Shown here: positions 1-64,000 of the stretch, piece after piece
Layout of the letters: each line of letters opens with the position of its first letter
Numbering within the stretch: position 1 is the stretch's first letter
Virus record (IMG/VR): IMGVR_UViG_3300032770_000001
Coordinates: 372,001 to 436,000 of that record
Reading direction: 5' to 3' (one strand)
Length of the DNA stretch: 64,000 bases
Position numbers and translations under genes: made by a program
Notes under the pieces: generated by a model
What the model was told of the DNA's origin: nothing
The model's input: the letters and a program-made list of their open reading frames with translations, nothing else
Databases searched by the model: none

Positions 1-47
1 CTTCCCAGATACGGAGCGCCTTGTTGTACGTGCAGGTGCCATATAAT

Positions 48-770
48 TTAACTCCAGTCGTCGCCATAGTCTTGACGTTGAATCCACTGTCCCCACAGGC
101 TTCGTTTGATGACCATCGCGTAGGTGAAAAGAGTGTCGTGGTTGGGGCTCCACATTTGCACATGCCCGTGGACGATCTGAACGTTCACGTCATAGTTCAA
201 CTGCTTAAAGGTTTTCCACTCGCGTTTCGGTTCTCCGAAAGCTTTGTGAATCCCATGCGATGTGTTCCGGATATAGCCGCCGAACGAAAGCCGCAGGTCT
301 GGATCGGTCAGGTAATTCTCAGGGTGTGACGCCGGGAAGCCGGGTGGGACATCGAATGCCACGCGAACCTCATCCATGTTGAACCCGCCTTTGGGCAAAG
401 GCATCGTCCACGACACCGTGAACCAACCGTACTTGTGATCCGCCAGCGTGGTCAACAATTTACCGTCTTTGTCGTAGGCAACGGTGTCCGGGAATTTCGC
501 ACGAAGCTGAGCCAACTGCTCGTCCATAGTGGGCGGCGGTGGAGGCGGAATATACTTCTTGCTGATCTTGAAGTCGTGTGTCTTGCTCAGGTTCTCCAGC
601 GATTGGTTCGCTGCATCGTGCTCTTCGCAGCACGCCAGCCCCTCGCGGAAGGTGCCTTGGTCATCTGTCCAGAACGTCACGAAACAGCCGCAGGTGAACT
701 CCAGTGTTCTGCCGAACGACGTTCCAGTGGTGCCATAGCCGTATTCGAGCTTACTGCACACGTTGTCCAT
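48..770 (-). CDS. Protein with C-terminal prokaryotic E2/UBC-like (family E) domain, probably catalytically altered
   Basis: Pattern LPKGGFN..EVRVAFDVPPGFPASHPENYLTDPDLRL...WSPNHDTLFTYAMVIKRSL resembles Prok-E2 family E. Start placed at 770 by TAATG overlap with the upstream stop. Confidence 0.6.
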   Translation of the reverse strand: MDNVCSKLEYGYGTTGTSFGRTLEFTCGCFVTFWTDDQGTFREGLACCEEHDAANQSLENLSKTHDFKISKKYIPPPPPPTMDEQLAQLRAKFPDTVAYDKDGKLLTTLADHKYGWFTVSWTMPLPKGGFNMDEVRVAFDVPPGFPASHPENYLTDPDLRLSFGGYIRNTSHGIHKAFGEPKREWKTFKQLNYDVNVQIVHGHVQMWSPNHDTLFTYAMVIKRSLWGQWIQRQDYGDDWS

Positions 771-1681
771 TAACTGCCTACCTTGGAGCCGTCCAGCCAC
801 TCAAACTCGCCCTGTTCGCCAACTGGGAGATACTTGCTGCAACCACAACAAAACGTGGAGCCATAGAATTCAGGGTCGCGAGCATAAGTTTCAGCGATAG
901 CCTGCCCCATACTGGTGATGGTGCCGCAGCCGGAGTTCAACTGTGCCTGTGTCCAGAAACGACCGACAAGATTGCTGTCTTCGCGCTCCGGATACTTTTC
1001 GTAAGCGACATAGTCCCACTTTGCGTACTGGATTTTCTCTTCGTCCGTCAAAGGACGAGTCGGATACTTGGGACGCACGCCGACGTGTTTGTAGGAGAGG
1101 CGCACCGGGCGAATAAACCCCTTCGAACGTTCAGTCTCGGATAGGACCCAATGATCTTTGTGCTGCCCGGTGACTGGGTCGATGGGTTGCGGGGCTGAGC
1201 CATATTTATCGACGTAGTCCGGATCAGCCGGACGCCCGGATGCGGTGACGCGACGGCTTTCGAAGCTCCCCTTGCCGGGATCGGCGGGACATTCTTCGGT
1301 CTTTTCCTTGGGGAAGATTTCGCCGTCCTCAAACAGAGCACGAATCTTCTCCTGCTCTTCATCAAGCTGCTTCTGGAGTTCCGGCGTCATGGCAACGTTG
1401 CCGCCCCAGCTATTTATGGATTCCATGCCACGGGCTTTTTCAGCGGGACAGGGGAGAAGCGGACGCCCGTCAGTTACAGTGTCGTTGCTGTGTCCGGTGA
1501 AGGCGATGCCCCACAGTTGACGAAGTTCTTGCCAGTCTGGATGACGATCACAGTATTCGCATTCGCCGGGGGCGTGCAGGACACGTTGATCGCAGTGTGG
1601 AACTTGACCGATATGTTCAAAGCGGCTCATACCAGTACAATACTCAAAGCCCTCTGAAATATTCTGCCATTTGTGGGGCAA
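770..1681 (-). CDS. Hypothetical two-domain Cys/His-containing phage protein
   Basis: N-terminal PHCDQRVLHAPGECEYCD module and C-terminal VLSETERSKGFIRPVR...AETYARDPEFYGSTFCCGC module. True start may be 1630. Confidence 0.6.
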   Translation of the reverse strand: MPHKWQNISEGFEYCTGMSRFEHIGQVPHCDQRVLHAPGECEYCDRHPDWQELRQLWGIAFTGHSNDTVTDGRPLLPCPAEKARGMESINSWGGNVAMTPELQKQLDEEQEKIRALFEDGEIFPKEKTEECPADPGKGSFESRRVTASGRPADPDYVDKYGSAPQPIDPVTGQHKDHWVLSETERSKGFIRPVRLSYKHVGVRPKYPTRPLTDEEKIQYAKWDYVAYEKYPEREDSNLVGRFWTQAQLNSGCGTITSMGQAIAETYARDPEFYGSTFCCGCSKYLPVGEQGEFEWLDGSKVGS

Positions 1682-1814
1682 TGTCGATTACTTCTGTCCG
1701 GCAGCCGTTACAAACAAAACTCACGGTCGGACCGTTGCCAAGACCCGGCGACTCGTAGAGGAAGGTTGCGATCTTTGAACAGCGGTCGCTACCGTAAGCG
1801 CAGGGGATGTTCAT
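1644..1814 (-). CDS. Small Cys-containing hypothetical protein
   Basis: MNIPCAYG...VCNGC portion of ORF 1644..1940; fills the gap between neighbours. Confidence 0.4.
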   Translation of the reverse strand: MNIPCAYGSDRCSKIATFLYESPGLGNGPTVSFVCNGCRTEVIDIAPQMAEYFRGL

Positions 1815-1822
1815 ATCCCGCG

Positions 1823-2215
1823 TTAGAGAAACGAATGCAAGAGATGGACATGGTAAATCGTCTTGCCGTTCATCTCCGCTGGCAGGCTTAGGTGTTTGCT
1901 GCGGGTCGTCACTAGGATCAAAGATTGAATTTCCGAACACTTGCTATATCTCCAAAGCTGCCGCGTCACTAAAGACTGCGACGAATCCACCTTCACTTCA
2001 ATTCCGATGTCGCCAACCAGAAAATCGATGCGATCCCACGCTGAAAGCAGATGCTCGGCTTCGAACGTTAACCCCAATTGGGTGAGTAGAATGCCGATGC
2101 CGCGCTGAAGCTCTTTTTCGTCTTTGTAATGAAACTTTGTGTTATAGATCGCTGTCGCTAAGTCTTTGGCTGTCATCTTCGTCGCCGGGGTCGCATTGTC
2201 CAAACTCATCCACAT
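1823..2215 (-). CDS. PD-(D/E)XK nuclease-like protein
   Basis: E..LQ...RIDFLVGDIGIEVKV...RQLWRY matches the D...ExK...QxxxY motif. Confidence 0.65.
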   Translation of the reverse strand: MWMSLDNATPATKMTAKDLATAIYNTKFHYKDEKELQRGIGILLTQLGLTFEAEHLLSAWDRIDFLVGDIGIEVKVDSSQSLVTRQLWRYSKCSEIQSLILVTTRSKHLSLPAEMNGKTIYHVHLLHSFL

Positions 2216-2471
2216 CCATGTGACCTATCGCATTTTCTGAAAGCTGATGCAGTGTGGGTTCCGGTTCCGAACGTATGCCGCAATCCGGATCATGTCCATG
2301 CTGACTGCATTGAAAGCATTCCGAGCATTTCAACCATTCACTACACCCACAGGGGAGATCGGTGGGAGATTTGTCGCTATACAACAGGCTACGCCCACAC
2401 TCGCCATCCTTGAAATCGCACTCTCGATCTGGGTGTTCACTTTTGCACTTCGAACAGAATGTCGTCGCCAT
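2142..2471 (-). CDS. Cys-rich hypothetical protein
   Basis: MATTFCSKC... with several CxxC motifs; GGAG upstream of ATG 2471. Confidence 0.4.
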   Translation of the reverse strand: MATTFCSKCKSEHPDRECDFKDGECGRSLLYSDKSPTDLPCGCSEWLKCSECFQCSQHGHDPDCGIRSEPEPTLHQLSENAIGHMDVDEFGQCDPGDEDDSQRLSDSDL

Positions 2472-2847
2472 CTTTCCATCTCCGATATTGTTCAGGCATA
2501 CACACCGCGCACGGTCGATAACCCGCCATGATCGCATCGTACTCGTCAGCGAAGAAAACACGGTGTTTGACGTATTGGCCCTTGGCTATGAATCGTAGTG
2601 CGCTGGGACAATCCAACCGACCATAAATCTTGAGCTTCCGGTGTCCGCCGAATTTCCCTTTACGGTTAATCTGGTAGGGCTGCCCAAAGCAGTTAATCAG
2701 GGTATACTGCTTGCCATGGCGGATACGACGTGCGTACCATTCCAGTACGGCTTCCTCGTCGCTCTCTTCAGAGACCGGGATTGCCCTTTGCTTCCGCTGT
2801 TTTCGCGTCAGCATCTCGACCATCTTGCGCTCTGCCTTGCTGCCCAT
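2437..2847 (-). CDS. Ada metal-binding domain protein
   Basis: KIYGRLDCPSA...RVFFADEYDAIMAGYRPCAVC is the Ada Zn-binding signature. Confidence 0.8.
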   Translation of the reverse strand: MGSKAERKMVEMLTRKQRKQRAIPVSEESDEEAVLEWYARRIRHGKQYTLINCFGQPYQINRKGKFGGHRKLKIYGRLDCPSALRFIAKGQYVKHRVFFADEYDAIMAGYRPCAVCMPEQYRRWKDGDDILFEVQK

Positions 2848-3130
2848 TCGGGACTCTCCACATTACTCCAATACTGCGGAGAAATGAGGCGTCCTGCATG
2901 TTGATTGTGGTTTTTCTTACGCAGGATGAACACTGACAATCCCATGACACCACATGGCGGGTACGAGCATAGAACAAAGACTCATCGACATCATCGTAAT
3001 GCTGATGCATCCGTCTCTCCTGTTCCCAGCGCAGCATATCGAGCCGCTCACGCATGAGGTCGGGATCGAGGCCCCAGCCGCAGAGGTAGTAGTGTTCCCA
3101 TCGCCGCTGTGGTTCCGGTTCCCAACCCAT
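2768..3130 (-). CDS. Hypothetical protein
   Basis: ORF in operon context; CxCxxC motif. Confidence 0.45.
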   Translation of the reverse strand: MGWEPEPQRRWEHYYLCGWGLDPDLMRERLDMLRWEQERRMHQHYDDVDESLFYARTRHVVSWDCQCSSCVRKTTINMQDASFLRSIGVMWRVPNGQQGRAQDGRDADAKTAEAKGNPGL

Positions 3131-3150
3131 GCTAAAGAGACGGGTAGTTG

Positions 3151-3873
3151 TTAGCCGCCGACGCCTACGGGCTGGACTTCGACTTCCTCAACCGGAACCT
3201 CATCAATGCTCAAGGCGTTAGTTGAGAGATCGATGGTCATACCACTTTCCAGACCGGACGGAATGCTGTTGGTAGTGAACGCCAGCGACGATGGTTGTGA
3301 CACGCCGGAACCAACGTTGTCGTTATTCAAACCGCAGGTGTTGGTGAACGTCACGGGAGCATCTCCATTGCTGGAGGTCGTCATGGTGAAGTTGCTTTGA
3401 GCAGTGCCGAGGTTTAATGTCTGCCCACCCGTCAGCCCACCGCTGTTCTGTCCACCGGAGATGTTTCCGCTGTTGTAAACATAGGTCGAGCCGCCCTGCC
3501 AGTTCGGGGTGTTCGTGCCGATCACGGTGTTTGGCGAGTTGGTGATGACGTACTGATAGCCGTTCCAGTACCAGTACCAGCCGTGTGGGGCACCGTACCA
3601 GACCCATTGCGGGTAGTTGTAGACGTACTTGACGTTCTGTGGCGGTTCAGTACCTTCGATCAGGGCTTTCAAGCTGCGGTCGAGCATATCCAGCCGCGCC
3701 ACTTCCGCGATCAGGTCCGAGTGAACCTCGTGCGCTTTTGAGAGAACTCGTTCGGCGTGAATCAACGCTTTTTTCTTCGCGGCAAGGTCTTTTGCGGTCT
3801 GTGCTGCGAGTTTTCCGTACTTCGAGGAGTGCTTCTTAACACTTTTCGATGTCTTACTTGTCTTTTTTGGCAT
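3151..3873 (-). CDS. Hypothetical protein (basic N-terminus, coiled coil, W/Y-rich patch, G/N/S/T-rich tail)
   Basis: 240-aa ORF with strong AGGAGG RBS. Confidence 0.7.
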   Translation of the reverse strand: MPKKTSKTSKSVKKHSSKYGKLAAQTAKDLAAKKKALIHAERVLSKAHEVHSDLIAEVARLDMLDRSLKALIEGTEPPQNVKYVYNYPQWVWYGAPHGWYWYWNGYQYVITNSPNTVIGTNTPNWQGGSTYVYNSGNISGGQNSGGLTGGQTLNLGTAQSNFTMTTSSNGDAPVTFTNTCGLNNDNVGSGVSQPSSLAFTTNSIPSGLESGMTIDLSTNALSIDEVPVEEVEVQPVGVGG

Positions 3874-3944
3874 ATCGCCTCCTAAAAATGCACTCCCGTA
3901 GTTCGGAAACGCACTTATAGGTGGTTAATACCGTCGATTTTCAC

Positions 3945-4088
3945 TTAGAGACAGTCGGAATGGAGAATCTTTTTCTTCCCGCCCTTGAAAAAGAAGATGA
4001 AGAGATCGCCGAAGCCGAGACGCTGACACTTCTCACACTTCTGCTCAGGGTCAAACACCTTGATGAATCCGAGAATGCTGTTCTTCAT
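3945..4088 (-). CDS. 47-aa protein, leaderless (not in ORF track)
   Basis: MKNSILGFIKVFDPEQKCEKCQRLGFGDLFIFFFKGGKKKILHSDCL, directly after a TGGTAGAAT promoter motif. Confidence 0.6.
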   Translation of the reverse strand: MKNSILGFIKVFDPEQKCEKCQRLGFGDLFIFFFKGGKKKILHSDCL

Positions 4089-4128
4089 ACCACTATTCTA
4101 CCAGCCGTGTGGCTCGATTCGGGTAGGA
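4089..4128 (-). promoter_or_regulatory. Early-type leaderless promoter
   Basis: CTACC-N18-TGGTAGAAT-N6-ATG; same motif as at 33.2, 35.6 and 39.1 kb. Confidence 0.65.
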
Positions 4129-4147
4129 GGAATTCGTTACTAAAGGG

Positions 4148-4180
4148 AAAGGAAAAGCCCCGGCTGGAGTAACCGGGGCT
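4148..4180 (-). terminator. Rho-independent terminator
   Basis: AGCCCCGG/CCGGGGCT stem plus U-tract after the fibre gene. Confidence 0.7.
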
Positions 4181-4196
4181 GTTGAAATGAAAGGAC

Positions 4197-5342
4197 TTAG
4201 TTGCCCATCACGATGTAGTTGAAGGTCACGGTTCCCGAAACACCGGAACTGGTGTTCACTTGGAAACCGTTTGTGGTGATGTTGTCTACCCAGTACGAAA
4301 CAATCGGCGAAATGTTGCTTGTGGGTACGATCACCACGACAGGTGCGGAACCATACGGCGTGTTGAAAGTGACCGTGTTCGATGTGCCTACAGTGATTGA
4401 GACCGTTCCGGCAATGTCCGTGTTAACCTTGAGATGACCAGCAGGATCGACAGCAAAGCTTGGTGCAACCGCCGAAATGCCCCATGCTTCGAAGGCGTTG
4501 TGCGTACCTGCGCCAGCCGTCAGCTTCGCAACCAAGGCTGGTTGATCTGCTGGCTGCATGATGAGCATTGCAGGTCCGGTAGCGGTTGTTAGAGTCTGGG
4601 TCGTGATAGCGCCGTTCGGGTCAATCCAGAAGTAGCCATCACCATTCTGCGTTTGAATAATAGCGTTGCTGTTCGTTCCGTCGCCGTAAACAATCAGAGA
4701 GGCTGCAATGCTTTCGCTTGGAGTGAAAGTTCCAATAGCGCCGGACGGCTTGATACGAATTGCTTCACTGTTAGTGTCCGTGCTGTAGACCGGAACAAGG
4801 CTGGAGAGCAGTGTGCCGCTGTCCTGAACGTTGCCGTTTGTGTCGTAGGTAAGCACATCGCCGGAGACAATTGTCTGTCCTGTGTTAGTCAACTGAACTG
4901 CGTTGCCGTTGCCGACTTTGGAGTTGATCTGGGAAACCGCCAGCGAACCTGCAAGCTGGTTGAAGTTATAGTCGTTGGTTGCCGCAACGACCACGCCAGA
5001 GCGACCGAACACCGACGTAACGCCGGAAGAGATAGTGCCCGGTGCCCATGCGGTACCGTTCCATTCAATCACTTGATTGATGGTCGCGCCTGACTGAGTG
5101 ATCTGAGAAAGGTTGATGCTAGAAACAGCAGCAGCCGGAGTTGACCAGCCGAGGGTGATGATCGAGTTGTTCGGACCGGAAAGGTTCTGAACAGTCATCA
5201 CTTGACCGACGCCGACCGGAACGGAATTCGGCAACCAGATTGTGGTGCCGCCGCCGATGGGCTGCGAACCGAGAGAGGTCGTACCGGACGAGAATCCCTG
5301 AAATACGACTACACCGTTAACCGGAAGATTTTGCTGTGCCAT
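4197..5342 (-). CDS. Tail/head fibre-like virion protein
   Basis: G/S/T/N-rich; GVTSVFGRSG fibre motif; C-terminal VTFNTPYGSAPVVV (H-lectin/gp53-like) domain. Confidence 0.65.
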   Translation of the reverse strand: MAQQNLPVNGVVVFQGFSSGTTSLGSQPIGGGTTIWLPNSVPVGVGQVMTVQNLSGPNNSIITLGWSTPAAAVSSINLSQITQSGATINQVIEWNGTAWAPGTISSGVTSVFGRSGVVVAATNDYNFNQLAGSLAVSQINSKVGNGNAVQLTNTGQTIVSGDVLTYDTNGNVQDSGTLLSSLVPVYSTDTNSEAIRIKPSGAIGTFTPSESIAASLIVYGDGTNSNAIIQTQNGDGYFWIDPNGAITTQTLTTATGPAMLIMQPADQPALVAKLTAGAGTHNAFEAWGISAVAPSFAVDPAGHLKVNTDIAGTVSITVGTSNTVTFNTPYGSAPVVVIVPTSNISPIVSYWVDNITTNGFQVNTSSGVSGTVTFNYIVMGN

Positions 5343-5354
5343 GTGTTTCCCCTA

Positions 5355-6098
5355 TTACAGGCTGCGAACCAGAACGTAAACGAGGTTCGAGCTTGCTTGA
5401 AATTGGACTTGACCACTTGCCTGTGTAAACACAGACCCCGGCACCACTTTGAACTCCACATGACCTTCATCCACGATGGGATAGGCCACGATGTCATCTG
5501 TACGCTGCGTGCAAGAGTCCGGTGCCGACGTGACGTTGATGGTCGAGCTATTGGCAACGTATGTCTGCCACAGCGCGGCACCAGCCGTCGAAGTCGGGTG
5601 AACGTTCAGATTGCCAAGACCAGCCTTGGCGATCCATGGAGCCGAAGGAATGCTTGCGGTGCCCGTGTCTGAGGCTGCCGCATAATCGGCATGGGTGTAA
5701 TTTGCTGAGAACTGCGTGCTCGACAGACCGGACGACAGGACGGTGACCGTCTGACCGTTCAGGAAGGTTGCCGTTGTCAATCCGCTCAGCGTGACTTGAT
5801 CGCCAGCCTGAAGCGTATTCACTGACTGGATAGTCAGAACGTTCGATGTGACGGCGACGTTCGAGATGCTCGATGCCAGCGAGAAATTGACCACCTGACC
5901 CTGCGTGTATGTGACTGCCGCGTTCCATGCCGCAGCATCCGAAGATGGATGGCAATAGAACGTCACGAGGTCATTGTTGCTTGCCACGAAGTAATTGCCA
6001 TTGGTCGGGTCGCACGCGATGAACGTGGGCGTGATCGACCACGGACCGACAGGCTGGAGAGTCGTTACTGGGACGTTGGGTAAAAGTGTGAGTGCCAT
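5355..6098 (-). CDS. Virion structural protein with CBM5/12-like motif and inserted beta-barrel (FCCH-like) domain
   Basis: AWNAAVTYTQGQVV...; NTLQAGDQVTLSGLTTATFLNGQTVTV. Confidence 0.55.
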   Translation of the reverse strand: MALTLLPNVPVTTLQPVGPWSITPTFIACDPTNGNYFVASNNDLVTFYCHPSSDAAAWNAAVTYTQGQVVNFSLASSISNVAVTSNVLTIQSVNTLQAGDQVTLSGLTTATFLNGQTVTVLSSGLSSTQFSANYTHADYAAASDTGTASIPSAPWIAKAGLGNLNVHPTSTAGAALWQTYVANSSTINVTSAPDSCTQRTDDIVAYPIVDEGHVEFKVVPGSVFTQASGQVQFQASSNLVYVLVRSL

Positions 6099-6101
6099 TT
6101 C

Positions 6102-6326
6102 TTATTCCTTCTTGCGTGAAGCCTTCCACGCCTCGAATTCTTCGTGTTCCTTGATCGACAACTGAACTTTCTTCACGCCCTTGTTCCAGAGCCGCTTGCC
6201 GATCCATTCCACCCCAGCTTTAAGGGTGGAACCGACCACAAGAGCGACGGAGCCGATGGTGTAGTGAAGAAGTTTGTCATCCCACGTCACCCTCGCCAAA
6301 TAGTTATGAATAGGGCCGAGAAACAT
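6102..6326 (-). CDS. Small membrane protein
   Basis: One hydrophobic segment, basic C-terminus. Confidence 0.5.
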   Translation of the reverse strand: MFLGPIHNYLARVTWDDKLLHYTIGSVALVVGSTLKAGVEWIGKRLWNKGVKKVQLSIKEHEEFEAWKASRKKE

Positions 6327-6328
6327 AG

Positions 6329-6631
6329 TTATTTCGCCAACGGCACAACTGCCGGAGCCGCAGGTGGTTTGTTGGTCTTCACGTACAAGTAACCAGCCAG
6401 ACCGCCGCTGCCCAAAAACACCAGCAGGAGCAGATCGAACTCGCTCTTCAGGCCGTTGGTCAGGTTGAACTTGCTATAGTCGAGAACCGACGCACCGACA
6501 ACCGCCGACAGAGACGACCAGCCGCCGTGGATAGCAGCCGAAGTGATAGCTTTCACATACAGAAGCCACGGTTTGGTAGCGTCGTACTCAGCCTTGAGCC
6601 AGTTGGTAACAGCAGTGATTGGGTTGAACAT
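6329..6631 (-). CDS. Holin-like membrane protein
   Basis: 100 aa, two hydrophobic segments, AGGAGG RBS. Confidence 0.4.
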   Translation of the reverse strand: MFNPITAVTNWLKAEYDATKPWLLYVKAITSAAIHGGWSSLSAVVGASVLDYSKFNLTNGLKSEFDLLLLVFLGSGGLAGYLYVKTNKPPAAPAVVPLAK

Positions 6632-6663
6632 GAAGCCCTCCTATGAATAGAGGGCGGTAGGCA

Positions 6664-6969
6664 CTATTCTTCTTCGCTGAAGCCGAGAATCCTAGCGTAA
6701 AGTCGTCCAGACCAATGCCATAGACGCATAATCCGGGCTGTGGTGGGATAGGAGAGGTTGAAGTGTCCGAAAAGCCAGTATTCCGGCTGAGAAATAAAAA
6801 CATCTATGACAGCCCAAATTCTGGCAGGAGCTTTCCTCCAGCGAGACCACTTGGGTTTGCCTTTGAGTTCGCCTCGATAGGCTTTGGAGTCGTGCTCGTA
6901 GAAAATGAAGGCACCGTACAGCCGACGCCAAAATGGAATGTACCAGCAGTAGCGTTTATAGCGTATCAA
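6664..6969 (-). CDS. Hypothetical aromatic/basic protein
   Basis: Coupled ORF in operon. Confidence 0.45.
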   Translation of the reverse strand: MIRYKRYCWYIPFWRRLYGAFIFYEHDSKAYRGELKGKPKWSRWRKAPARIWAVIDVFISQPEYWLFGHFNLSYPTTARIMRLWHWSGRLYARILGFSEEE

Positions 6970-7162
6970 CGTGCGTGACTCCGACGATGCCTTTCCATGC
7001 CCGGAGGAGTTGAGCCTTCTGCTTGTCGGTCACTTCCACCCGGAGATGAACGCAACCGTTGATCGCCAGTACGTAAGGTAGTTGAATCGCACGGCGAGAC
7101 AACTCGGTCAAGATGCGCATCAACACACCTTGTTCGTCGCGGTAGTAGATTCGAGCCATCAT
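6956..7162 (-). CDS. Hypothetical protein
   Basis: ATGA-coupled ORF. Confidence 0.5.
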   Translation of the reverse strand: MMARIYYRDEQGVLMRILTELSRRAIQLPYVLAINGCVHLRVEVTDKQKAQLLRAWKGIVGVTHVDTL

Positions 7163-7344
7163 GCAGAAGCAGCACGGTGCTTGGAGCGGCAGTTGTGTTC
7201 GTCCTTGTCAAGGTGACGAGAGCAAAACAGGAACCCGCAACCGGGGCAGGTTTCCAGATCGTTGCGTGCCTGTTCGCAAGTTTTGCAATATTCGATACAG
7301 CAAGTGCCGTAGAAGTCGTCGAACTCTTGTCGAATGCATCCCAT
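7159..7344 (-). CDS. Small protein with AN1-like zinc finger
   Basis: CPGCGFLFCSRHLDKDEHNC = CxxC-x3-FC-x2-H-x5-H-x-C. Confidence 0.55.
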   Translation of the reverse strand: MGCIRQEFDDFYGTCCIEYCKTCEQARNDLETCPGCGFLFCSRHLDKDEHNCRSKHRAASA

Positions 7345-7355
7345 AGTGACTCCTA

Positions 7356-7946
7356 TTACTTCCCAGTGAATTTGTGAACCATTTTGAACAGATCGGCTTC
7401 GCTTAGACCAACGTGATAGCCGACATTGACGAGTTCCTCAGCCGACAACCCATCGAACCATTGCTTGTACATGGCGATGACGTTGTCTTTGGTCATGCCG
7501 AGATCGGTCGCCAATCTTGCAGGCGTGATCCAGCAGTGTCCCGCATGGTTGCGATCTGCGGAACAACCGGGCTCATGAGGGGCTGTGGATTTGAGTTGGC
7601 GGAAGCCGACAATGTCTTTCAGAGGAACCGTATCAACGACGCCCTCATCCTCATTGTAGCCAGTGCCCCATTTTCCGATGACGAAGAAGGCGTTATCGCG
7701 ATAGTAGTGTCCGGTGTTGTACTGATTCATGATGTCAACCGGGTAGATGTTCCATTCGCGGCTACCTTCTCTCGGCTCATCGCTGGACATCAACCACGGC
7801 GTACCATACTGGAGACCGAGACGGTTGGGACGATCACAGACATGTTCCTTCCCGTCTGCGGTGAGAATAACGACGTTGCCGTCCGAGATGTTGCCTTCAA
7901 CTGTAAATTCCGCGCCGTTGCGACGAATTGCTTTTAATCCGAACAT
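7356..7946 (-). CDS. Hypothetical protein
   Basis: 196-aa ORF with GGAGG RBS. Confidence 0.65.
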   Translation of the reverse strand: MFGLKAIRRNGAEFTVEGNISDGNVVILTADGKEHVCDRPNRLGLQYGTPWLMSSDEPREGSREWNIYPVDIMNQYNTGHYYRDNAFFVIGKWGTGYNEDEGVVDTVPLKDIVGFRQLKSTAPHEPGCSADRNHAGHCWITPARLATDLGMTKDNVIAMYKQWFDGLSAEELVNVGYHVGLSEADLFKMVHKFTGK

Positions 7947-7947
7947 A

Positions 7948-8676
7948 CTACCTCCAGTAACCGTGGTCTTTTGTGAATTGGCTCTCGCGATGTGAGAACA
8001 GGGCGGTGCCGAGGAAAAGCTTGGCGAGTTTCCAGTAGCCCATCTTTTGGAATCGCCGATCTGATGTAGTAACGTAGCCGGGAACGACGCGGAAGCGGTT
8101 CCATTTCACCTGCTTGGAAAGCATGTAGTCCTCAGCGAACAACGCTTTCTCATTGAAACCGCCGAGTTGATTAAAAACCTCACGGCTGAAAAACATGCAC
8201 ATCCCTGTGGAGAACGGCGTGCCGAAAAATCGCGAGCCACGCTGATAGAAGTTGTTCACCGCATAGGCAAGCTTTGAGCGAAACGCACCATACGGACAGG
8301 CAATATTTGTAGTCGCACAATGCAGGCCCTTCGCACGCATCAGTTGTATCGCACGCTCGATGAGGTATTGATCCGGAATCTCCACATCGGCGTCAAGGAA
8401 GAGCAGGTAGCGGGATTCGGCTCGTTTAGCCCCGGCATTGCGTCCAACAGCCGGAAGTCCGCCTTGGATGATCTCCACGTTCAGCCCATACATATCGGCA
8501 GCGGCACGGGCTGCGCTGGTTGTTAGATCGGTCGAGCCTGCGTCAGCGACGAAGATTTTGGGGTGGTTATCCCGCGTGTAGGTCTGAAAGAAGATCGAAC
8601 GAAGGACTCGGAAGATGTTCTTCTGCTCGTTTTTCGTTGGGATGATTATCGTCAACTCGGTGGACATGAATTTCAA
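7948..8676 (-). CDS. Glycosyltransferase family 2
   Basis: IIIPTKNE, VADAGSTD, GRNAGA, LFLDAD, GGFNE...AED motifs. Confidence 0.9.
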   Translation of the reverse strand: MKFMSTELTIIIPTKNEQKNIFRVLRSIFFQTYTRDNHPKIFVADAGSTDLTTSAARAAADMYGLNVEIIQGGLPAVGRNAGAKRAESRYLLFLDADVEIPDQYLIERAIQLMRAKGLHCATTNIACPYGAFRSKLAYAVNNFYQRGSRFFGTPFSTGMCMFFSREVFNQLGGFNEKALFAEDYMLSKQVKWNRFRVVPGYVTTSDRRFQKMGYWKLAKLFLGTALFSHRESQFTKDHGYWR

Positions 8677-9337
8677 CCCTGTCGGTTAGCGATAGATAGG
8701 TGCCATGATCGCCAACCCAGTCTCCCGCATTCCAGTATTCTACACCATCTCCCCACTCGTGCATAGCGAGATGGGTGTGCCCGCAGAACACAAAATCAGC
8801 ACCCACATGAACAGCGTGCTTGAGCGCACCCTTGGCGACCGCGATGTCCAGCCGCTCCCAATGCGTGTGAAGTTTGTCCAGAAGTCGGGGGAGCCATTTC
8901 TTCAGGAAATTGATGTGCTGCATCCACAGGTAAATTGGTGTGAAGATGCGACCGAGGAACGGTACACCCTTCGCCCAAAGCTTATCGTACTGGTGCCCAT
9001 GAATGGCAAGGCACTTTTTGCCCCGCCATTCCCACGTGTACTCTTGGTACACGCGGACTCCGATAAGGTGTTCCATGACTTCCGTGATTCCGGCGTCATG
9101 GTTCCCTTCGACCCACACGACCTCGACTCCACGCTTCGGGTTAGAGAGCTTGCGGATATACGAGATAAGACGCCAATGGTCTTTGGTGAGCCGGGAGAAG
9201 TTTAGGTCCTGAAAGATGTCGCCCAGCAGGATCAGGCGTTTGAACTGAGAGTTTTGCAGCAAGTGCAGAAGATCAGCAGCTTTGCTTACCGGGCTGCCGA
9301 GATGCACATCGGAGATGATAAGAGTTTCGCAATTCAT
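8567..9337 (-). CDS. Calcineurin-like metallophosphoesterase, UDP-2,3-diacylglucosamine hydrolase (LpxH)-like
   Basis: SDVHLG, LLGDIF, GNHD, HGHQYD, CGHTH, NAGDW motifs. Confidence 0.85.
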   Translation of the reverse strand: MNCETLIISDVHLGSPVSKAADLLHLLQNSQFKRLILLGDIFQDLNFSRLTKDHWRLISYIRKLSNPKRGVEVVWVEGNHDAGITEVMEHLIGVRVYQEYTWEWRGKKCLAIHGHQYDKLWAKGVPFLGRIFTPIYLWMQHINFLKKWLPRLLDKLHTHWERLDIAVAKGALKHAVHVGADFVFCGHTHLAMHEWGDGVEYWNAGDWVGDHGTYLSLTDRVEIHVHRVDDNHPNEKRAEEHLPSPSFDLLSDLHAG

Positions 9338-9494
9338 GCCTTCATCTATTAAACCTGAAGGCATATTACAGTCGTGTGAAAATATTAAGGGGCAGCCCTG
9401 TTCCGATTCTAACGGCACTGCTCAAGGCTGCCCCAATCCATTTGAAACAAGTACGGGGCACATACGTCCCCTCAACACTAATAGAATACCGTAG

Positions 9495-10526
9495 TTAGGC
9501 TACGATTTCCACTGTTTCTTTAACTTTTTTGCGTCCACGGCGGCTCGCCGCTTTGGATCGCACTTTTGGGTCGAGAAATGTACGGCCTAACTCTTTCAAA
9601 CGCATACGTTGACGGTTGAACACGGTCTCGCTGACTCCCAGTGAACGGGCGGCTTCACCCTGCGTGGGAGCGTGCGTGATCGCATCAATCACAGCAACCA
9701 TGTCCGGGTCTTTCTCGGCGACGAAGGCACGGAATTCAGAGGCGACCAACGAAGATTCGTATTGACGCTCTCTTTCCTCTGTTTGATGCATGAGCATTTC
9801 CGAATGTGCGTGACAGTAGGCATCGTCTACGACATCGAAGGCTTCATTGTGGTTGGTGTTGTCAATAGTTGTAACCAGAGACAAATTTCCCGCACGGCAG
9901 ACCGGGTTCTTCTGCTTCTTGCTGTACACGGTATTGAATTTGTTGGCAAGGCAGAAATTTACATAAGCACGAAAGCGACGTTCGCTCGCCCCGTACTGCT
10001 GAATGGGGTCGAACGTTTCAATAACGTCAGTGCAACCGTTCTGACGACCATTCGCACCCGGCTTACGGTGCTTGCTTGTCTGAGGCAGATACTTCATGTG
10101 GATGATGAGGTCTTGCGTCCAGTCCTGCACATCCTCATCGATGGTAAAACGACCGAGTCTTTTCTTCACCCAATTGCGGATGTAGTTGGGGTAGCGTTCG
10201 TAGAACTCGTTGAAGTCACGCGGCACGCGGAATTGATCGTCACCGCCGATGTAGTGCCCGGTTTTCGGGTCGATGAGAATTTTGTCGCACTTCGGATTCG
10301 AAATGACAACCGGAATCGGATCGGTCACAACGCCGGGACGGATGTACCACAGCCCGTCACGGCAGTCCGCGATCTGAAGCAGTTCATTGATGACAGGAAG
10401 CTGCCAACTCCCGTGGCATTCCTGCGGCATACGTTCTTGTATTAGGGCGTAAAGTTGATCGAGAGTCTTAGGATATTGAATGAGTGAAACGGCCAGAAGA
10501 TTTCCAAATATCAAGCCAGCTACCAT
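9495..10526 (-). CDS. Sigma-70/ECF-like transcription factor
   Basis: Region-2-like YPNYIRNWVKKRL..DVQDWTQDLIIH...FRAYVNFCLANKF; C-terminal HTH TQGEAARSLGVSETVFNRQRMRL. Confidence 0.6.
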   Translation of the reverse strand: MVAGLIFGNLLAVSLIQYPKTLDQLYALIQERMPQECHGSWQLPVINELLQIADCRDGLWYIRPGVVTDPIPVVISNPKCDKILIDPKTGHYIGGDDQFRVPRDFNEFYERYPNYIRNWVKKRLGRFTIDEDVQDWTQDLIIHMKYLPQTSKHRKPGANGRQNGCTDVIETFDPIQQYGASERRFRAYVNFCLANKFNTVYSKKQKNPVCRAGNLSLVTTIDNTNHNEAFDVVDDAYCHAHSEMLMHQTEERERQYESSLVASEFRAFVAEKDPDMVAVIDAITHAPTQGEAARSLGVSETVFNRQRMRLKELGRTFLDPKVRSKAASRRGRKKVKETVEIVA

Positions 10527-10698
10527 ATTTCTCCAACCATCAAGTTAACGAAAATCCGGGCTCCGAACAATCAGGAGCACGGTACTAACACTTCAGACGA
10601 AGTGTTGCCTCTCTAGTAAACTGCGGACCGTATCTCAACAGTTAACAGCGTGGCATCCTGTTTGTAACACAGGATTTCGGGGAACGCAAGCATCGGAG

Positions 10699-10953
10699 TT
10701 ACTTTCGTGGTTTCGCCTTATTTTCGACTGCGGGGGCCGGGGCGGCGGCAGAGCCGGAGCTAACGTCGGCGGGTGCTGCAAGTCCCTCAAATGAAACGGA
10801 AATTTTGTCGAGATTCTTTCTGAGTTTGCGCTTGATCGTGCGGCAAGGAACAGTTCGACATACCTGCTGAAATTCTTCCAGAGTGCGCTCTAAAGCGATC
10901 CGGCTCGCCGCTATCGGTGTGACAGGAATCAAAGAGTCAATGTTGATTGCCAT
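10699..10953 (-). CDS. Hypothetical protein
   Basis: ORF with AGGAG RBS. Confidence 0.6.
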   Translation of the reverse strand: MAINIDSLIPVTPIAASRIALERTLEEFQQVCRTVPCRTIKRKLRKNLDKISVSFEGLAAPADVSSGSAAAPAPAVENKAKPRK

Positions 10954-10975
10954 AAGCTATCTCCTCAGGTCGCTC

Positions 10976-11398
10976 TTACTCCTTCACCGCGTCGATCAGT
11001 TGCTCGACAACTCGCTGGAATCCGTTCATGATGACCATTTGATTCTGACCGAGCAGTTTTTGTTCCGCCATCATTTCACGAATCAATCCGAGTTGTTCGG
11101 CATGTCTGTCAGCTTGCTGGTGAATGGCATCAGCCAACTGATGGACGCTTGTAGCCAGTTCTTTTTGAGCATCGACCTGACTTTTCAGCAAATCCTTCAA
11201 CTCACCGTTACTGGTGACTACCGCTGTTAGCTGTTCCTCGGCTTTGGTTGTACGAGTTTTCGCATCCGCCAAGAACCCACGAAGCTTCCAAGTTGCTGAA
11301 ATGATTCCGCCAATGACGGTTGTCCAACCGATAGACGGTAGCCACTGAAGAAGTGCCTGCCAAGGGGTCTGGGGCGCTTGGATTGCTTGTATGAACAC
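10976..11398 (-). CDS. Membrane-anchored coiled-coil protein
   Basis: N-terminal TM segment followed by heptad-rich region. Confidence 0.6.
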   Translation of the reverse strand: MFIQAIQAPQTPWQALLQWLPSIGWTTVIGGIISATWKLRGFLADAKTRTTKAEEQLTAVVTSNGELKDLLKSQVDAQKELATSVHQLADAIHQQADRHAEQLGLIREMMAEQKLLGQNQMVIMNGFQRVVEQLIDAVKE

Positions 11399-11451
11399 GA
11401 GTCCTCCGGGTAGAACCTAGCCCTATAGAATGATCGGGTATTTCGGAAATT

Positions 11452-13557
11452 TTACCGCATTCTTTTGCCGCCCATTTTTCGGACCCAACGTGGGTCTGAA
11501 CGGCGTCCTGCGCCGGGGATTCCCGGCGTTCCCATACCCGGCACCCCGCCGCCCATGCGCTGCATACGCTCGCGAAGACGGAGTTCCGCCATGCTGACAC
11601 CCTCAGTGGAAATCAGGCGTCCGGCACCACGGGCTGCCTGCTGTTGAACCACGAGCGAACGGCCTGTCGGGTCGAGTCGCAGGTTGCCCTGTTCGATGAG
11701 CCATTTCTGAGCGAGCAGAGCCACAAGCTGAGTCGCGTCCACCATGTCGTCATGGGCTCCCTTTTCAATCGGGGCGTGCACGCGGATGCGATACTTGGAT
11801 ATGACATCGGTTTCCACCATCTTGATTTCATCCACGTATTTCTGGATGTCGGGGAAGAAGGCGGTTTTGTCGTTGATGAAACCACGGAGAGCATACGCCA
11901 TCTCCGAGTTGATCGCCGGGGTCAGGTTCACAAGCTCCATGCCGCGAATGTCGTTCTGTTCGAGCAGGGCGATAAGCTGACGACCTGCGTGTTGGTCGCA
12001 GACACCTTGGTAGCATGGCAACTGTTTGTTCATGTAGTTCAGCCATACGAGCACGTCACCCAGCGGCAGAACTTGGAAGTCTACGTATTTCTTCTTACCT
12101 TCCGGATCAGGTTTGACGCCCGGACCTATGAATTCTTCGCCGCAGATCATGCGGTCGATGTAGTCATAAACGAGCACGATACCGTGGTTGACGCCTTGAA
12201 CTTCAGGACGCTGACGGAACTCAAGGTGACCGATAGCCAGAGCGGTAGCGTCAGACGCGGTCGAATTCGGATCGGTGACGTTGATGCCGCCAAGGTCAAG
12301 ACCCCAGAAGTATTGGCGTCCCAACTGCTCAAGGCTGAATCGGGTAAGATTCTTACGACCGGGATCGATACATGCACGCACGTCCACTTCGCGGACATAC
12401 GATTCGGACGATTCCAAGAATTGTCCGCCGTATTCGGCCTTGAAAGTCAATGGGTTCTTACGGTGCTTGTCACGCAAGAAGCCCGGTTTGAGGGCTGGGT
12501 TCATTTCCGCTGATGAACAGGCAAGCACGAACGTGGGGTTGTCGTCGTTGACGCCATCTTGCAATGCCATCTTGTAAAGGTCGTACATCATACCGACCTT
12601 CTTGAGAGGCGAGGAGATCGACAGAATCATCGAGTCCTGATATTGAACTTTCTGGGTGACTCGCTTACCGTTCTCATCGAGAACCGGATTCCCATTCTCA
12701 TCTTCAGCATCGACAGTTTCGTAGTGATGGAAATCACCAGCAGCCGGGGTTGCGGCGACGTACATGTCTTCTGACGTTGAACCTTTTTCGGAACGGAAGT
12801 GAGCGAACTCGTCCAATGCTAGGAAGACCGATGAAGGGCCGCGCACGGCGTTGGTGGTGCAAGGCAGTGACCACACAACGACCGATGGCTTAGCGTCTTT
12901 GCGATCTTGATCGGCACGCGAACGGAACGTCAGGCTCTTTGAGTTGTTGTCTTTCAGGTAACCATTGAACCACTGCGCACGGTTGACGGCAGCCGAGAGT
13001 TTCTTGAACAAACGTCCGGCTCCGGTTTCGTCCTGAGCAAGGAAAGTGAAATCAATCTGTGAGCCATCTGCCATGCCGAAGTGCTGCTGCGGCGAGTAGA
13101 TATTGAGAAGCAGGTAGAGGCGGTACGCGGCGATGGCGGCGACAAGTTCAGATTTACCACCACGGCGACCGCAGAATATGACGCCTTCGTTGAAGCCACG
13201 AGCCGGGATGTCCCGCCAGTCGTCGATGTTGCAGCGACCCTCTTCGTAGCAGATATGCAGGTATTCTTCTTCCGTGACTGTGCGAATGAGTTGGTCACGG
13301 AAAGTGTTCCACATGGGCACCATGCCCCATGGGGTGCCGTCCGGTTGCTTGATAGTGTCCGCCCAGTACGGCTTATAGTCGAAGGGAACCGCACACAGAG
13401 CCTTGAGGATCACTCGCTGAACGGGGCGCAGAATAATGCCCGTGCCGCCCGGTCCTTCGACGAAGTCGATGGCGTTCAGCTTATGTGTTGGGTCATCGAT
13501 ATGGTCGAGCGTCAGATCGGCTACGACCGACTTATTCTTACCACGTTGAATCGGCAT
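11452..13557 (-). CDS. terL: Terminase large subunit
   Basis: LRPVQ adenine-binding motif, Walker A CGRRGGKS, Walker B LALDE, coupling ISSP, nuclease GLDLG and HDDMVDA. Confidence 0.92.
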   Translation of the reverse strand: MPIQRGKNKSVVADLTLDHIDDPTHKLNAIDFVEGPGGTGIILRPVQRVILKALCAVPFDYKPYWADTIKQPDGTPWGMVPMWNTFRDQLIRTVTEEEYLHICYEEGRCNIDDWRDIPARGFNEGVIFCGRRGGKSELVAAIAAYRLYLLLNIYSPQQHFGMADGSQIDFTFLAQDETGAGRLFKKLSAAVNRAQWFNGYLKDNNSKSLTFRSRADQDRKDAKPSVVVWSLPCTTNAVRGPSSVFLALDEFAHFRSEKGSTSEDMYVAATPAAGDFHHYETVDAEDENGNPVLDENGKRVTQKVQYQDSMILSISSPLKKVGMMYDLYKMALQDGVNDDNPTFVLACSSAEMNPALKPGFLRDKHRKNPLTFKAEYGGQFLESSESYVREVDVRACIDPGRKNLTRFSLEQLGRQYFWGLDLGGINVTDPNSTASDATALAIGHLEFRQRPEVQGVNHGIVLVYDYIDRMICGEEFIGPGVKPDPEGKKKYVDFQVLPLGDVLVWLNYMNKQLPCYQGVCDQHAGRQLIALLEQNDIRGMELVNLTPAINSEMAYALRGFINDKTAFFPDIQKYVDEIKMVETDVISKYRIRVHAPIEKGAHDDMVDATQLVALLAQKWLIEQGNLRLDPTGRSLVVQQQAARGAGRLISTEGVSMAELRLRERMQRMGGGVPGMGTPGIPGAGRRSDPRWVRKMGGKRMR

Positions 13558-13602
13558 CTACTTAAAGGATTCGGTATTGGGAGGATTTAATTTGGTAGGA
13601 GC

Positions 13603-13640
13603 AAAAGCTGGGGGCGACAGATGCGTAGTCTGTCGCCCCT
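13603..13640 (-). terminator. Strong hairpin / terminator
   Basis: GGGGCGACAGA/TCTGTCGCCCC 11-bp stem followed by CAGCTTTT. Confidence 0.6.
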
Positions 13641-13697
13641 GAGAACTCCTCCCACACATGGTGGGTGAGCTACTAATGCATTGGAAAGTTCAAAATT

Positions 13698-13803
13698 TGG
13701 AGACCCGGACGGGAGTTGAACCCGCAACCACCCGGTTAACACCGGGTGCTCTGTTGAGGTCTGGGTTAGGGCCAGCCGCTCTGCCTGATTGAGCTACCGG
13801 GTC
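13698..13803 (-). tRNA. Atypical tRNA-like gene with two anticodon-like arms (nominal CUA and GUU)
   Basis: Perfect acceptor stem GACCCGG/CCGGGTC-T-CCA, D arm GCTC/GAGC, T arm GCGGG-TTCAACT-CCCGT; 106 nt. Confidence 0.75.
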
Positions 13804-13809
13804 GTTTTC

Positions 13810-13971
13810 CTAATCACCCTCAGTATCTCGCGTGTACTCGATTGAGTCAATAATGAGCACGCCTTCGGTATCGCGATGACAGCGAGCGGTAACACCGTAA
13901 TCGCCTTTCGGATCGCCGAGGTCAAGTCCCCAGAAATACGTTGTCGCGAGACCTTGATTCTGAGTGTCCAT
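13810..13971 (-). CDS. 53-aa mini-protein resembling the start of the TerL nuclease domain (not in ORF track)
   Basis: MDTQNQGLATTYFWGLDLGDPKGDYGVTARCHRDTEGVLIIDSIEYTRDTEGD; YFWGLDLG is identical in TerL; GGAG RBS. Confidence 0.65.
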   Translation of the reverse strand: MDTQNQGLATTYFWGLDLGDPKGDYGVTARCHRDTEGVLIIDSIEYTRDTEGD

Positions 13972-14030
13972 CACAGCCACTCCGTGCCCACGACTTCTTC
14001 ACCACCGCCCATGTTGACCCCCCTGATTAG

Positions 14031-14228
14031 CTAATACTGTGGTAGGCGTCTGATGCCAGCCCGAACTATTGTGACGCGCCCCTGACCCTCACCTTCTTGA
14101 GTCCCCGGAGCTTCCAGCCATTCGTCCCACTCGTCGCCCTCGTAGTCGATCTGATCGAGCATACCCTTCCAATCCTCGCGGATCAGGACACGGGTTTGTG
14201 CCTTCGATTTGATCTTGATCTTTGCCAA
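14031..14228 (-). CDS. Hypothetical protein
   Basis: TTG start just after the 1051-aa gene; ends in TAG. Confidence 0.5.
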   Translation of the reverse strand: MAKIKIKSKAQTRVLIREDWKGMLDQIDYEGDEWDEWLEAPGTQEGEGQGRVTIVRAGIRRLPQY

Positions 14229-14231
14229 GGA

Positions 14232-17200
14232 TTATTCCTTGGTGCCGCAGACGAACTTGTACTTCGCGATCATGCTGTCCGTATCGATATTCTCAATGCG
14301 AACGAACACTTCATACACGAAGCCGCCGCCGTCTCCCTCATGCCAGACTGCTGCCTGTGCGAACGCGGTATTGATGGCGTCCTGCACTTCGCTATCTGTC
14401 AGCTTGTCGAGCAGATACTTCACGCGACTCTGGGTGTTGACCAAGTTGAAGCTGGACAGACCTTGCGGCTGCTCGATGTTGGCAAGCTGGATTTCACCAG
14501 TGCCCGGAACCTTGTCTAGGATCGGACGGTTGGTGACTTTGAATGCCGCCACGAACGTCGCTGCGATCTCACCGCAGACTTTCTGGAGGAAGAGAGCAAA
14601 TTGTTTTGCCTCATCAGCACCAGCGATCTTACCTGCGATTGCTTTCAGCGCCGGGCCGCCCGTGTAGTTGGCGTGATACTCTTCCATGAACATCTGTCCA
14701 GCCCCACGGTTGTTGACCTTGCTGTGACCATCGGCTGCCGGATCGGTAGCCTTCTTCGAGGCAATCGAATTGATCGCCTTGCCGGGAACCGTGCTCTGGT
14801 TCATGAAGAACTCATCATAGAACATCGGCCCGCGAATTTCATCTTCCTTGCGGAACGGTGCGCCTTCGAGAACCTGCGGCTTGCCGTCGCGACCGATGCC
14901 CATAGCACCAGCCGGATCAGTTGAAACATACGCCACGATGGTTGGATCGAGGCTGGCTTCGACCGCCGCTTCGATTGCCTGCTCGGACGGAAGTTCATGC
15001 GCATCGCCGGAGATGTCCGGGTAGAGCATTGGTGAATTGGTCGCGTTTGGATAGTCCACGATCTCGTGCTGGAGATCGGGATAGAACTCTTTCACGACCT
15101 GACCGGGGAAGAACAGGTTAAAGCCTGCTTCCTTCTCGATATCCTCCGGCGACTTGGCTGCGCCTTCGCCAGCCTTCTTGCCTTCAGTTTCGGTGTGCGG
15201 CTTCTCCTGCCATTCCTTGCAGTTCGTTCCCTTCTCGTGCATGTTCCAGTGACCCTGCGTCTTGCAGTAGCCGACCGTCTTACCGTTGGTGTCCTTGGCG
15301 GAAGTTTTGAGTGGGGAGCCCTCATACTTCGCCGGATCGATACCATATTCGGCAAGAATCGAACGAGACGTAGCTTTATCCGGCCCGCCCATCACGCCGA
15401 CCATCGCATCGGGCATCTGAAGCGTCTTGATGGCAATCTTCAACTGGTGCCACTCTGGTGAGCCCTTAGCGGGCATCGGCTTTGCTGCTGTTTTGAGTGA
15501 ATTCATTTTGATCCCCATATCTTTCAACATCTTGTCATCAGCCTTGCTGGTCTGCGGATACGCATCCGGATTCTGGAGGCGCTCTTCATCCATAGCCGAC
15601 GTTGCAATCTCTTCCCAATCCAAATCGCCCAGTTCTTCTTCCCACGAACTGGTGCCGCCGATGTCATAGAAGAGACCTTTGAACTGGTCGCCGTAGTATT
15701 TCACTTTCTGCTCACGGCTCATGCTCTGAAGCTGTTCCTGCGTCGGTTTCGGAGCCCCGCCTTCCAACTGCTCACGCTCATACTGACCACGTTCGCTACG
15801 GGCATCCTCAGCGTTTGCAGCGGCGAAATCGCGGGTCTCTTTCTCCTGTTTCTTAAAGAAACGGGCAAACTGGTTGCCCAGTTCCGCAGGTGTCATGCCC
15901 TTCTTCAAAGCATTGCGAGTCAGATTGATCTTCGTGTTGTACGAGGCTTCCGTGTTGTCAATCAACAGAGCCACGTGCCACGTCAACCAATTCGACCAAC
16001 CGTTGTAATCTGCCTTCTTACAGAGGGCGATTTTGCTACCGAACTTGGCTTTCGCTTTCTTCTCGAAATCCGCCGCCGCCTTCTTGGTCGAAAAGTGCGC
16101 GATGCGAACCTTGCCTTGCAGGGTGAAAGCGATGTGAGCCGATCCACGCTTGAAGGTGAAGACTGTATCCTTGCCGTCATCCTTACCTTCCACTTCACTG
16201 TAGATGTTGATGCCGCGCTCCTGAAACCACTGCGCTGCCTCAGCCGTCGTATTCACGTGTCCGGCTTCTTCAACCGTTCCCATCTCATCGCGAATTACGC
16301 AAGTCAATGGGCGAGTCGGTGAGACTTCGCTGTGCTTCTCGAAGTTCGGTGGGTGACCATTCAGGTCTACGCCGCCGAACGGCCCTCCTGCTGGTTGCAG
16401 GGTATTTTTGTCGCCATGTTCTCCCCCAATCGGTGCGGTGTCGATGTGGCGAGTGTCATTCGGATTCTCGGCATCAGTCGCCCCATGCTTATGGGACTCC
16501 ATGTTCTTCAAGCCTTCTTTGGCCGCGCCTTCAGACTTGAAGGATTCCAGAATCTTATCGGTGTCGTGCTGCTTGATGCACCATTCCGCCAATTCACCCT
16601 TTGAATTGCGGTGACCGGGGCACTTGCTCACATACGCCACTTTGTTCTTAGCGGTGACGTTGATGTTGATCGTCACGCCCTTACCTGCCGGGATCGAGAC
16701 GGACGAGCCGCCTGCTTCCGCTTTATCCTTGGCAGCTTCAACCTCTTCCTGCTTCTGATCGATGGGTTTGCCAATCTCCATCTCAGCCTGACCTTCGATG
16801 GCATCCTTGATCGCCGTTACATTTGGACGTTCAGTGTGCTTGATGTCACCGTCAGTGACCGGAACACCTGCCTCTTCGTGTGTGTTCTCGGTGAACTCCT
16901 GTTTCTCCTGCACACCACCGGGTTGGTCGGCGATCTGCTCTTGCTTCTGAGCGATGTTGTCCATCACGGCTTCCATCTTCTCACCCAGATCGTTATCGCT
17001 CTGGATGATGGCGGCTGCCGATTTCTTAGCGCCCTGTTTCGGCTGATTCTTCATGTCCTCGAACAATTCCTCTTCGCTCGCATACTGCTTGGCGTCTGGA
17101 GGAACGAGGAATACGTCGTAGGTCTTGTGACGAGTTTCCACGATGAACACCTGCTGACCTTCCGGCGTCAAATACAGCAGATGATCCGGACTGTAAGCAT

Positions 17201-17387
17201 ACGGGCTGGGAATTTCTGGAATGCGCTTAATGCGCTTGCCCGTATCCTGCAAGGTATCCATGTAGCGGCTCAAGCCAACGTGTGACGTGATGCGCTTGAT
17301 GCGCTTCGCCGGGAGTTCGCCTTCAGCTTTCTTCTCGTACTCCCCGACCTTTGCGTATTCTTTCAGAGCTTCGATGTTAATTGGCAT
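14232..17387 (-). CDS. Large acidic multi-module protein (putative internal head polyprotein)
   Basis: Modules separated by KKA/KVA/KTA/KEA; includes a YNGWSNWLTW module. Confidence 0.7.
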   Translation of the reverse strand: MPINIEALKEYAKVGEYEKKAEGELPAKRIKRITSHVGLSRYMDTLQDTGKRIKRIPEIPSPYAYSPDHLLYLTPEGQQVFIVETRHKTYDVFLVPPDAKQYASEEELFEDMKNQPKQGAKKSAAAIIQSDNDLGEKMEAVMDNIAQKQEQIADQPGGVQEKQEFTENTHEEAGVPVTDGDIKHTERPNVTAIKDAIEGQAEMEIGKPIDQKQEEVEAAKDKAEAGGSSVSIPAGKGVTININVTAKNKVAYVSKCPGHRNSKGELAEWCIKQHDTDKILESFKSEGAAKEGLKNMESHKHGATDAENPNDTRHIDTAPIGGEHGDKNTLQPAGGPFGGVDLNGHPPNFEKHSEVSPTRPLTCVIRDEMGTVEEAGHVNTTAEAAQWFQERGINIYSEVEGKDDGKDTVFTFKRGSAHIAFTLQGKVRIAHFSTKKAAADFEKKAKAKFGSKIALCKKADYNGWSNWLTWHVALLIDNTEASYNTKINLTRNALKKGMTPAELGNQFARFFKKQEKETRDFAAANAEDARSERGQYEREQLEGGAPKPTQEQLQSMSREQKVKYYGDQFKGLFYDIGGTSSWEEELGDLDWEEIATSAMDEERLQNPDAYPQTSKADDKMLKDMGIKMNSLKTAAKPMPAKGSPEWHQLKIAIKTLQMPDAMVGVMGGPDKATSRSILAEYGIDPAKYEGSPLKTSAKDTNGKTVGYCKTQGHWNMHEKGTNCKEWQEKPHTETEGKKAGEGAAKSPEDIEKEAGFNLFFPGQVVKEFYPDLQHEIVDYPNATNSPMLYPDISGDAHELPSEQAIEAAVEASLDPTIVAYVSTDPAGAMGIGRDGKPQVLEGAPFRKEDEIRGPMFYDEFFMNQSTVPGKAINSIASKKATDPAADGHSKVNNRGAGQMFMEEYHANYTGGPALKAIAGKIAGADEAKQFALFLQKVCGEIAATFVAAFKVTNRPILDKVPGTGEIQLANIEQPQGLSSFNLVNTQSRVKYLLDKLTDSEVQDAINTAFAQAAVWHEGDGGGFVYEVFVRIENIDTDSMIAKYKFVCGTKE

Positions 17388-20300
17388 CGCCTTCCGTTTC
17401 CTTCTCCACTACGAAATCTGCAAGATCACCAATCCCAAGATCGATTGGACGTTCTTCATCCTCTTCGTCACCGTAAGCAGCACAGCCTTGCTTTTCAGCC
17501 AGAGTCCACGTGCTTGCGAGTTCCAACTGATTCACAAGTTCATCAGTGCTGGTGCCGGAATCAACCAGTTCACCATCCGCGTAAATTTCCCAGCCGTTGG
17601 GAGACGTATGGACAACCACGCGATTACCAGTTTCCGGACCCATGAACGTACCGGGATCGCCTTCATCAGACCAACCCATGCCGCTCAGGGCTTCAACATA
17701 CGGGAACTCCCCAGTTTCAGTCTGCGGAGCCGCTTTGACTGATGCCGCGAAATGAGCCGGGTTGACAGTGTCGGTTGAGGCCGAATCACTCGTCAAGTCC
17801 TTCTTGTCCGCGTCCACAGCTTTGCGTGCCTGAGCGAGGTCACCATCGATTGCTTCCGCCGTCTTAGACTTCTCGACGTTGGTTTTCGGAACCATCGGAT
17901 CAGCCCCACCTTTTTCATTGGATGGGTTATCGACCGTGTCCGCGACCTTCGCCGCTTCCGGAACCGACTTAGTTGGCTGCGAGATGTCCTTGTCAACCGT
18001 GTCCGGGCTGACCGTCTTGGACTTCGCTTCGGAGATGTCGCCGCTCACGTCGTCGGCAGTCTTCGCCTTCTCGTGGTCGGTCTTCACTTCCATTGCACCT
18101 GCCCCACCCGCTTCGTTTGCCGGATTGTCGGCGGTGTCAGCCTGCTTTGCATTGTACTGTTCGTGACGCTGCACGGTCGGGGACAAGTTATCGCCCTCGC
18201 CTGCACCGCCGTCACCGGAGTCTGACCCCTCAGAAACTTCGTTGTCAGCCACGTCCGCTGTTTTCTCGCTGCCCATCATCGGTTTGGTCATGTGATGAAG
18301 GGACAGATCACGCACGTCAGACTGGTCAATCGGCTTCTCGCCCGTGGTGTATCCGGACGGCCAACGGTTGTAATCATCGCGGCAGTCACCGTAGAAGTCA
18401 GGCGGGTGTGTCCCACCGCAGCTTCCACAATCGACCCAGTCATCCGGTGGATTTTCGGCATCAATTGGCGGCGGATTCGTCGCGCTGTAAGGCGCACCTG
18501 CCGTCTTTTCCTCGGAGGCGAAGTAGTTCATCTCTTCGTCGCCAAGCTCCGGCTCTTCATCTTCTGCGTAGGTGAACACGCCAGACGCCATAGCGTCTTC
18601 AGCGCAACCGTCGCAGAACGCGGTTCCAGTCACGTCATCCATGTCAACACGACGGAGAATACAGCTTGCTGGAACAAGGCACTGTGCTACGCCTTCGTGC
18701 TGTGGGCAGCCGGGATCGGTGCATTCACAGTCGCCTTCGACTTGGTAAAACCCGTCCGGAGCAGCCGTCTTTTCCTCGGATGCCATCAGGGTATCCATCT
18801 CATCGAGTGAGGATTCGATATCGAAATCGTTCTCACGCGGGTCGCGGTGAGTGTAGACCTCAGCCGTCAACGGGCTGTCAGCCGGAGTCCACGATGTGCG
18901 GCACTTACCGCATTCCCATTCGAAGCTGGATGCAGCACCGATGTGGTAAATGCGATCTTCTTCGGGCAGATCGGTACCGAACGGTTCAGAGCAATTGTCG
19001 CAGTAGTTCACGTCGTCCCACGAATAGGCGGACACGGCACCGCACTTCGGACACTCTTCAGCCGAACCGTCAGCCAGCAGCGATTCCTTAAGGCCCTGAG
19101 CATCAACTTCATAACCTTCGGAATCGACCGCAGCTTGCTTAGATTCAGCGTCGTCACTCTTCTCTTCGGAGCCGGACTCTTCCTTTTTCTCGGACTTGCC
19201 CTTCTCGCGATTCTTCGACCATTCGGACTTGGCACCACCGCCGCCCTTGTCTTCGTCTTCCTTGGTCTTCTCATTTTCGAAGTCAGATTCCTGATTCCCA
19301 GCTTCCGAGTCAGAGACCGACTTGTCGTCTTCCGGGGTATCGGATTCCCACGGCTTCTCCCACTCAGGCTTTTCGCTGCCTTCGGGAGCATCTTCACCGG
19401 GGAGAGGAACAACCGGAGCCGGACCGAACTCTTCCATGTTGTCGAAGATGTCGTCCTCGGTCATCGGGATGTCGGCGAACTTGGCACGCTGAGAGCCGTA
19501 CTTGCGCTGCATCTCTTCTTCGCGCTTCTGTGCCGCCGTCTTGGATTTCTGCGAACGCGCATCGTAAGACTCGCGGGTTGGGCCGCCAGCAATCAAACCC
19601 GCGACGATTTCAGACGCCGCGCTTTTCTTGATCGAAGCGAACTTGCCGCCCTGCTTGTTGTAGTGCTCGTATTCGGAGTGGATCAGGTTGTCGTCGCCGA
19701 CATACAGATCATCCTCACCGAACGACTTGGCGACTTCAGTGAGCTTGTCACCCAAACCGCCCCCATCCAACGCCTGACGATCCCAGAATCCTGCACCGTG
19801 ACCGTTGCGGGTCAGCCAGAAATCGTGTCCAGCTTGCTCTTCTGACGACCACTCACCGTGTCCGTCGTAGCCGGGACGCTGGTAAGCCTCGTTGAGCAGG
19901 GCTTCAGCTTTCTGTTGGAACGCCTGACAATCCTGAGACATCTTGTTGAGCGTCTCTGGAGCGATGTCGCGGATATCGTAATTGCGATCCAAAGGCTCAC
20001 CGCCACTCGGATCGGAGTTGTCATTCGAAGACCACAGGGCGGCTGTAACATAAGCCGTCGTGAAGTCATCAAGCTGCTGAGCAAGCTTCTTCATAGAGCC
20101 AGCCCACCATGCTGCTTTCTTCGACTTCTGTTTCTTGAGCGAAGATGACATCGACATCGGATTCGGCCCCCACTTGCCAGCGTCGATCTCAGCCTGATGA
20201 TCGAACGTTGCGTGATGTGCCTGATTGTCCTGACTCATGCTGGCAGCGTATTCCATCATGTGGTCTTTGTGTTTTTCGAGACCCTTCTTGTCGCCAACAC

Positions 20301-21813
20301 GGGCAGCTTCCCAAGCGGCACTTGCGGATGCGCTCAGGCTGTCTGTTTCTTGAGCGTGTAGACGCCCAACGTCTGCCTTCGGAGTAAACTCCATGCGCTT
20401 TGCTTGCTTGCGCTCTTCTTCCGGACGGCGAGGAACACCAGTCTCATCCAGAGCGATACCAATCGGTGCGCTCGTGAGTTCGACCACAGGCATGTCTTTT
20501 TCGGATGTGTAGCCTTCCTTCTCCTGATTGCCCTTTTCGGCGGCTTCGGTGCCCGGCCCAACGTTTGTGAACGGGGTCTCGTGCACTGCGGCACCGCTCT
20601 TGTTCTTCTCGCGAATCTTGGCGAAGTCGATACGCATACCAGTACCCTCGCACTGAGGGCAGTTGTCGCGCTGGACACCGGGCTTGCAAGAACAAGGCTG
20701 TCCGGTCTTCGGCTGGTATTCAGCCGTTGTAGGCATCGGCTTCACTGGGGTGCCCGGACGCGGGACGGAAGTCACCGCCTGCGGACGTGAAGATGGATCG
20801 GCGAACAGACTCATGTCCTTTGGATTGCCGGAGATTTCGTCGGTTTTATCAGCCGGACCAGCCTTCTTGACAACGTAACCCTTGTCATCGCAATAGCGGC
20901 AGCCGTCGCCCTCACACTTCGGGCACTCTTCCTGAGCCGTCTTCTGCTCGGAGGAGATACGTGGAACCTGCACGTTCTTGGTTGGAGCCTTGCCTTCCGA
21001 CGCATCCTCAACGCCCTCAGTTTCCGGCAACATGGAGTTGCGGAGTGCCTGATCGAGCGACTCGAATACGTTCATTTCCTGAGGATCGAGTTCCTGTTTG
21101 GTGACCTCGTCGGCAGTCTTGCGGGTCAGCAGAATGGTCTTCTTGAGCGAACTTTGCTTGGTCAACAGCGGGTATTCCTTCAGCGGATTCTCAGCAATCG
21201 CCGGGAAGTTCAGCTTCGGAGTGATGTTGTCCACGCTCCACTGAGTCGTATCCACATCGGTCATGATGGCGTCGAACGCCGAAGAGAGACGCGGATCGAA
21301 ATATGCGGAGAAGATCAGGTGACGAACCAAATTGGCGAGTTGGTTGTCGTCCTTGGTAAAGTGGAAGCCGATGTACTCACGCTGGTTAACCCAGTGTGGG
21401 GCGAAGATGATGAGGGCGGCGAATTTGCCGTCGCCGACACCGAACAACTCTTCCTTGATGGAATCGTAATCTGCCTGCGAATACTCGTCGAACTCGCTAT
21501 CGCCGATCTTGTGCGAGATCAGGTCGGACATTTCCTCACCGCCGTAGGTACGCACGAGGCAACCGTAAAGCAGAGAGGTCGGGAATTCAGCACCGCTCTT
21601 GCCCGTTACAGACGGAGGAATGACGTAGATGCGACCGATGGAAATGTTCTGACGGAAGCCCTTGTAGAAGGCTTCGAAGGACTGAATCGTGCCCGAATTG
21701 CGAGCTTCCTTTTCGCCAGCCTTAATTGCCTCGACAACTTTGGCGAGGAGTCCATCGTTCACCATGTAGCCTTGGAACGACTTCAATGCGATGCTGTTTC
21801 CACTGACGCCCAT
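17377..21813 (-). CDS. Large acidic multi-module protein (putative internal head polyprotein)
   Basis: Repeated (S)E(E)KTA junctions; Zn-finger modules; AGHDFWLTRNGHGAGFWDR module. Confidence 0.7.
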   Translation of the reverse strand: MGVSGNSIALKSFQGYMVNDGLLAKVVEAIKAGEKEARNSGTIQSFEAFYKGFRQNISIGRIYVIPPSVTGKSGAEFPTSLLYGCLVRTYGGEEMSDLISHKIGDSEFDEYSQADYDSIKEELFGVGDGKFAALIIFAPHWVNQREYIGFHFTKDDNQLANLVRHLIFSAYFDPRLSSAFDAIMTDVDTTQWSVDNITPKLNFPAIAENPLKEYPLLTKQSSLKKTILLTRKTADEVTKQELDPQEMNVFESLDQALRNSMLPETEGVEDASEGKAPTKNVQVPRISSEQKTAQEECPKCEGDGCRYCDDKGYVVKKAGPADKTDEISGNPKDMSLFADPSSRPQAVTSVPRPGTPVKPMPTTAEYQPKTGQPCSCKPGVQRDNCPQCEGTGMRIDFAKIREKNKSGAAVHETPFTNVGPGTEAAEKGNQEKEGYTSEKDMPVVELTSAPIGIALDETGVPRRPEEERKQAKRMEFTPKADVGRLHAQETDSLSASASAAWEAARVGDKKGLEKHKDHMMEYAASMSQDNQAHHATFDHQAEIDAGKWGPNPMSMSSSLKKQKSKKAAWWAGSMKKLAQQLDDFTTAYVTAALWSSNDNSDPSGGEPLDRNYDIRDIAPETLNKMSQDCQAFQQKAEALLNEAYQRPGYDGHGEWSSEEQAGHDFWLTRNGHGAGFWDRQALDGGGLGDKLTEVAKSFGEDDLYVGDDNLIHSEYEHYNKQGGKFASIKKSAASEIVAGLIAGGPTRESYDARSQKSKTAAQKREEEMQRKYGSQRAKFADIPMTEDDIFDNMEEFGPAPVVPLPGEDAPEGSEKPEWEKPWESDTPEDDKSVSDSEAGNQESDFENEKTKEDEDKGGGGAKSEWSKNREKGKSEKKEESGSEEKSDDAESKQAAVDSEGYEVDAQGLKESLLADGSAEECPKCGAVSAYSWDDVNYCDNCSEPFGTDLPEEDRIYHIGAASSFEWECGKCRTSWTPADSPLTAEVYTHRDPRENDFDIESSLDEMDTLMASEEKTAAPDGFYQVEGDCECTDPGCPQHEGVAQCLVPASCILRRVDMDDVTGTAFCDGCAEDAMASGVFTYAEDEEPELGDEEMNYFASEEKTAGAPYSATNPPPIDAENPPDDWVDCGSCGGTHPPDFYGDCRDDYNRWPSGYTTGEKPIDQSDVRDLSLHHMTKPMMGSEKTADVADNEVSEGSDSGDGGAGEGDNLSPTVQRHEQYNAKQADTADNPANEAGGAGAMEVKTDHEKAKTADDVSGDISEAKSKTVSPDTVDKDISQPTKSVPEAAKVADTVDNPSNEKGGADPMVPKTNVEKSKTAEAIDGDLAQARKAVDADKKDLTSDSASTDTVNPAHFAASVKAAPQTETGEFPYVEALSGMGWSDEGDPGTFMGPETGNRVVVHTSPNGWEIYADGELVDSGTSTDELVNQLELASTWTLAEKQGCAAYGDEEDEERPIDLGIGDLADFVVEKETEGDAN

Positions 21814-21824
21814 GTCTATTCCCC

Positions 21825-22475
21825 TTACTTAGTCTGTGCGATATCACGCCGCACTTGATCTTCTTCAGTCTTCCAGAGTTCACGCCACGCCATCAAGAAG
21901 TTGCTGATGGTGTGGTCACTGACCTGAACCGAGTGCAGAGCACGTTTGTTCATTTCAATGATGTAGTGCATGAGCTTCGCGAATTTCACGCCTTCAAAGT
22001 TGATGTTGTCAACTTTGGCATCGTTCGCTTCGAGAAGCTGCTTACCTAACTCGCGTGCGCCCTTGAGTTGTTCCAAGGACGTTTTCATTCCCTCTTTGTC
22101 GTTAGAGCCGGATACCTTCAGTTCCTCAATGTAGCGGAGCAATGAAGCCATCTCCAGTGCAATCGTTTTGGAAATCTCTTCGTTGGTTGCGGACGGATCG
22201 GCAATCAACTTCTCGATCTCCTGAATTTTCGACACACGTGTCGGCTTTTTCTTGTCTGCCTCGCTCTGACCTTCGACCGCAGCATCGGCAGCCTTTAGCA
22301 GCCCTGCGGCATCGACCTTCGCCGGGGCCGGGGTTTCCGGTGCTACCGGGAGGTTGCCTACCGCTGTGCTCGCTAAACGTTCAGCGACGGTTGTAGTTTC
22401 GGTTGCTGTTGATGTCACTTCTGCACCCTCTTCCTTAAAATCAACGCTCATACGTTGGGATGTTGACTCGTGCAT
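21825..22475 (-). CDS. Hypothetical helical protein
   Basis: TAATG-coupled to the upstream gene. Confidence 0.7.
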   Translation of the reverse strand: MHESTSQRMSVDFKEEGAEVTSTATETTTVAERLASTAVGNLPVAPETPAPAKVDAAGLLKAADAAVEGQSEADKKKPTRVSKIQEIEKLIADPSATNEEISKTIALEMASLLRYIEELKVSGSNDKEGMKTSLEQLKGARELGKQLLEANDAKVDNINFEGVKFAKLMHYIIEMNKRALHSVQVSDHTISNFLMAWRELWKTEEDQVRRDIAQTK

Positions 22476-24421
22476 TAAAAGTCTCCCAACTTCGATGAGT
22501 TCGGCATCTGCACATCGCCGAAATCACCGCTGTATTCGATGTCCGCCATCTTGGTGTCGCCCGGACGACCGCTGCTCGCAGTCAGTTCGAACTCAGCGAG
22601 AATTGAACGTCCATCTTCCGGCACCGATCCGGTCTTGTGACCTTCAGATACCGTAGCGACCTTCTTGGTGCTGCCCTGCTTGTCCATACCGGGGAACGTT
22701 AACAACGTCCCACCAGTCAGACCGCAATGCATACCCTGACGGTACACGCATGTGCCGCACTTCGCAGCGCCCACAATCGGGTTGTGCACGGCGAGCTTGT
22801 TCTTGAGGAACGTGCAATCAATCTGCGACAACGCAACCTTGATCGGCTTATTCTTCAGGCTGGCAATGAAATCCTTCACTGCCTTGCTCGCCTTGGCAGA
22901 CCCGACTTTGGCTGCCGCTGACTTGTAAATCTTCTCCAGTGAGTGACCCTTCTTGTGGTAGTGCTCGATCACGCTGGCATCGATTTCCGGACTTGCAGCC
23001 AGACGCTCACGGCGCAACTGATCCGGGTTGGACTCGACGTAGTTCTGTGGAACGCGAGACAACGGGCTGGCTTTCATTGATTTCTCAAAGCCAGCAGTTT
23101 TCTCGATCTTCTTGCAGCACGCACATTTGGCAGCCCCAACCAGATTCATGGCGTGAACGCCACGCTCTTTCAGGAACTTCACATCGGCGGCAGCGAGAAC
23201 AACCTGCCCGTTCACATTCGGACGCAGAGTCGCGACAAAACCAGACAACGCTTTGGCTGCCGGGTAGGTGCCGAACTTCTTCTCAGCGGCGGCTGTGATC
23301 GCTTTCAAGCTGTGACCCTTCTGGTGCAACTTCGCAACATGCGAAGAGTCCCACGAAAGCGGAGCCACGCGGTTAGCACGCTTCGCCTGCGCATCGACGT
23401 GACCGACGACTGGAGCCGAAATGCCGGATGACGCCGTCTTCGGGCTCTTCGGCATAACCGGAGATTTGGTGCCATCGTTTCCATTGGCGATGTTCACCAA
23501 AGCAGCACGCTTCATCTTTTCCGGCACACCCGCCGTCAGCTTGTTGACAATCGGAGTCAGTTCCTTGGTGTTTGCCACGATGGGAAGCTTGTACAGACCG
23601 CAAGTCTTCTGGGAACCGTTCTTCTGGAAGAACTGGCAACCCTGACATGCACTGATTTGCTTCACCGACGCCGCCTTCGGCTTAATGCCTGCGGCTTTCC
23701 ACTGCTTTGCTTGGCGCAGGCAGTCGTTCGAATCCGAACCCTGCTTCTTGCGCTCATAGGTCGGCGAATTCTTGTCCATGTAAGTATTGGGCTCAAGATA
23801 CGCCATACCGAGCAGTCCCGCGTTGTCCTGCAAGTAGCGGGTGCCGATCTGGTGATTCATCAATTCCAATTCAGCCAGCTTGCGAGCGATCTTCGCCGGG
23901 GACACACCCTGATTGAGCAGATCGTGAATGTATTTCTTGACTTCGGCATCCGAGATGGCTTTCTTCTCGGCGCTGTTCTCAGCAAGATTGTTGTCCTTGC
24001 CAGCCTGTTCGAGACTCTGAGTCACTTCGGCGAACAGAGATTCGTCATCACCAAAACTGTTCTTGTAGTCCTGAGGGCTGCTGGCTTCGTGGTTGCGCCA
24101 GTTCTCAGCCGAGCCGCCGACGCCGGAGAATGCCTGATCCTTGTGCGCCATGCGATCAAGATGTGTCGAGCGGGCCTCAGCGAGGCGCTGCTTCTTCAAA
24201 TCATTGAGGTTCGAGCTTTTGCCAGTCGGCCAGACCGGAGTGTGGCGGGAGGCGGACTCGGCGATGTCGTCCGTAAAATCCTCGTCCACGTACTGGTGCG
24301 TGCGGTCAAGCTGCTCTTCGCCAGATTCCTTAGCTTCGTCGAGACCGAGGTCCTTCCAAGCGGGTTCGCGATCTTCCAAAAGCTGGTCGATGAGCGGGGT
24401 GTACTTTTCTTTATCTGCCAT
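22475..24421 (-). CDS. Putative head-associated protein with internal repeats and Cys clusters
   Basis: Repeat KLHQKGHSLKAI / HYHKKGHSLEKI; VGAAKC twice; K-x-A motifs. Confidence 0.65.
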   Translation of the reverse strand: MADKEKYTPLIDQLLEDREPAWKDLGLDEAKESGEEQLDRTHQYVDEDFTDDIAESASRHTPVWPTGKSSNLNDLKKQRLAEARSTHLDRMAHKDQAFSGVGGSAENWRNHEASSPQDYKNSFGDDESLFAEVTQSLEQAGKDNNLAENSAEKKAISDAEVKKYIHDLLNQGVSPAKIARKLAELELMNHQIGTRYLQDNAGLLGMAYLEPNTYMDKNSPTYERKKQGSDSNDCLRQAKQWKAAGIKPKAASVKQISACQGCQFFQKNGSQKTCGLYKLPIVANTKELTPIVNKLTAGVPEKMKRAALVNIANGNDGTKSPVMPKSPKTASSGISAPVVGHVDAQAKRANRVAPLSWDSSHVAKLHQKGHSLKAITAAAEKKFGTYPAAKALSGFVATLRPNVNGQVVLAAADVKFLKERGVHAMNLVGAAKCACCKKIEKTAGFEKSMKASPLSRVPQNYVESNPDQLRRERLAASPEIDASVIEHYHKKGHSLEKIYKSAAAKVGSAKASKAVKDFIASLKNKPIKVALSQIDCTFLKNKLAVHNPIVGAAKCGTCVYRQGMHCGLTGGTLLTFPGMDKQGSTKKVATVSEGHKTGSVPEDGRSILAEFELTASSGRPGDTKMADIEYSGDFGDVQMPNSSKLGDF

Positions 24422-24432
24422 GGTCTCCTACC

Positions 24433-24756
24433 TTAAAACTCGATGTCGTCCATCACGCTGGACATAAAGCCAGTCGGGTTGCGACGGGGTGCCGCCACAA
24501 TGGACTCGCCGTTGTCAACCTCGTCAGCGCCAACGAGTTTGATGATCTTGTTGCCCTTCACCTGCCAGAAGTCGCGGGTGCTGGGACACTCGTAAATGTT
24601 GCCTGCCACGCGCTCTAAGCCGAGGGAGGCGATCTTCTGCTTGACCTCCGGATCGAGGGGAACGCTGGAAATAAAAGTGTTCAATGTGAATCTGCCGGAG
24701 ACCTTTTCTTTGGATTGCCCCAGCCCAAACGATGCTACGTGACGAAGTTTGCCCAT
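24433..24756 (-). CDS. Hypothetical protein (first gene of head-associated operon)
   Basis: GAGG RBS; divergent promoter region upstream. Confidence 0.65.
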   Translation of the reverse strand: MGKLRHVASFGLGQSKEKVSGRFTLNTFISSVPLDPEVKQKIASLGLERVAGNIYECPSTRDFWQVKGNKIIKLVGADEVDNGESIVAAPRRNPTGFMSSVMDDIEF

Positions 24757-24858
24757 GTCGCTGACCTCTGATTAGAAGTTCGATAGTTGATTTTCGGGTA
24801 AATTTCCCCAAAACCGAAATCTCGCGACTTCGGAGTTCCTTAATAGCGAGGCTTTCTC

Positions 24859-25644
24859 ATGCAGATTAAGAACATCAAAATCTTCGACTCCACCAACGCC
24901 GCCGATGGTTCGTGGATCGATATCAGCAATTGCGTAGCACTCTCGGTCGGTCTTTCCGGCGTCGAAAGCAAAACGTGGATCGAGGTCTCGAACGACCCGA
25001 ATATCATGATCGACGGCACTTCTGTCGTCAGTCCGCCTGCGACTCCCGTCCTGAGCCAAGCCCCCGCGCCGAACGGCGGCGGATTGACATCGCAAGGCAC
25101 CTACTTCGTGAAGCTGACCTATATCACCAAGTACGGGCAGACTCTACCTTCTTCGGAAGCAAGCCTCGCAGTCAGCGACGGCAACGTTCTGAGCATCGCG
25201 GCTCCCGGTCCTGATCCAGCAGGTCTGGCAATCGGCTATTTGATCTATGCCAGCAAGACCACTGGCACCGAAAGACTTCAGAACGGTCCGCAATTCGTGA
25301 ATTCAATTACGGTCGATTCCACACCCGGCTACCACTACACTTCCAATACCGCGTTGCCTGTCAATCAGCCTGCGGCTTTGCCGTATCTGTTCAGCACGAG
25401 CGGTCCGACCGTTCCGGTCTCGAACACGTCCGGCGGACCGGGCATCGGCATCAACATCACCGGAGACTTGGGGACGTTTACGCCCCCGTCCGGGCTTGAT
25501 GAGATTGCGATTTTCTATGACAACGTCAACAAATTGGCGATGGTCAATCCATCATGTCTGTGCTGGAAGTTCCTGCGCGTGCGCAAGGACAATACTGCGC
25601 AGACGCTTGAAACCATTGCGTGGTTGATGGGTCAGAACGGATAA
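24859..25644 (+). CDS. Putative virion structural protein
   Basis: Beta-rich; GGLTSQGTYFVKLTY...IGYLIY FN3-like motif. Confidence 0.55.
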   Translation: MQIKNIKIFDSTNAADGSWIDISNCVALSVGLSGVESKTWIEVSNDPNIMIDGTSVVSPPATPVLSQAPAPNGGGLTSQGTYFVKLTYITKYGQTLPSSEASLAVSDGNVLSIAAPGPDPAGLAIGYLIYASKTTGTERLQNGPQFVNSITVDSTPGYHYTSNTALPVNQPAALPYLFSTSGPTVPVSNTSGGPGIGINITGDLGTFTPPSGLDEIAIFYDNVNKLAMVNPSCLCWKFLRVRKDNTAQTLETIAWLMGQNG

Positions 25645-25718
25645 AGCTTCCCCGCCTTCGATCAAGAGGGGCTCGTGCTCCTCTGAGGCACATACTAGCC
25701 TCTTTACGGGGGTTGCGG

Positions 25719-26162
25719 CTAGGCGGGGTTAACAGTCGCAGCCTCAACCTTCGGTGCCAAGTAGATCGAGGCACGAAGCAGGGTCTTTGAATCCTGAAAG
25801 ACCTGAAGACCCTTCTGGCAGTCCGAGCAAATCAACCCATGGACGTGACCATCGCGGTAATCGACCACCGTCTTGCGGTTGTAGAGCACCAACGGGCGTT
25901 CGCAGATCGGGCATTGCTGATTCTGAGTACGCCACATGTTGAGATACTCTCCCGGCTGCATGTTGAACTGAGCGAGAAGGTAGGCGTCCTGAACCTTGAC
26001 CTTCGTCCAGAAGGTGCCGCAATAGGCATTGTGGCAGGTTTTGCAGTAGTGGGACTTGCCGGAGGCGGTGCGTTTGTTCTCACCGAAGGCACCTAAAGGC
26101 AACCATTTCTTGCACTTGTTGCACCACTTCTCTTTTTCGTTGAACAGCCGTTTACGTCCCAT
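25719..26162 (-). CDS. Endonuclease VII-like protein (degenerate active site)
   Basis: KWCNKCK..YCKTC N-terminus; QNQQCPIC...VDY..GHVHGLICSDCQKGL (DH replaced by DY, CN by CQ). Confidence 0.7.
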   Translation of the reverse strand: MGRKRLFNEKEKWCNKCKKWLPLGAFGENKRTASGKSHYCKTCHNAYCGTFWTKVKVQDAYLLAQFNMQPGEYLNMWRTQNQQCPICERPLVLYNRKTVVDYRDGHVHGLICSDCQKGLQVFQDSKTLLRASIYLAPKVEAATVNPA

Positions 26163-26265
26163 GCAATCCTCCTATTTCCTCTCTAAAAATAGGGATTTGA
26201 TAGTCGGCGAATTCGCCCAATATCAAACCGTAGTTAGAGGAAACTTTCCTTAGAGGCACACATCA

Positions 26266-27597
26266 ATGGCAACTCCAACACTGGTTTCAGCGGGTTACGG
26301 CAACCCGGTAGTCTACGGTGGGCACATTCAGAACGCTTGGTCAAACAACCAAGGCGACAACATTGTGGTCAGCCCGACCGCTGGCAACACGCTTGTCGTG
26401 TTCGTCTTCGGTTTCCGCACCTACGATCCGTTCAACTTGTTCCACAACACAACTCCGGTTGTCCCGACTGGCTGGTCCGTCGGTATCAACGACATGACTC
26501 TGACCCCGACGATCACGGACAACTCCGGTGACTCTGTTGCCGTCACGTCCGTCACTGAGACCACAACGGCACTGACCCTGACTGATGTCAACACGGCGGT
26601 GGGTGGTTCGGCAGTCTACGATGGCACCATCACTGGTGGTGCTGCGAACGCTCTGGCTGGCTACAAGTTCCAAGTAGCAGGCTTTACGACCGCAGCCAAC
26701 AACGGCACATTCCTTTGCACGGCGTCTACCGCGACGAGCTTGACTCTGTCGAACGCAGCCGCAGTTGCCGAGACGCACGCCGCAACCGCGACGTACTCGT
26801 CTGTGGCACTGACGACCGCGAGCAACAACTTCGGCGTCGGCGACGTAGTCGTTCTGGCTGGCTTTACCACGCAGACGTGGTTGAACGGTCAGTCGCAGGC
26901 TGTTGTGTCTTCCGGCTCGACCTTCAAGGTCAATGACAGCACGTTCCACGCAACCTCCGGTCCGACTGCACAGGCAGCCGCAACCGCAGCCCGTAACTCC
27001 GGCAACGACTGGGTCACGGTCACTGGCAAGGTTCAGAACGGCGACGTGGATTACACCCCGTCCGGTGTGACCGACTTTACCGTCTCGTCCAAGTGGGACT
27101 TGAACGGCAAGTACCCGTCCGTTATCGCCTACTACGCGACAAACGTTTCGGGCGGCACCTACAACCTGAACGTCAACTCCTGCTATCAGGATGGCACGAT
27201 CCGCCCCGGCGATCTCGCGGCTGGCAAGCCGTACTTCGATGGCGGCGTGGACATCCACGTTCTGGAATTCTCCGGTCTGTTGACTTCCGGCATCGGCGAT
27301 CAGTCCGCAGGTGCAATGACGGCGTCCAACCCGGCGACGGTTTCTTACACCACGGCGGCGAGCGGCGACCTGATCCTCACGGGCGGTCTCATGAAGAACG
27401 GCAACGCCTTCTCGACCTATGCTCCAGTTGGCACCACGGGCACTTTGATGCTCGCGACTGGCAAGGGCGTAAGCTCGCAGGCTCACTGGGGCATCCAGAT
27501 GCAGCTTCAGACTGCGAACGGCGCAATCACCCCCGGCTTTACGAACCCACTGGGTTACGAAATGGCCGTGGTTTCACTCGCACTCAAGCACGCTTAA
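26266..27597 (+). CDS. Virion structural protein (T/A/G/S-rich, beta-barrel repeats)
   Basis: Strongly biased codon usage; NNFGVGDVVVLAGFTTQTWLNGQ domain; own terminator. Confidence 0.65.
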   Translation: MATPTLVSAGYGNPVVYGGHIQNAWSNNQGDNIVVSPTAGNTLVVFVFGFRTYDPFNLFHNTTPVVPTGWSVGINDMTLTPTITDNSGDSVAVTSVTETTTALTLTDVNTAVGGSAVYDGTITGGAANALAGYKFQVAGFTTAANNGTFLCTASTATSLTLSNAAAVAETHAATATYSSVALTTASNNFGVGDVVVLAGFTTQTWLNGQSQAVVSSGSTFKVNDSTFHATSGPTAQAAATAARNSGNDWVTVTGKVQNGDVDYTPSGVTDFTVSSKWDLNGKYPSVIAYYATNVSGGTYNLNVNSCYQDGTIRPGDLAAGKPYFDGGVDIHVLEFSGLLTSGIGDQSAGAMTASNPATVSYTTAASGDLILTGGLMKNGNAFSTYAPVGTTGTLMLATGKGVSSQAHWGIQMQLQTANGAITPGFTNPLGYEMAVVSLALKHA

Positions 27598-27616
27598 TCC
27601 TTCACGGATTAGCGCG

Positions 27617-27648
27617 AGGGGCGGCTGATTTGCCGCCCCTTCTTTTTT
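27617..27648 (+). terminator. Rho-independent terminator
   Basis: AGGGGCGGC/GCCGCCCCT stem followed by TCTTTTTT. Confidence 0.85.
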
Positions 27649-27726
27649 CCCATAAAAATGGTCGAAAACCTCTCTTGGAAGTCGAAAAAAGTTCGTATTA
27701 TATCATAGAGGTCGAATTTTAGTCAA

Positions 27727-28485
27727 ATGAGTGAGAATACACCGTACTTCGACAGCATCACATCCGCCCGTGCAATGCTCCTCGATGAGGATGAAGCCCT
27801 TCATGGCGCAACCCTGCTTTCGATGGAGTCCGATCCGGAGTTTGCCCGTGAGCAGAAAACCCTTGCCTACATCCAAGACAACTTCCCATCGTTCCTGAAG
27901 TACCTGCGGGAACTGAAAAAGGAAGATCAGGAATTGCTCCTGAGCTACTACATTCTCGCCAAGACCCAGAACACGCTCGCGGTGATCCACCGCAGCACTC
28001 AAACAGTGTGCAGCTTCCGCATCCGCATGGCCCGCAAGGTGCTGGGAGCCATGATGCTCTGGAACGGCGTGCCGGACGAAACCATCATGAGTCCGATCCT
28101 TGCCAAAGCAGGACTGGAAGACGGTTTGGCTCAGGAGGATGGCACTCCGGTCGCCCTGTCCACCGTGATCGCCATGTACGCCAAGACCCGCAGCTTCCAG
28201 AAGATCGCCGAGGTCTTCAAGCTCCACCGCCCGGACATCCGCCGCGCCATGAGCCGTTCATCCAAGACCTTGATGGAGACCAAGGACCCGGAGCAGCACG
28301 CACTGGGAGCCTACATCCACAGCTTGATCGACAAGGCAAATCCCAGCGGCACCGGATTTTCCAAAAGAAAAGTCTCGAAACTCGGTAATATATATCGTAC
28401 AGACCCGGATATTCTGGGTGAGTTCCGCATCAAAGTGGATGACCCTGAGTTCGAACACATGTTTGTTTCGAGAGCTAACCGATGA
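27727..28485 (+). CDS. Double-HTH, sigma region-4-like regulator
   Basis: LKKEDQELLLSYYILAKTQNTLAVIH.STQTVCSFRIRMARKVL and RSFQKIAEVFKLHRPDIRRAM. Confidence 0.55.
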   Translation: MSENTPYFDSITSARAMLLDEDEALHGATLLSMESDPEFAREQKTLAYIQDNFPSFLKYLRELKKEDQELLLSYYILAKTQNTLAVIHRSTQTVCSFRIRMARKVLGAMMLWNGVPDETIMSPILAKAGLEDGLAQEDGTPVALSTVIAMYAKTRSFQKIAEVFKLHRPDIRRAMSRSSKTLMETKDPEQHALGAYIHSLIDKANPSGTGFSKRKVSKLGNIYRTDPDILGEFRIKVDDPEFEHMFVSRANR

Positions 28486-28754
28486 ACGATCAAGAGCTTC
28501 AGCAACATAGATTAGAGCAAGAACGCGAGGATTCGCGCAGACGGTATCGACTCGTATGCATCAAACAACTGTTGGAAAGCGAGGGCGGTCGCGACAAGTT
28601 CGCAACCTCGTTGGCGGAAGTTCTTCGTCGGAAGCCGGAGGCAACTCGCTTCGCAATAACCGAGACTAGGATTGAGGAAACGGTCGAGGCTCTCGGTAGG
28701 GAGTATGAGCAGCGTTTGCGGGATGTTTTTGAAGTTGCAAAAACGAGAATTTAG
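28482..28754 (+). CDS. Small protein resembling the MCP N-terminus
   Basis: QLLESEGGRDKFATSLAEVLRRK vs MCP QLLKTAGGRQKLAASLGPSLRRR. Confidence 0.65.
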   Translation: MNDQELQQHRLEQEREDSRRRYRLVCIKQLLESEGGRDKFATSLAEVLRRKPEATRFAITETRIEETVEALGREYEQRLRDVFEVAKTRI

Positions 28755-28762
28755 GAGAGAGT

Positions 28763-28945
28763 ATGACACTCGATATGGTCAAAGCAGTGATTGAACGCGC
28801 CAGCGTGGGGCGCACACCCCAAACGATCAAGTCTTCAGTCGGCTTGTCGTTCCCGGAAGTGAACTACATCATCGAACAGTTCCGCCGTGGTCAAAACGCG
28901 AAGCAGATCACTGAGACGATGAACAAAAAAGGCTTCAAGCTGTAA
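28763..28945 (+). CDS. Small HTH-like protein
   Basis: AGGAG RBS; GRTPQTIKSSVGLSFPEVNYII. Confidence 0.55.
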   Translation: MTLDMVKAVIERASVGRTPQTIKSSVGLSFPEVNYIIEQFRRGQNAKQITETMNKKGFKL

Positions 28946-29017
28946 GGAAATCCTCAGTATTGAATAGTGTGTCCCTAACGGGCATGTACCAATTTTCAAG
29001 ATACTGAGGATAGTTCC

Positions 29018-29515
29018 ATGCGTACTTTTTCTGTTGAACCGCAGTTCAACGACACCGTTGACATGCTTGCCCTAGCCATTGGCTATCTTTCCGAACCAAC
29101 CCCCAACAACTCCATCGGACAAGCGGCGACCGACGCCGAGGCCGAAGCTCTAATCAAAGAGGCTGAGAAAGGCGGTCAGGTCGCTCAATACGTCATCTTC
29201 AACCCGCAAGATTATCACCTATTTCGCTACCGCAATCCGCGTCTCATCCATCACTTCGATTACGAGACACAGCAGCGCCTCGTCCGCCGTGGCATCGTTG
29301 GCTACCTGTGGGGAACCACGGTCGTGCTCGACAAGAATGTCACACGCGGCTATATCGTAGTCAGTGCGGACAGCCGCGAGAATGCGTTGAAGAGCGACAA
29401 ATCCCTTATTGTCGAGATCAGCAAGTTGGAAATTCCGAATCTTTCGATCACTGTGTCGAAAGCGAGTACGGACTGGTCGAACGGGCCATGCCCGGTATCG
29501 CAAGATCAAGACTAG
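29018..29515 (+). CDS. Truncated MCP paralog (A-domain-like part only)
   Basis: VIFNPQDY...DYETQQRLVRRGIVGYLWGTT...V.RGYIVVSAD vs MCP VFFNPRDY...DRETQRKLLKTGVMGYLWGAT...V.YGSIYILAD. Confidence 0.8.
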   Translation: MRTFSVEPQFNDTVDMLALAIGYLSEPTPNNSIGQAATDAEAEALIKEAEKGGQVAQYVIFNPQDYHLFRYRNPRLIHHFDYETQQRLVRRGIVGYLWGTTVVLDKNVTRGYIVVSADSRENALKSDKSLIVEISKLEIPNLSITVSKASTDWSNGPCPVSQDQD

Positions 29516-30519
29516 GACTTTGGGAGACCCAACACGCTCATGATCCGGGCGACTTCGGCTGGATCATTCTTGATGGGTGCTGTCGCAAAGGGATCGGTCG
29601 GATTAAAGCAGGAGCGAACCATCTCGCTCCATGTCCGGTCGGATTCCCATCGACAGTTTTCCTCACTCCAATGGATGGATGAGAGTCTGGTTTTGAACAC
29701 TGTGCGCTTGCCGAACTTGATGAGCACGTATGGCGTGCCGAAATCGGTGATTATCTGCCAGACCACGCCTGTACCCTTGCCGACGACCGTGATCTGCGTC
29801 CCCGGCTGGATTCCCCTGCCGTAACCACGCAACGTTTCATGTCGCCACGCTTCATCTTGAAAGTACCGCAGTCCATCATCCTTCCAGCCGTAATCCTTCA
29901 CCCAGAGGGGCACACGCAGGCTGCTCTCGCCGTTGTCGAAACGAGACTCGGTAAGAAACATATCGACGTTGAAAGCTGACAGGTTCTTCAACCATTCTTC
30001 GGCGACACGCACCTTCGGCGGCAGTACGTCCATCGGGATCACGAAATTCTTTGGATACCCGTACTGCGCCCTGTAGCCGACCTCGCATTCAATGATCGAG
30101 CCCCACAGTGCGACCTGTCCGTGGATGCCCTTCTCCGCGTATTTGATCCGCACCAGATGGGCGAAGTCCTTGGCGGCATAGATACCGCAGCGGCAGTCAT
30201 CGACTGGAGATTCGTGTTTCACGACGTTCAAGAAAAACCATCGGGCTTCCGCCTCGGTCATTGGTTCCCTCGCACCGAGGTCGATGAACTGACCATCGGC
30301 GGTGAGCGAGGGACTGGCTCCGCGAACGCGAGTGTTCACCCAACTGGTAAAGTTGTGAACCTTCGGCTTCATGTAATGCTTGGTGATGGCTTTGTTGCAG
30401 GTCGCAACCATTGCCTGTCCGGGAACCCACGGCTCATGGTTGAGCGACGTGAGCCCCCTAGCGTCCCAATCCCACGTGCGGTACGCGATGAGAGGATCGA
30501 TGTAATCAGGGATTATCAT
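29512..30519 (-). CDS. Conserved hypothetical protein (CxCGIYA / GxVxLWG / GYRAQ family)
   Basis: IPDYIDPLIAYRTW...HESP..CRCGIYAAK...GQVALWG...GYRAQYGYP. Confidence 0.65.
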   Translation of the reverse strand: MIIPDYIDPLIAYRTWDWDARGLTSLNHEPWVPGQAMVATCNKAITKHYMKPKVHNFTSWVNTRVRGASPSLTADGQFIDLGAREPMTEAEARWFFLNVVKHESPVDDCRCGIYAAKDFAHLVRIKYAEKGIHGQVALWGSIIECEVGYRAQYGYPKNFVIPMDVLPPKVRVAEEWLKNLSAFNVDMFLTESRFDNGESSLRVPLWVKDYGWKDDGLRYFQDEAWRHETLRGYGRGIQPGTQITVVGKGTGVVWQIITDFGTPYVLIKFGKRTVFKTRLSSIHWSEENCRWESDRTWSEMVRSCFNPTDPFATAPIKNDPAEVARIMSVLGLPKS

Positions 30520-30701
30520 TCTTGTCCGAGGAATGGGTGAAACTCTTCCCACGGCCCGTCGCCGAAGTTGTAGACCGAGACCACGCCGTCATCCCAATGG
30601 ATTTCGAACTTGATCCAACTGAGCACCTTGACGGTGCCCTTGACGCCGGAGTCGTTCAGAATGACGCGGCGTCCTGTCACAATTTCCTGTGCGAATGTCA
30701 T
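30516..30701 (-). CDS. Small SH3-like hypothetical protein
   Basis: GRRV...GTV...IHWDDG; coupled on both sides. Confidence 0.55.
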   Translation of the reverse strand: MTFAQEIVTGRRVILNDSGVKGTVKVLSWIKFEIHWDDGVVSVYNFGDGPWEEFHPFLGQE

Positions 30702-30844
30702 TAGGGCACCAGTACAGGTTCCCGTTCGGGAACATTCGGCTCAGGTTCAGGGGTGACAGGGGGTAAATGTTCCCGGTCGGGAACATGCGCCGGGGCTTCC
30801 AGCGGCTCGATCACGAAGCGGCGAACTGGCTCTCCGATGTTCAT
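30701..30844 (-). CDS. 47-aa Pro/Glu-rich peptide, leaderless (not in ORF track)
   Basis: MNIGEPVRRFVIEPLEAPAHVPDREHLPPVTPEPEPNVPEREPVLVP; TGATATAAT-N6-ATG upstream. Confidence 0.65.
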   Translation of the reverse strand: MNIGEPVRRFVIEPLEAPAHVPDREHLPPVTPEPEPNVPEREPVLVP

Positions 30845-31020
30845 GCCCCGATTATATCAGTCTCCTCGCGTTCCGACAATGAATGTCAGATCGCCGTCCC
30901 GGTGCCTGTTGATGTGGCCGAAACGCCGCTGGCATTTCACCCGGCGTGGCGATGTATCCAGATAGGCGGGGCAGCGTTTGCCGAGTAATCCGAGCACCCA
31001 ACCCCAGAACGTCCAGTCTC

Positions 31021-31248
31021 TCATGCGTATTCCTTCTGAACTCGTTCTTCGATGTGCTTGTACTGATGCCGCATCTGCATGATCGCCGATTGCGGCAGGT
31101 ATTCTTTCCCGCACTCCTCGCACTTCACCGCAGAGGCGATACCGAGACAGAACTTGGACTCAATCGCGACAAAGCCACGTGCCTTCCAGACATCTTTCCA
31201 CCCGGCGATGCGATAGCGATTCGGGTCTTTGGCTCTCATTCTGCCCAC
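31021..31248 (-). CDS. Small zinc-finger protein
   Basis: CEECG...H...H. Confidence 0.5.
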   Translation of the reverse strand: MGRMRAKDPNRYRIAGWKDVWKARGFVAIESKFCLGIASAVKCEECGKEYLPQSAIMQMRHQYKHIEERVQKEYA

Positions 31249-31751
31249 CCCAACTCAGCCAGAATCGCCTTACCCTTCTTGGTGCTCGGATTGACGATGC
31301 ACTTGGTCAGGCCATCGACGATTTTCCACGTCTCAGTCGGGGTCAACATGATCGCCTTGAACTCGCGACCCTCGCGATGCGCACGCACCGCCCGGTGGTT
31401 GCCGTCGATCAGGATCGCGGACATCTTCGGACCGCCATCCGGCTTCGCCCATAACACGGTCGCCAGAATGCCGGGGCGCTCCGGGTCTTGCAGGTGCGCC
31501 AGATGCGGCTCGTTGATATAGACCATGCTCATGTGGTGCGACTTCTTGCCGCAGGAGCACTGCGAGATCACGACGCCGCAGTTCAGGCACTTCTCCTCTT
31601 CCAGAGGCAGCCCGATACCCTCCAAGAAAGCCTTCGGCACCGTGCGCAACGGGCGCTCCGGCGTCACCAGCTTGTTGGCGGCGGCGACATCAAACTCCAA
31701 TGCCAGCATCCGAAACCGTTCGTTCTCGTAATTTCCGCAGTTATCGCACAT
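31236..31751 (-). CDS. ParB/Srx-like domain protein
   Basis: RPGILA...ILIDGNHRAVRA. Confidence 0.6.
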   Translation of the reverse strand: MCDNCGNYENERFRMLALEFDVAAANKLVTPERPLRTVPKAFLEGIGLPLEEEKCLNCGVVISQCSCGKKSHHMSMVYINEPHLAHLQDPERPGILATVLWAKPDGGPKMSAILIDGNHRAVRAHREGREFKAIMLTPTETWKIVDGLTKCIVNPSTKKGKAILAELGWAE

Positions 31752-31763
31752 AAGTCGTCTCCG

Positions 31764-33242
31764 TTAGAACCGTGGCGGCATGTACTCGTTACGACGCTGC
31801 CGCATTTCGCAAATCAAGGCATCCGCCAGAATCCATTCCTCGCGTTCCTTCTGCTCAGCCGCACGCTGCGCCTTACGCGCCTTGGCAGCGGCTTTCTTTT
31901 CTTCCTTGGTCTGGTAAGCCTTGGCGCGGCTGATGGTGGTCTGCTTCACGGCTTCCCTCTGCTCACCCGTGCGCTGATCGGTTCCGGCGTATTCCTCATG
32001 CTTCTTCACAGTCGCCGTCAGGCTAACCACGTCGCCGACGTTGATGTCCTGCTCAGTCGCCGGGTTGTAGTACACGTTCGAGGAGAACCACACGATCACG
32101 TTGCCAGCCGCATCCTTGAACTTGTACAGGTGCGATACGCCCCAATCGCTCTCAAGATCGCGGGTGAACACCAGCGTCAGGTTCAGGAAGTCGCTACGCT
32201 TACCAACTTCGCCGACGTACTGACTGTTCTTGTCCGACTCGAACTGCTTGCGGCGGTTGATCTCGCGTTCCATCTCACGCATGTAAGTCGGGATCGCGGA
32301 GCAAGCGATGCCGAAATTCTTGCTGGTGAACGTCGCACCCTTGCCGAGAACCGACAGGTTGTACATGTAGTCGTTCAGGTTCTCGCGTTCCGACAGGGAC
32401 GCCAGCCACTCGGCAACTTCGTGCGCCGTCGCCTTGTCCTCATCGGTCGGCTTCAACGGCTTTTCCCACTGCTTGCGCTCGTGCGCCCGTGCGAAAACCC
32501 AATTGGAAACTTCGTTGGAAGTCGAGAGCGTACCGTACTCACGGGCCGTCTTGTTCGAGCGCCAACCATTCAGGCGAATCTGGCACGCGGCGAGGGCAAG
32601 AATCTCTTCCGCCATGAACCGCTCGACGTAGCGTCCACCCGCCCCACCGAAGAAGTCGTCATCTTCGGAGCCCATGCACAAATCTTCGGCGGACATCAGG
32701 TACTCGGCGTAACGGCAGAAAACCTCAGGCGATGTGTGACCCAAAAAATCGCGGAGGCAGTTGCGACCGACCTGCTTGTAGGTATCGTCCTCGTGACGCA
32801 GGACGAAGGTCTCGTTGCGGCGGCGGATCGTATTGCAATGATCGCAGTGATTTTCAGCGGAGCGATAGGCAACCGGAACTTCGTGCGAGGCTCCGGGGAC
32901 GTTGCGCAGCATGTTGCCGAGGCTCTTGCCTTCCTCGTCGGTGACAGGCTGGATGACGGCGATGAATTCCCAACCGTTCAGCTTGGGGGCTTCGCCGGAG
33001 ACGGTGATGTCGAACACCTTGCGGAAGCAGCGAATCTTGTTGGTCGGGAACCCGGTGTATTCATCGTTCTCGTAAACCGGGACTTCCTTGGAGCCGAGGA
33101 CGTTGATGATGATCGTGCCGCAATTCAGCTTCGCAGCACGCTTGTTCAGCTTGGCGATCTGCTCTTCCAGCTTGGGAAGGTTGAATTCAGGAACTTCGAA
33201 GATTTTCGGCTCGGCGGCGACGTTGTTCATAACCTGTTCCAT
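31764..33242 (-). CDS. Early protein with Zn ribbon and C-terminal OB-fold
   Basis: CDHCNTIRRR..QVGRNC; YVGEVGKR...FKDAAGNVIVWFSS...LTATVKKH...KQTTISR. Confidence 0.7.
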   Translation of the reverse strand: MEQVMNNVAAEPKIFEVPEFNLPKLEEQIAKLNKRAAKLNCGTIIINVLGSKEVPVYENDEYTGFPTNKIRCFRKVFDITVSGEAPKLNGWEFIAVIQPVTDEEGKSLGNMLRNVPGASHEVPVAYRSAENHCDHCNTIRRRNETFVLRHEDDTYKQVGRNCLRDFLGHTSPEVFCRYAEYLMSAEDLCMGSEDDDFFGGAGGRYVERFMAEEILALAACQIRLNGWRSNKTAREYGTLSTSNEVSNWVFARAHERKQWEKPLKPTDEDKATAHEVAEWLASLSERENLNDYMYNLSVLGKGATFTSKNFGIACSAIPTYMREMEREINRRKQFESDKNSQYVGEVGKRSDFLNLTLVFTRDLESDWGVSHLYKFKDAAGNVIVWFSSNVYYNPATEQDINVGDVVSLTATVKKHEEYAGTDQRTGEQREAVKQTTISRAKAYQTKEEKKAAAKARKAQRAAEQKEREEWILADALICEMRQRRNEYMPPRF

Positions 33243-33285
33243 GCCTATATTCTACCAGTGGAAGGCGCGAAAAAGGTAGTATTTT
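33243..33285 (-). promoter_or_regulatory. Early-type leaderless promoter
   Basis: AAAATACTACC-N17-TGGTAGAATATAGGC-ATG. Confidence 0.75.
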
Positions 33286-33300
33286 ATGGCTATATTTGCC

Positions 33301-33732
33301 CTATTTTGAGGCACTTACGGATAGTTTTAGCTGATGACCCACGTGCCAGCCCTCACAAAACGGGCAGTGGTAGACATCGTAGGGGACGCCCTCCCGATCC
33401 TGCACGGCGCGTCGGTGCGACTCGGCGAACGACTGGAACTTATGCCGCTGCTTGCCCCGGCACATGCGTGACCACTGGTCGTAGTTCTCGGCAGTGATGA
33501 ACCGGGGACGCTTCACCCGCGTACAGGCTCCGGCGTGCGGCAGGCGCTCCAGCTTGGCGTTGTAGTAGTACGGGCCGAAGTTGTTTGTAGGACGGCTCCC
33601 GGTGGTGTCTTTGCCAACCCTGCGCAGGACGCCGCAGACACAACGGGAAACGTAGATGAGACCGCCGTGGTTGTTGTCCCATACGCCGGGGTTCTCTTTC
33701 ATGCCGCCATGGGGCTTGAATTCGTGGTTCAT
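33301..33732 (-). CDS. Hypothetical protein with C-terminal YxCPFCxGWH finger
   Basis: Likely start MNHEF; CRGK...YHCPFCEGWHVGH. Confidence 0.55.
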   Translation of the reverse strand: MNHEFKPHGGMKENPGVWDNNHGGLIYVSRCVCGVLRRVGKDTTGSRPTNNFGPYYYNAKLERLPHAGACTRVKRPRFITAENYDQWSRMCRGKQRHKFQSFAESHRRAVQDREGVPYDVYHCPFCEGWHVGHQLKLSVSASK

Positions 33733-33733
33733 G

Positions 33734-33982
33734 TCAGTTTCCCATTTGAATGCCGGACATACTGATGCCTGCATCCTGCGGTTGTTCGGCACGTTTGCGC
33801 CGGGGCGTATCGAGACTTTCACTAGCTGTGAGTTCTTCCAGACTTGCGGCTGCCCGGAGATCAACGCCCAAAGTTCTAAACTGCCCGTATCCCCGACGAT
33901 TCGGAGCATACCAGCGCGTTCGTCTCTTTGTCCAGCCGATCTCTTTCAGCTTGTTCACGATCTGCAATCGAGTGTATCTCAT
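33734..33982 (-). CDS. Hypothetical protein
   Basis: ATGA-coupled ORF with AGGAG RBS. Confidence 0.45.
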   Translation of the reverse strand: MRYTRLQIVNKLKEIGWTKRRTRWYAPNRRGYGQFRTLGVDLRAAASLEELTASESLDTPRRKRAEQPQDAGISMSGIQMGN

Positions 33983-34374
33983 GATTGCTCCTCTTCCCAC
34001 TCGTTTAGACGAGCCATCATATCACGGGGATTATCGGAAAGGCGACCCCACCTTGTGGCTATTCGCGAGGAGCCGACATCGTGGAAATGGTTGTGCATCT
34101 TCTCCACCAGTTCGGACAAGCGGAGCACCAGCGCCATGTCCTTCGCCTTGTTGGAATTCAGGATGTGCCAGTCGGCGATGATCTCGTCTGCCTTGTCGCG
34201 TAGATGCTCAGGGAACTCGTAGTCCGATGTGATCGCTCGGATGTCCTCGATCATTTCCTTCTCGATCTCAGCGACAGCCCGGAGGAATGCGTCGTCAGTG
34301 TAGAACGTGATGCGGGGGTGCTGCTTGGAAGCTTCCCCCACACGTCGCGACAGGTTGTCGAAATAGCTGCTCAT
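33979..34374 (-). CDS. Hypothetical protein
   Basis: ATGA-coupled ORF. Confidence 0.5.
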   Translation of the reverse strand: MSSYFDNLSRRVGEASKQHPRITFYTDDAFLRAVAEIEKEMIEDIRAITSDYEFPEHLRDKADEIIADWHILNSNKAKDMALVLRLSELVEKMHNHFHDVGSSRIATRWGRLSDNPRDMMARLNEWEEEQS

Positions 34375-34850
34375 AATTCCACTTTGGCAACCGGGTACGT
34401 GACTTCCCACGCCTCGTACACGCAACGGTCGGTCGAGTCCCAACTATCGTACACGCTGCCGTTGACAACAGCAACTACGTGATGTGCCTGATGCAGGATG
34501 AACCGCCCTTTGCTGTACAGCTTCACGAACTTCTTGGCGGTCATGCGCTTCTCGCCGCGCTTCGCCGGGAAGGGGATGCGCTGCTTGACGCCGAGTTCGT
34601 AGCGATCCAGATAGAGACAGATGTTGAACCCGTTTGTGCGGTACTTGCCCTGCAAAGCGTACAGCTTGTCCCACGCTTCGCCGTAGGTTGTCCCGGCTGC
34701 GACCGTCAAGGCTCGAACCTGACAATCCCCGTTGTCGTCCTCATCGCGGACGTGTTTGCCGGGGTCATACTTCACGAGAATTGGATTGATGCGCTCTAGG
34801 CTCACTGACCCTCCAGAATCTTTGCGCTTGCGTTGTAATAGGCTGAACAA
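34371..34850 (-). CDS. Hypothetical protein with papain-like Cys/His pattern
   Basis: GDCQVRAL...HVVAVVNG..YDSWDS. Confidence 0.55.
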   Translation of the reverse strand: MFSLLQRKRKDSGGSVSLERINPILVKYDPGKHVRDEDDNGDCQVRALTVAAGTTYGEAWDKLYALQGKYRTNGFNICLYLDRYELGVKQRIPFPAKRGEKRMTAKKFVKLYSKGRFILHQAHHVVAVVNGSVYDSWDSTDRCVYEAWEVTYPVAKVEL

Positions 34851-35188
34851 ATCAGATACAACCGGGCGACAGCTTCCGCTCTGCCCGATTCGTTTTCAAT
34901 CGACATCAGGCGTTCGGTCTGGAACTCGAACCAGCCCATCGAGCCGACTTGAAATCCACCATTCTCCAGTTTAGGCAATGCCATGACGTTTGTCCCTCGC
35001 CTTTTCCCATTTCCGCATCTGCTGGCTGCTCAGCGTTGCCGACGCCAGTGCTTGATCTTCCGGGTGCGCCTCGACCACATGTTTCAGGTGGTCTCCCATC
35101 CTCGGCGACCGGGTGCCGCACTCGCAAACGTAACCGCCGTTCACGATGTCATACGCCGGGTGTGTCGATGCCCACAGTGCGCTTCTGC

Positions 35189-35395
35189 TCATTCTGGGAC
35201 CGCCTTGATCTTCGGCTGCCGGACGTTGGGCAGCTTCACTTCGTGCCCGTTCTGGCATTTGTGCACCGACCCCGGCGTCATTTCGTTCACGCTCCAGTAG
35301 AGCGATCCAGTAGTCGTCTCCGGGACGCACTCGCCGCACGTCGGGCAGATGACATCCACGGTCGTGATCTGGTAGGACGCGGTCTTAGCTGACAT
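35189..35395 (-). CDS. Small Zn-ribbon protein
   Basis: ICPTCGE...KCQNG. Confidence 0.5.
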   Translation of the reverse strand: MSAKTASYQITTVDVICPTCGECVPETTTGSLYWSVNEMTPGSVHKCQNGHEVKLPNVRQPKIKAVPE

Positions 35396-35645
35396 AGGCG
35401 TTGACCTCGTAGTTACCAGAGTTGTCCATCTTGTGCCACGTGAAGAGAATCCAAGTGCGCTCACCAACCTGCTCGTGGACGCGGCCATCGCGACCGCAGT
35501 AGATGCCTTCCTCCAGCGACTTGAAGCCGTTGGAGGTCAGGATGGCGTCGATGTCAGCGAGGGGGAGGGTTTCCGAGTAAATGGGGAGGGCGTGCAGGGC
35601 GTCATTGACCGCGTTGCGTGCGCTGCGCTCTTGAGAAGCCGTCAT
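35385..35645 (-). CDS. Hypothetical early protein, leaderless
   Basis: Starts at promoter motif; C-terminal W.KM.SG.YEV.AYVS. Confidence 0.7.
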   Translation of the reverse strand: MTASQERSARNAVNDALHALPIYSETLPLADIDAILTSNGFKSLEEGIYCGRDGRVHEQVGERTWILFTWHKMDNSGNYEVNAYVS

Positions 35646-35687
35646 GCCTATATTCTACCAGCCAGACGCGACTTTTGGTTAGGATTT
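35646..35687 (-). promoter_or_regulatory. Early-type leaderless promoter
   Basis: AAATCCTAAC-N17-TGGTAGAATATAGGC-ATG. Confidence 0.75.
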
Positions 35688-35707
35688 ACGCCTTTAATTA
35701 CAACAGT

Positions 35708-35941
35708 TTACGTGGCGTCCGAGTACAGATAGCGCGTGACGTAACGCTCCGCTTCTGACTTGAGAAGCAAGTTGCCGTTCTCCAGACTCCACAGAAGATT
35801 GAAAACTTCTTCCGGCGTACCGCCAACCTCAAATTGAACGGCAACGAATGCGTCGAAATATCTATCGAGATCGCTGGCACCGCCGTGTACGAAATCGGCA
35901 CCCTCGTCTTGCAGCTTGAGTTGCTGTAGCGTTGATGGCAT
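35708..35941 (-). CDS. Hypothetical protein
   Basis: AAGGGGG RBS. Confidence 0.55.
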   Translation of the reverse strand: MPSTLQQLKLQDEGADFVHGGASDLDRYFDAFVAVQFEVGGTPEEVFNLLWSLENGNLLLKSEAERYVTRYLYSDAT

Positions 35942-36141
35942 ACTGTCCCCCCTTTACCAGAGTTCAAGAACGTAGAACGGTTCGTTTCCGATCTTCCGAA
36001 TTTCCACCACCCGAACTTTGTCCCACTTGCCCCGGCTCAATACGAACGGGCGAATCTCAATGATGTCGCCAGCCTTGACGACCCGTTTGTATAGGACGTT
36101 GTAGTATCCTGCCGGACCAGTTCCGAGTTTGGCATGAATCA

Positions 36142-36456
36142 TCATTGCTTTTTCGAGCAGGACTTGAGTTCGTAAAGAACGCCATGATCTACGCCGCCCG
36201 GTCGCGTGATTTTGTACAGGCAACCATCGGCACCGTAGGTGTCCAGTTCCTTCCCATCTGCACTGACCGGGCATTTGCCGGACGTAACGATGAAAGTGTT
36301 GTCAGCCGACACCGTGTACTGGCAGGCGTCCACCGTAATCCCGTGATCGACGTATTCGACGGTGCGCACAGGTTGCGTCTGAGCATCGAATTTGGTGCTC
36401 GGCATTGTACAGGCCGTCAACAGCAAAGGCAGCAGAATTGTAATGGACGATTTCAT
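36142..36456 (-). CDS. Predicted lipoprotein
   Basis: MKSSITILLPLLLTAC signal peptide with lipobox L-T-A-C. Confidence 0.65.
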   Translation of the reverse strand: MKSSITILLPLLLTACTMPSTKFDAQTQPVRTVEYVDHGITVDACQYTVSADNTFIVTSGKCPVSADGKELDTYGADGCLYKITRPGGVDHGVLYELKSCSKKQ

Positions 36457-36870
36457 TAGCTCCCCCATCCGCTATCGTCGCGGGTCGTCAGCGATTTCAA
36501 CATCTTCGCGGCTTCACAACTATCCACTTTCTCGGACGCCACGAGCAGGATCGCATTGCGTTCATGCTCCGACCGGGTGAAGATCGTGTTCAGAAGTCGT
36601 GCCAGTTCATCAGCTTTGTCTACGATGTTGCTCATGGCTTTCCCCCCATCCCGAAGAGATACTCAAACGCCGCGATCACGGCTGGCTCATTGCCCATCGT
36701 TCGACGAAGATCAGTCATCAGACGGTATCGCTTGGCGAAGTCCATCAATTGTGACATCGAACCCAATCCGGCTTCGTAATGTGCACGAGCCCATGCCTGC
36801 GGGTCTTCGAGAATGTTGATGTGGTCGATCTTGCACGTCAACGGTCGGCAATGTGGACAAGTCCAGTTCA

Positions 36871-37293
36871 TCAGTCTACTGTCTCCTCGTCGCTGGTATC
36901 CTGCCACTCAGCGATACGATCCTCTTCGACGTACCAACCCACAACCTGCCGGACGACTGTGACGGCACCGAAAGCTGTCTTGCCAGAGTCTATCACCTTC
37001 CGACCGTAAGCCAAAGCCTTCTCTTTCGCTCCCTCACCCCGGAAAACCCTCATCAGGTGATCCAGATCGGCGTCGATGTCGATGTCCAGTTCGTACCGCT
37101 TGAGCCGACACGCTTCGATCTCGCACTTGTCGAAATCCCCGGCGTGCCCTAGCTGCGCGTGCTTGCGCTTGGCGTTCATTTCGACCATGCGGATACGCCG
37201 CTGTGCCGAAACTTTCACCTGCTCCCACGAGCACTTCCACCGCTCGGCACCGAACTCCTCGTGCGTCCTGTCTGGATAGAGCCAAACCTGCAT
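36871..37293 (-). CDS. Hypothetical protein
   Basis: GGAGG RBS. Confidence 0.6.
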   Translation of the reverse strand: MQVWLYPDRTHEEFGAERWKCSWEQVKVSAQRRIRMVEMNAKRKHAQLGHAGDFDKCEIEACRLKRYELDIDIDADLDHLMRVFRGEGAKEKALAYGRKVIDSGKTAFGAVTVVRQVVGWYVEEDRIAEWQDTSDEETVD

Positions 37294-37305
37294 ACCAGCC
37301 TCCGG

Positions 37306-37575
37306 TTACGCTACGGCGGTTTTACGGATGTGGTACATCACGAAACTCATGTCCTCGGTGCGGACATAGTTCGAGTTCTCGCGAACCCACACGATTGGAC
37401 GACCGTTCTTTCCTGCCTGCTTGCGATAGTCCTTCTCGGCATACTGCTTCGCCGTGGCGAGATCGCTGAACGGCTTGGTGAAGTTGGTTGTCGTGTACTC
37501 GGAACCCATCTGACCGCCAAGGTGCGTCAGGTTCTCGGATGTGAGTTGAAAGACCACTACTTTCTTTTTCGCCAT
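37306..37575 (-). CDS. Hypothetical protein
   Basis: Likely start MAKKKVV with GGGAG RBS. Confidence 0.55.
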   Translation of the reverse strand: MAKKKVVVFQLTSENLTHLGGQMGSEYTTTNFTKPFSDLATAKQYAEKDYRKQAGKNGRPIVWVRENSNYVRTEDMSFVMYHIRKTAVA

Positions 37576-37708
37576 AGTTATGCTCCCAAGTGAATTTTGA
37601 GATAAACGTAGAACAGCGTACCGACGATCAGATAGCTCCACATGCGAATGTTGCGCTTCTGCTTTGCGGGGCTCTCCTGCTCGATGTTTCCTTGATCCCA
37701 AGCTGCGC

Positions 37709-38410
37709 TCATTTCCATCCCCTTCCGATATCGTATTCGACTCCATCGATCCTGATGACCTTCGGCTTGCCGCCAGAAGTCACCGCCGTGCGGTCGTATT
37801 TAGGCAACAGTCCAAGCCAAACCATGGCGTAGCACCACTCCCACCAAATCTCGATCATGCCGTCCGCGCTCTCGATGACCATCATTTCATCGTTCACGAC
37901 CTGCAATTCGTTCGCGTCCGGCTTGACCCGGTCTTTCATCTTCCGAATGGCTGAACGCAGGTACGCCACATCGATGCGTTCCGAGGCGTCGATGGGAAGT
38001 TCGTCCTGTTCGCAGACATCCTCCAGAACGTCCGCCCGGTGCTCCAGTTCCTCGATGATCGTTTCGGAGACATACGCGGTCGAGAGTCGCCGTGGCTTGC
38101 GGGGACAGTCGTCCTTGTGCGCCCGGTTGAACTCGCAGATTTCAATGTTGCAGATGCACGACTCCGTCGCACTGATCTTAGGCTGAAACCAGACACCCGG
38201 CTCCGGCGTAATACCGTTCATGTCCTTACCCCAACAGCCTTCGTTGTAGTAAGTGTTGAGTTCGTGCAGGTTCATCCTGCCGCTGCTATACCCGGCTTGA
38301 TTGATGAGCTTGACCGCTTGCGTCTTGGTCTCGGCGCACACGAAGATGTGTCCGTCCAGCTTCCAGAAGTCGCCGCGACCGTTCCAGATTTTGAGCGCCC
38401 TCTTACCCAT
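37709..38410 (-). CDS. Hypothetical protein
   Basis: Likely start MGKRALKIWNGR; YYNEGCWG.DM.GITPEPGVW. Confidence 0.55.
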   Translation of the reverse strand: MGKRALKIWNGRGDFWKLDGHIFVCAETKTQAVKLINQAGYSSGRMNLHELNTYYNEGCWGKDMNGITPEPGVWFQPKISATESCICNIEICEFNRAHKDDCPRKPRRLSTAYVSETIIEELEHRADVLEDVCEQDELPIDASERIDVAYLRSAIRKMKDRVKPDANELQVVNDEMMVIESADGMIEIWWEWCYAMVWLGLLPKYDRTAVTSGGKPKVIRIDGVEYDIGRGWK

Positions 38411-38864
38411 TGAGCACCACCTTGAGTTCCGCACGCTTCGCGGCAAGCTGCTTCTCCAGCTTCTCGATATCTTCCTCGATCCGCTGCGCCTTGTTGTTGC
38501 GGTCGGCAGTCTTGCCAGCCTCCCGGAGTTCCGGGTGCTCACTCATGAACTTGTTCACTGCTGGAACCCACGCGGCGAGAACCGCCTTACGCTGCGCGTC
38601 GGTCGCGGAGTTGCCGAAGGAACCCTCTTTGTTGATGTAGAGCGAGTTCCACGTCATGCCGCTGGAGTCCTTCGAGGGCTCGAAGCCGTTGCCGTAGTCG
38701 TTGACATGGAGAGAGCCGCTGATCTGCTTGCCCCGGACGATGCACTTCTCGCCGTCCGGCGTGCTGATGTAGATGTGGTTGAAGTCGGTGATCGCGAGAA
38801 CCACCGCACCGATGGCGGTCTCAACTCGAACCTTGTCGGGATACTGCTTCCATTCTCTGCTCAT
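38403..38864 (-). CDS. Hypothetical protein with C-terminal coiled coil
   Basis: ATGA-coupled start MSREWK. Confidence 0.6.
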   Translation of the reverse strand: MSREWKQYPDKVRVETAIGAVVLAITDFNHIYISTPDGEKCIVRGKQISGSLHVNDYGNGFEPSKDSSGMTWNSLYINKEGSFGNSATDAQRKAVLAAWVPAVNKFMSEHPELREAGKTADRNNKAQRIEEDIEKLEKQLAAKRAELKVVLNG

Positions 38865-39103
38865 TTGGACTCCAGTGATTCTTCGGAGATCACGTTCTCG
38901 GCGGCGAAGCGGCAGTGCCAGCACGACATCTTGCTGCCCATTTCGTAGTGGAAAATCTGGTTGAAGGTGCCCGTGTGACCGCAGGGCGAGAAGGTGATGT
39001 AGGTGCCGTCCGTCTGCTCGTTGATCGCGACGACCTCGCGCTCCGGGCCGGACGAGTTCCTCAGGTTGACCCGCATGTTCCGGTCATAATCGATAACGAT
39101 CAT
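38861..39103 (-). CDS. Small Zn-ribbon protein, leaderless
   Basis: PCGH...CWHC; starts at promoter motif. Confidence 0.65.
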   Translation of the reverse strand: MIVIDYDRNMRVNLRNSSGPEREVVAINEQTDGTYITFSPCGHTGTFNQIFHYEMGSKMSCWHCRFAAENVISEESLESK

Positions 39104-39146
39104 GCCTATATTCTACCAGCTAAGGGTCTGAAAAAGGTAGGATTTT
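39104..39146 (-). promoter_or_regulatory. Early-type leaderless promoter
   Basis: AAAATCCTACC-N17-TGGTAGAATATAGGC-ATG. Confidence 0.75.
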
Positions 39147-39186
39147 AGAGGTATATTTGTATTATAATCAACAGTTTGGGGATGAA

Positions 39187-39281
39187 ATAAAGGCGGGGCT
39201 ATCAACCCCGCCCCCTGTTTTGCTGCATTTCACATGCAGTCCTCCGATAGCTCAAGAAAAGGGAGGCGATGAACGCCTCCC
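39187..39281 (-). terminator. Tandem terminators between the late head operon and the early island
   Basis: GGGAGGCG/CGCCTCCC plus TTTT (39257-39281) and GGCGGGG/CCCCGCC plus TTTATTT (39185-39212). Confidence 0.7.
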
Positions 39282-39308
39282 CAGTTCCTCGTACACGTGG
39301 TACGTGAA

Positions 39309-39539
39309 TTACGCGACTGGATCAGTCGGTGCGCGGCGAGCGCCTTGACGCTTCGGACGCGGACCGCCTTTGCCGAGAACGTAGTTGACAAAGGTGTTGA
39401 TGTCGAAACGCGGATTCTCCGCACTCAACGGTTGTGCAATGCGACGTGCAAATTGTTCCATCTGCTCAGGCGAGAGACCCGATTCCTTGATCGCATCTGC
39501 GATCATGATGTAGTCCTTACGGCTCAGGGCAACTTTGCT
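39309..39539 (-). CDS. RKDY..IA / NPRFD module, probably reached by +1 frameshift from 39538..40302
   Basis: Open frame reads SKVALSRKDYIMIADAIK...AENPRFDINTF and starts in the +1 frame at CTT TAG C. Confidence 0.6.
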   Translation of the reverse strand, partial: SKVALSRKDYIMIADAIKESGLSPEQMEQFARRIAQPLSAENPRFDINTFVNYVLGKGGPRPKRQGARRAPTDPVA

Positions 39540-40302
39540 AAAGACTCCCGGAGGCTGATTTCGCGCCTGCGGGGGTAACCTTTGCAGAAGATTTGTTCAC
39601 TTCACTAACACCCTCAGCACGCGGAATTTCGAGCTTACTCGGAGCCTTCGGTTGTCCGGCTGCGTCACGATCAGTGACGTATGCGTCGGAGCCAACGGCG
39701 GCTTCTTTTTCTTCAGGTTTCTCTTCCTTGTCTTCGGATTCGGACTTGTCCTCGGACTCGGATTTTTCTTCCTTCCCCTTCTCGAACGAGGGCTTTTCGT
39801 CAATCGGAGATTCCTGCGACTCTTCGCCCTTTTCCTCACCAAGCTCAAGCTCAGCCTTGCCTTCGTCAGTGAATGCTTGTTCGGCTGGGGTTGCGCCCAG
39901 ATCGACACCGAGAACCTCGGCTGCCATCTCGATAGCGGCTGCCTGCTCATCCAGTGCCTTGTAGGACTGACGGAGGGCGTCTGCCAGCATGTCCGGCTTT
40001 TCGTCGGCAGTCTGACGGAATCCCTTGGCGTAGTTACGGGCGGCGGCGACACGAACCTTTGCCGGAGCATCGGCGGCGGCACGGACGAGACCGAGATTGG
40101 TCTGGAGACCTTCCATCCAGTCAGCCTGACGTGCGGACTTCTCTACCAGAGAAGCCAGAATCTTCTCAAATTTCTGCGGGTTCTTGGCAGCGGCACGCAT
40201 CTTCTCGTACTTCGCCGCCTCTTCCGCTTTACGGGCTTCCTTACGGGCTACGATAGCCTCACGGAGCGCCTTGCGGTCGATTGCTTTCTTTTCCTTTGCC
40301 AT
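39538..40302 (-). CDS. Putative head-associated protein (K/E/A-rich, K-x-A motifs)
   Basis: GGAGG RBS and own late-type promoter motif. Confidence 0.75.
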   Translation of the reverse strand: MAKEKKAIDRKALREAIVARKEARKAEEAAKYEKMRAAAKNPQKFEKILASLVEKSARQADWMEGLQTNLGLVRAAADAPAKVRVAAARNYAKGFRQTADEKPDMLADALRQSYKALDEQAAAIEMAAEVLGVDLGATPAEQAFTDEGKAELELGEEKGEESQESPIDEKPSFEKGKEEKSESEDKSESEDKEEKPEEKEAAVGSDAYVTDRDAAGQPKAPSKLEIPRAEGVSEVNKSSAKVTPAGAKSASGSL

Positions 40303-40342
40303 GTTTCCTCCACCCTATTAAAGGGGTCAAAAAGTTCAGTTG

Positions 40343-43300
40343 TTAGGCGACTTTCAGCCCGTCGCCCTGAATACCTGCAACAATATCTTGAATATAGCGG
40401 TGCTCGACAACCACAGAGTCGCCCCAGTATGTTACCCCGCTTTCAGGGTTAGGCTCGCCGCTGCTGTAGCTTGAGTCGAGGTTTTCGATGATCCAGTCCT
40501 CAGCCGCCGCCGTCATTGGGGTCAACAGGAAGATGCCGCCCTCGTTGCGAACTTCAAAATCCGGCCCCTCGTAGGGAGCACCTTGTGGGGTGTACTGCGG
40601 CTTATCCGCCTTTTTCTTACGACCACGTGCGCCGGGGTGACCGCTTGACTTCTTGCTGCTGGTCAGCGGAAGTGCCTGCTGATTCGGATCGGGAGCAGGT
40701 GCTTCCGGTTGCTCTTCCTCGTACAGGTTGCCGCCGTACTGCATGAAAACCTCGTGCCCCTGCTTGAGTTCCTCGACCATATCTTCGATCTGGTAACGCT
40801 CGTGCCAGTACAGATTGCCGTTCGGATCAGCGAAGATTTCACCGGAGGTCAGAGCCCCGATGTCGGCGGGATTGACATTCTCCCAGCCGTTGGTGAAGAA
40901 GTCTTCCATGAGTTCCCAGATGCTCTGGTACGTCTGCGCATCTTGCGGTCCACCCTGAGCAACTTCCTGAAGCAACTGTGCAGTCGGCTTCAGTTTGATG
41001 CCGCCCTTACCGTAGAGGACATCGACGTAGGTGCCTTTGTCTTCGCCCTTGGTCGGCGTGCGTGCTTCCTGCGCATCCACTTTGTTCTGCTCGTCCTGCT
41101 GTTTCAACTCATCAAGCGTCACAGCCGTTTTCTTTGATGCGACAGCGGAGTTCGGAACGTAACCGACTTCCGGCTGTTTTGGCTTCAGACCGAGTTGGTC
41201 TGGAGTCTTCGGATTGCCACGCTGCTTCATGTTGAGAATTGCTGGATTTGCCGCTTCCTTGTCAGATGCGATCACTTCACCTTCCTCGTCATCATCATCG
41301 AACGGGACGTAGCCATCATAATCGGAACGCTCCGGATAGAATGCTGCCCATTCCGCCAATGCTTCAGCGTTGCCGCGACCGGATTCCTTGAAGCGAGCGA
41401 TCATCTCGTTCAGATACTCATAGCCATGCGTGGTCAGCGGGTTCTTTAGGAACTCACCGCAGCCTGCGCAGTTCTGCGGACTGTCGGACTCTTGATCGAA
41501 GAACGGACCTTTCGGATAGTTGTCGGAGTCATAGCTTGACTCGTCTTCCGGGTTCTCCGGGCCTTCGCCGTTCGCGTCGATTCTCTGCGCGATTTTTATA
41601 GCGCAGTCTTCGCACCACACGTCAGCGGCGTAGATGTATTCACCGTCGTTAGAACCACGGATACCACTGTCGGCACCGGGCTCGAATGCTTCTTTTTCCA
41701 TTGTGCCCTCTTTCACTTGCTCGTTCTTAAATGTCACGAAACGGTGACGCCCACCGTGCAGAGAAGTTCCGCAGCAATCGCAAGGACGTTTCGAAAACTC
41801 ATCGATGCCTTCGCCCGTCTCGCTGTCGAAGTCAGGAACCAGCCAACCCAATCTCTGGATGCCTGCCTGAATCTGCTCCATGCGCTTGTTAGCCTCTTCG
41901 CCCTGATAGTAATAATCAAGGCCGGAGTAGTCATCGTTCACTGCCGCTTGCAGACAGTCGTCGCACAACCACAAATTGTCCTGCTCAATTTCAGCGGCAG
42001 TTTTGTTTGCCTGAATGCCCATGTCTTTCAACATCTGCTTCTCTTCGTCCGTGGGGTTGTATTCCTTCTCGTGCCCGTGGAACTCTTCGATACCCGCAGG
42101 CTCTTCCAATTCTACGTCACCGGGGGTGATGTAGTCCGCGAGGCTCTGCAACTCAGCCAGTTCCGCATAGCTAATGCGCTCGGCACGAAGTTGGCTACGG
42201 AGATATTCCAGACGCTCCTGAATTTCCTCTGGCTCCAACTCGTCCTCGTCCTCATCAATCCATGCCTTCTTGCTCGATGCTTCCTTGGAGCAAGTGCCGC
42301 AGTACCACTTGTTGCCGATCTCGTGGCTGCCTTCGTCTACGTCAGATGAATCGAACACCTTACCGCAGCCAGCACATTCAACTTCGCGTGAAGAGGTCTT
42401 GTCGCTGCTTTCGACCGCATCCAGTCCCTCATCCACATGACGATCCATGCAGGATTCGTCGCCAGACTCAATCTCTTCGAGGTCGAGACCTTCGATGCTT
42501 TGCCCACCCTCGGCATCGACCACCGACCAAATCGCACCACACGGTCCGCACGTAACCCACCACTGTCCGTGCTCGAACGCAGGCACGCAACCTTCGTGAA
42601 TCTCAGTGAGAGGGTGAGACGCGATTAGACGCTCTACTTCCATCTCCATTTCCGGAGTGTTCTGCTCCGTTTTCAACGCTGCTTTCTTCATGGTGCCCTC
42701 TTCTGACGACATGTGGAATTTCTTGTTGGGAAGCTCCGGTGGGACGGTCTTCCGCTTCAGCCCTTCGTTTTCTTTCTCCTGTGGCAGCACAGCCATCGGT
42801 GCCCCCGGCTGTCCGGGGATCGGCTGCACTACCGGATTTGGTTCCGCTGTGGGTGCTTGCGGTTGCGCTGCTGGTGCCTGAACCGGAGCCGGAGCCGCCG
42901 CCACAGTCATGGAAACAACCTTCTCACCCGGCTTGAGCTTCTTGGTAACGGCTTTCTCCGCTCCCTGATAATCGTTGCCGCCTACGGTTTCTTCACGCTG
43001 ATTGCCTTTGGTGTCACGCAGGGTGACCTTCCACTTGGCTTCCTTCAACATCTTGATACCGTGATTGCGATTGACACTGTGCTCATTCGCGGTGTCTTCA
43101 GTCGTGCCCCATACCGGACAATTGCGGCACTGCCACATCTTCTCCGGAACGGTGACGCCCTTGAGAGCGTCCGGGTTGCGAGCTAACAACTTGTCCAAAC
43201 GTCCAGCCGTCTTGCTTGCACCCTTCATTTTCTTATAAGCTTCGAATTTCTGATCCTGCGGTACACCCGGCATGTGTTCTCCACCACCACGACAAGGGCG

Positions 43301-45391
43301 TAAATTGCAGGTTACACATTCCAGACAACGAGGGCAATACAGATGCGTGCGCTCTTGCTCATCATAGTCCGGTTCCTCAGGCATGTCGGCAGGCAAGAGG
43401 TTCTCCGCAAATTCTGCGGTCTTTGACGCTTGCTTGAGCTTCGAATAACGTTCCCGCATCTGTGCTAATGTCTTTTCGTCGAAACGGATGATGTCGGCAT
43501 TGCGCTTCAGACCCTCTTCAGAGCCAAATCCGCCAGTCACCAACTTCTCCTCATCGTTCACGAAATGGTAGGAACCGTCGTTGAGCTTCTCAACTTTCCA
43601 CTTGGGGTCATCGAGTTTGATGCCAACGGTCTTCGGCCCGGCGGGTTTCTTGCCGCCATGAATGTATTGCTCGTAATAAGCATCGTGCTCTTCAGCACTG
43701 ATTTTGCCAGCATAGCGCAATGCGTCAATCACGCCAGCGATGTAGTTGTAGGCGTTTGAATTCTTTGCTGAGTCATCCCAGATTTTCGTCAGGAAGGTGC
43801 CGACATCCAAACCACGGAGGCTATCCTTCAACTCGGCGACTTTAACTGCTCCGGCATGATAACTGCCTTGCGTGCGTCCATGCGGTGGACGCCCGGTGTC
43901 GCCTTCAGTGATCTGTGGCTGAATGCCATCATAGAATTGATCGCCGCCCTCAGCGCCGTCTTTCTTCTTAGGTTCGGTCTTCTTCATCAACTCCACGGTT
44001 TTGTCGAAGTTTTCGCTGTAGACCGGGCAATCGATGCGGTGCCGTCCATGATAGCCGCCGCAGCACTTTGAAGTGTCAATCGTCGGAACCGAAGTATCGG
44101 CAGCTTCTTTGCAAATGCAATTTTCCTTCACCCGGTCACACGCATCACAGTACGGCACACCAGCAGGCGGGTGAATATCCCGCTCAGTCTGAACCGCAGC
44201 CGCTTTCGGATCATTGATGCCGGGGACGATACCGTGTTCCCAATTCTTGCCACAGTCATTGCACTTGGCAGTCTCGAAGTCGGTCGGCATGAGCCCGTAG
44301 TCTGAGGAGCCGCAGTGTGGGCACTTCGGTTTAGCCGATGCCGTGGCGTGTACTTTCGCCTGCGGTTCTTTCATCTGAGTGATGAGATTGATAAGTTGGT
44401 ATCCAGTCTCTTCGCCACGAGGCAACTGTCCTTCGGTCGCAAACTCTTCAAGTAGACCGGGCAGTTCCGAGTAGTAACGCTTCAATGAGTCCTGACCGAG
44501 GTTGGTGACTTTCAGCCAGTCCTGTACCAGATCGCTCACCGTAATCTTGGCTTCCCCAGTGCTCTCCTGTGCGTGCTTCCAGAACAGTAAGAGAACGATC
44601 ATGTTGTACTTGGCAGCCGTGCGGGATACCTTGGTTGGGAGCCATGCGGCGAATCGCTTCGCTACGTTCTTGAATTCCTGCTCGGATTCAAACTCAGTGT
44701 GCGGCGATGGAGCATTCAACTGCTGACTGTCGATCAAACTATAAGTTTCGTCCTCCTCGTGCTTGCCGCCAGCAGGCTGCTCGCCGGAGACTTCCTCCGG
44801 ATGCTGCACCTGACGGATATAGCTCTTGGCACGCTCGATGCGGAAGGTAAACTGCTTCTTCAGGAATTCCGTAATCTGTTCGGCCACTGGGAGCTTCTTG
44901 ACGCCAGCGGGAAAGTTCTTGATGGCTCGCGGAAAGTCCTGCATCGCCTTGCCGTGCTGGAGCACGTAAAGGATGACGTGATAGATCGCCTCATCCTTCA
45001 GTTCGAAGTCGAGGGTTGTGGATGTGAGTGAGGGAACGAAGACTGTCTGAAACCACTTCGACCAATCCATCTTGGGATCGACCGGATATCCCGCCTGCTC
45101 AATGTAGGACTTGACGAACTTGTCGAAATCCTTGTTGTAGGCGAAGACGTAGCGGATTCGTGACGCAATACGCGCCTGACCCGGTGAGATCGGGTGGAAA
45201 TTGGCTGGGGTCTGAACAGGCTTCCCGGTGTACGGGTCGGCCAACCTGAAGGCGTAGCCGTCCGGTCCGGCGACTTTAGACACCACCCGGTAGGCGGAAC
45301 CATCGAGAGTATCGACAATTTGCCCCGGCGCGATAAGGCGGGAAAACTTGGTCAGGTTCGCCGCTGGTACTCGTACAGCGTCCTGAGGCAT
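40343..45391 (-). CDS. Very large multi-module protein (putative internal head polyprotein), possibly sigma-like N-terminal module
   Basis: About 15 small modules separated by KTA/KEA/KKA/KVA. Confidence 0.7.
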   Translation of the reverse strand: MPQDAVRVPAANLTKFSRLIAPGQIVDTLDGSAYRVVSKVAGPDGYAFRLADPYTGKPVQTPANFHPISPGQARIASRIRYVFAYNKDFDKFVKSYIEQAGYPVDPKMDWSKWFQTVFVPSLTSTTLDFELKDEAIYHVILYVLQHGKAMQDFPRAIKNFPAGVKKLPVAEQITEFLKKQFTFRIERAKSYIRQVQHPEEVSGEQPAGGKHEEDETYSLIDSQQLNAPSPHTEFESEQEFKNVAKRFAAWLPTKVSRTAAKYNMIVLLLFWKHAQESTGEAKITVSDLVQDWLKVTNLGQDSLKRYYSELPGLLEEFATEGQLPRGEETGYQLINLITQMKEPQAKVHATASAKPKCPHCGSSDYGLMPTDFETAKCNDCGKNWEHGIVPGINDPKAAAVQTERDIHPPAGVPYCDACDRVKENCICKEAADTSVPTIDTSKCCGGYHGRHRIDCPVYSENFDKTVELMKKTEPKKKDGAEGGDQFYDGIQPQITEGDTGRPPHGRTQGSYHAGAVKVAELKDSLRGLDVGTFLTKIWDDSAKNSNAYNYIAGVIDALRYAGKISAEEHDAYYEQYIHGGKKPAGPKTVGIKLDDPKWKVEKLNDGSYHFVNDEEKLVTGGFGSEEGLKRNADIIRFDEKTLAQMRERYSKLKQASKTAEFAENLLPADMPEEPDYDEQERTHLYCPRCLECVTCNLRPCRGGGEHMPGVPQDQKFEAYKKMKGASKTAGRLDKLLARNPDALKGVTVPEKMWQCRNCPVWGTTEDTANEHSVNRNHGIKMLKEAKWKVTLRDTKGNQREETVGGNDYQGAEKAVTKKLKPGEKVVSMTVAAAPAPVQAPAAQPQAPTAEPNPVVQPIPGQPGAPMAVLPQEKENEGLKRKTVPPELPNKKFHMSSEEGTMKKAALKTEQNTPEMEMEVERLIASHPLTEIHEGCVPAFEHGQWWVTCGPCGAIWSVVDAEGGQSIEGLDLEEIESGDESCMDRHVDEGLDAVESSDKTSSREVECAGCGKVFDSSDVDEGSHEIGNKWYCGTCSKEASSKKAWIDEDEDELEPEEIQERLEYLRSQLRAERISYAELAELQSLADYITPGDVELEEPAGIEEFHGHEKEYNPTDEEKQMLKDMGIQANKTAAEIEQDNLWLCDDCLQAAVNDDYSGLDYYYQGEEANKRMEQIQAGIQRLGWLVPDFDSETGEGIDEFSKRPCDCCGTSLHGGRHRFVTFKNEQVKEGTMEKEAFEPGADSGIRGSNDGEYIYAADVWCEDCAIKIAQRIDANGEGPENPEDESSYDSDNYPKGPFFDQESDSPQNCAGCGEFLKNPLTTHGYEYLNEMIARFKESGRGNAEALAEWAAFYPERSDYDGYVPFDDDDEEGEVIASDKEAANPAILNMKQRGNPKTPDQLGLKPKQPEVGYVPNSAVASKKTAVTLDELKQQDEQNKVDAQEARTPTKGEDKGTYVDVLYGKGGIKLKPTAQLLQEVAQGGPQDAQTYQSIWELMEDFFTNGWENVNPADIGALTSGEIFADPNGNLYWHERYQIEDMVEELKQGHEVFMQYGGNLYEEEQPEAPAPDPNQQALPLTSSKKSSGHPGARGRKKKADKPQYTPQGAPYEGPDFEVRNEGGIFLLTPMTAAAEDWIIENLDSSYSSGEPNPESGVTYWGDSVVVEHRYIQDIVAGIQGDGLKVA

Positions 45392-45403
45392 GTTCTTCCG
45401 TCC

Positions 45404-45634
45404 TTAGTCGATGTGGATGTCGTTCGGGTCGCCTTCGGTCTTCTCGTCTTCCTTCATGATCTGCTCAAGGGTCTTGAGGTACTCTTCGTGATCCTCAAAA
45501 GCCTGCGGGTCATGCGGAGCGCCCTTTTCGTCCTTGATCGTGGACTGAGCTTTCTTCAGTCCAAGGCGGTCAAGCTCGCCTGCGTACAGGCGGTTCATTG
45601 CGGATGACTCTGCTGCTGCGAATTTCTTTGCCAT
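45404..45634 (-). CDS. Small acidic protein with K-x-A motifs
   Basis: AGGAG RBS; KKFA and LKKA. Confidence 0.65.
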   Translation of the reverse strand: MAKKFAAAESSAMNRLYAGELDRLGLKKAQSTIKDEKGAPHDPQAFEDHEEYLKTLEQIMKEDEKTEGDPNDIHID

Positions 45635-45712
45635 TTGTTATCTCCTAGCTAGGGAAAGCGGAAAACCGCTCTATACTTGAATACCGTAGTAAGGATTTGT
45701 GTTCACAACCGT

Positions 45713-46384
45713 TTAGGTGATCGTCACCGTTGCGCTCGCGGTCAGCCCCAGAGGGTGCCCCGTCGCGTCGTAGCACGTCATGGTCAGCAGGATAGTGTGA
45801 GTCCACCCCGTGCCCTTGATGTAAATACCTGATCCAGCAGTAGTTATGCGACCGGAATCGAACGGCGGATCGATGCCGTTGTTTCCCGTAATCTCAATCT
45901 GAGCCACGTTGATGGTGTCCCAGATCAGGGTGACGGAATGTCCTGCCGTCGTGTTGCTGGGATTGGCTGCCAGAGCCGCCTGTGGCGGCAGGCTGCTGTC
46001 CCCGGTGGACTGATAGCTCGCGATCAAAGCGAAACCGGGCACAATCGGTGCCGCCGAGACGACGGCGATGACCTGCTGTACAAATGGGTCCGGGGTTGCC
46101 GTGCAACCAATGTAGTTGGCATCACCGACGTAAATAGCCGACAGGTTGTGGAAGCCGACTGTCAGGATGGTGAGATCGAGTTCTGCCGTGGAAATTGTGC
46201 TGGTCGGCGAGAGCGGCGTCAGGTTTACGGTCCCGAGCAGGTTGACGCCATCGAAGAAATTGACCGCGCCTGATGGCGGGGCAACGTTAAACGAAGACGC
46301 CGTGACCGTGACCGTCATCGCGATCTGTTGTTCGAACTGCGACGGCGACGGCGAAACGACGAGAGTGGCGGTTGTGGATACCAT
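45713..46384 (-). CDS. Ig-like (Big_3-type) domain virion protein
   Basis: PSGAVNFFDG..LLGTVNL...LTVGFHNLSAIYVGDANY. Confidence 0.75.
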   Translation of the reverse strand: MVSTTATLVVSPSPSQFEQQIAMTVTVTASSFNVAPPSGAVNFFDGVNLLGTVNLTPLSPTSTISTAELDLTILTVGFHNLSAIYVGDANYIGCTATPDPFVQQVIAVVSAAPIVPGFALIASYQSTGDSSLPPQAALAANPSNTTAGHSVTLIWDTINVAQIEITGNNGIDPPFDSGRITTAGSGIYIKGTGWTHTILLTMTCYDATGHPLGLTASATVTIT

Positions 46385-47005
46385 TTACTGTAACCCCGGC
46401 ACTTTCACGACGTACCAACCAACATTCGACGCGGCACCGACGAGTTCCTGCGTGTGCACCGTGAGGTTCTGAGTGTCAGCCGGATGCATGGCGATCACTG
46501 GACGAATCACGTACTTGCTCAAATCAAAGCCGTTGTTGTAGGTCTGTAAAGTCGAAATTGACGATTGAAACAAAGGGTCAATTGCAGCGTACAGGTTGTG
46601 GTGTAATCCGTCATCCACCATGAGCAGATACGCCGGAGGGATGCTCTGTGGAACATACGTGACCGAAAACGTCACGATACTGGAGACGTTAATGTTATCG
46701 ATAACCACCTGCCCACCGAGCAGCGTGTACGAGATGTGGTGCAGCGAGCCATTCATGTCCGCGTAATACACGTGAACGATACCGGGACGGGAGATAGTGC
46801 CAACCCACGCAACATTTTGAGCCAGAGAGAAAGCCGTGTTGCCGGGAACTGCCGATCCTCCGGTACTAATCATGTTGACCACGCGAAGCGATCCCGTCTC
46901 TGTGATGTAGAAAAACAGATCGGTACCGTTCAAGGTCGCATACGACTTGGAGATGAACTCCGACCCCGGCGTTACGATGAAGTATGTGTCAACAGGAATG
47001 CCCAC
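46385..47005 (-). CDS. Putative virion structural protein
   Basis: Beta-rich ORF in structural operon. Confidence 0.55.
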   Translation of the reverse strand: MGIPVDTYFIVTPGSEFISKSYATLNGTDLFFYITETGSLRVVNMISTGGSAVPGNTAFSLAQNVAWVGTISRPGIVHVYYADMNGSLHHISYTLLGGQVVIDNINVSSIVTFSVTYVPQSIPPAYLLMVDDGLHHNLYAAIDPLFQSSISTLQTYNNGFDLSKYVIRPVIAMHPADTQNLTVHTQELVGAASNVGWYVVKVPGLQ

Positions 47006-47014
47006 GGAGCCCCC

Positions 47015-50000
47015 TTAGATTCGGCGACCCCACTGGTAGTTGATCGAAACGTTGGTTCCAGTGATAGTCTGCACGCCGCCGTCCTGACCACCGTTCTGGA
47101 ACTGTGTGAAGCCGAAGAACGGGTGCACTTTGTAGCAACCCAGCGAAGCCCCAGCCGGAGCGTTCGTCGGGTTCTGCACGGCGTACCAGTCCCACCAGCC
47201 ATGAACCGCAGCACTCTCAAGGCTGCTGTACGGAGCCAGCAAGTTCGGACTCTGACTGTCTATGCTGATGTTCGCCACGTCGGTCGCGATACCAAGGCAG
47301 TTGGGATCGAACGAAGCTGCCGGAGCCGTGCCAACAGCGGCGAGGCTGTTACCCAGACGAGCCGCATCTATTGCTACCTGTGAGGCGTTGTAGTCAACCA
47401 GATAGAACGGGCCGAACTCAGTGATTGTGTTGCTGGTCGCGGAATTGCGCCCATGCTGCACAGTCACACGAAGATTCGTGATACCAGTTTGACGGGCAAA
47501 CGAGTACGCATAACCGTTATGGGCACGCCACAGCGGAGTGATTTGCGTGTAGCTAGTTCCGCCGTTGGTTGAAACTTCAAACTTCAAACCACGGCACAAA
47601 TTGCGATTCTGCAAGAATTTGTAAGTTGAACCCTCAGCAGGGTTGACTTGCGAACCGTAGCTGTAAAACACCAGATCAACGAAGTTGCAGGTTGTCTGCA
47701 ATACTGAAGTGCTGAGACGGAACGTGCTGACCGATGGCAAGCTGGAGTTCGTTGCCGTGATGTTCAAGCGGTAGTAACGGTACGAACCCGGTGTCGTCAC
47801 ATTATAGGCGTAGCCGCGTGACGCCGATACACCAGTGCGTGTATCCAGCGTAGTCCACGAGGAGTTATCATTCGAACCCTGCAACTGGAAATTCGTCGGC
47901 AGACCGCTGCTTGGGTTATCCGAAGTGTCATAAACGGTGCGGAAACCATAAGACAGAACTGTCTGAGCATTGCCGAGACCGAGATCGATTTCGAGCCATT
48001 GTGTCGGAGAGCCACTAGCCTGCCAGAACTCTTGCGGGTTATTCATGAAGGCTTTCCAGCTTGCGGTAGTCGTACCGCTTTGTGAACTGCTGGAAGCCGT
48101 GTAAGTGTTGGAGCCCACCGTCCATGAGTACGGGTTGCTGCCTGTGACGATGTTAACGTTCGCCGGAGCATAAGCATAGCTTCCGGTAGCGAATCCGTTC
48201 GGCGTCCATACCAGAACCAGCGGTGAGGCGTCGAAGCCTACGTTAGAGCCGTCCAATTTGTTCCACGAAGCCGACGTTGTCCAGCCCTTATAAGCTGTAG
48301 TCAACGACGCAGTGTTCGGCGTTGTGCTGGTCGGAGCAGTCCAAGTCGCACCACCCGGATCGGTGTCGATAAAGTACGGAGTGATGGCTTCTTCTTGAGC
48401 AATGGTGCGGCTATCAGTGTTGGTGAACGTCTGACCCGCGAATTGTGCCCACGAAGAGCGCAACTTACGAGCAAACTTGGTGTTGCCATAGCACATGTTC
48501 CACGTGTGGAACTCGCCGTTAGTCCATGAAGTCGAAGACAACGGGCCGAACTGTACAGCCAAACCATACGGCAGGTTGATCGTGCTGGTGTAGCCGCCAG
48601 CATACGCACCCACAGTGTAGGGGTTGCTCGAAGCGTCGGAGAAACTGTCCGCCATTACCCAATTGCCGCCCGAATATTTCCAGTAAGTTGGCAGGAATGC
48701 CATGCCCTGCCCAGCCGCACGACCATAGGTCGCGTTTGAGGGCAAACCATCCTGTCCACCACCAGCGCAGCGCAAGAACACCATGTAATTGTCGGTCAAC
48801 GAAACTGGGAACATCCACGCCCCACGGTCGAGGAACTGTCCGGAAACCGGAGTCAAATCCATCCAAGACCAATAATCTTGCTGAACGCTTTGAATCGATG
48901 GAGGATTGCTGCTGTAGCTGTTGCGTTGAATCAACGACAAGCTGGTCGGCGAACTCCAGTTAAACCCCGGAGGAGCCAAGTAAATTGGGCACGTAGCGTT
49001 GTTCGAGTGAATCGGCTGATGCGGGAAGAACGTGGTGCGGTCGGCGTTCGTCGCATAGTCACGTGCGTGCGTAATCGAGATCGGCTGCGTGGCCGGGTTG
49101 AACTGGCTCGGATTGAAGCTATCGTTCGCGAACAATGTGCTTGACGCGACAGCGGTCAACTGCGTATTGCTCAGCGAAGCCGTAGAGCCGGATACGTTGA
49201 GTGTAAAGACCGATGCGCAATGCCAGCTACCCTGAACCAACAGGATGTTTGGAGCCACGTCATGCATGAATGCGTTGATGTCGTAGAACCAAAAATCTGG
49301 GTTCTGGCTTGGTGAAGTCGCATTGGCACCGAAGTTCGTACCGTACTGAATCGGTGAAGAACCGTTGATCTTGGACGTGTTCCATGTCGCAGCGACCGGA
49401 TCGTATGCCTGCACTTGCCAGTTGACATTAGTGACTGCACCGAAAGCGTTCGATACAGTGTACGGGCCGCCGCCCGAAACGCTAACGTCCTCGCACAGAA
49501 TGTAGAGCTTGCCATCGCGAGGGGAAATCATCTCGCTCAATGAACGACCGTTATGACGCCCGGTGTTTCCACTGAAGGTGATCGAACCCCATGCGCCCGT
49601 ACCGATGAAGTAATTGACGACACCAATGCGAGCCGTAGCGACCAAGCCCGTCTGTGTAGTGCGCGGATCGGCTGTCATGGTGCCGTAAAGCGCCCACAGT
49701 TCGTAACAAGTCGCCGTACCTGTGTCGGAGGCGTTGGTGTAGTTGCCGACCGTTGTCGGGACTTGGAAGCTGCTTGTGGATAATCCGGTTGCCGACACCA
49801 CATAGGTGATGTTGTTAATTCCGGACTCCTGCGTGCCTGTGATGTTCACCACATCGCCAGCTTGGAAATTATTTGCTGCCGTCACAGTCAGAACGCCGCC
49901 AGTTGCGGAAGTCGCCGTGATCGGCCCGGTGATTGTGCGCGTCTTCAATGCGCCGTAAGCCTCGCCCACGTGCGCAACTGCTGGAGCATTGGTCGCGAAA

Positions 50001-51601
50001 CTGAATGAACCGGAGCCAGCCAGTTCGAGAACACCGTTGGTCTGCGTGAAATCGTAACGAGCCAGTTTGCCATCCTCAGAGAGGAAGAAGACCTGATATC
50101 CCAATACCTGCGTAGAGTTGCTGGTATAGTAAGTCGGCACAGTCGCAACACCTGCAATACGCATCGCGGTGGAGCCTGTCCACGTATCCGCAAGATCAAA
50201 GAACAAGAGCGGCACCATCGAAGACTTATTGCTCCAGATCGAGCATTTGGTGTCCATCACCAAGCCGTAATATTCTTCGTTGATGTTGAATGTCGCCGCC
50301 TGACGAACGCGGAAGTCCGGGTTATAAACTGCAATACCACCCGAAGTTTCTCCCTGTGCGGAGTAAACACTGTGCACCGTGTTGATGGTGAATTGGGTGC
50401 TGGTTGCAGTAGCCACAGTCCAAAGCTGACCATTGAGCCACGTGTTGTTGCCGTTGGTCAAACCCTGAATGAAGACAATCTGGTTTGTCGAGAACGTATT
50501 TTTCGCAGTGACCGTAACTACGGTGCCGGATGAGGCCACAGAAGTGATTGCCGCACCCACATCACGCCCACCTGCCCAAACATATTCCTGTTGATCGTTG
50601 ACGTAGGTATACGGGTTCTGAATATTCTGACTTGAAACTACGACGCCCGTGCCGAGTGTCTGACCATCTTCCTCATACGGATAAGCGAATGAGTTGAAGC
50701 CGTTGTCAAATACTTTTGCCAAATGGAACGATAGACCACGACTGTTCAGCTTGCGCACACCTGTGATCTGGAACAGTTCGCGGTAGTTGTCGCTCGCGGC
50801 TGAGTTAAGACCGCCGCTCTGACGCAGAGGATCGCTAGTCGCCGGGTATGTCTGGCCTAAAGTATTTGGAGTTTCCGCACCCGACCACGCTGGCAACTGA
50901 CCTGACACGCTGTTGTTGTCATTAAATCCCGTCATGCGGAGCGAAGGGCGATTCTCCATGAAAAACTTCAGGCTGCCGGAGCCAGTTGACTGTGAGCCCG
51001 TGCTTGCAATGTGGAAAATCATGTAGCTCGCAGGCATGTAGATCGAGCGTGTCAACGCCGAGGACATGTTAATGATCGAGTCTGTACCATCGGAGGGCGA
51101 AGAGTTCGAGTCTAGCCACTGATGAGCAATGTCCGCCGTCATCGGCCATGACGCTACACCATGCCCGTATACGGGTTCATAATCCGCAGATTCTCCATTT
51201 GGATCGTGGCTATAATCGGCATAGACAAGACCACCGACAAGACTCCCAATGTAGCCGTCACGAAAACCGCTCACAGCAGGCGGAACAGCGGTTCCCACGA
51301 ATGCCATTGTGCGAACGAAATATCCACCGTTCGGACGCCATGCCTGACCACTGGACGTACCATCACCGGAGCCCGTTGTCTGCATGTAGCAATCGCTGCT
51401 CGGCGAGGCTGGGTTTGTTGAAGCCTGAGGATTGATGCTTCCCCATGTACTCAGAAGATGGAAGTAACGTGCGGTCTGTCCGTTTACGTTGTCCGGAATG
51501 ATACCGAATTCTGAAGCGAATGCACTGGCATTGCGTGTGACCGGAGAAGTAGCAAGAAACTGCCAGTTTAGATCGGCGATTTGATATGGGTGAATTGCCA
51601 T
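47015..51601 (-). CDS. Large tail/receptor-binding protein with discoidin (F5/8 type C) domain
   Basis: QWLEIDLG...PTNFQLQGSNDNSSWTTLD...YRYYRLNIT; two FCCH-like barrels; S/T/G/N-rich. Confidence 0.75.
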   Translation of the reverse strand: MAIHPYQIADLNWQFLATSPVTRNASAFASEFGIIPDNVNGQTARYFHLLSTWGSINPQASTNPASPSSDCYMQTTGSGDGTSSGQAWRPNGGYFVRTMAFVGTAVPPAVSGFRDGYIGSLVGGLVYADYSHDPNGESADYEPVYGHGVASWPMTADIAHQWLDSNSSPSDGTDSIINMSSALTRSIYMPASYMIFHIASTGSQSTGSGSLKFFMENRPSLRMTGFNDNNSVSGQLPAWSGAETPNTLGQTYPATSDPLRQSGGLNSAASDNYRELFQITGVRKLNSRGLSFHLAKVFDNGFNSFAYPYEEDGQTLGTGVVVSSQNIQNPYTYVNDQQEYVWAGGRDVGAAITSVASSGTVVTVTAKNTFSTNQIVFIQGLTNGNNTWLNGQLWTVATATSTQFTINTVHSVYSAQGETSGGIAVYNPDFRVRQAATFNINEEYYGLVMDTKCSIWSNKSSMVPLLFFDLADTWTGSTAMRIAGVATVPTYYTSNSTQVLGYQVFFLSEDGKLARYDFTQTNGVLELAGSGSFSFATNAPAVAHVGEAYGALKTRTITGPITATSATGGVLTVTAANNFQAGDVVNITGTQESGINNITYVVSATGLSTSSFQVPTTVGNYTNASDTGTATCYELWALYGTMTADPRTTQTGLVATARIGVVNYFIGTGAWGSITFSGNTGRHNGRSLSEMISPRDGKLYILCEDVSVSGGGPYTVSNAFGAVTNVNWQVQAYDPVAATWNTSKINGSSPIQYGTNFGANATSPSQNPDFWFYDINAFMHDVAPNILLVQGSWHCASVFTLNVSGSTASLSNTQLTAVASSTLFANDSFNPSQFNPATQPISITHARDYATNADRTTFFPHQPIHSNNATCPIYLAPPGFNWSSPTSLSLIQRNSYSSNPPSIQSVQQDYWSWMDLTPVSGQFLDRGAWMFPVSLTDNYMVFLRCAGGGQDGLPSNATYGRAAGQGMAFLPTYWKYSGGNWVMADSFSDASSNPYTVGAYAGGYTSTINLPYGLAVQFGPLSSTSWTNGEFHTWNMCYGNTKFARKLRSSWAQFAGQTFTNTDSRTIAQEEAITPYFIDTDPGGATWTAPTSTTPNTASLTTAYKGWTTSASWNKLDGSNVGFDASPLVLVWTPNGFATGSYAYAPANVNIVTGSNPYSWTVGSNTYTASSSSQSGTTTASWKAFMNNPQEFWQASGSPTQWLEIDLGLGNAQTVLSYGFRTVYDTSDNPSSGLPTNFQLQGSNDNSSWTTLDTRTGVSASRGYAYNVTTPGSYRYYRLNITATNSSLPSVSTFRLSTSVLQTTCNFVDLVFYSYGSQVNPAEGSTYKFLQNRNLCRGLKFEVSTNGGTSYTQITPLWRAHNGYAYSFARQTGITNLRVTVQHGRNSATSNTITEFGPFYLVDYNASQVAIDAARLGNSLAAVGTAPAASFDPNCLGIATDVANISIDSQSPNLLAPYSSLESAAVHGWWDWYAVQNPTNAPAGASLGCYKVHPFFGFTQFQNGGQDGGVQTITGTNVSINYQWGRRI

Positions 51602-52212
51602 TATGCTACCCCAACGATGGACAGGAAGTAGGAGACCTGAAGAATGTCAGGTGTTCCCGAACCGCCGTTACGTCCATGAATTAAAATCGATGACGGCAGA
51701 ACCACGAGGGTCTGCGGAATAAAAATTGTCGGCTGTTGGTTAACCGCACCGAACTGTGCGTCCGGAATGTCTCCACCTGCGGACGATGACTGCCAACCTG
51801 TCAGACCGAGAGCTTTCAACTGAAAATCCAGCGGCAACTTTGTCCACTCGAAGAACAATTTGTGGCGTCCACCGACCGGAGTCAACGGTGCCGTGTAGGT
51901 CTGACGGGTCTGCCATTGCGGGTCGGCCCCAGTATCTACCGAGTTGTTTGCGGTTGCACAATACGGGGCATACGGATTGGTGCGATCAAATGTGAAGCCT
52001 GTCCAGTTCGTATAGCCTATAGGATCATCGGGAAGCAGGAAGCACCACGGCGCTCCACCGCCCTGCATCTGAGTGATGAAGATGTGCCCGTAAGCGCAGA
52101 GAACGTCATCCGAGATGGCGTTATCCTTAGACCACTCGGCGACCGTCTCACCTGTCTTGCCGGAGATGACCTTAAGCTGGACTTCGTTTTCGAATTTCAA
52201 TCCTTGATACAT
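51601..52212 (-). CDS. Putative tail/baseplate protein
   Basis: V.LKVI..KTGE...KDNAI N-terminus and DILQVSY C-terminus typical of fibre-attachment proteins. Confidence 0.5.
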   Translation of the reverse strand: MYQGLKFENEVQLKVISGKTGETVAEWSKDNAISDDVLCAYGHIFITQMQGGGAPWCFLLPDDPIGYTNWTGFTFDRTNPYAPYCATANNSVDTGADPQWQTRQTYTAPLTPVGGRHKLFFEWTKLPLDFQLKALGLTGWQSSSAGGDIPDAQFGAVNQQPTIFIPQTLVVLPSSILIHGRNGGSGTPDILQVSYFLSIVGVA

Positions 52213-53247
52213 TTAGTTCCCCATCCATGCTGGCAGAGCATTGCCGCCTGTCGCTAACTCTTGCGAGAGACTCAAAGTGATCTCATCCGCACCCGCTTCA
52301 TTTACAAAGGCTTGACGAACATCGAAGAAACTGAACGTGTTACCGTTGCCTGCTTCTAAAGAAGACTTCGAAAGTTGAATTGCATCATCTGGCCCCTCAT
52401 TCAGGAATGCCTCACGAGTATCGAAACCAGCGAATGCCACGCTGCTCGCATATTTCAGCGTAAGTGACTCATCCAAAAAGAGTTGAGTATTGGCGTGCTG
52501 CGTGTTTGAATCCACGGTAACGGTCGTCTGACCGGGGATTCCCTCGTTGTGGAGGACTGGATTCCATGGGTGCTGCGCGTTGACACCATCTCCCCACGTG
52601 ACAGAAAACTGGTAGCGCAGGCTGCCGACATTGCTGAACGGGAAGCTGAAGTACGGACGAACCGGAGAGCCGAGGAATGTGTTAATCGGAGTCCAGTCCT
52701 GAACAAGCACCCATGATCCGGTGTATGGGAACGGACGTGCATAGAAACGGAAGAGAACTGAAGCGGCATTCGGCGTCGGCTGCCACGGTTCCCACGTACT
52801 AAGCTCAGACACGGTGACCGAATAGGTGTTCGTGAATGCATCGAGGAAAAGACTTGGCTGCGGAAGCAATGGCGGATTGAAATAGTCGTCAACCACAGCG
52901 GTTGAAGATTGGCCTTCCTGTTTCGCCGTCAGTGAGTCCTGAAGCAACTGGAAATTGTAAGTGAATGGCGTCGGTGGATTCGGACCGCCGGAAACCTGCA
53001 CCGGGTTGACCTGTGTAGGAGGCCACGTTGCGGTATCAACCACGCGGCAAAACAAATGCGATAGATATTCGAACGTTAAAATGTACTGCGTGCCGCTGTA
53101 AACCTGAATTGATGGGCGTGCGCCCGGCCCGACAAAGTGCCAGACATCTGGGACACCCGGCTGCGTGCTGCTGACAGTCTGCGGCATCCGCGTGACGTAC
53201 ACGCTTCCGTTGATCTCTTTGCAAGCGAGAATGTAGGCGGCTGGCAT
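52213..53247 (-). CDS. Putative virion structural protein
   Basis: Coupled ORF in structural operon; repeated D.LTL motifs. Confidence 0.5.
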   Translation of the reverse strand: MPAAYILACKEINGSVYVTRMPQTVSSTQPGVPDVWHFVGPGARPSIQVYSGTQYILTFEYLSHLFCRVVDTATWPPTQVNPVQVSGGPNPPTPFTYNFQLLQDSLTAKQEGQSSTAVVDDYFNPPLLPQPSLFLDAFTNTYSVTVSELSTWEPWQPTPNAASVLFRFYARPFPYTGSWVLVQDWTPINTFLGSPVRPYFSFPFSNVGSLRYQFSVTWGDGVNAQHPWNPVLHNEGIPGQTTVTVDSNTQHANTQLFLDESLTLKYASSVAFAGFDTREAFLNEGPDDAIQLSKSSLEAGNGNTFSFFDVRQAFVNEAGADEITLSLSQELATGGNALPAWMGN

Positions 53248-53573
53248 TAGGTGTCCTCACCCGGCTCGATACCCGGCGTCAAGTCATACAACGGCGGATT
53301 GACGAGAGCAGTAAATGGCGGTTGTGGCATGTGATGCACCACTTGAATCACACCCTGAAGATTGAACGATTGCTGCATGAAAATCAGATAGCGATTGTTC
53401 ACTGAGTCGAATGACCACGACTGCACAACCTGTAAAGAACCATCGACGTAAATTTCCAGATCGCGCTGCGGATTGAAAACACCCAGCGGACCGTCCTGCA
53501 CGAACGGGCCGATGTACGGTGCCAGCGTGATCTGAAGTCGATTTGGATACGGGCCGTTGGTGATCGCCTGCAT
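53247..53573 (-). CDS. Putative virion structural protein
   Basis: TAATG-coupled; DLEIYVDG. Confidence 0.5.
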   Translation of the reverse strand: MQAITNGPYPNRLQITLAPYIGPFVQDGPLGVFNPQRDLEIYVDGSLQVVQSWSFDSVNNRYLIFMQQSFNLQGVIQVVHHMPQPPFTALVNPPLYDLTPGIEPGEDT

Positions 53574-54541
53574 TATTCTTCTTCCTCTTCTTCTGGTTCC
53601 TGCTTGTACGGCAGACCTTTGTGAAGATGCGGTTTGTGTTTCTTGTGCGCATCCTCGATCCGTTTCTGCTCACCCTCAAATAGATCGCCGATAGATTCTT
53701 CTTCCGTTTTCTGCGGAGCCTTCGGCTTGTACGCTTCGGGAAGCTCCATCCACGCTGGCTGCTTCTTCTCTTGAGGCGCAGTAGCGGGGGCTTCACGCTG
53801 CACCAGCGGCTCAGCCTGCTCTTCCAAATCTTTCTCATGGAGCATACGAGCTTCTTCTTTTTTGCGCAGAGCTTCGAGCAGCTTGTCCTGAATTTCCTTA
53901 TCCTTGACCTTCCGGATTTTCTCGATCTCCTGTTTCTTCTTCATCCGGTCTTGCTTCTTCTTCAACTCCTCCGGCGTCATGTCGCGCTCTTCCTTGTGAC
54001 GCTCAACCTCACGCTCGCGAAGAATCTTCACGATGTTGTGTTGCACTGAAGGCAGGATGCGTTCGAACACCGCGTGAATGTGTTTGCAGATGACGTAGTT
54101 GCCACGCAAATCGAGACGCTCGGTCGGCGGCGACAACTCCGGTCGTGGCGTACCCAGCAGCCCGTCACGCTGGTGGAGATTCCATTGGGCTCCCCAGTAC
54201 AGAAACGCGGGGCACGAGCAACTCACCTGCACATCGAGGTCTTTCGCCTGAGCCGACTCCTGCACCTTCGTAACATCGAATTGCACTCTAACATCGTGAC
54301 CGTTAGGGTCGCTGTCTTCCTTGCTGCACTTCACGTTATAGTGGAGGAAGAGAGCTTTGGGGTTCGAGTCGAGCAACTTCGGCTGGCAGCCGCCACGATA
54401 CTTTTTCGAGAAAGCGTTGGTCTGCCGGACGATGTCAGGCAGTGAAACTGCGGTCTTGACGGCCCGGTTCCCCACGCCATCGACCACGTCCACGGCGGCG
54501 GACAGTGGAATTGTCATTGTGACTGGGAGATTTCCGCTCAT
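53573..54541 (-). CDS. SWIM-type zinc-finger protein
   Basis: VSCSCPAFLYWG...ICKHIHAV; VKTA motif before the folded domain. Confidence 0.7.
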   Translation of the reverse strand: MSGNLPVTMTIPLSAAVDVVDGVGNRAVKTAVSLPDIVRQTNAFSKKYRGGCQPKLLDSNPKALFLHYNVKCSKEDSDPNGHDVRVQFDVTKVQESAQAKDLDVQVSCSCPAFLYWGAQWNLHQRDGLLGTPRPELSPPTERLDLRGNYVICKHIHAVFERILPSVQHNIVKILREREVERHKEERDMTPEELKKKQDRMKKKQEIEKIRKVKDKEIQDKLLEALRKKEEARMLHEKDLEEQAEPLVQREAPATAPQEKKQPAWMELPEAYKPKAPQKTEEESIGDLFEGEQKRIEDAHKKHKPHLHKGLPYKQEPEEEEEE

Positions 54542-54575
54542 GAACGCAATAAACCCTCACTGAAGAATCAGAAAG

Positions 54576-54911
54576 TCACCATCTCAGAGGACTGGGATTT
54601 CCTTCCCCGTAAAACACTATGCGGAAAGACTTTAGGCTGACAACCACGCCCAGTTCCCACAGTTGACGGGCAACCAGATGCTTCAGGTAGCGGCGGAATT
54701 GGCTGATCGTCATGCTGTCCTTCATCTGGTTGCAGTACAGGCAGGCAGGGAGCAGATTGGACATGGCATTGGTTCCGCCCCGGCTTTCAGGCAGGGAGTG
54801 ATCGACGGTCAAGTCCATCAGGTCTTGTGGTTTCCAGCCACAATACCAACAACGACCGCCGCATTTGCGAACGGTTTTCCACCACTGGGTCTTACGGGTT
54901 GTGCGCGGCAC
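54576..54911 (-). CDS. HNH endonuclease
   Basis: CWYCG...TVDHSLPESRGGTN..SNLLPACLYCNQMK. Confidence 0.9.
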   Translation of the reverse strand: MPRTTRKTQWWKTVRKCGGRCWYCGWKPQDLMDLTVDHSLPESRGGTNAMSNLLPACLYCNQMKDSMTISQFRRYLKHLVARQLWELGVVVSLKSFRIVFYGEGNPSPLRW

Positions 54912-54913
54912 GA

Positions 54914-55390
54914 TTAGACTGTCTTATCAACGATGGGCTCAGGGATTTCTACTTTGAGCGGCGGACGCTTGGACTCTTGGTCTTTCAGAGCGAGAGCCTC
55001 TTTAAGGCGCGGAGGGAAGTTCTCCTCCCCCTCGATAACGGTAGGTACGGCCTTCTTGCGTTTCTGTTCAAGTTCCTCTTTAGTCGGCTTGATCGCTTCC
55101 TTCTTCGGCTCCGGCTTAAGATCGGGCTTGAGCTTCGGCAATGAACGCTTCAACATATCAATTACGGCAGGTGCCGGAGGAGCCGGGATCGTCTGCTCGT
55201 AGATGAAACCGTTCTTGATGAGGGCAGCCATGCCCAAAGAAGTCTGCTGGAGGGTTTTAACGATCTCGCCAGCCCGATATACCGTCAAACGGTGACTCGC
55301 GAGTTCATGGACCAGAACGTCCCCGGAATTGACCCGGAAATTGAACTCGACGAAGTTGATCGGCGATTTAGCTATGTAGCTCTTTTGCAT
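54914..55390 (-). CDS. Hypothetical protein
   Basis: GGGAG RBS; P/K/E-rich tail. Confidence 0.6.
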   Translation of the reverse strand: MQKSYIAKSPINFVEFNFRVNSGDVLVHELASHRLTVYRAGEIVKTLQQTSLGMAALIKNGFIYEQTIPAPPAPAVIDMLKRSLPKLKPDLKPEPKKEAIKPTKEELEQKRKKAVPTVIEGEENFPPRLKEALALKDQESKRPPLKVEIPEPIVDKTV

Positions 55391-55865
55391 CTACAAGGCT
55401 CCCTTCTATGTAATACTCTGGATTTTCCGCATGAAATTGCAAATATTGCACCAACCCCAGTAACTTGGAGACACTGTCATTTACATGCCCTAAAGCTATG
55501 TTGCACCCTCCACATAAAACCCCTCGCTTTTTACCCGTTTTGTGATTGTGATCGGAGTGACCCCCACCGCTGGGAAGTTCCTTACCGCAGCCGGGATTCG
55601 CGCAACGGTAGTCCTGCGCCTTTAATTGTTTCTCACGGTCCGCCTGCTTTCTTTTCGTTTGTTGCCGCGATACTTCTCGTTGCTTCCCTAATATCACTTC
55701 TTTATTGGCTTCATAGTAATTGCGTGCCGCTTCTGAATCATGAACACGAGGTTGTCCCTGACCGCAGAGACGACAGCGAGAATACACTTTACCGTGGTCT
55801 CGAACCTCAACCATGTTTTCAGGGGTTAAAGGATGAAGTCTGTTAGAGCACAATTCAACGGACAT
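55368..55865 (-). CDS. Endonuclease VII-like homing endonuclease
   Basis: HSDHNHKTGKKRGVLCGGCNIALG. Confidence 0.85.
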   Translation of the reverse strand: MSVELCSNRLHPLTPENMVEVRDHGKVYSRCRLCGQGQPRVHDSEAARNYYEANKEVILGKQREVSRQQTKRKQADREKQLKAQDYRCANPGCGKELPSGGGHSDHNHKTGKKRGVLCGGCNIALGHVNDSVSKLLGLVQYLQFHAENPEYYIEGSLVDAKELHS

Positions 55866-55912
55866 TTTCTTTTACGGGAAGGCTCCTATAAAAGAAAATG
55901 ATATTGGGAGAA

Positions 55913-56419
55913 TTACTGAGAAACTTCCTCTTCGTAATGCACGTGCCAAGGCTCCCAGTAGATGAGAGCCGCCAATTCGTACAGGAACTTGCGCTGTCCG
56001 GGCAGAATGTAGTCGTAGGCTTCTTCTTTTAGCTTGAACCAGCTAGCCCGGTCGATTTCCGGGATCGTAAGCATCTTGCCGGAGCCCGCTGGATATTCGA
56101 TCTCACACGTGTTGCTCTTGAGCCTAGATACCTCCCATTCGCCTTCAAAGGCGAATACAGAGACCTTTTTAGTCTTGGACTGCTGGTGGGTACCCAGAAA
56201 CTTCGGAGCCACTACAGACGGCGTAAAGCCCAATTCTTCCTCGAACTCGCGCATGGCGGCACCGAGGATTTCTTCCCCGTCCTCGACTTTGCCTTTGGGG
56301 ATCGACCACCAGCCTTTGTCGCGGTGCTGCCAGTACGGTCCGCCGGGGTGCACGAGGAGCACCTGCGTGCTATAAGCAGGACGCCAGCGATACATCAACA
56401 AACCTGCGGAGTGATCCAT
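55913..56419 (-). CDS. NUDIX hydrolase
   Basis: HPGGPYW; Nudix box PKGKVEDGEEILGAAMREFEEELG. Confidence 0.9.
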   Translation of the reverse strand: MDHSAGLLMYRWRPAYSTQVLLVHPGGPYWQHRDKGWWSIPKGKVEDGEEILGAAMREFEEELGFTPSVVAPKFLGTHQQSKTKKVSVFAFEGEWEVSRLKSNTCEIEYPAGSGKMLTIPEIDRASWFKLKEEAYDYILPGQRKFLYELAALIYWEPWHVHYEEEVSQ

Positions 56420-56745
56420 TATGGCTCCAGTTGATCGGATTTGTCGCTTGCGTAAGCGAAGGCATCCCGCCGCCCTTCGTTCGTCGCCGGAAACCGGGCG
56501 AGCAGGTGGTTGCTCTCAGTGAAGTGCGGGTCGAGTTCATCGATACCCTTGAAATGCTTGGGATCGCCCCGGAAGACCATGACTTTTTTACCCTCGAATG
56601 TCGTGCAGCCGGGATAGAAAGCTTCGACGATCACGATGCATGATTTGTGCTCAACCGCCGTGATGCCGAGGATTTTGAATTTCTTCGGGTCGGGGTTCGG
56701 TGGTGTCGGGTTGTTGTCGCTAGCTCTGAAAAGGCTCAGTCCCAT
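56419..56745 (-). CDS. Conserved hypothetical phage protein
   Basis: PNPDP..F...YPGCTTFEGKK...LDPHF...ARFP. Confidence 0.65.
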   Translation of the reverse strand: MGLSLFRASDNNPTPPNPDPKKFKILGITAVEHKSCIVIVEAFYPGCTTFEGKKVMVFRGDPKHFKGIDELDPHFTESNHLLARFPATNEGRRDAFAYASDKSDQLEP

Positions 56746-56763
56746 AAGAAAATTGTATACTTG

Positions 56764-57201
56764 CTATTGTAGAGCAGGGGGATGCTTGATGTAAAGAGCG
56801 GCTCTTTCCAGAAGCTCCGGAGAATCATAGAAACTACCGAGACCCCAGTTACATGTCCCGCACAGCAATCCGCGAAACTTTCCTGTTTGATGATCGTGAT
56901 CTGGTTTCGCCGCTTCAGCGCGAGTCTTACCGAATGGTTTTCGACAAATCCAACACTTGTGCTCTTGACGTTCTGACTGGTCAAAATATTCAGTCAGCGT
57001 GATGCCGCACAGCGCCTCCAACCGCTCTCCGAATCTACGTCTAGCTCTTGCGTTGGCAGCCGCTATTTTTCTTGCTCGATGTTGGGGGTTGGAATGGTAT
57101 TTCTCTCGTTCAGCATCTCGACGGCACTTCTTACAGTACCCCTGTTTTGATGTGATAAGAGATTTCGGGTCTTCGCATTTCGGGCAAATTCTTGTCTCCA
57201 T
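56764..57201 (-). CDS. Endonuclease VII-like homing endonuclease
   Basis: QEHKCWIC...DHDHQTGKFRGLLCGTCNWGLG. Confidence 0.88.
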   Translation of the reverse strand: METRICPKCEDPKSLITSKQGYCKKCRRDAEREKYHSNPQHRARKIAAANARARRRFGERLEALCGITLTEYFDQSERQEHKCWICRKPFGKTRAEAAKPDHDHQTGKFRGLLCGTCNWGLGSFYDSPELLERAALYIKHPPALQ

Positions 57202-57266
57202 ACTCAGGAGCCCGAAAGTCGTTTCTTACAATTCTGACAATGCAAGTTCCTTACAAAATTGAGGGC

Positions 57267-57422
57267 TTAACGACTCAAAGCGATGCGAAAAAGTTCTTTC
57301 TCACGCACTTTGTATTCAGGCGTGCCTTCTGTCATCTTAAGCCACTCAATGTAAAGAGACTCGAATTGCTGCTTCGAGATCGAAGAAGTTGTCTGAGTAG
57401 CGGTTGCTGTGGTCTGTGCCAT
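57267..57422 (-). CDS. Small hypothetical protein
   Basis: MAQTTATA... with GAGG RBS. Confidence 0.5.
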   Translation of the reverse strand: MAQTTATATQTTSSISKQQFESLYIEWLKMTEGTPEYKVREKELFRIALSR

Positions 57423-57457
57423 GTTCACAAAAATCCCCTCTAAATAGAGTTCCAAAA

Positions 57458-57862
57458 TCACTTTTTAGCCGCCAGTGCCGTGATTGCCACGGTCTGTCGC
57501 CATGCATCCAAGTTCACACCGTGTGGGTTAAACCCCCTCGGTAACACCGAATGAATCCATTCCGCGTAACCTACTACGATAACGTGGTGTTCTTTCAATA
57601 GTTTATACCATCCCCCATAACCTGTCTCACCCGGCGTTTGAGCATTGCCATGTTCAGCCATCCAAATCAATGCCTCTTCGGTTGTGGGAGCAAATGGCTT
57701 TGGGTTTTGAGAAGTACGCCATTCACCTAAGGCCCACAGAGCATCCATTCCCTCCATCCCAGCGCGACGAGCCCCGCTCATGATATGCTCTAGCAGAGTT
57801 TCTCGACGGTCAAAAGGCCGCTGGTCGTACATCTCCCAGTCGAAGTTGATGTAAACAGGCAT
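57458..57862 (-). CDS. Hypothetical protein
   Basis: 134-aa ORF. Confidence 0.55.
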   Translation of the reverse strand: MPVYINFDWEMYDQRPFDRRETLLEHIMSGARRAGMEGMDALWALGEWRTSQNPKPFAPTTEEALIWMAEHGNAQTPGETGYGGWYKLLKEHHVIVVGYAEWIHSVLPRGFNPHGVNLDAWRQTVAITALAAKK

Positions 57863-57904
57863 TATTACTTAATACGCTGGCCGCTAGTGACTTCTTACAA
57901 ATTT

Positions 57905-58510
57905 TCAAAGGAACCGGGCGTGCACTTCACGCATGTACGCGGGGTCGCACTTGTGGGTCGTAATCATGTCGTTCCCCGGCGTCGGGAACCGCCAGTGCAG
58001 GTTGCTGTGCACATAACGTTGGTCGTCGAACAGCGGTGCTTTCTGGTTCATTACCAGATAGTAGCCGACCGAGGAATCTTCGAGCTTACGATTCTTCCAT
58101 TCTTGCTCCGGCTCGGCGACGAGAATCTTCATCGCACGCCGCGACAGCCAGTACCCGCAGCCGCCTGCCGCATAGAACAGTTGCCGTGCGCTTCCGCAAT
58201 AGTCATGGTACTGATAGCCGGAGGCGAGCAGACGGGGGATGTGCACATAGGTGTCATCATCCGCTTTGAACAGGTTGGTGTAGTCGCGCTCCAGCGTCCA
58301 CTTCATCGTGTAAAACAGCTTCAGCGGCAGACTCTCGTAATTGTCGGGAACGGGTAGGTAGACTTCATCCTTCTTGGCCCGTTTCTTCGGATCACCGATG
58401 AAGAATCGGTAGTCGATCTCTTTGCCCCATGTTTTCAACCACGTGTCACGGCAGGCGTCCTGCTGTTCTTTGAAGGCGTGACAGGTGAGGATGGCGAGGA
58501 GAGGTTTCAC
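57905..58510 (-). CDS. Galactosyltransferase-like glycosyltransferase (GT31/Fringe)
   Basis: RDTW, DNYESLPLK, FKADDDTYV, GGCGYWLS, ED..VG; likely GTG start at 58510. Confidence 0.85.
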   Translation of the reverse strand: MKPLLAILTCHAFKEQQDACRDTWLKTWGKEIDYRFFIGDPKKRAKKDEVYLPVPDNYESLPLKLFYTMKWTLERDYTNLFKADDDTYVHIPRLLASGYQYHDYCGSARQLFYAAGGCGYWLSRRAMKILVAEPEQEWKNRKLEDSSVGYYLVMNQKAPLFDDQRYVHSNLHWRFPTPGNDMITTHKCDPAYMREVHARFL

Positions 58511-58544
58511 ACTAAATAAATACCGCGTCCTATGTCCAATCCAC

Positions 58545-58575
58545 AAAAGAAAAGGGCTCGCATCGCTGCGAGCCC
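58545..58575 (-). terminator. Terminator after MCP
   Basis: GGGCTCGCA/TGCGAGCCC stem followed by TTTTCTTTT. Confidence 0.85.
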
Positions 58576-58603
58576 AATCTGATTATCCAACCAGAGAGAA
58601 CGA

Positions 58604-59563
58604 TTAGTTCTCGCCGTAGTTGGCGGTCGAGTTGAAGCGACCATTGACCGTAAGACGCTGCACGCCGGACGGGTTGAACACGAGGAAGCCGAGGTTCTCG
58701 AAGATCGAGAAGCCGATCTGACGGAGGTCAGGACGGTCGGCGCTCATGACCGTGAGCGGAATACGCTCTGGGATAACGCCGAGGAACTCTGCGTCCGCCA
58801 GAATGTAGATCGAGCCGTAGCCGACCTTACGCGACTGGAGGAGCGTTGCGCCCCAGAGATAGCCCATCACGCCCGTTTTCAACAGCTTGCGCTGTGTTTC
58901 GCGGTCGATGTTCTGTTGGGTCCACTTCAACAGGTCCGTGTAGTCACGGGGGTTGAAGAAGACGAACGCGACTGAGAGGTCATGACGCTGCACCTGACCA
59001 AAGCCGTCTGCCATCGAGTTGATGTCAATCGGAGCGTTGATCGGAATGTCAGGGTTGTAGACCGGATCATTCGAGTTCTTACCCGCTGCGCTGTTCGCGA
59101 CACCGTCAAACAGAACGAACACGTATCCGTCTTCGGCTGCGCCCACTTCGGCTTTCGCCAAGTTCAGTGAACGAGCAACCAAGTCGAAACGGCGCTCTTT
59201 GATCTGCGTGATCGGGATCATCGGATTGGACACGATTTCGAACGTCGGAACCGTGACGCGCTTCGGTTTTGTAACGCGGACGATGTCACCACCTTCTTCG
59301 CCGACGATGAATGCTTCGACGAAGGACGAACCCGGAGTCGAGCCAACGGTCATCGCGTTGACATCGAATTCCTTGTCGTAGATGGGCAGTGCGCCATCCG
59401 GAAGAGTTTCGACCATGAGAGCCTTGCGAGCAATGCTCATATAGTCACGGCGACGACGCAGGGACGGACCGAGCGAAGCCGCAAGCTTCTGACGCCCACC
59501 CGCCGTCTTCAAAAGTTGGCCGAGCATTTGCGTCTGCTGTTGTGTGCGAGAAAGTTGTGCCAT
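58604..59563 (-). CDS. Major capsid protein (HK97 fold)
   Basis: Position after scaffold and decoration genes, strong RBS and terminator; RRDY.SIARK...LPDGALPIYDK, FEI.SNP, GYLWGA motifs of large-phage MCPs. Confidence 0.85.
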   Translation of the reverse strand: MAQLSRTQQQTQMLGQLLKTAGGRQKLAASLGPSLRRRRDYMSIARKALMVETLPDGALPIYDKEFDVNAMTVGSTPGSSFVEAFIVGEEGGDIVRVTKPKRVTVPTFEIVSNPMIPITQIKERRFDLVARSLNLAKAEVGAAEDGYVFVLFDGVANSAAGKNSNDPVYNPDIPINAPIDINSMADGFGQVQRHDLSVAFVFFNPRDYTDLLKWTQQNIDRETQRKLLKTGVMGYLWGATLLQSRKVGYGSIYILADAEFLGVIPERIPLTVMSADRPDLRQIGFSIFENLGFLVFNPSGVQRLTVNGRFNSTANYGEN

Positions 59564-59578
59564 TGTGAATTCTCCTCG

Positions 59579-60145
59579 TTAGATCAGTGACGCTACGCCG
59601 AGCCATGCTTCCGAAGCGGAAGGAACGTGAGTGCAAATGCCAATTGCAATTGGAGCGGAACCGCCCGAATTGCCAGCACGAGCCGCGCTCGTGTACTGTC
59701 CGACATTGTTGTGCGTGGTCGTATGCCCGCAGTAGACGTATCCACCGAGAGTAAACGTCGCATTCGTGTCGTAAATTGAAACCGTTGCACCCGAAGTGAA
59801 GCTAGTGTTGCCAACGTTGCCCTGCCACATCGCACGAACTACAGGGGCACGCTTGGAGCCAGAAGCGCCAATTGCACCGGAGAATTCGTTTGCAGAGTCG
59901 TTGAGCAAGGTTGCGAATGGGATTTGACTATCTGTGTCGCACGGCGCGATAGCACCGATTGCACCAAAAGCAGGCTGATTGGTGTATACGCCAGCGGAAG
60001 GCGTGGTCAAAGCCACGATCTTTCCACCGTAGTACCCAGCGTTATCCAGTGTGAACTGGTCAGTACCGGGATCACCAGTCAAAACTACGTTCGGTGTGCA
60101 GTTGACAGAGTCGTTCTGCCCCATGTAGGTCAGCTTAAGGGACAT
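59579..60145 (-). CDS. Head decoration/cement protein
   Basis: Directly upstream of MCP; G/A/T-rich; C-terminal IGIC..VP...LGV. Confidence 0.65.
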   Translation of the reverse strand: MSLKLTYMGQNDSVNCTPNVVLTGDPGTDQFTLDNAGYYGGKIVALTTPSAGVYTNQPAFGAIGAIAPCDTDSQIPFATLLNDSANEFSGAIGASGSKRAPVVRAMWQGNVGNTSFTSGATVSIYDTNATFTLGGYVYCGHTTTHNNVGQYTSAARAGNSGGSAPIAIGICTHVPSASEAWLGVASLI

Positions 60146-60339
60146 GCTGATTCCTCCACCTTGAGTTTTGGTTCAGTTGAGCAGTTTGAATTTGCCGTTC
60201 CCAATCCGGCCTGTGTTCGCAGGCTAAAGGACTATAGGACAGCGTGCTCAATAAAGAGGCAGGTAGTGAAAAAACCCAATTACTTGCGAAAAAATTATTT
60301 CGATGGGATTTCTGCTATAATTTTCAGGTATTTACCGAT

Positions 60340-60801
60340 ATGAGTGTCTCCACAAACAGACGCCGTCTGAGAGAGCAAATCTTCACTCTGCTCGGCAATC
60401 GCTGTGTCGGGCCGGATTGCGGGTGGATTAACGAAGACGGGACTCGTGGGTGTACCGATATCCGATGCCTTCAAATTGACCATAAAAACGGCGGCGGACA
60501 TCAAGCAGTTCTCAAAGCCGGAAACAACTACGAGCATTTGAAAGAAATCTTACGAGACCCAGAAATTCACGAACACTATCAGCTTCTCTGCGCCAACTGC
60601 AACTGGATCAAACGACATCTGAACAACGAATTCAATCGCAAAGGAACTCGACAATCGACCGAGCGTCAACTTCGTATTCGAGACATGATTTTAGAACGAC
60701 CTGATCTCACTCAAGCGGCTATCGGAGAGATTTTCGGCATCAGCCGGGTATCGGTGTACCACATATCCAAAAAGTTTGGAATCCAACCCACCAAGCAATG
60801 A
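60340..60801 (+). CDS. HNH-like endonuclease with C-terminal HTH
   Basis: CLQIDHKNGGG...YQLLCANCN; LTQAAIGEIFGISRVSV; inserted antisense in the head operon. Confidence 0.8.
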   Translation: MSVSTNRRRLREQIFTLLGNRCVGPDCGWINEDGTRGCTDIRCLQIDHKNGGGHQAVLKAGNNYEHLKEILRDPEIHEHYQLLCANCNWIKRHLNNEFNRKGTRQSTERQLRIRDMILERPDLTQAAIGEIFGISRVSVYHISKKFGIQPTKQ

Positions 60802-60808
60802 TCTTTTA

Positions 60809-61381
60809 CTATTTCTTCAAACAACCACAGGGGTAGCCCGGAGGATGCACATGGTTCTTGTTGGGGGTAATCATCTTTCCGCTGTAGAACGGCCCGTCAC
60901 GATGCACGGCTTCTGTGTTAGCCCAGCCTTGGAAAATCGGGCTGGTCAGCCAGAAGTTCCCCGCGAACTCCAACCACATACCGATCTGCGGATCGCTCCC
61001 GGCGTCGAGAAGAGTCATAGTGCCCTGAGAGACTGGACGCTGATTGATGGCGTCCATCGTAGCCAGTGTTTGAAGGTTGGTCGCATTCTGAAGCGGAACA
61101 TGCGTCAACTGCACATACGTCATCGGCACGTTGAACCAGCCCGACAAAGCCATGTGGAAGATGTAGTCCGTGTCGAGTGATCCCTGCCAGCGTCCACCGG
61201 GCACGACAAGTTGATTGCCGAAGAAGATAGTGGTCTGCACCTTGCCGAAGATTTGCGTCACTGACAGCAGCGGTCGCCACGATGGTGTGAATGTCAACTG
61301 CCCCGCTTGGTTGGCTTGCGGTGCTTTGGGCTGTTGAAGCTGAATCGCGAGGACGCGAGAATCGAGAGGACTGAGTGCCAT
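60809..61381 (-). CDS. Hypothetical protein in head module
   Basis: 190-aa ORF between scaffold and decoration genes. Confidence 0.6.
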   Translation of the reverse strand: MALSPLDSRVLAIQLQQPKAPQANQAGQLTFTPSWRPLLSVTQIFGKVQTTIFFGNQLVVPGGRWQGSLDTDYIFHMALSGWFNVPMTYVQLTHVPLQNATNLQTLATMDAINQRPVSQGTMTLLDAGSDPQIGMWLEFAGNFWLTSPIFQGWANTEAVHRDGPFYSGKMITPNKNHVHPPGYPCGCLKK

Positions 61382-61404
61382 AAATGATCTCTATCTATGG
61401 TTCC

Positions 61405-61433
61405 AAAAGTGAAGGGCTGGCTTTCGCCAGCCC
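61405..61433 (-). terminator. Terminator after scaffold gene
   Basis: GGGCTGGC-GAAA-GCCAGCCC followed by TTCACTTTT. Confidence 0.75.
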
Positions 61434-61460
61434 CTCGGTTAACTACCGTGTAACGGTGGA

Positions 61461-63716
61461 TTAGAACTCTTCGCTGCCGAACAGCGCGGTTGCAATGTCC
61501 ACAGGCTTCGGCGAAGCGACGACCGGGCGAACACGCTTAATGCTGCCCTTCTTCTCGTCCTTCTTCTCTGATGCCGCCTTTGCTGACTGTTTCGGAGCCT
61601 GCAATTCCGGACGTGCATCTTGAGGAGTGCGCTTTGCGCCCTGCTCTTCAGGCTTGATGTCCTTCATTGCTTCCGCGAACAAGTCCTCATCGTGATCGGT
61701 GTCGTTGTCGCGTGCTTCCGAACCGTCCTGCTTGAAGTGGTTCGCCGCGTCAACAAACGCCTCGACCACGTCTTCGCCTTCAACGCTGGTTGCCGTTTTG
61801 TTGTCAACCGACGCCATCAGGCTGGCAAGCGGATCATTTTCCGAGCCCTGAACTGTGAAGTAGTCCTCGATTGAAGCGACTTGCATACCGCTGTCTTCGA
61901 GTGCTGCTTCCATCTGTGCCGCCGAGGTCGGTGCGAAAAAGTCTTCCGCAGCCATGTGCTCGACGCTACCGTCGCCTTCGTTTGCAAGAGCCGAAACTTT
62001 ATCGTCCATTGCACCCTCATCAAATACGGACGAAAGGTCAAGCTCGCCCTCTGCCGGGCCTTCAGTCTCTTCGAGCGAAATTTCTTCCTCGCCTTCCAAC
62101 GGAAGAGCAGGCTCTTCCTCGGACTCTTCGAGAATTTCCTGTTCGAGTGCCTTGATCGCTTCCTCGGCTTCCTCGATCTTTTCCTGCACGACCATCTTCT
62201 TCTCGTCGGTCAGGATTGCACCAGCGGCTTCCTCAGGCGGTGCGCCTGCATCGCCAGCCGGAGCTTCTGCCAACGGATCGCCCGGTGCTTCAGGAGCAGG
62301 CGGTGCGTCTGGAGCCGGAGCATCGACCGGAGCTTCCGCTGCCGGATCGTCTGCGACTTTCTGATCTGCGCCCTTTACTGGAGGAGCAGGGAGATCGGCC
62401 TTCTTTTCGGCAGCAGCTTTCTTCTCTGCGGCAGCCTTGCACTCAGGGCAATCACCAGCACACTTGCCGTCCTTGCCATGAGCAGTCTTCGCGGCAGCCT
62501 TCTTGCTGTCGCCTTCGGAGAGGTTCACGGTCTGACCCGGCTTCTCACCAGCGTCCGGACGCTCGGCGGCTTTACCCGCTTCGAGTTCCTTCGGCTCAGT
62601 GTGCTCACCGCCGCCGCAACCGCGACCATCGTTGTACGTGCCTGTCTGTGGACCTGCATCCTTGCGGTCGTCGGCAGTCTTCGCGGCTGCTTCTTTCGCA
62701 GAACCATGAAGTTCCTTTTCGACGGCGGCACGCTCAGACTTGAGCACGGACGGGTCTTCAAGATACTGATTGAGTTCGGTCTTGTGGACTTCTTTGAACT
62801 GTTCAGCAAGGTGGGTGGAGTGAGCGTTCTTTGCGGTCTGACGGAGGGCGGCGACGAGAGTCTTCGTGTCATTGCCATCCAGCAGCGATGTCGCGAATGC
62901 TTGACGACGCTCGACGGAGGCTGTCGGCAACATCGTGTTAGCGATGGTATACGCCGCAGCCGTGCGAATCTGTGCTTCTTTCTTGATAGACTCGCGCTGT
63001 TTCTTTGCCTCAGCGAGCTTCTCTTTCAGATTCGCGGGCTTGGTAGCAGTCTGATTTGCCATGGTAGAGCCTTCCTTTTTCATGTCAGAACGGGCAGAAA
63101 CGCCCTTCTTTAGAGGTACTTGATAGTTATTTTTCTTGCTAATTGGAGCTTTTGCACTAGCAAGGGGTGCTTCCAGAGGGGCTGCTTCCGCAGCCGCATC
63201 ATCTGTGGGAAGTGGTTCTGCCGCCCCAGCCGCGCCGTCAACCGGGGGCTCAGGGGTAGCTGCCGGAACAGCAGCTTCAGGGGCAGGAGGGGGTTCCGGT
63301 GCCGGGGGTGCTGCCGGAGCGGAAATGCCAAGATCGGGTGCCGGGGGTGCCAGCGGTGCTGCCGGAGCAGCCAAGGGATCGATAGCGGGTTCACCGCCAG
63401 ATGCGTCGGCGATCTGCGAATCCAGACCATCCAAAACGGACTTGATCTCTTCCGACCACGGTCCGCCCTTGAACTTTTCCCACTCACCAATCAATTGCAC
63501 GCCTTCGCGCATGTGACGAATTTCTTCTTCGAGTTCTTCGCGCTTCTGGGAGAGGAGGTCGAATTCCGGCGATGGGCCGAGATCAGTGGGTGCGTCGGGA
63601 GCCATCTCAGGCATACCCATAAGCTGGTCGTCCATGCCGTCCAGCAGGGCTTGTTTACGAGCGATTTCCGCCGCTACGTGTGATTTGATCTGTGCAACTG
63701 TCTTCGGTTTTGCCAT
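61461..63716 (-). CDS. Capsid scaffolding protein
   Basis: Acidic, A/P/E-rich, coiled coils; between protease and MCP; many K-x-A motifs. Confidence 0.7.
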   Translation of the reverse strand: MAKPKTVAQIKSHVAAEIARKQALLDGMDDQLMGMPEMAPDAPTDLGPSPEFDLLSQKREELEEEIRHMREGVQLIGEWEKFKGGPWSEEIKSVLDGLDSQIADASGGEPAIDPLAAPAAPLAPPAPDLGISAPAAPPAPEPPPAPEAAVPAATPEPPVDGAAGAAEPLPTDDAAAEAAPLEAPLASAKAPISKKNNYQVPLKKGVSARSDMKKEGSTMANQTATKPANLKEKLAEAKKQRESIKKEAQIRTAAAYTIANTMLPTASVERRQAFATSLLDGNDTKTLVAALRQTAKNAHSTHLAEQFKEVHKTELNQYLEDPSVLKSERAAVEKELHGSAKEAAAKTADDRKDAGPQTGTYNDGRGCGGGEHTEPKELEAGKAAERPDAGEKPGQTVNLSEGDSKKAAAKTAHGKDGKCAGDCPECKAAAEKKAAAEKKADLPAPPVKGADQKVADDPAAEAPVDAPAPDAPPAPEAPGDPLAEAPAGDAGAPPEEAAGAILTDEKKMVVQEKIEEAEEAIKALEQEILEESEEEPALPLEGEEEISLEETEGPAEGELDLSSVFDEGAMDDKVSALANEGDGSVEHMAAEDFFAPTSAAQMEAALEDSGMQVASIEDYFTVQGSENDPLASLMASVDNKTATSVEGEDVVEAFVDAANHFKQDGSEARDNDTDHDEDLFAEAMKDIKPEEQGAKRTPQDARPELQAPKQSAKAASEKKDEKKGSIKRVRPVVASPKPVDIATALFGSEEF

Positions 63717-64000
63717 TAGCGTATTAGCCTCCCGCGTAAATCGGCGTTGAGTAAAGCTTCCCCCAAATCAAGGGTCTCGAAATCATTATTTTTACTGGCA
63801 ATTTTTGTAAGCTTTGCGATCTTGCCAGCCCCAGCCGCTTTGGTGTATGGAGATTTGGGACCGATCCATACCTCGCCGCCCTCGATAATGTTGCGTTTCG
63901 AGGCTCCGGGGAACGCTGGGGTCGCAACCCAAGAAGCTTCCACGAACTTCACACCGCCGTTCGGCAACGTCTTGTGACCGCAGAGTTCAGCGATGCGACG
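63716..64000 (-). CDS. Prohead maturation protease, C-terminal part (runs off window)
   Basis: Frame open to the edge: RRIAELCGHKTLPNGGVKFVEASWVATPAFPGA resembles the E-x-S-x-V-x-x-PA motif of HK97/herpes-fold proteases; upstream of scaffold. Confidence 0.7.
   Translation of the reverse strand, partial: RRIAELCGHKTLPNGGVKFVEASWVATPAFPGASKRNIIEGGEVWIGPKSPYTKAAGAGKIAKLTKIASKNNDFETLDLGEALLNADLRGRLIR

What the first reader, a model, noticed from the sequence alone, without database searches (positions are those of the whole stretch)
15490..20090. Recognisable phage domains embedded exactly between K-x-A sites in the 1051- and 1478-aa ORFs
Seen: KKLA|QQLDDFTTAYVTAALWSS...AGHDFWLTRNGHGAGFWDR...DLYVGDD (about 19660-20080) and KKA|DYNGWSNWLTWHVALLIDN...DWEEIA (about 15580-16010) begin within a few residues of the motif. 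My recollection is that both are normally small free-standing phage proteins starting near these residues. They are the cleanest internal tests of the polyprotein model.
Basis: partly seen in the sequence, partly recalled or inferred. Interest (0 to 1): 0.6.

Follow-up and report, generated by a model that had tools for sequence, protein, structure and literature searches.

The report
Phage cassette proteins with protease-site junctions
Two giant genes of a 456-kb soil phage string together small protein domains that other phages encode as separate genes, each preceded by a short Lys-x-Ala motif that also marks the ends of the capsid protein and of the head protease, so the giants are probably cut into many small proteins inside the phage head.

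Summary
P0002 residues 579-714 are a full-length copy of a roughly 135-aa free-standing phage protein family (phrog_1915). Homology to 120 stand-alone relatives starts at residues 577-584, right after K576-L-A578, and ends at 711-714. P0001 residues 460-595 are a DUF7249/phrog_871 domain that starts one residue after K457-K-A459.

The real motif is narrower than K-x-A, mostly K-[T/K/Q]-A. In the variable parts of 93 related proteins, KTA is the most over-represented of all 8000 tripeptides (321 seen, 47 expected; reversed ATK 49). Homology blocks between relatives begin just upstream of it.

The same motif is found in four other places:
- both K-x-A sites of the major capsid protein, within its first 28 residues;
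- invariant positions in the N- and C-terminal tails of the head maturation protease;
- the scaffold-like protein;
- a second cassette-array protein.

Best reading (about 0.6): these are head-packaged "polyvalent" proteins cut after Ala by the head protease. Cleavage is inferred, not shown. The C-terminal domain edges lie 10-40 residues before the next site, and for DUF7249 the stand-alone Met maps 10-13 residues upstream. I rate this a new variant of a known kind.

The parts
17377..21813 (-). P0002, a 1478-aa cassette-array ORF. It has a conserved N-terminal domain followed by about 14 modules separated by K-[TKQS]-A.
14232..17387 (-). P0001, a 1051-aa second cassette-array ORF that ends in the conserved bipartite C-terminal domain.
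17377..17387 (-). Overlap of the P0002 stop and the P0001 start (GATGCCAATTAA). The same overlap is found in relative L005, which suggests translational coupling of the two ORFs.
21112..21813 (-). Conserved N-terminal domain, P0002 residues 1-234, ending in the conserved LTxKTA|D. It is shared by 92 relatives and by Tunturi_5 gp350. The fold is unassigned.
20080..20088 (-). K576-L-A578, the motif directly in front of domain A.
19672..20079 (-). Domain A, P0002 residues 579-714. It is a full-length copy of the phrog_1915 family, which elsewhere is a stand-alone protein of about 135 aa.
19618..19644 (-). The next motifs after domain A: KFA 724-726 and KSA 730-732.
16011..16019 (-). K457-K-A459, the motif one residue before the DUF7249 core.
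15603..16010 (-). Domain B, P0001 residues 460-595, a DUF7249 / phrog_871 domain.
15486..15494 (-). K632-T-A634, the next motif after domain B. It ends the conserved linker ..MLKDMGIxxxxLKTA.
14235..15134 (-). Conserved C-terminal region, P0001 residues 752-1051, made of two sub-domains (752-880 and 911-1051). It is always C-terminal in 125 clusters. The last 130 aa fold with pLDDT above 90, with no known fold match.
63716..64000 (-). Head maturation protease P0338, 298 aa. The ORF runs on to window coordinate 64612, beyond the window end. K-x-A sites lie at residues 5, 33, 39, 258, 264 and 270.
61461..63716 (-). Scaffold-like, acidic, low-complexity protein P0335, 751 aa, with 21 K-x-A sites.
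58604..59563 (-). Major capsid protein P0337, 319 aa. Its only two K-x-A sites (K19-T-A21 and K26-L-A28, window 59480-59509) lie in the N-terminal arm.
40343..45391 (-). P0336, a 1682-aa second cassette-array protein. It has zinc-ribbon modules separated by ASKTA, ANKTA and SKKTA.
11452..13557 (-). Terminase large subunit, immediately downstream of P0001. The same order is seen in Tunturi_5 (gp350 then gp1).

Best explanation
P0002 and P0001 are the two translationally coupled halves of a head-associated 'polyvalent' cassette-array protein. The family belongs to a clade of huge soil phages; the cultured relative is Tunturiibacter phage Tunturi_5, whose gp350 is the unsplit version. A conserved N-terminal domain and a conserved C-terminal domain frame a fast-changing string of small modules. 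Several modules are copies of proteins that other phages encode as free-standing genes, including phrog_1915 and DUF7249. Each module carries a short leader ending in K-[T/K/Q/other]-A on its N-terminal side. I infer that this motif is the recognition site of the phage's own head maturation protease (P0338), which cuts after the Ala (P3 = Lys, P1 = Ala; P1' often Asp, Ala, Ser or Gly) inside the prohead. The same enzyme would trim the capsid protein's N-arm, its own two tails and the scaffold. The giant proteins would then end up as a set of domain-sized proteins in the head, available for ejection with the DNA as ready-made early effectors. Shown: domain identities, boundaries, motif statistics, conservation and distribution. 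Inferred: cleavage, the enzyme responsible, packaging and ejection.
For: (1) Boundaries. Homology to stand-alone relatives starts right after the motif for domain A and one residue after it for domain B.

(2) The motif emerges from an unbiased scan.
- In the variable parts of 93 relatives, KTA is the top tripeptide of 8000 (321 seen, 46.7 expected). KQA and KKA also rank near the top.
- The enrichment is directional: KTA 321 against ATK 49, KQA 169 against AQK 41.

(3) Modules move together with the motif. HSP starts between relatives are 2.8-2.9 times enriched 1-10 residues upstream of the Ala and depleted downstream. The motif is kept in front of domain A in 11 of 13 relatives and in front of DUF7249 in 6 of 9, in different upstream contexts.

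(4) Selection acts at the protein level.
- Motif K and A are better conserved than other K and A residues (p 0.008 and 0.03).
- Codons at the sites are diverse, with 24 distinct 9-mers among 35 sites.

(5) The distribution is that of a prohead-protease substrate set.
- The genome encodes a head maturation protease (phrog_18299, E 2e-15). Its Tunturi_5 orthologue gp331 was named the same way by Phold (PMC11924767 Table S3).
- The capsid protein's only two K-x-A sites lie within residues 19-28, where 0.08 would be expected. They are conserved in Tunturi_5 and in 79 relatives.
- In 26 aligned protease sequences, K5/A7, K33/A35 and A272/S273 are invariant or nearly so, inside indel-rich tails.
- 26 of 27 unique proteases have a K-x-A 18-50 residues from the C-end.
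- Genome-wide, the motif is enriched only in P0002, P0001, P0336, the scaffold and one 948-aa neighbour.

(6) Precedent. The SPN3US protease gp245 cuts after AXE in the capsid, portal and ejection proteins and removes its own C-terminal propeptide (PMC10052503).

(7) Complex prediction of the protease core with P0002 556-600 gave weak support.
- The score was 0.37; the best control was 0.02.
- The mark was reached by 58 of 80 solved complexes and 2 of 110 mismatched pairs. At 0.60 or below it was reached by only 7 of the 80 and by both mismatches.
- The runs agree in at least 43% of contacts, and the partner's pLDDT is at least 55.
Against: - There is no direct evidence of cleavage: no proteomics exists for this phage or for Tunturi_5.
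- The protease assignment rests on one PHROG family plus a structure-based annotation of the orthologue. Pfam S77 and S78, NCBIfam and PDB sequence searches found nothing.
- Several K-x-A sites in P0002 are poorly conserved (e.g. 291, 316, 565, 724). Some relatives lack the motif in front of the domains.
- Many relatives are related by descent, so the counts are not independent events.
- A disorder-propensity check showed only a modest shift at the sites.
- The terminal domains have no recognisable fold, so capsid targeting is unsupported.
- The complex result is only 'weak support'.
Confidence: 0.6

Rival explanations
1. The giants are uncleaved multidomain polyvalent proteins. The K-x-A-containing leader is a conserved linker or N-cap of each cassette, with a structural, chaperone-docking or targeting role, and is not a cleavage site.
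For: Some polyvalent proteins, such as the N4 virion RNA polymerase, are packaged unprocessed (PMC5512222). The stand-alone P0123 and P0230 keep the motif near their own N-terminus, which could mean it belongs to the domain. There are no cleavage data.
Against: A linker role does not explain why the same tripeptide is invariant in the protease's own indel-rich tails, why it gives the capsid protein's only two sites, both in its N-arm, or why it is enriched in the scaffold. Distant stand-alone family members lack it.
Confidence: 0.2
2. The sites are cut, but by another enzyme or at another time. One possibility is autoproteolysis by the conserved N- or C-terminal domain. Another is a host protease with a taste for Ala at P1, acting after injection.
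For: Iyer et al. proposed in-cis peptidases that release domains after injection (PMC5512222). The N-terminal domain has invariant Ser177 and Lys200, and its fold is unassigned.
Against: No peptidase family or fold was detected in either terminal domain. The motif also occurs in P0336, the scaffold, the capsid protein and the protease, none of which has these domains. That points to one trans-acting head enzyme.
Confidence: 0.12
3. The motif is a composition artefact of Lys/Ala-rich low-complexity linkers, or a DNA-level recombination signal that mediates cassette shuffling.
For: The linkers are rich in K, A, E, S and T. Generic K-x-A is not significantly enriched in P0001. The cassettes are clearly shuffled among relatives.
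Against: There is a strong forward-over-reverse asymmetry: KTA 321 against ATK 49. KTA ranks first of 8000 tripeptides after correcting for composition. Synonymous codons at the sites are diverse, with 24 distinct 9-mers among 35 sites. The motif also occurs in conserved, non-shuffled proteins.
Confidence: 0.05

Closest known systems
Prohead (head maturation) protease processing of head and ejection proteins in large myoviruses: T4 gp21 (L/I-x-E), phiKZ gp175 and SPN3US gp245 (A-x-E)
   Same: One short tripeptide motif is shared by the capsid protein's N-terminus, the protease's own C-terminal tail, the scaffold and internal or ejection proteins. The protease gene lies next to the scaffold and capsid genes. 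Some substrates carry several sites (PMC10052503).
   Different: The motif is K-x-A, with Ala at P1 and Lys at P3, rather than x-x-Glu. From my own knowledge, Ala at P1 with Ser at P1' resembles herpesvirus assemblin sites more than T4-type sites. In the known cases the sites mostly remove one N-terminal propeptide. Here about 15 sites per protein separate independent folded modules, so the product would be a set of small proteins. Cleavage has not been shown here.
Polyvalent proteins of phages and conjugative elements (Iyer, Burroughs, Anand, de Souza, Aravind 2017)
   Same: These are very long phage proteins encoded among virion and packaging genes. They are built of many unrelated small domains that also occur as solo proteins. 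They show extensive mosaicism between relatives. They are predicted to be packaged, possibly processed, and injected (PMC5512222). Relatives here carry an Xre/MbcA/ParS antitoxin-type domain and WGR domains.
   Different: None of the hallmark domains (MuF, zincin-like metallopeptidase, ArdC-N, DarB methylase/helicase, ParB) was detected. Processing there was ascribed to an in-cis metallopeptidase. Here a regular junction motif points to the trans-acting head protease.
T4 internal proteins with a capsid-targeting sequence removed by gp21
   Same: A short N-terminal leader ends in the protease motif in front of a small packaged effector. Compare MAKVGINKKA|DY.. in the stand-alone P0123 and MISKKA|DY.. 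in P0230.
   Different: In T4 each internal protein is a separate gene. Here many such units are concatenated. The T4 comparison rests on my own knowledge and was not tested here.
Tunturiibacter phage Tunturi_5 gp350 ('DarB-like antirestriction protein')
   Same: It is orthologous at both ends: 38% identity to P0002 residues 3-302 and 42% to P0001 residues 752-1050. It has the same position in front of the large terminase gene and carries K-[TKQ]-A motifs.
   Different: It is a single 1080-aa ORF with other middle modules and has neither domain A nor DUF7249. The DarB label comes from a Foldseek-based annotation and is not backed by any DarB domain here.

Membership tests
phrog_1915 (small phage protein, function unknown): domain A | Significant match over nearly the whole profile | tested here: met
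   E 4.5e-34, profile positions 6-138 of 141 on residues 578-711. There are 6466 homologues, 52-64% identical among the best.
phrog_1915: domain A | Family members are free-standing proteins of about 135 aa whose ends match the embedded copy | tested here: met
   Among the 120 best, lengths are 121-147 aa in 95. HSP starts fall at 577-584 and ends at 711-714.
Pfam DUF7249 (PF23907) / phrog_871: domain B | Score above Pfam's gathering cut-off | tested here: met
   31.3 bits against a cut-off of 27. Only profile positions 3-31 of 93 aligned. phrog_871 matched at E 7e-8 over positions 10-74 of 140.
Pfam DUF7249 / phrog_871: domain B | Stand-alone relatives start at the K-x-A junction | tested here: not met
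   The Met of P0123 lies 10 residues upstream of the junction, and that of the Synechococcus phage protein P0339 lies 13 residues upstream of the conserved Tyr. P0235 and P0250 start 2-5 residues before it.
Substrates of a phage head maturation protease | The genome encodes a head maturation protease in the head module | tested here: met
   phrog_18299 'head maturation protease', E 2e-15. The gene lies directly upstream of the scaffold-like gene and about 4 kb from the capsid gene. Pfam S77 and S78 were negative.
Substrates of a phage head maturation protease | One motif is shared by the capsid N-terminus, the protease tails, the scaffold and internal proteins | tested here: met
Substrates of a phage head maturation protease | Cleavage products observed in virions | not testable with these tools
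   The Tunturi_5 paper reports no virion proteomics.
Polyvalent proteins (Iyer et al. 2017) | Many unrelated domains in one polypeptide, also found solo, with mosaic architectures among relatives | tested here: met
   Module map. Relatives range from 818 to 2249 aa and carry different cassettes.
Polyvalent proteins (Iyer et al. 2017) | Encoded among virion or packaging genes | tested here: met
   The ORFs lie directly upstream of the large terminase gene, and the head module is in the same window.
Polyvalent proteins (Iyer et al. 2017) | Hallmark anchor or effector domains (MuF, metallopeptidase, ArdC-N, DarB, ParB and others) | tested here: not met
   No such Pfam or PHROG match in P0001, P0002 or 44 relatives.
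P1 DarB-like antirestriction proteins | Methyltransferase and helicase domains | tested here: not met
   No Pfam, NCBIfam or PADLOC match of that kind. The label on Tunturi_5 gp350 is a Foldseek-based annotation.

The most novel reading that the evidence does not exclude
A clade of huge soil phages makes true polyproteins. Two (with P0336, three) giant precursors are diced by an assemblin-like head protease with a previously undescribed K-x-A specificity. The products would be 20 or more domain-sized proteins stored in the capsid and injected as a ready-made, rapidly reshuffled anti-defence toolkit. New effectors would be recruited simply by inserting a small phage gene behind a K-T-A leader.
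Probability: 0.4. Interest if true: 0.8.

Novelty: new variant of a known kind. Interest (0 to 1): 0.62.

Why it matters
If the motif is a real cleavage site, it gives three things.
- **A new specificity.** This would be a Lys-x-Ala rule for a phage head protease, which lets one read off the mature ends of head proteins across a large, mostly uncultured clade of huge soil phages.
- **A rule for cargo.** It offers a simple sequence rule for spotting proteins that are packaged in the head.
- **A list of candidate effectors.** The set includes phrog_1915, DUF7249, phrog_22197, phrog_19202, antitoxin-like and WGR modules. Their presence in an injected cargo would point to an early host-takeover or counter-defence role for families now annotated only as 'unknown function'.

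The cultured relative Tunturi_5 makes this directly testable.

Tried and rejected
- **Protease families.** Pfam Peptidase_S77 and S78 searches of the whole genome found nothing. The protease was found only through the Tunturi_5 annotation and phrog_18299.
- **Terminal-domain folds.** The N-terminal model had pLDDT 61 and the C-terminal model 70. Foldseek against PDB and BFVD, VIA-align wide and the ESM Atlas gave nothing significant (best Z 3.8, best TM 0.30). The protein-atlas feature search was empty. The terminal domains remain unassigned, and the idea of a Ser/Lys-dyad peptidase in the N-terminal domain has no support.
- **Other libraries.** NCBIfam and PDB sequence searches of P0001, P0002, P0336, P0338 and domain A gave nothing. 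PADLOC gave only a marginal GajB hit at E 0.0016, which I dismissed.
- **Disorder propensity.** The TOP-IDP score at motif sites showed only a small shift and is not used as evidence.
- **Nucleotide search.** A search of the phage collection gave only short matches to domain A and to Tunturi_5.
- **Capsid N-terminus across relatives.** The whole stretch is nearly invariant in 79 relatives, so it says nothing specific about the motif.
- **Frameshift fusion.** Not pursued. The conserved ATG..TAA overlap looks like ordinary translational coupling.
- **Paralogues.** There are no stand-alone copies of either domain elsewhere in the genome.

Full report
**Setting**

The window is bases 372001-436000 of a 455,708-bp IMG/VR virus record. 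The finding concerns two adjacent minus-strand ORFs.
- P0002 is window 17377-21813, 1478 aa.
- P0001 is window 14232-17387, 1051 aa.
- The large terminase gene lies directly downstream at 11452-13557.

**Check of the observation**

Both quoted peptide strings are present.

Domain A is P0002 residues 579-714.
- It matches phrog_1915 at E 4.5e-34 over positions 6-138 of a 141-position profile.
- A word-indexed search with residues 570-720 found 6466 relatives, mostly stand-alone proteins of 125-145 aa.
- Counting back from the conserved Phe584, the first residue of the 120 best relatives maps to residues 573-581 in 76 cases. Their C-ends map 2-3 residues after Ile711 in 93 of the 120.
- An independent BLAST of residues 400-800 puts 107 of 120 HSP starts at 577-584 and 114 of 120 ends at 711-714. 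Relatives with N-terminal extensions do not align to the P0002 sequence upstream.

Domain B is P0001 residues 460-595.
- It passes Pfam's threshold for DUF7249 (31.3 against 27 bits, but only profile positions 3-31) and matches phrog_871.
- Its one close relative in the word search is a stand-alone 140-aa protein, P0123, 46% identical over 140 residues. P0123 begins MAKVGINKKA|DYEGW, so it keeps the motif ten residues in from its Met.
- A distant stand-alone member from a Synechococcus phage has a 13-residue leader without the motif.
- So the conserved core starts one residue after K457-K-A459, but the stand-alone Met does not map to the junction.

On the C-terminal side, the next motifs lie 10-18 residues after domain A and about 37 residues after domain B. 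'Exactly between' is therefore only half right.

**Is the motif more than chance?**

- Generic K-x-A is enriched in P0002 (22 seen, 10 expected) but not in P0001 (15 seen, 10.2 expected).
- K[KTSQ]A is enriched in both: 14 against 2.5 (p 4e-7) and 8 against 2.5 (p 5e-3).
- Genome-wide, the other enriched ORFs are three large neighbours.

A search using the N-terminal 232 residues of P0002 found 92 relatives of 818-2249 aa on contigs up to 465 kb.
- In their variable parts, an unbiased scan of all tripeptides ranks KTA first (321 seen, 46.7 expected). KQA and KKA also rank near the top.
- The enrichment is directional: KTA 321 against ATK 49, KQA 169 against AQK 41. The logo is roughly K..A-S-S-K-[T/K/Q]-A followed by D, A, S or G.
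- Codons at the sites in this window are diverse, with 24 distinct 9-mers among 35 sites. Selection is therefore on the peptide and not on a DNA word.
- Motif Lys and Ala residues of P0002 are better conserved among relatives than other Lys and Ala residues (p 0.008 and 0.03), although several individual sites are poorly kept.
- These relatives share descent, so the counts overstate the number of independent events.

**Modules move with the motif**

- The closest relative locus, L005, has the same two-ORF arrangement and the same ATG..TAA overlap. It has different cassettes inserted behind KTA sites. It keeps KKVA|AEFDNFT in front of domain A and AKMA|ADHFGYDDW in front of domain B.
- Among relatives that carry domain A, 11 of 13 have [KR]-x-A 1-3 residues before the first conserved residue, in at least three unrelated upstream contexts.
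- Among DUF7249 carriers, 6 of 9 have K-x-A|D directly in front, including two where the module opens the protein.
- In an all-against-all BLAST, HSP starts are 2.8-2.9 times enriched 1-10 residues upstream of the motif's Ala and depleted downstream. The unit of shuffling is therefore leader plus motif plus domain.

**What the proteins are**

- Tunturiibacter phage Tunturi_5 gp350 (1080 aa) matches P0002 residues 3-302 with its N-terminus and P0001 residues 752-1050 with its C-terminus. It sits in the same place, in front of the large terminase gene.
- Nine metagenomic proteins likewise carry both end domains. P0002 and P0001 are therefore a split, expanded version of one protein.
- The C-terminal region occurs in 125 clusters and is always C-terminal.
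- Neither end domain has a recognisable family or fold.
- In 44 relatives the cassettes include phrog_22197, phrog_1915, phrog_19202, an Xre/MbcA/ParS antitoxin-type domain, WGR domains and zinc ribbons. Most cassettes are unknown.
- This fits the 'polyvalent protein' concept of Iyer et al. (PMC5512222) but without its hallmark domains.
- The 'DarB-like' label on gp350 is a Foldseek-based annotation with no DarB domain behind it.

**Independent support for cleavage**

The supplementary annotation of Tunturi_5 names gp331 a head maturation protease (phrog_18299) and gp334 the major head protein. In this genome the counterparts are:
- protease P0338, window 63716-64612, running past the window end (E 2e-15);
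- capsid protein P0337, window 58604-59563 (E 9e-43);
- a 751-aa acidic scaffold-like protein, P0335, between them.

The capsid protein begins MAQLSRTQQQTQMLGQLLKTA|GGRQKLA|ASLG. These are its only two K-x-A sites in 319 residues, where 0.08 would be expected in that stretch. Tunturi_5 has KSA and KLA at the same places.

In an alignment of 26 protease sequences (P0338 plus 25 orthologues), three sites stand out:
- K5-x-A7 is invariant.
- K33-x-A35 is invariant, in the middle of an indel-rich stretch.
- A272-S273 is invariant or nearly so, usually as FAK-x-A|S about 25 residues from the C-end.

Among 27 unique protease sequences, 26 have a K-x-A 18-50 residues from the C-end. In P0338 itself, six of its seven sites lie in the tails.

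The scaffolds show K-x-A 701 against A-x-K 452. A second cassette-array protein, P0336, uses the same ASKTA and ANKTA junctions.

This is the distribution seen for experimentally mapped prohead-protease motifs. One example is AXE of SPN3US gp245, which also removes its own C-terminal propeptide (PMC10052503).

From my own knowledge, phage prohead proteases share the herpesvirus assemblin fold, and assemblin cuts Ala|Ser. The invariant YLSMGC and FVEH motifs are plausible nucleophile and base. This was not tested.

A complex prediction of the protease core with P0002 556-600 gave only weak support.
- The score was 0.37; the best control was 0.02.
- The mark was reached by 58 of 80 solved complexes and 2 of 110 mismatches. 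At 0.60 or below it was reached by only 7 of the 80 and by both mismatches.
- The runs agree in at least 43% of contacts, and the partner's pLDDT is at least 55.

**Mechanism proposed**

1. The two precursors are made late, by coupled translation.
2. They are taken into the prohead. How is unknown; presumably one of the conserved end domains is involved.
3. The head protease dices them after the Ala of K-x-A, while it also trims the capsid protein, the scaffold and itself.
4. The released domain-sized proteins stay in the head and leave with the DNA.

Shown here: domain identities and edges, and the motif's statistics, conservation and distribution. Inferred: every biochemical step.

A side observation fits an early function. 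Stand-alone domain A genes of the phiCbK-like Caulobacter phages lie in the terminal repeats.

**Rivals**

- An uncleaved polyvalent protein whose leader has another role remains possible (0.2).
- Cleavage by another enzyme or after injection is less likely (0.12), because proteins without the end domains carry the same motif.
- A composition artefact or a DNA recombination signal is largely excluded.

**Novelty**

A literature search for polyprotein, prohead protease and bacteriophage together returned nothing describing such an arrangement. I rate it a new variant of a known kind. It combines prohead-protease processing with polyvalent proteins, with a new motif and a true multi-product architecture. 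It is testable in the cultured relative Tunturi_5.

Noticed in passing
L002 413-415 and 836-841; L003 likewise: In a related soil contig the DUF7249 module is its own gene, with a TAA stop followed directly by its ATG. That gene ends at an in-frame TAG, and homology to P0001 (..NWKEIAT..) continues two codons later in the same frame. This may be a split domain or TAG read-through.
   Followed up: partly
window 40343-45391 (-): A second cassette-array protein (P0336, 1682 aa) has an N-terminal domain of about 350 aa followed by many zinc-ribbon modules separated by ASKTA, ANKTA and SKKTA. It shares the linker ..MLKDMGIxxNKTA|A with P0001.
   Followed up: partly
window 63716-64000 (-) and on to 64612 (L007 1318-2214): The head protease carries an invariant Cys-x-x-Cys ... 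Cys-x-His insertion (C172, C175, C186, H188) right after the YLSMGC motif. This looks like a zinc ribbon inside a prohead protease.
   Followed up: no
G000:C1:273759-274640 (+), outside the window: A second gene matches the major-head-protein family phrog_2522 (E 4e-17, 372-aa open frame), far from the head module.
   Followed up: no
window 17850-18260 (-), P0002 residues about 1187-1320: There are internal repeats of a low-complexity unit, K[QTV]A-DT[AV]DNP[AS]NE ... K-T-A. These segments are conserved in many relatives and contain no hydrophobic core, so they may be spacer or propeptide-like pieces that get destroyed rather than functional domains.
   Followed up: no
window 17377-17387: The P0002 stop and the P0001 start overlap as GATGCCAATTAA. 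The same overlap occurs in L005 with TAG as the stop. In Tunturi_5 and nine metagenomic relatives the protein is unsplit.
   Followed up: partly
L093 640-3486 (-) = G000 436640-439486, just past the window end: A 948-aa ORF next to the protease is also enriched in K-x-A (13 seen, 4.6 expected). Tunturi_5 has an 828-aa 'DNA ejection protein' (gp328) in the same neighbourhood, with 19 K-x-A sites. I did not test whether the two are homologous.
   Followed up: partly
window 21825-24421 (-): The 648-aa and 216-aa ORFs directly upstream of P0002 have no family match. By position they correspond to Tunturi_5 gp348 and gp349. They are conserved neighbours of unknown role.
   Followed up: no

What the first reader, a model, noticed from the sequence alone, without database searches (positions are those of the whole stretch)
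28482..29515. Two separate mini-genes that mimic different parts of the phage's own major capsid protein
Seen: 28482..28754 has QLLESEGGRDKFATSLAEVLRRK, matching the MCP N-terminus QLLKTAGGRQKLAASLGPSLRRR. 29018..29515 has FNPQDY...DYETQQRLVRRGIVGYLWGTT...GYIVVSAD, matching MCP FNPRDY...DRETQRKLLKTGVMGYLWGAT...GSIYILAD. Both are intact ORFs, about 30 kb from MCP, on the opposite strand, in an operon with two HTH/sigma-like genes. The middle and the C-terminal strands of MCP are not represented, so neither could form a shell. Known: host sensors such as CapRel and Lit detect capsid proteins, and satellite MCP paralogs (SaPI Ccm) alter assembly. Inference: these are decoys for capsid-sensing immunity, dominant-negative poisons of competing relatives, or assembly timers.
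Basis: partly seen in the sequence, partly recalled or inferred. Interest (0 to 1): 0.85.

Follow-up and report, generated by a model that had tools for sequence, protein, structure and literature searches.

The report
Two conserved mini-genes derived from capsid protein

Summary
The window is part of a ~456-kb jumbo phage from a wetland metagenome. Its nearest isolate is the acidobacterial phage Tunturi_5, and its capsid protein is of the phage G gp27 type.

- **MCP:** window 58604-59563 (-).
- **ORF C (29018-29515, 165 aa):** a free-standing HK97-fold A-domain. Profile-profile E is 5e-21 against MCP residues 178-258. A model built without any MCP in its alignment finds only HK97-fold capsid proteins in the PDB.
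- **ORF C family:** small proteins of 100-200 aa in related phages, with dN/dS 0.1-0.3. They evolve far faster than the MCP and occur patchily.
- **ORF A (28482-28754, 90 aa):** matches the MCP N-arm, residues 5-40 (E about 1e-6). A 56%-identical homologue in a second lineage keeps the match, colinear from the N-terminus (E 5e-9). Nine of ten differences from a close relative fall at third codon positions.
- **Not a pseudogene:** no MCP similarity links the two genes, the gene between them differs between lineages, and one close relative lacks ORF A cleanly.

Both lie in a variable accessory island downstream of a weakly Q/sigma-like gene. Function is untested. My best guess is competitive mimics of MCP contacts. 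Immune decoy and an unrelated new function stay open.

The parts
27616..27641 (+). Intrinsic terminator-like hairpin (10 pairs, 8 G-C, T-run) ending the upstream 443-aa gene. It marks the start of the four-gene unit.
27727..28485 (+). 252-aa gene (p252), weakly Q-antiterminator or sigma region-4 like. It is conserved at 57-89% in relatives, and the DNA downstream of it is a variable accessory island.
28482..28754 (+). ORF A, 90 aa: a small, probably helical protein whose residues 18-53 copy the MCP N-arm. Its start overlaps the p252 stop codon (ATGA).
28533..28640 (+). N-arm-like segment of ORF A (residues 18-53), matching MCP residues 5-40.
28763..28945 (+). 60-aa gene that looks HTH-like by eye only. 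It is unrelated to the MCP. L001 has a homologue at 38% identity, and L013 has a different 88-aa gene in this position.
29018..29515 (+). ORF C, 165 aa: a free-standing HK97-fold A-domain protein and a member of a conserved family of small phage proteins.
29048..29374 (+). Segment of ORF C (residues 11-119) homologous to MCP residues 178-258. It contains an insertion (residues ~25-52) relative to the MCP.
29512..30552 (-). Convergent 346-aa gene of unknown function whose end overlaps the ORF C stop codon. It holds the same position in L001 and L005.
58604..59563 (-). Major capsid protein, 319 aa, of the phage G gp27 / Tunturi_5 type.
59444..59551 (-). MCP residues 5-40 (N-arm), the part copied in ORF A. 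It is nearly invariant across the MCP clade.
58790..59032 (-). MCP residues 178-258 (A-domain), the part copied in ORF C.

Best explanation
Shown: ORF C and ORF A are two separate, intact accessory genes under purifying selection, each derived from a different piece of the HK97-fold capsid protein of this phage clade. ORF C is a stand-alone A-domain, the part that forms the centre of a capsomer. It has a family-specific N-terminal helix, a variable insert that carries a Cys/His cluster in some relatives, and a conserved C-terminal tail. ORF A is a small protein whose first half copies the MCP N-arm. Both lie in a variable island downstream of a conserved regulator-like gene, on the strand opposite the structural genes.

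Inferred: they act as competitive mimics of MCP contacts. ORF C would occupy the A-domain to A-domain contacts that MCP subunits make within a capsomer. ORF A would occupy whatever binds the N-arm helix. In staphylococcal phage 80alpha that partner is the C-terminal helix-and-hook of the scaffolding protein (PMC5644958). The expected result is that capsid assembly is modulated or antagonised. Whether the target is the phage's own assembly (timing or fidelity of a very large shell) or that of a co-infecting relative is not resolved.
For: Homology of ORF C to the A-domain:
- BLASTP E 4e-13 and hhalign E 4.9e-21.
- A profile of 19 small proteins with no MCP among them hits only phage G Gp27 among PDB sequences.
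- The AF2 model has pLDDT 80.7. Its top Foldseek PDB hits are HK97-fold capsid proteins (D3, HK97, lambda, T4 gp23 and gp24), and also the A-domain-like PF0899.
- The ESM Atlas agrees.

Homology of ORF A to the N-arm:
-.
- The independent L013 homologue matches MCP 6-38 at 52% identity, E 5e-9, colinear from residue 5.

Selection:
- ORF A, window against L006: 8 synonymous and 2 non-synonymous changes, 9 of 10 at third codon positions, omega 0.07. Against L013, omega is about 0.2.
- ORF C family: omega 0.1-0.3.

Descent from this MCP clade: the small-family profile scores 60-71 bits on Tunturi-like MCPs, against 31-34 bits on the phage G and LR745208 MCPs.

Shared constraint: 18 of the 20 columns conserved in the small family carry the MCP consensus residue, against 8 of the other 38 columns.

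Accessory character:
- On one contig the MCP is 94% identical to the window's while ORF C is only 36% identical.
- The genes are absent from Tunturi_5 and from the p252 islands of the 463-kb and 155-kb relatives.

Precedent for competition at the N-arm and scaffold interface: PMC5644958. Precedent for a self-encoded truncated capsid protein that blocks assembly: Ty1 p22, PMC4599808.
Against: - No expression, interaction or phenotype data exist. No RNA run was listed.
- The residues ORF C shares with the MCP may simply be the fold core, so they do not prove a shared binding surface.
- Outside about 80 residues, ORF C has diverged beyond recognition from the MCP. It also carries its own conserved motifs, which hints at a new function.
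- The MCP of this clade is 86-96% conserved, so a poison aimed at relatives would also hit the phage's own MCP.
- ORF A is missing from the close relative L001, which keeps ORF C. The two genes are therefore not an obligate pair.
- The patchy distribution argues against any core role in assembly.
Confidence: 0.4

Rival explanations
1. Counter-defence. The fragments bind, or shield the MCP from, host immune sensors that recognise capsid proteins. They would work as non-activating antagonists, or as cloaks for newly made MCP.
For: - The genes evolve fast, occur patchily and lie in variable islands, which is typical of conflict genes.
- In L120 the same island holds DNA methyltransferase-like genes.
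- Capsid proteins are known triggers of CapRel, Thoeris and other systems (review PMC13728456).
- The N-arm has no fold core, so its conservation in ORF A suggests a shared binding partner.
Against: - A fragment carrying the recognised epitope would be expected to trigger a sensor rather than block it. This rests on what is known of the Gol peptide and Lit, from my own knowledge.
- Surface similarity of ORF C to the MCP is low.
- No defence system of the unknown host has been linked to these genes.
- No phage-encoded capsid decoy turned up in the literature searches.
Confidence: 0.22
2. New function. The A-domain fold was recruited as a scaffold for a role unrelated to capsids, for example a regulatory or nucleic-acid-binding role. 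ORF A would be an unrelated small helical protein that merely retains ancestral sequence.
For: - ORF C has family-specific conserved segments absent from the MCP: an N-terminal helix followed by a PTPNNSI motif, and a C-terminal TDW motif.
- Several homologues carry a His/Cys4 insert.
- In this lineage ORF C appears co-transcribed with regulator-like genes.
- A cellular A-domain-like protein, PF0899, exists.
Against: - Two different MCP pieces lie side by side in two lineages. That is hard to explain if neither has anything to do with capsid biology.
- The MCP-identical motif is the best-conserved part of the small-protein family.
Confidence: 0.25
3. Minor structural component. ORF C would be a vertex, plug or decoration protein of the very large capsid.
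For: Paralogues of capsid proteins can be structural, as with T4 gp24, which is among the fold hits.
Against: - ORF C lies outside the structural module and on the opposite strand.
- It is absent from Tunturi_5 and from large relatives whose MCP is 92-95% identical.
- It lacks the N-arm, E-loop and P-domain needed to join the lattice.
Confidence: 0.08
4. One fragmented MCP pseudogene that is decaying neutrally, with a small gene inserted in the middle.
For: The N-arm piece lies upstream of the A-domain piece on the same strand, in the same order as in the MCP, in both the window and L013.
Against: - dN/dS is far below 1 for both genes.
- Each has its own start codon and ribosome-binding site.
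- No MCP similarity lies between them.
- The gene between them differs between lineages.
- ORF C occurs alone in at least eight other loci and in another genomic context.
- ORF A is precisely absent from L001.

A split ancestral paralogue as the remote origin of the pair is not excluded.
Confidence: 0.03

Closest known systems
Phage G Gp27 / Tunturi_5 gp334 major head protein (HK97 fold; phrog_2522; PDB 6wkk)
   Same: ORF C shares the A-domain sequence and predicted fold. ORF A shares the N-arm sequence. Both are closest to the Tunturi-like MCP clade.
   Different: Each mini-protein holds only one segment. The E-loop, spine helix and most of the P-domain are missing, so lattice formation is not expected. 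They are also accessory genes, not core genes.
SaPIbov5 Ccm, a satellite-encoded homologue of the helper phage capsid protein (PMC8569155)
   Same: An extra capsid-protein homologue that alters assembly of the main capsid protein.
   Different: As I understand it, Ccm is a full-length HK97-fold capsid-protein homologue that co-assembles into the shell and is encoded by a satellite (not checked here beyond the abstract). The genes here are single-domain fragments encoded by the phage itself.
SaPI1 CpmB competing with the 80alpha scaffold at the capsid N-arm (PMC5644958)
   Same: Competition by molecular mimicry at the interface between the N-arm helix and the scaffold. This is the mechanism proposed for ORF A.
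   Different: CpmB mimics the scaffold side of the interface. ORF A would mimic the capsid side. The interaction is not shown here.
Ty1 p22, a self-encoded truncated Gag that poisons particle assembly (PMC4599808)
   Same: The element's own capsid protein, in truncated form, acts as a trans-dominant inhibitor of assembly.
   Different: [quoted passage not shown] Here the fragments are separate, diverged genes (35-52% identity) in a DNA phage.
T4 gp24, the vertex paralogue of gp23
   Same: A duplicated capsid-protein gene kept within the same phage.
   Different: gp24 is full length, structural and encoded in the head module.
PF0899 / DUF1884 (PDB 2pk8), a cellular A-domain-like protein
   Same: A stand-alone protein with an A-domain-like fold. 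It is a Foldseek hit at E 0.07, probability 0.87.
   Different: There is no detectable sequence relationship. It is an archaeal cellular protein. ORF C is clearly derived from a phage MCP.

Membership tests
HK97-fold major capsid protein (phage G gp27 type) | A-domain with its conserved strand and helix motifs | tested here: met
   For ORF C: hhalign E 4.9e-21 against MCP 178-258. The only PDB sequence hit is 6wkk Gp27. Foldseek hits are HK97-fold capsids.
HK97-fold major capsid protein (phage G gp27 type) | Complete fold in one chain: N-arm, E-loop, spine helix and P-domain, A-domain | tested here: not met
   ORF C aligns only to MCP 178-258 and ORF A only to MCP 5-40. tblastn finds no other MCP piece in the window or in 22 related loci.
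HK97-fold major capsid protein (phage G gp27 type) | Core gene of the head module, present in all relatives | tested here: not met
   The genes lie about 29 kb from the MCP on the opposite strand, in a variable island. They are absent from Tunturi_5 and from several relatives.
Fragmented MCP pseudogene | Neutral evolution (dN/dS near 1), or frame disruptions | tested here: not met
   Omega is 0.07-0.2 for ORF A and 0.1-0.3 for ORF C. All homologues are intact.
Fragmented MCP pseudogene | MCP-like sequence linking the two pieces | tested here: not met
   tblastn finds nothing in 28755-29017. The spacer encodes a separate gene that is replaced by another gene in L013.
Ccm-like assembly-redirecting capsid homologue | Full-length capsid homologue that co-assembles into the shell | tested here: not met
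   These are domain fragments only.
Ccm-like assembly-redirecting capsid homologue | Encoded by a satellite that exploits a helper phage | tested here: not met
   They are encoded on the 455,708-bp phage contig, which also carries the MCP.
Trans-dominant truncated capsid inhibitor (Ty1 p22-like) | Truncated form of the element's own capsid protein | tested here: inconclusive
   The fragments derive from the capsid protein of the same clade, but they are separate and diverged genes, not products of the MCP gene.
Trans-dominant truncated capsid inhibitor (Ty1 p22-like) | Inhibits particle assembly when expressed | not testable with these tools
   This needs expression in a host infected by a related phage.
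Decoy or antagonist of capsid-sensing immunity | Binds a host sensor that recognises the MCP and prevents its activation | not testable with these tools
   The host and its defence systems are unknown. No such phage protein was found in the literature searches.

The most novel reading that the evidence does not exclude
Phages of this clade carry dedicated 'capsid-fragment' genes, a free A-domain and an N-arm mimic. These would act in trans on capsid-protein interactions, either as self-encoded or anti-competitor assembly antagonists (a phage counterpart of Ty1 p22) or as antagonists of capsid-sensing immunity. Small proteins with A-domain-like predicted folds in other jumbo phages (Erwinia Y3, PaBG, Noxifer, Motura, BcepSauron) would then point to a widespread class that has not been recognised.
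Probability: 0.35. Interest if true: 0.85.

Novelty: new variant of a known kind. Interest (0 to 1): 0.6.

Why it matters
Extra capsid-protein homologues are known as full-length structural paralogues (T4 gp24) or as satellite hijackers (Ccm). Single-domain pieces of a capsid protein kept as separate, selected accessory genes by the phage itself do not appear in the literature I could search.

If they act on capsid contacts, they would give a genetic handle on how very large HK97-fold shells are controlled. They would also show a new way for phages to interfere with each other, or with the growing list of host defences that sense capsid proteins.

There is also an evolutionary point. The genes show directly that an HK97 A-domain can persist as an independent protein, which bears on how the fold arose and how it is reused.

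Tried and rejected
- **AF2 model of the MCP.** It was meant to map the N-arm and A-domain. That alignment was too shallow, the model reached pLDDT 35 and it is unusable. Domain assignment therefore rests on homology to 6wkk, on the ORF C model and on general knowledge of the HK97 fold.
- **Family libraries.** Pfam, NCBIfam and PHROGs gave nothing significant for ORF A or the 60-aa gene. ORF C got only weak major-head-protein hits in PHROGs.
- **p252.** No PDB sequence relative was found, alone or as a profile. 'Sigma-like' stays tentative.
- **RNA evidence.** No RNA run was listed. Only wetland DNA runs hold the locus. Laying their contigs added only fragments and one further ORF A variant.
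- **Weak MCP-like hit in L120 (E 0.035).** It lies inside a DNA methyltransferase-like ORF and I judged it spurious.
- **TAG recoding.** I considered it because relatives have CTA-anticodon tRNAs next to ORF C. The window uses TAG as a stop in 10 of 55 long ORFs, and read-through of ORF A would add only four residues, so I dropped it.
- **Similarity of the ORF A C-terminal half to the MCP spine helix.** I suspected it by eye, but hhalign does not support it.

Full report
**What the window is.** The window comes from a 455,708-bp viral contig from a wetland metagenome. The gene at 58604-59563 (-) is the major capsid protein (MCP). It matches phrog_2522 'major head protein' at E 7e-42. It is 70% identical to the major head protein of the 309-kb acidobacterial jumbo phage Tunturi_5 (PMC11924767). 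It also matches phage G Gp27 (PDB 6wkk) at E 1e-52. This MCP type is very common in soil and wetland data: 1162 protein clusters at E<=1e-10, and several contigs of 220-463 kb.

**The observation.**
- ORF A (28482-28754, 90 aa): residues 18-65 align with MCP 5-52 at E 1e-6. The match remains the best non-self hit when ORF A is searched against all six frames of the window, at E 1.3e-4.
- ORF C (29018-29515, 165 aa): residues 58-119 align with MCP 200-258 at 38% identity, E 4e-13.
- tblastn of the MCP against the whole window finds these two pieces and nothing else, in particular nothing in 28755-29017.

**ORF C is a free-standing A-domain and belongs to a family.**
- Database searches found five homologues at 60-64% identity (183-202 aa). 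An exhaustive search found further small proteins of 100-190 aa down to about 30% identity. Full-length MCPs appeared only at E about 1e-5.
- A profile of 19 of these small proteins, with no MCP included, hits a single PDB sequence: the phage G capsid protein, residues 141-233.
- Profile-profile comparison with an MCP alignment gives probability 99.4% and E 4.9e-21. ORF C 11-119 aligns with MCP 178-258, and ORF C 25-52 is an insertion relative to the MCP.
- An AlphaFold model built from the small-protein alignment has pLDDT 80.7. Its best PDB matches are HK97-fold capsid proteins (D3, HK97, lambda, T4 gp23 and gp24) and the A-domain-like archaeal protein PF0899. The ESM Atlas points the same way.
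- The small-family profile scores 60-71 bits on Tunturi-like MCPs but only 31-34 bits on the phage G and LR745208 MCPs. The family therefore stems from, or tracks, this MCP clade.
- Of the 20 aligned columns conserved in the small family, 18 carry the MCP consensus residue. Only 8 of the other 38 columns do.
- Parts specific to the family are an N-terminal helix followed by a PTPNNSI motif, a conserved C-terminal tail with a TDW motif, and a His/Cys4 insert in several homologues that the window copy has lost.

**ORF A is rarer but real.**
- Protein searches found only near-identical copies.
- A metagenome locus, L013, carries a 76-aa homologue at 56-58% identity.
- That homologue matches MCP residues 6-38 at 52% identity, E 5e-9, colinear from its own residue 5. 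It looks like a copy of the very start of the MCP.
- The two-sequence ORF A profile matches the MCP profile at E 1.9e-6.
- The C-terminal 40 residues of ORF A are conserved between the two lineages but resemble nothing in the MCP. The ESM Atlas holds a confident model of ORF A (pLDDT 0.82) without informative neighbours.

**Selection, not decay.**
- Between the window and the close relative L006, ORF A has 8 synonymous and 2 non-synonymous differences. Nine of the ten are at third codon positions, and omega is 0.07.
- Against L013, omega is about 0.2.
- ORF C family pairs give omega 0.1-0.3, with dS near saturation.
- All homologues examined are intact.

**Genomic context.**
- A strong terminator at 27616-27641 follows the upstream 443-aa gene.
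- Four closely spaced plus-strand genes come next: p252, ORF A (whose ATG overlaps the p252 stop), a 60-aa gene, and ORF C. The last two have good Shine-Dalgarno sequences. A minus-strand gene converges on the end of ORF C.
- p252 is conserved in relatives at 57-89% identity. What follows it is not:
  - window: ORF A, 60-aa gene, ORF C
  - L013: ORF A, an unrelated 88-aa gene, ORF C
  - L001: a 59-aa gene, ORF C, with ORF A cleanly missing
  - L111: small genes only
  - L112 (the 463-kb contig): nothing
  - L120: methyltransferase-like genes
- In at least five other relatives the ORF C homologue lies instead directly after a tRNA array.
- On one contig the MCP is 94% identical to the window's while the ORF C homologue is only 36% identical.
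- Tunturi_5 has neither gene.
- Taken together, these are fast-evolving, mobile, dispensable accessory genes. ORF C is the older and more widespread of the two.

**Pseudogene reading rejected.** The colinear order (N-arm piece, then A-domain piece) allows a remote origin from a split paralogue. The present state is two independent genes, for these reasons:
- each has its own start codon and ribosome-binding site;
- no MCP similarity links them;
- the gene between them is interchangeable;
- each occurs or is absent independently of the other;
- both show purifying selection.

**Mechanism (inferred).**
- In HK97-fold shells the A-domains meet at the centre of each capsomer. This is general knowledge, and the fold is described in PMC5701804.
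- In 80alpha the C-terminal helix-and-hook of the scaffold binds the N-arm helix, and the satellite protein CpmB competes at the same capsid-protein binding site (PMC5644958; N-arm contact read).
- A free A-domain and a free N-arm helix are therefore the two pieces most likely to compete with the MCP for its partners without being able to extend a lattice.
- I rate competitive interference with capsid-protein contacts as the most likely mode of action (0.4). The target is unresolved: the phage's own assembly control, or a co-infecting relative.
- The conflict-gene signature fits a role against capsid-sensing defences equally well (0.22). A fragment that carries a sensor's epitope would, however, be expected to trigger the sensor rather than block it.
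- A new function unrelated to capsids remains plausible (0.25), because what ORF C shares with the MCP may be only the fold core, and the family has its own conserved motifs.
- A minor structural role is unlikely (0.08).
- Neutral decay is excluded for practical purposes (0.03).

**Comparison with known systems.** The closest are listed below. None is a single-domain fragment maintained as a separate gene by the phage itself, and literature searches for capsid decoys, fragments or paralogues in phages returned nothing equivalent.
- Full-length capsid paralogues: T4 gp24 and SaPIbov5 Ccm (PMC8569155).
- Mimicry at the N-arm interface: CpmB.
- Ty1 p22, a truncated Gag that blocks particle assembly (PMC4599808).

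I class the finding as a new variant of a known kind.

**Limits.**
- There are no expression data.
- There is no usable MCP model.
- No multimer modelling was possible.
- The host is unknown.
- Presence or absence in relatives rests partly on pattern-based scans that can miss diverged copies.

Noticed in passing
L004 1377-1530; L009 5763-5921; L012 1287-1446; L015 5686-5838; L016 5753-5912: In relatives, the ORF C homologue lies directly after a tRNA array. The array includes one or two tRNAs with anticodon CTA (amber-suppressor type), and in L009, L012 and L016 also a tRNA with an enlarged anticodon loop read as 'ctag'. The window has no tRNA gene in its 64 kb and uses TAG as a stop in 10 of 55 long ORFs.
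   Followed up: partly
L120 2729-4504: The p252 homologue here is 591 aa because of an intein-like insertion with a LAGLIDADG-type motif. The island downstream holds two ORFs that look like C5 DNA methyltransferases.
   Followed up: no
window 28486-29515 and the syntenic regions of L001, L013, L111, L112, L120: The DNA downstream of the conserved p252 gene is a variable accessory island whose gene content differs in every relative examined.
   Followed up: yes
ORF C homologues P0002, P0003, P0010, P0011 and L016 6001-6573 (the position of window ORF C residues ~34-52): These homologues have an insert carrying a His and several Cys residues spaced like a zinc-binding knuckle. The window copy has replaced it with a short acidic helix.
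   Followed up: no
Foldseek against BFVD with the ORF C model: The top structural matches include uncharacterised proteins of 106-155 aa from unrelated jumbo phages (Erwinia Y3, twice; Pseudomonas PaBG and Noxifer; Achromobacter Motura; Burkholderia BcepSauron). This hints at a wider class of stand-alone proteins with A-domain-like folds.
   Followed up: no
window 28700 (contig of wetland run X2): A contig joins the window sequence at 28700 with different upstream letters that stay in frame. This appears to be a third variant of ORF A with a diverged middle part.
   Followed up: no
L015 2064-2462: A tmRNA gene (tag ANAPKAMAAHA) is predicted in a related phage contig near the tRNA arrays.
   Followed up: no
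window 27697-27726 (-): A near-consensus sigma-70-type promoter (TTGACT, 18 nt, TATAAT, with an extended TG) lies on the minus strand between the terminator and the p252 start, pointing away from the operon. The count of such sites in the region is no higher than in shuffled sequence.
   Followed up: no
P0013 (408 aa): This protein has six tandem repeats, each weakly matching ORF C residues ~74-123. Its origin is unknown, and the match is probably unrelated or a repeat artefact.
   Followed up: no
window 26266-27597 (+) and its homologues in L001, L111, L112, L120: The 443-aa gene upstream of p252 keeps its N- and C-terminal ends but has a variable, Thr/Ser/Ala-rich middle that differs in length between relatives (296-443 aa).
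   Followed up: no

Follow-up and report, generated by a model that had tools for sequence, protein, structure and literature searches.

Does translation of a 254-codon phage gene leave its reading frame at the last sense codon, so as to continue into a small protein domain encoded in the overlapping +1 frame? The question is raised by a locus on a 455,708-bp (456-kb) viral contig of a huge uncultivated phage from a wetland metagenome, of which we analysed a stretch of 64,000 nucleotides, here called the window. The ORF for the 254-amino-acid protein ends with the codons TCC GGG AGT CTT, the stop TAG and then a C, while the +1 frame reads past this stop as AGC AAA GTT GCC CTG AGC CGT AAG GAC TAC ATC ATG and closes at 39311..39309, after 76 codons. 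An earlier note on this DNA had proposed a +1 frameshift like that in the gene for release factor 2 (prfB). Its reading of the ORF end, of CTT-TAG-C and of the 76-codon frame down to 39309 held, on the minus strand, and these frame relations are plainly shown. The shift itself has gained strong comparative support: it is likely that a programmed prfB-type +1 frameshift at CTT-TAG joins the 254-codon ORF to the 76-codon module. The evidence is comparative only, and the shift remains an inference, no product having been observed.

The features of the locus are collected in Table 1. Going upstream, the +1 frame meets a stop at 39599..39597, which leaves an overlap of 19 codons with the 254-codon ORF; its first ATG, GTG or TTG is the ATG at 39506. 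The 12-nt motif at the junction, GGGAGNCTTTRR, is not by itself beyond chance: it occurs once in the window against 0.07 expected, and 7 of 100 shuffles gave at least one match. Its significance lies in its position and in its conservation.

Table 1. Features around the 3′ end of the gene for the 254-aa protein (positions in the window).
Feature	Position	Strand	Remarks
Zero-frame ORF	39538..40302	minus	254 aa; coding part 40302..39541 plus TAG stop 39540..39538; from the ORF listing and the sequence
AAGG	39579..39582	minus	(nearly) invariant columns; complementary to the CTTT of the putative shift site
Hairpin ACCCCCG...CGGG	39547..39576	minus	last paired base directly 5′ of the E-site codon; -12.8 kcal/mol, z -2.25
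Putative shift cassette GGG AGT CTT TAG	39538..39549	minus	GGGA..CTT + stop invariant in 15 loci
+1-frame extension, three-helix module (SKVALSRKDYIMIADAIKE...NPRFD...)	39309..39539	minus	76 codons + stop
Internal ATG, rival start	39504..39518	minus	ATG 39506-39504, AAGGA 39518-39514; 7-nt spacing; 65-aa product
Intrinsic-terminator-like hairpin + T run	39260..39282	minus	just past the module stop; marks the end of the transcription unit

The sequence is continuous across the junction. A 73-kb contig from an independent assembler, probably built from the source sample, shows 0 differences and 0 gaps over 39250-40350, and a second sample yielded a contig that matches 39350-39613, across the junction, exactly. 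The indel that the earlier note had wished to see excluded is thus absent from the independent assembly as well as from the second sample. The same junction recurs in the relatives' assemblies at JGI, ENA, NCBI and Logan. The strain variants are substitutions only; the module has six and the upstream ORF one, and each is synonymous in its proposed frame. With every variant in the module synonymous, we infer that purifying selection acts on the module.

The 254-aa protein and its homologues (27 + 97) form a family of about 120 clusters, which was found only in metagenomic contigs of huge phages. Throughout the family, a helical N-terminal domain of roughly 150 amino acids is followed by an acidic linker and short repeats (GSDAFVTDRD.., FVKDIPQSQG..). 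In the structural model of the 254-aa protein, residues 1-135 form a confident helical bundle (pLDDT about 90) and the remainder is disordered, the C-terminal part being an acidic disordered region with short repeats. The module is modelled as a three-helix bundle (pLDDT 86) with helices at residues 7-18, 24-41 and 47-55, and its homologues occur fused, standalone or in tandem, including small viral proteins. The existence of fused homologues is shown: a single ORF encodes both the N-terminal domain and the module in 22 of about 120 family proteins (...KKAMSRKDYIMIADAIKE...). Sixteen clusters are of the type seen in the window, with a C-terminus of the form ...KVTP....G-x-L-stop, and most of the remaining members finish in a basic tail (..PGNKAAAAKR).

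Neither the window nor the 254-aa protein has a DNA or protein match in GenBank phages. Pfam, PHROG, NCBIfam and PADLOC contain no family for the 254-aa protein, the module, a fused homologue or the SH3-type ORF found downstream of the stop in some relatives (see below), and searches of family libraries detected no release-factor or other known domain in the 254-aa protein. All that these libraries returned was phrog_2922, matching the module weakly, and SH3_3, which stayed below threshold. PDB sequence searches and Foldseek searches with both models gave nothing significant, and a protein atlas search returned only unnamed viral clusters. No relatives were detected in 185,579 species genomes; the same DNA pattern, searched there as a negative control, gave 35 chance hits, none in the family. 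A reverse search from the SH3-type domain yielded no loci beyond those already found, Rfam holds no family at the shift site and the window contains no tRNA.

In all, we read the junction DNA in 15 distinct G-x-L loci, the one in the window included. The terminal GGG-ANN-CTT-stop is present in all 15, and GGGA and CTT never vary; conservation is in this respect an observation, not an inference. The middle codon is AGT, AGC, AGG, AAG, ACG or AAT, and TAG, TAA and TGA are all used as the stop after CTT (L049 and L050 read CTT TGA C). Anchored on the stop, the information content of the alignment reaches its maximum at GGGA and CTTT, with low values on either side. Selection for the G-x-L peptide alone is insufficient to account for this, because CTT makes up 18% of the Leu codons and GGG 10% of the Gly codons in the cassette genes. 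The cassette loci were partly found via their protein tails, while the scans with the N-terminal domain were blind to the cassette. Since the 15 loci are related, they cannot be counted as independent events; according to the tree and the identity matrix, they span deep splits. In the L052 lineage, an in-frame TAA stands 18 codons ahead of an otherwise intact cassette, and extra frame disruptions were seen in L007 and L052.

The N-terminal identity amongst the 15 cassette genes ranges between 38 and 92%, with a median of 46%. In a tree of 106 family members, G-x-L forms occur in all three main clades, and well-supported branches force at least five changes of state. As the G-x-L forms span three clades over this range of identity, we conclude that the cassette is old and that it has repeatedly given way to an in-frame fusion or to another tail. 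Whether one base change could have turned the cassette into the fused forms was also addressed by comparison, without a convincing result.

The +1 frame beyond the stop is open for 51-226 codons in 15 of 15 cassette loci, where the +2 frame is open for only 3-22 codons. In ten family loci that lack the cassette, the +1 frame closes after 1, 1, 20, 6, 7, 78, 36, 4, 33 and 9 codons (median about 8), and the difference in +1 openness between cassette and non-cassette loci is significant (Mann-Whitney p = 5e-5). Each of the 15 cassette loci has an intact extension ORF and, upstream, at least 17 further open codons in the +1 frame. Two unrelated contents are found in this frame: the three-helix module in eight loci and an SH3-like domain in seven. 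The latter is followed by a conserved ..YVE.VGC.I.VE.. domain, and that gene was found only behind the cassette. Moreover, in L005 and L009 the 34-44 codons past the stop encode, in the +1 frame, a further FVKDIPQ(A/S)Q repeat of the upstream protein and then the module; the only upstream start that gene callers found in these two loci is a GTG inside the cassette.

In four loci (the window, L035, L038 and L047), no ATG, GTG or TTG precedes the conserved downstream domain. The earlier note had stated that the module has no start codon or ribosome-binding site at its N-terminus, and this held; to be added is the AAGGA before the internal ATG 39506. Helix 1 of the module begins at residue 7 and ATG 39506 corresponds to residue 12, and therefore initiation there would drop residues 7-11 of the helix, the best-conserved part of the module (S/T-R/K-K-D-Y). 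As helix 1 starts upstream of this ATG, the full module requires translation from further upstream. The Met encoded by ATG 39506 is not conserved in the homologues. The first residue of the module is Met in most homologues and Trp or Leu in the tandem-repeat homologues; the fused homologue P0029 has Leu there, in line with the CTG of the window. This position is a residue of the hydrophobic core and, given the Trp and Leu found there, not necessarily a start. Most module-type relatives keep an ATG at the first residue of the module, so that separate expression is also possible in these. In several SH3-type loci, the stretch from the stop to the domain contains its own promoter-like TATACT, Shine-Dalgarno (SD) sequence and ATG.

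A second conserved element, AAGG-NN-ACCCC-N-R-C, lies about 30 nt upstream of the shift site. Its ACCCC and the GGG codon of the cassette delimit a predicted hairpin which has the same placement in 15 of 15 loci, with folding energies between -8.9 and -19.2 kcal/mol. The stability of the 30-nt window that ends at the end of the hairpin ranks in the top ~1% within each gene (median 0.9%). One inner pair covaries (GC:11 / AU:3), and the apical stems vary between clades yet stay paired. RNAalifold recovered only a 4-bp core of the hairpin from a MAFFT alignment, and a wider stem specified by us is 76% paired, as compared to 35-50% in slid controls, with little covariation. Structural selection on the hairpin is therefore likely but not proven, since covariation events are few and both arms lie in coding sequence. 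Of 14 sequences, 13-14 retain the AAGG:CTTT pairs (11-56 to 14-53), without variation; the pairs are also seen in the minimum free energy folds, from which we predict that in ribosome-free mRNA this pairing would extend the hairpin over the site.

The GGG at 39549-39547 both closes the hairpin and begins the SD-like GGGAG, which sits 1 nt from CTT and overlaps the E-site codon. Pairing of this element with the anti-SD is predicted at -6.6 to -9.7 kcal/mol in 11 of 15 loci (top 1.4-4.2% of the gene) and is weak, about -4 kcal/mol (top 9-20%), in the four loci that carry GGGAAG, GGGACG or GGGAAT; the rRNA of the host is unknown. Across the 15 loci, the hairpin is thus the more constant companion of the site.

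In the mechanism that we propose, a ribosome on the 254-codon ORF would come to hold Leu-254 (CUU, 39543-39541) in the P site and UAG in the A site, with AGU as the E-site codon. Termination at UAG-C would be slow, and the peptidyl-tRNA-Leu would re-pair one base forward, from CUU to UUU. AGC would be decoded next, and 76 more codons would give a 330-aa protein with the three-helix module at its C-terminus; ribosomes that terminate at UAG would yield the 254-aa form. The shift would probably be aided by a duplex that abuts or invades the E site. Two candidate stimulators can be named: the conserved hairpin, 39576..39547, refolding behind the ribosome, and GGGAG paired with the anti-SD tail of 16S rRNA. 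These two would compete, as both use the same GGG. The slip, its efficiency, the stimulator at work and the roles of the two protein forms are all inferred.

Published work lends plausibility to this scheme. In Flavobacterium, about 7% shifting is obtained from a CUU-stop alone, without SD pairing (PMC10798248). For the RF2 gene, stimulation of the shift is reported for SD duplexes that reach up to or into the E site. At CUUUGA, a stable E-site-juxtaposed hairpin reached about 60% of the SD effect when assayed in a cell-free system from E. coli (PMC6321510), and stimulation of +1 shifting by a hairpin has also been shown in yeast (PMC3639245).

The frameshift reading is supported by the fused homologues, the conserved cassette, the always-open +1 frame and the absence of a usable start for the full module in the window. 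There are also points that speak against it: the spacing of GGGAG (1 nt and not 3), the AAGGA before ATG 39506 and the small number of covariation events in the hairpin. Furthermore, evidence from proteins, ribosome profiling or reporters is lacking, and the host is unknown.

Other claims of the earlier note fared unevenly. The conservation of CTT-TAG/TGA in orthologues, named there as a check, is borne out for CTT and a stop in 15 of 15 loci, with TAG, TAA or TGA as the stop; the suggested sensitivity to RF1 is, given these three stops, not a feature of the family. The internal SD, GGGAG, held in part, being SD-like in 11 of 15 loci only, and the conserved hairpin had gone unseen. The proposals of a K-x-A site after the shift, of a role for the module as "cargo" and of a low copy number set by the shift are unsupported.

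The rival explanation that survives best, although we think it unlikely, is that of two ordinary genes. The module would be made separately, from ATG 39506 (65 aa) or from CTG 39527, and the conserved end of the upstream gene would be a C-terminal peptide and/or an RNA hairpin with another role (mRNA stability, processing). In its favour, AAGGA stands 7 nt before ATG 39506, and a truncated 65-aa product cannot be excluded from sequence alone. This product is on record as a gene-caller prediction (P0028), and standalone small homologues exist. An ATG at the start of the module in most relatives, the own promoter-like and SD signals of some SH3-type loci and the premature in-frame TAA upstream of the cassette in L052 also speak for it. 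Against it, ATG 39506 truncates helix 1 and specifies a Met that is not conserved, and CTG 39527 has no SD within 17 nt. Two separate genes leave unexplained the invariant CTT and GGG, the A with which the variable middle codon always starts, the open +1 frame in 15 of 15 loci, the loci without any start codon and the continuation of the repeat in the +1 frame in L005 and L009.

Very unlikely is a real shift elsewhere in the 19-codon overlap, for instance at the C run ACC CCC G, or transcriptional slippage. In its favour, every locus has at least 17 open +1 codons upstream, ACCCCC is conserved, and CCC-stop is the +1 site in tail genes of Listeria phages (PMC5009743). However, the zero-frame stop directly after CTT in 15 of 15 loci is explained only by a shift at that place, and the C run is not followed by a stop or by an evident hungry codon. 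The junction, CTTT only, has no homopolymer long enough for transcriptional slippage.

We give still less credence to gene decay, that is, to a once-fused ORF broken by a recent 1-nt change and to a break without function. Fused homologues are common, and L007 and L052 have frame disruptions; but the identical break and the identical 10 fixed bases are found in three deep clades, the variants in the module are all synonymous and the extension ORFs are intact in 15 of 15 loci. That the ORF is truly continuous and an indel arose in assembly or sequencing, for which nothing speaks beyond the general possibility in metagenome assembly, is all but excluded by the gapless independent assembly, the second-sample contig that is identical across the junction and the same junction in the assemblies of relatives.

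Two further readings were tried and rejected. Reassignment of the stop codon is ruled out by the presence of all three stops in the cassette; read-through here would meet a TAA after 6 codons. GGGAG as the ribosome-binding site of a downstream start, or termination-reinitiation, is ruled out by the 14-23 nt to the nearest ATG and by four loci without any.

The preferred reading, a +1 shift at CTT-TAG, can be set against the recoding sites already known. As in prfB, CUU stands in the P site before an in-frame stop, the slip would be to UUU, a long +1 ORF follows, a G-rich SD-like element lies 5′ of the site and the direction of the shift is conserved among homologues. Unlike in prfB, the gene is a phage gene that does not encode a release factor and lacks the autoregulatory loop; its stop is UAG in the window and varies among TAG, TAA and TGA in relatives. 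The phage GGGAG is 1 nt from CUU (3 nt in prfB) and its predicted pairing is weak in 4 of 15 loci, and the phage site has a conserved hairpin. From this comparison, we infer that the phage cassette works like prfB without being a member of the prfB family. According to the PRFect paper (PMC10274946), every CUU-stop +1 case in RECODE is prfB, and no report of such a site in huge phages was found in the literature searched.

In the Listeria phages PSA, A118 and A500, the gene for the major tail protein, tsh, undergoes a +1 shift at CCC_UGA (PMC5009743). The case studied here resembles tsh in that a phage gene would slip +1 at the last sense codon before the stop, with a C-terminally extended second product (inferred here from frames and conservation). 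It differs in the slip codon, which is CTT in 15 of 15 loci and never CCC, and in the gene family; furthermore, it concerns huge uncultivated phages, has an upstream hairpin or SD-like element and shows two alternative extension domains. In Ty1 of yeast, at CUU AGG C, a peptidyl-tRNA-Leu likewise moves forward by one base from CUU during a pause at the A site, but there the pause results from a rare AGG codon in a eukaryote, and here it would result from a stop codon in a bacterial system.

The closest likeness to the hairpin is with engineered E-site-juxtaposed refolding hairpins (CUUUGA or CUUCGGC; PMC6321510, PMC3639245), in which the 3′ end of the hairpin is also located directly 5′ of the E-site codon. 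Those were synthetic or borrowed, whereas the arrangement in the phages is natural and conserved; its effect on the shift is inferred, and the same bases could instead pair with 16S rRNA. This leads to a bolder reading, which we offer tentatively and to which we lend rather less belief than doubt: the cassette would be an ancient portable recoding adaptor of a huge-phage family, made up of an E-site-abutting hairpin, CUU and any stop. Its natural stimulator would be the refolding hairpin and not SD pairing, and it would attach interchangeable C-terminal domains to a set fraction of one protein. If true, a hairpin mechanism so far demonstrated with engineered constructs alone would here have its first natural example in a bacterial system.

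So far, shifting +1 at CUU-stop has been viewed as peculiar to the gene for release factor 2. If the frameshift in the phages is real, a second, unrelated and long-conserved family would make the CUU-stop shift a general tool rather than a one-off autoregulatory trick. The family would also provide a natural test bed for E-site-adjacent duplexes (hairpin versus SD:anti-SD), as its members differ in the strength of the SD and not in the hairpin. Gene callers split such genes and invent starts for the second part (a GTG or ATG inside GGGAGTCTTT, a truncated 65-aa ORF); provided that the shift occurs, recognising the cassette corrects the annotation of huge phages and reveals a protein, of unknown function, that is made in two forms.

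The -1 shifts of lambda G/GT and of 10A/10B in T7 and T3 also yield a short and an extended form of a structural or assembly protein, with the N-terminus in common and their ratio fixed by the efficiency of recoding; there too, relatives sometimes have an in-frame fusion instead of a shift. Here the shift would be +1 and not -1, and no X_XXY_YYZ heptamer is found at the junction. Unlike lambda G/GT, the gene does not lie between those for the tail tube and the tape measure; it immediately follows the gene for a 1682-aa protein and precedes the terminator-like hairpin. The relatives carry a giant protein in the same upstream position. The same gene block in the window includes a major head protein (58604..59563; phrog_2522) and a tail-like protein of 1528 amino acids (47015..51601).

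The three-helix module that follows the proposed frameshift site would be the final coding sequence of its transcription unit, since terminator-like hairpins stand back-to-back directly after its stop codon. The site itself is located in a structural gene block, as inferred from the proteins encoded nearby, i.e., the major head protein, a 1528-aa protein matching a tail-protein PHROG and a protein with an Ig-like domain. In all relatives examined, the gene immediately 5′ of the frameshift gene encodes a very large protein, with lengths between 1132 and 1883 aa; the one in the window (1682 aa) had no family match.

Features of the window and of related loci
Feature	Position	Strand	Remarks
1682-aa protein	window 40343-45391	-	many CxxC pairs, low-complexity linkers
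Terminator-like hairpin	window 39260-39282	-	back-to-back with the next; directly after module stop
Terminator-like hairpin	window 39192-39212	+	as above
223-aa protein	window 45713-46384	-	bacterial Ig-like domain
1528-aa protein	window 47015-51601	-	F5/8 type C (discoidin) domain; match to tail-protein PHROG
Major head protein	window 58604-59563	-	phrog_2522, E 7e-42
Locus L052 (protein P0122)	L052:1-861		IMGVR_UViG_3300044800_000271; protein present on 19 contigs
Loci L007 and L008 (protein P0018)	L007:3180-3360		two sequencing runs

In the related loci L007 and L008, a C run some 100 nt upstream has acquired a 1-nt insertion and the hairpin loop a 4-nt deletion, a net change of -3; the N-terminal frame is still in register on reaching CTT-TAA. 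The 33 residues between the two indels are out of the conserved frame, and the conserved peptide and the module make up a single continuous +1 ORF.

The locus L052 has an in-frame TAA 18 codons 5′ of the cassette (GGG-ANN-CTT-stop), at a position where its relatives have CAA. Its cassette and module are otherwise intact, and the hairpin contains an A.C mismatch. Either the link has been lost in that lineage, or else a further recoding event takes place.

The module also occurs in other architectures. Three small proteins (P0036, P0037 and P0041) carry the DNPRFD module duplicated in tandem, with Trp or Leu where the phage fusions have Met. Two homologues with the module fused in frame (P0004 and P0019) include an additional zinc-ribbon-like insert, HCP(D/E)CKYPG....GKCRHCKKK, positioned between the repeats and the module.

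A -10-like motif, CGTATACT or GTATAAT, followed by a SD, was observed 5′ of the next gene in seven loci (L011, L024, L026, L035, L041, L043 and L046). It is conserved, is situated in the intergenic region 3′ of the family gene and, together with the SD, likely constitutes a phage promoter. A motif search of the window did not yield the combined -10-like and SD motif. At the loci with a cassette, the open +1 frame passes through the -10-like motif, which there encodes R-I-L.
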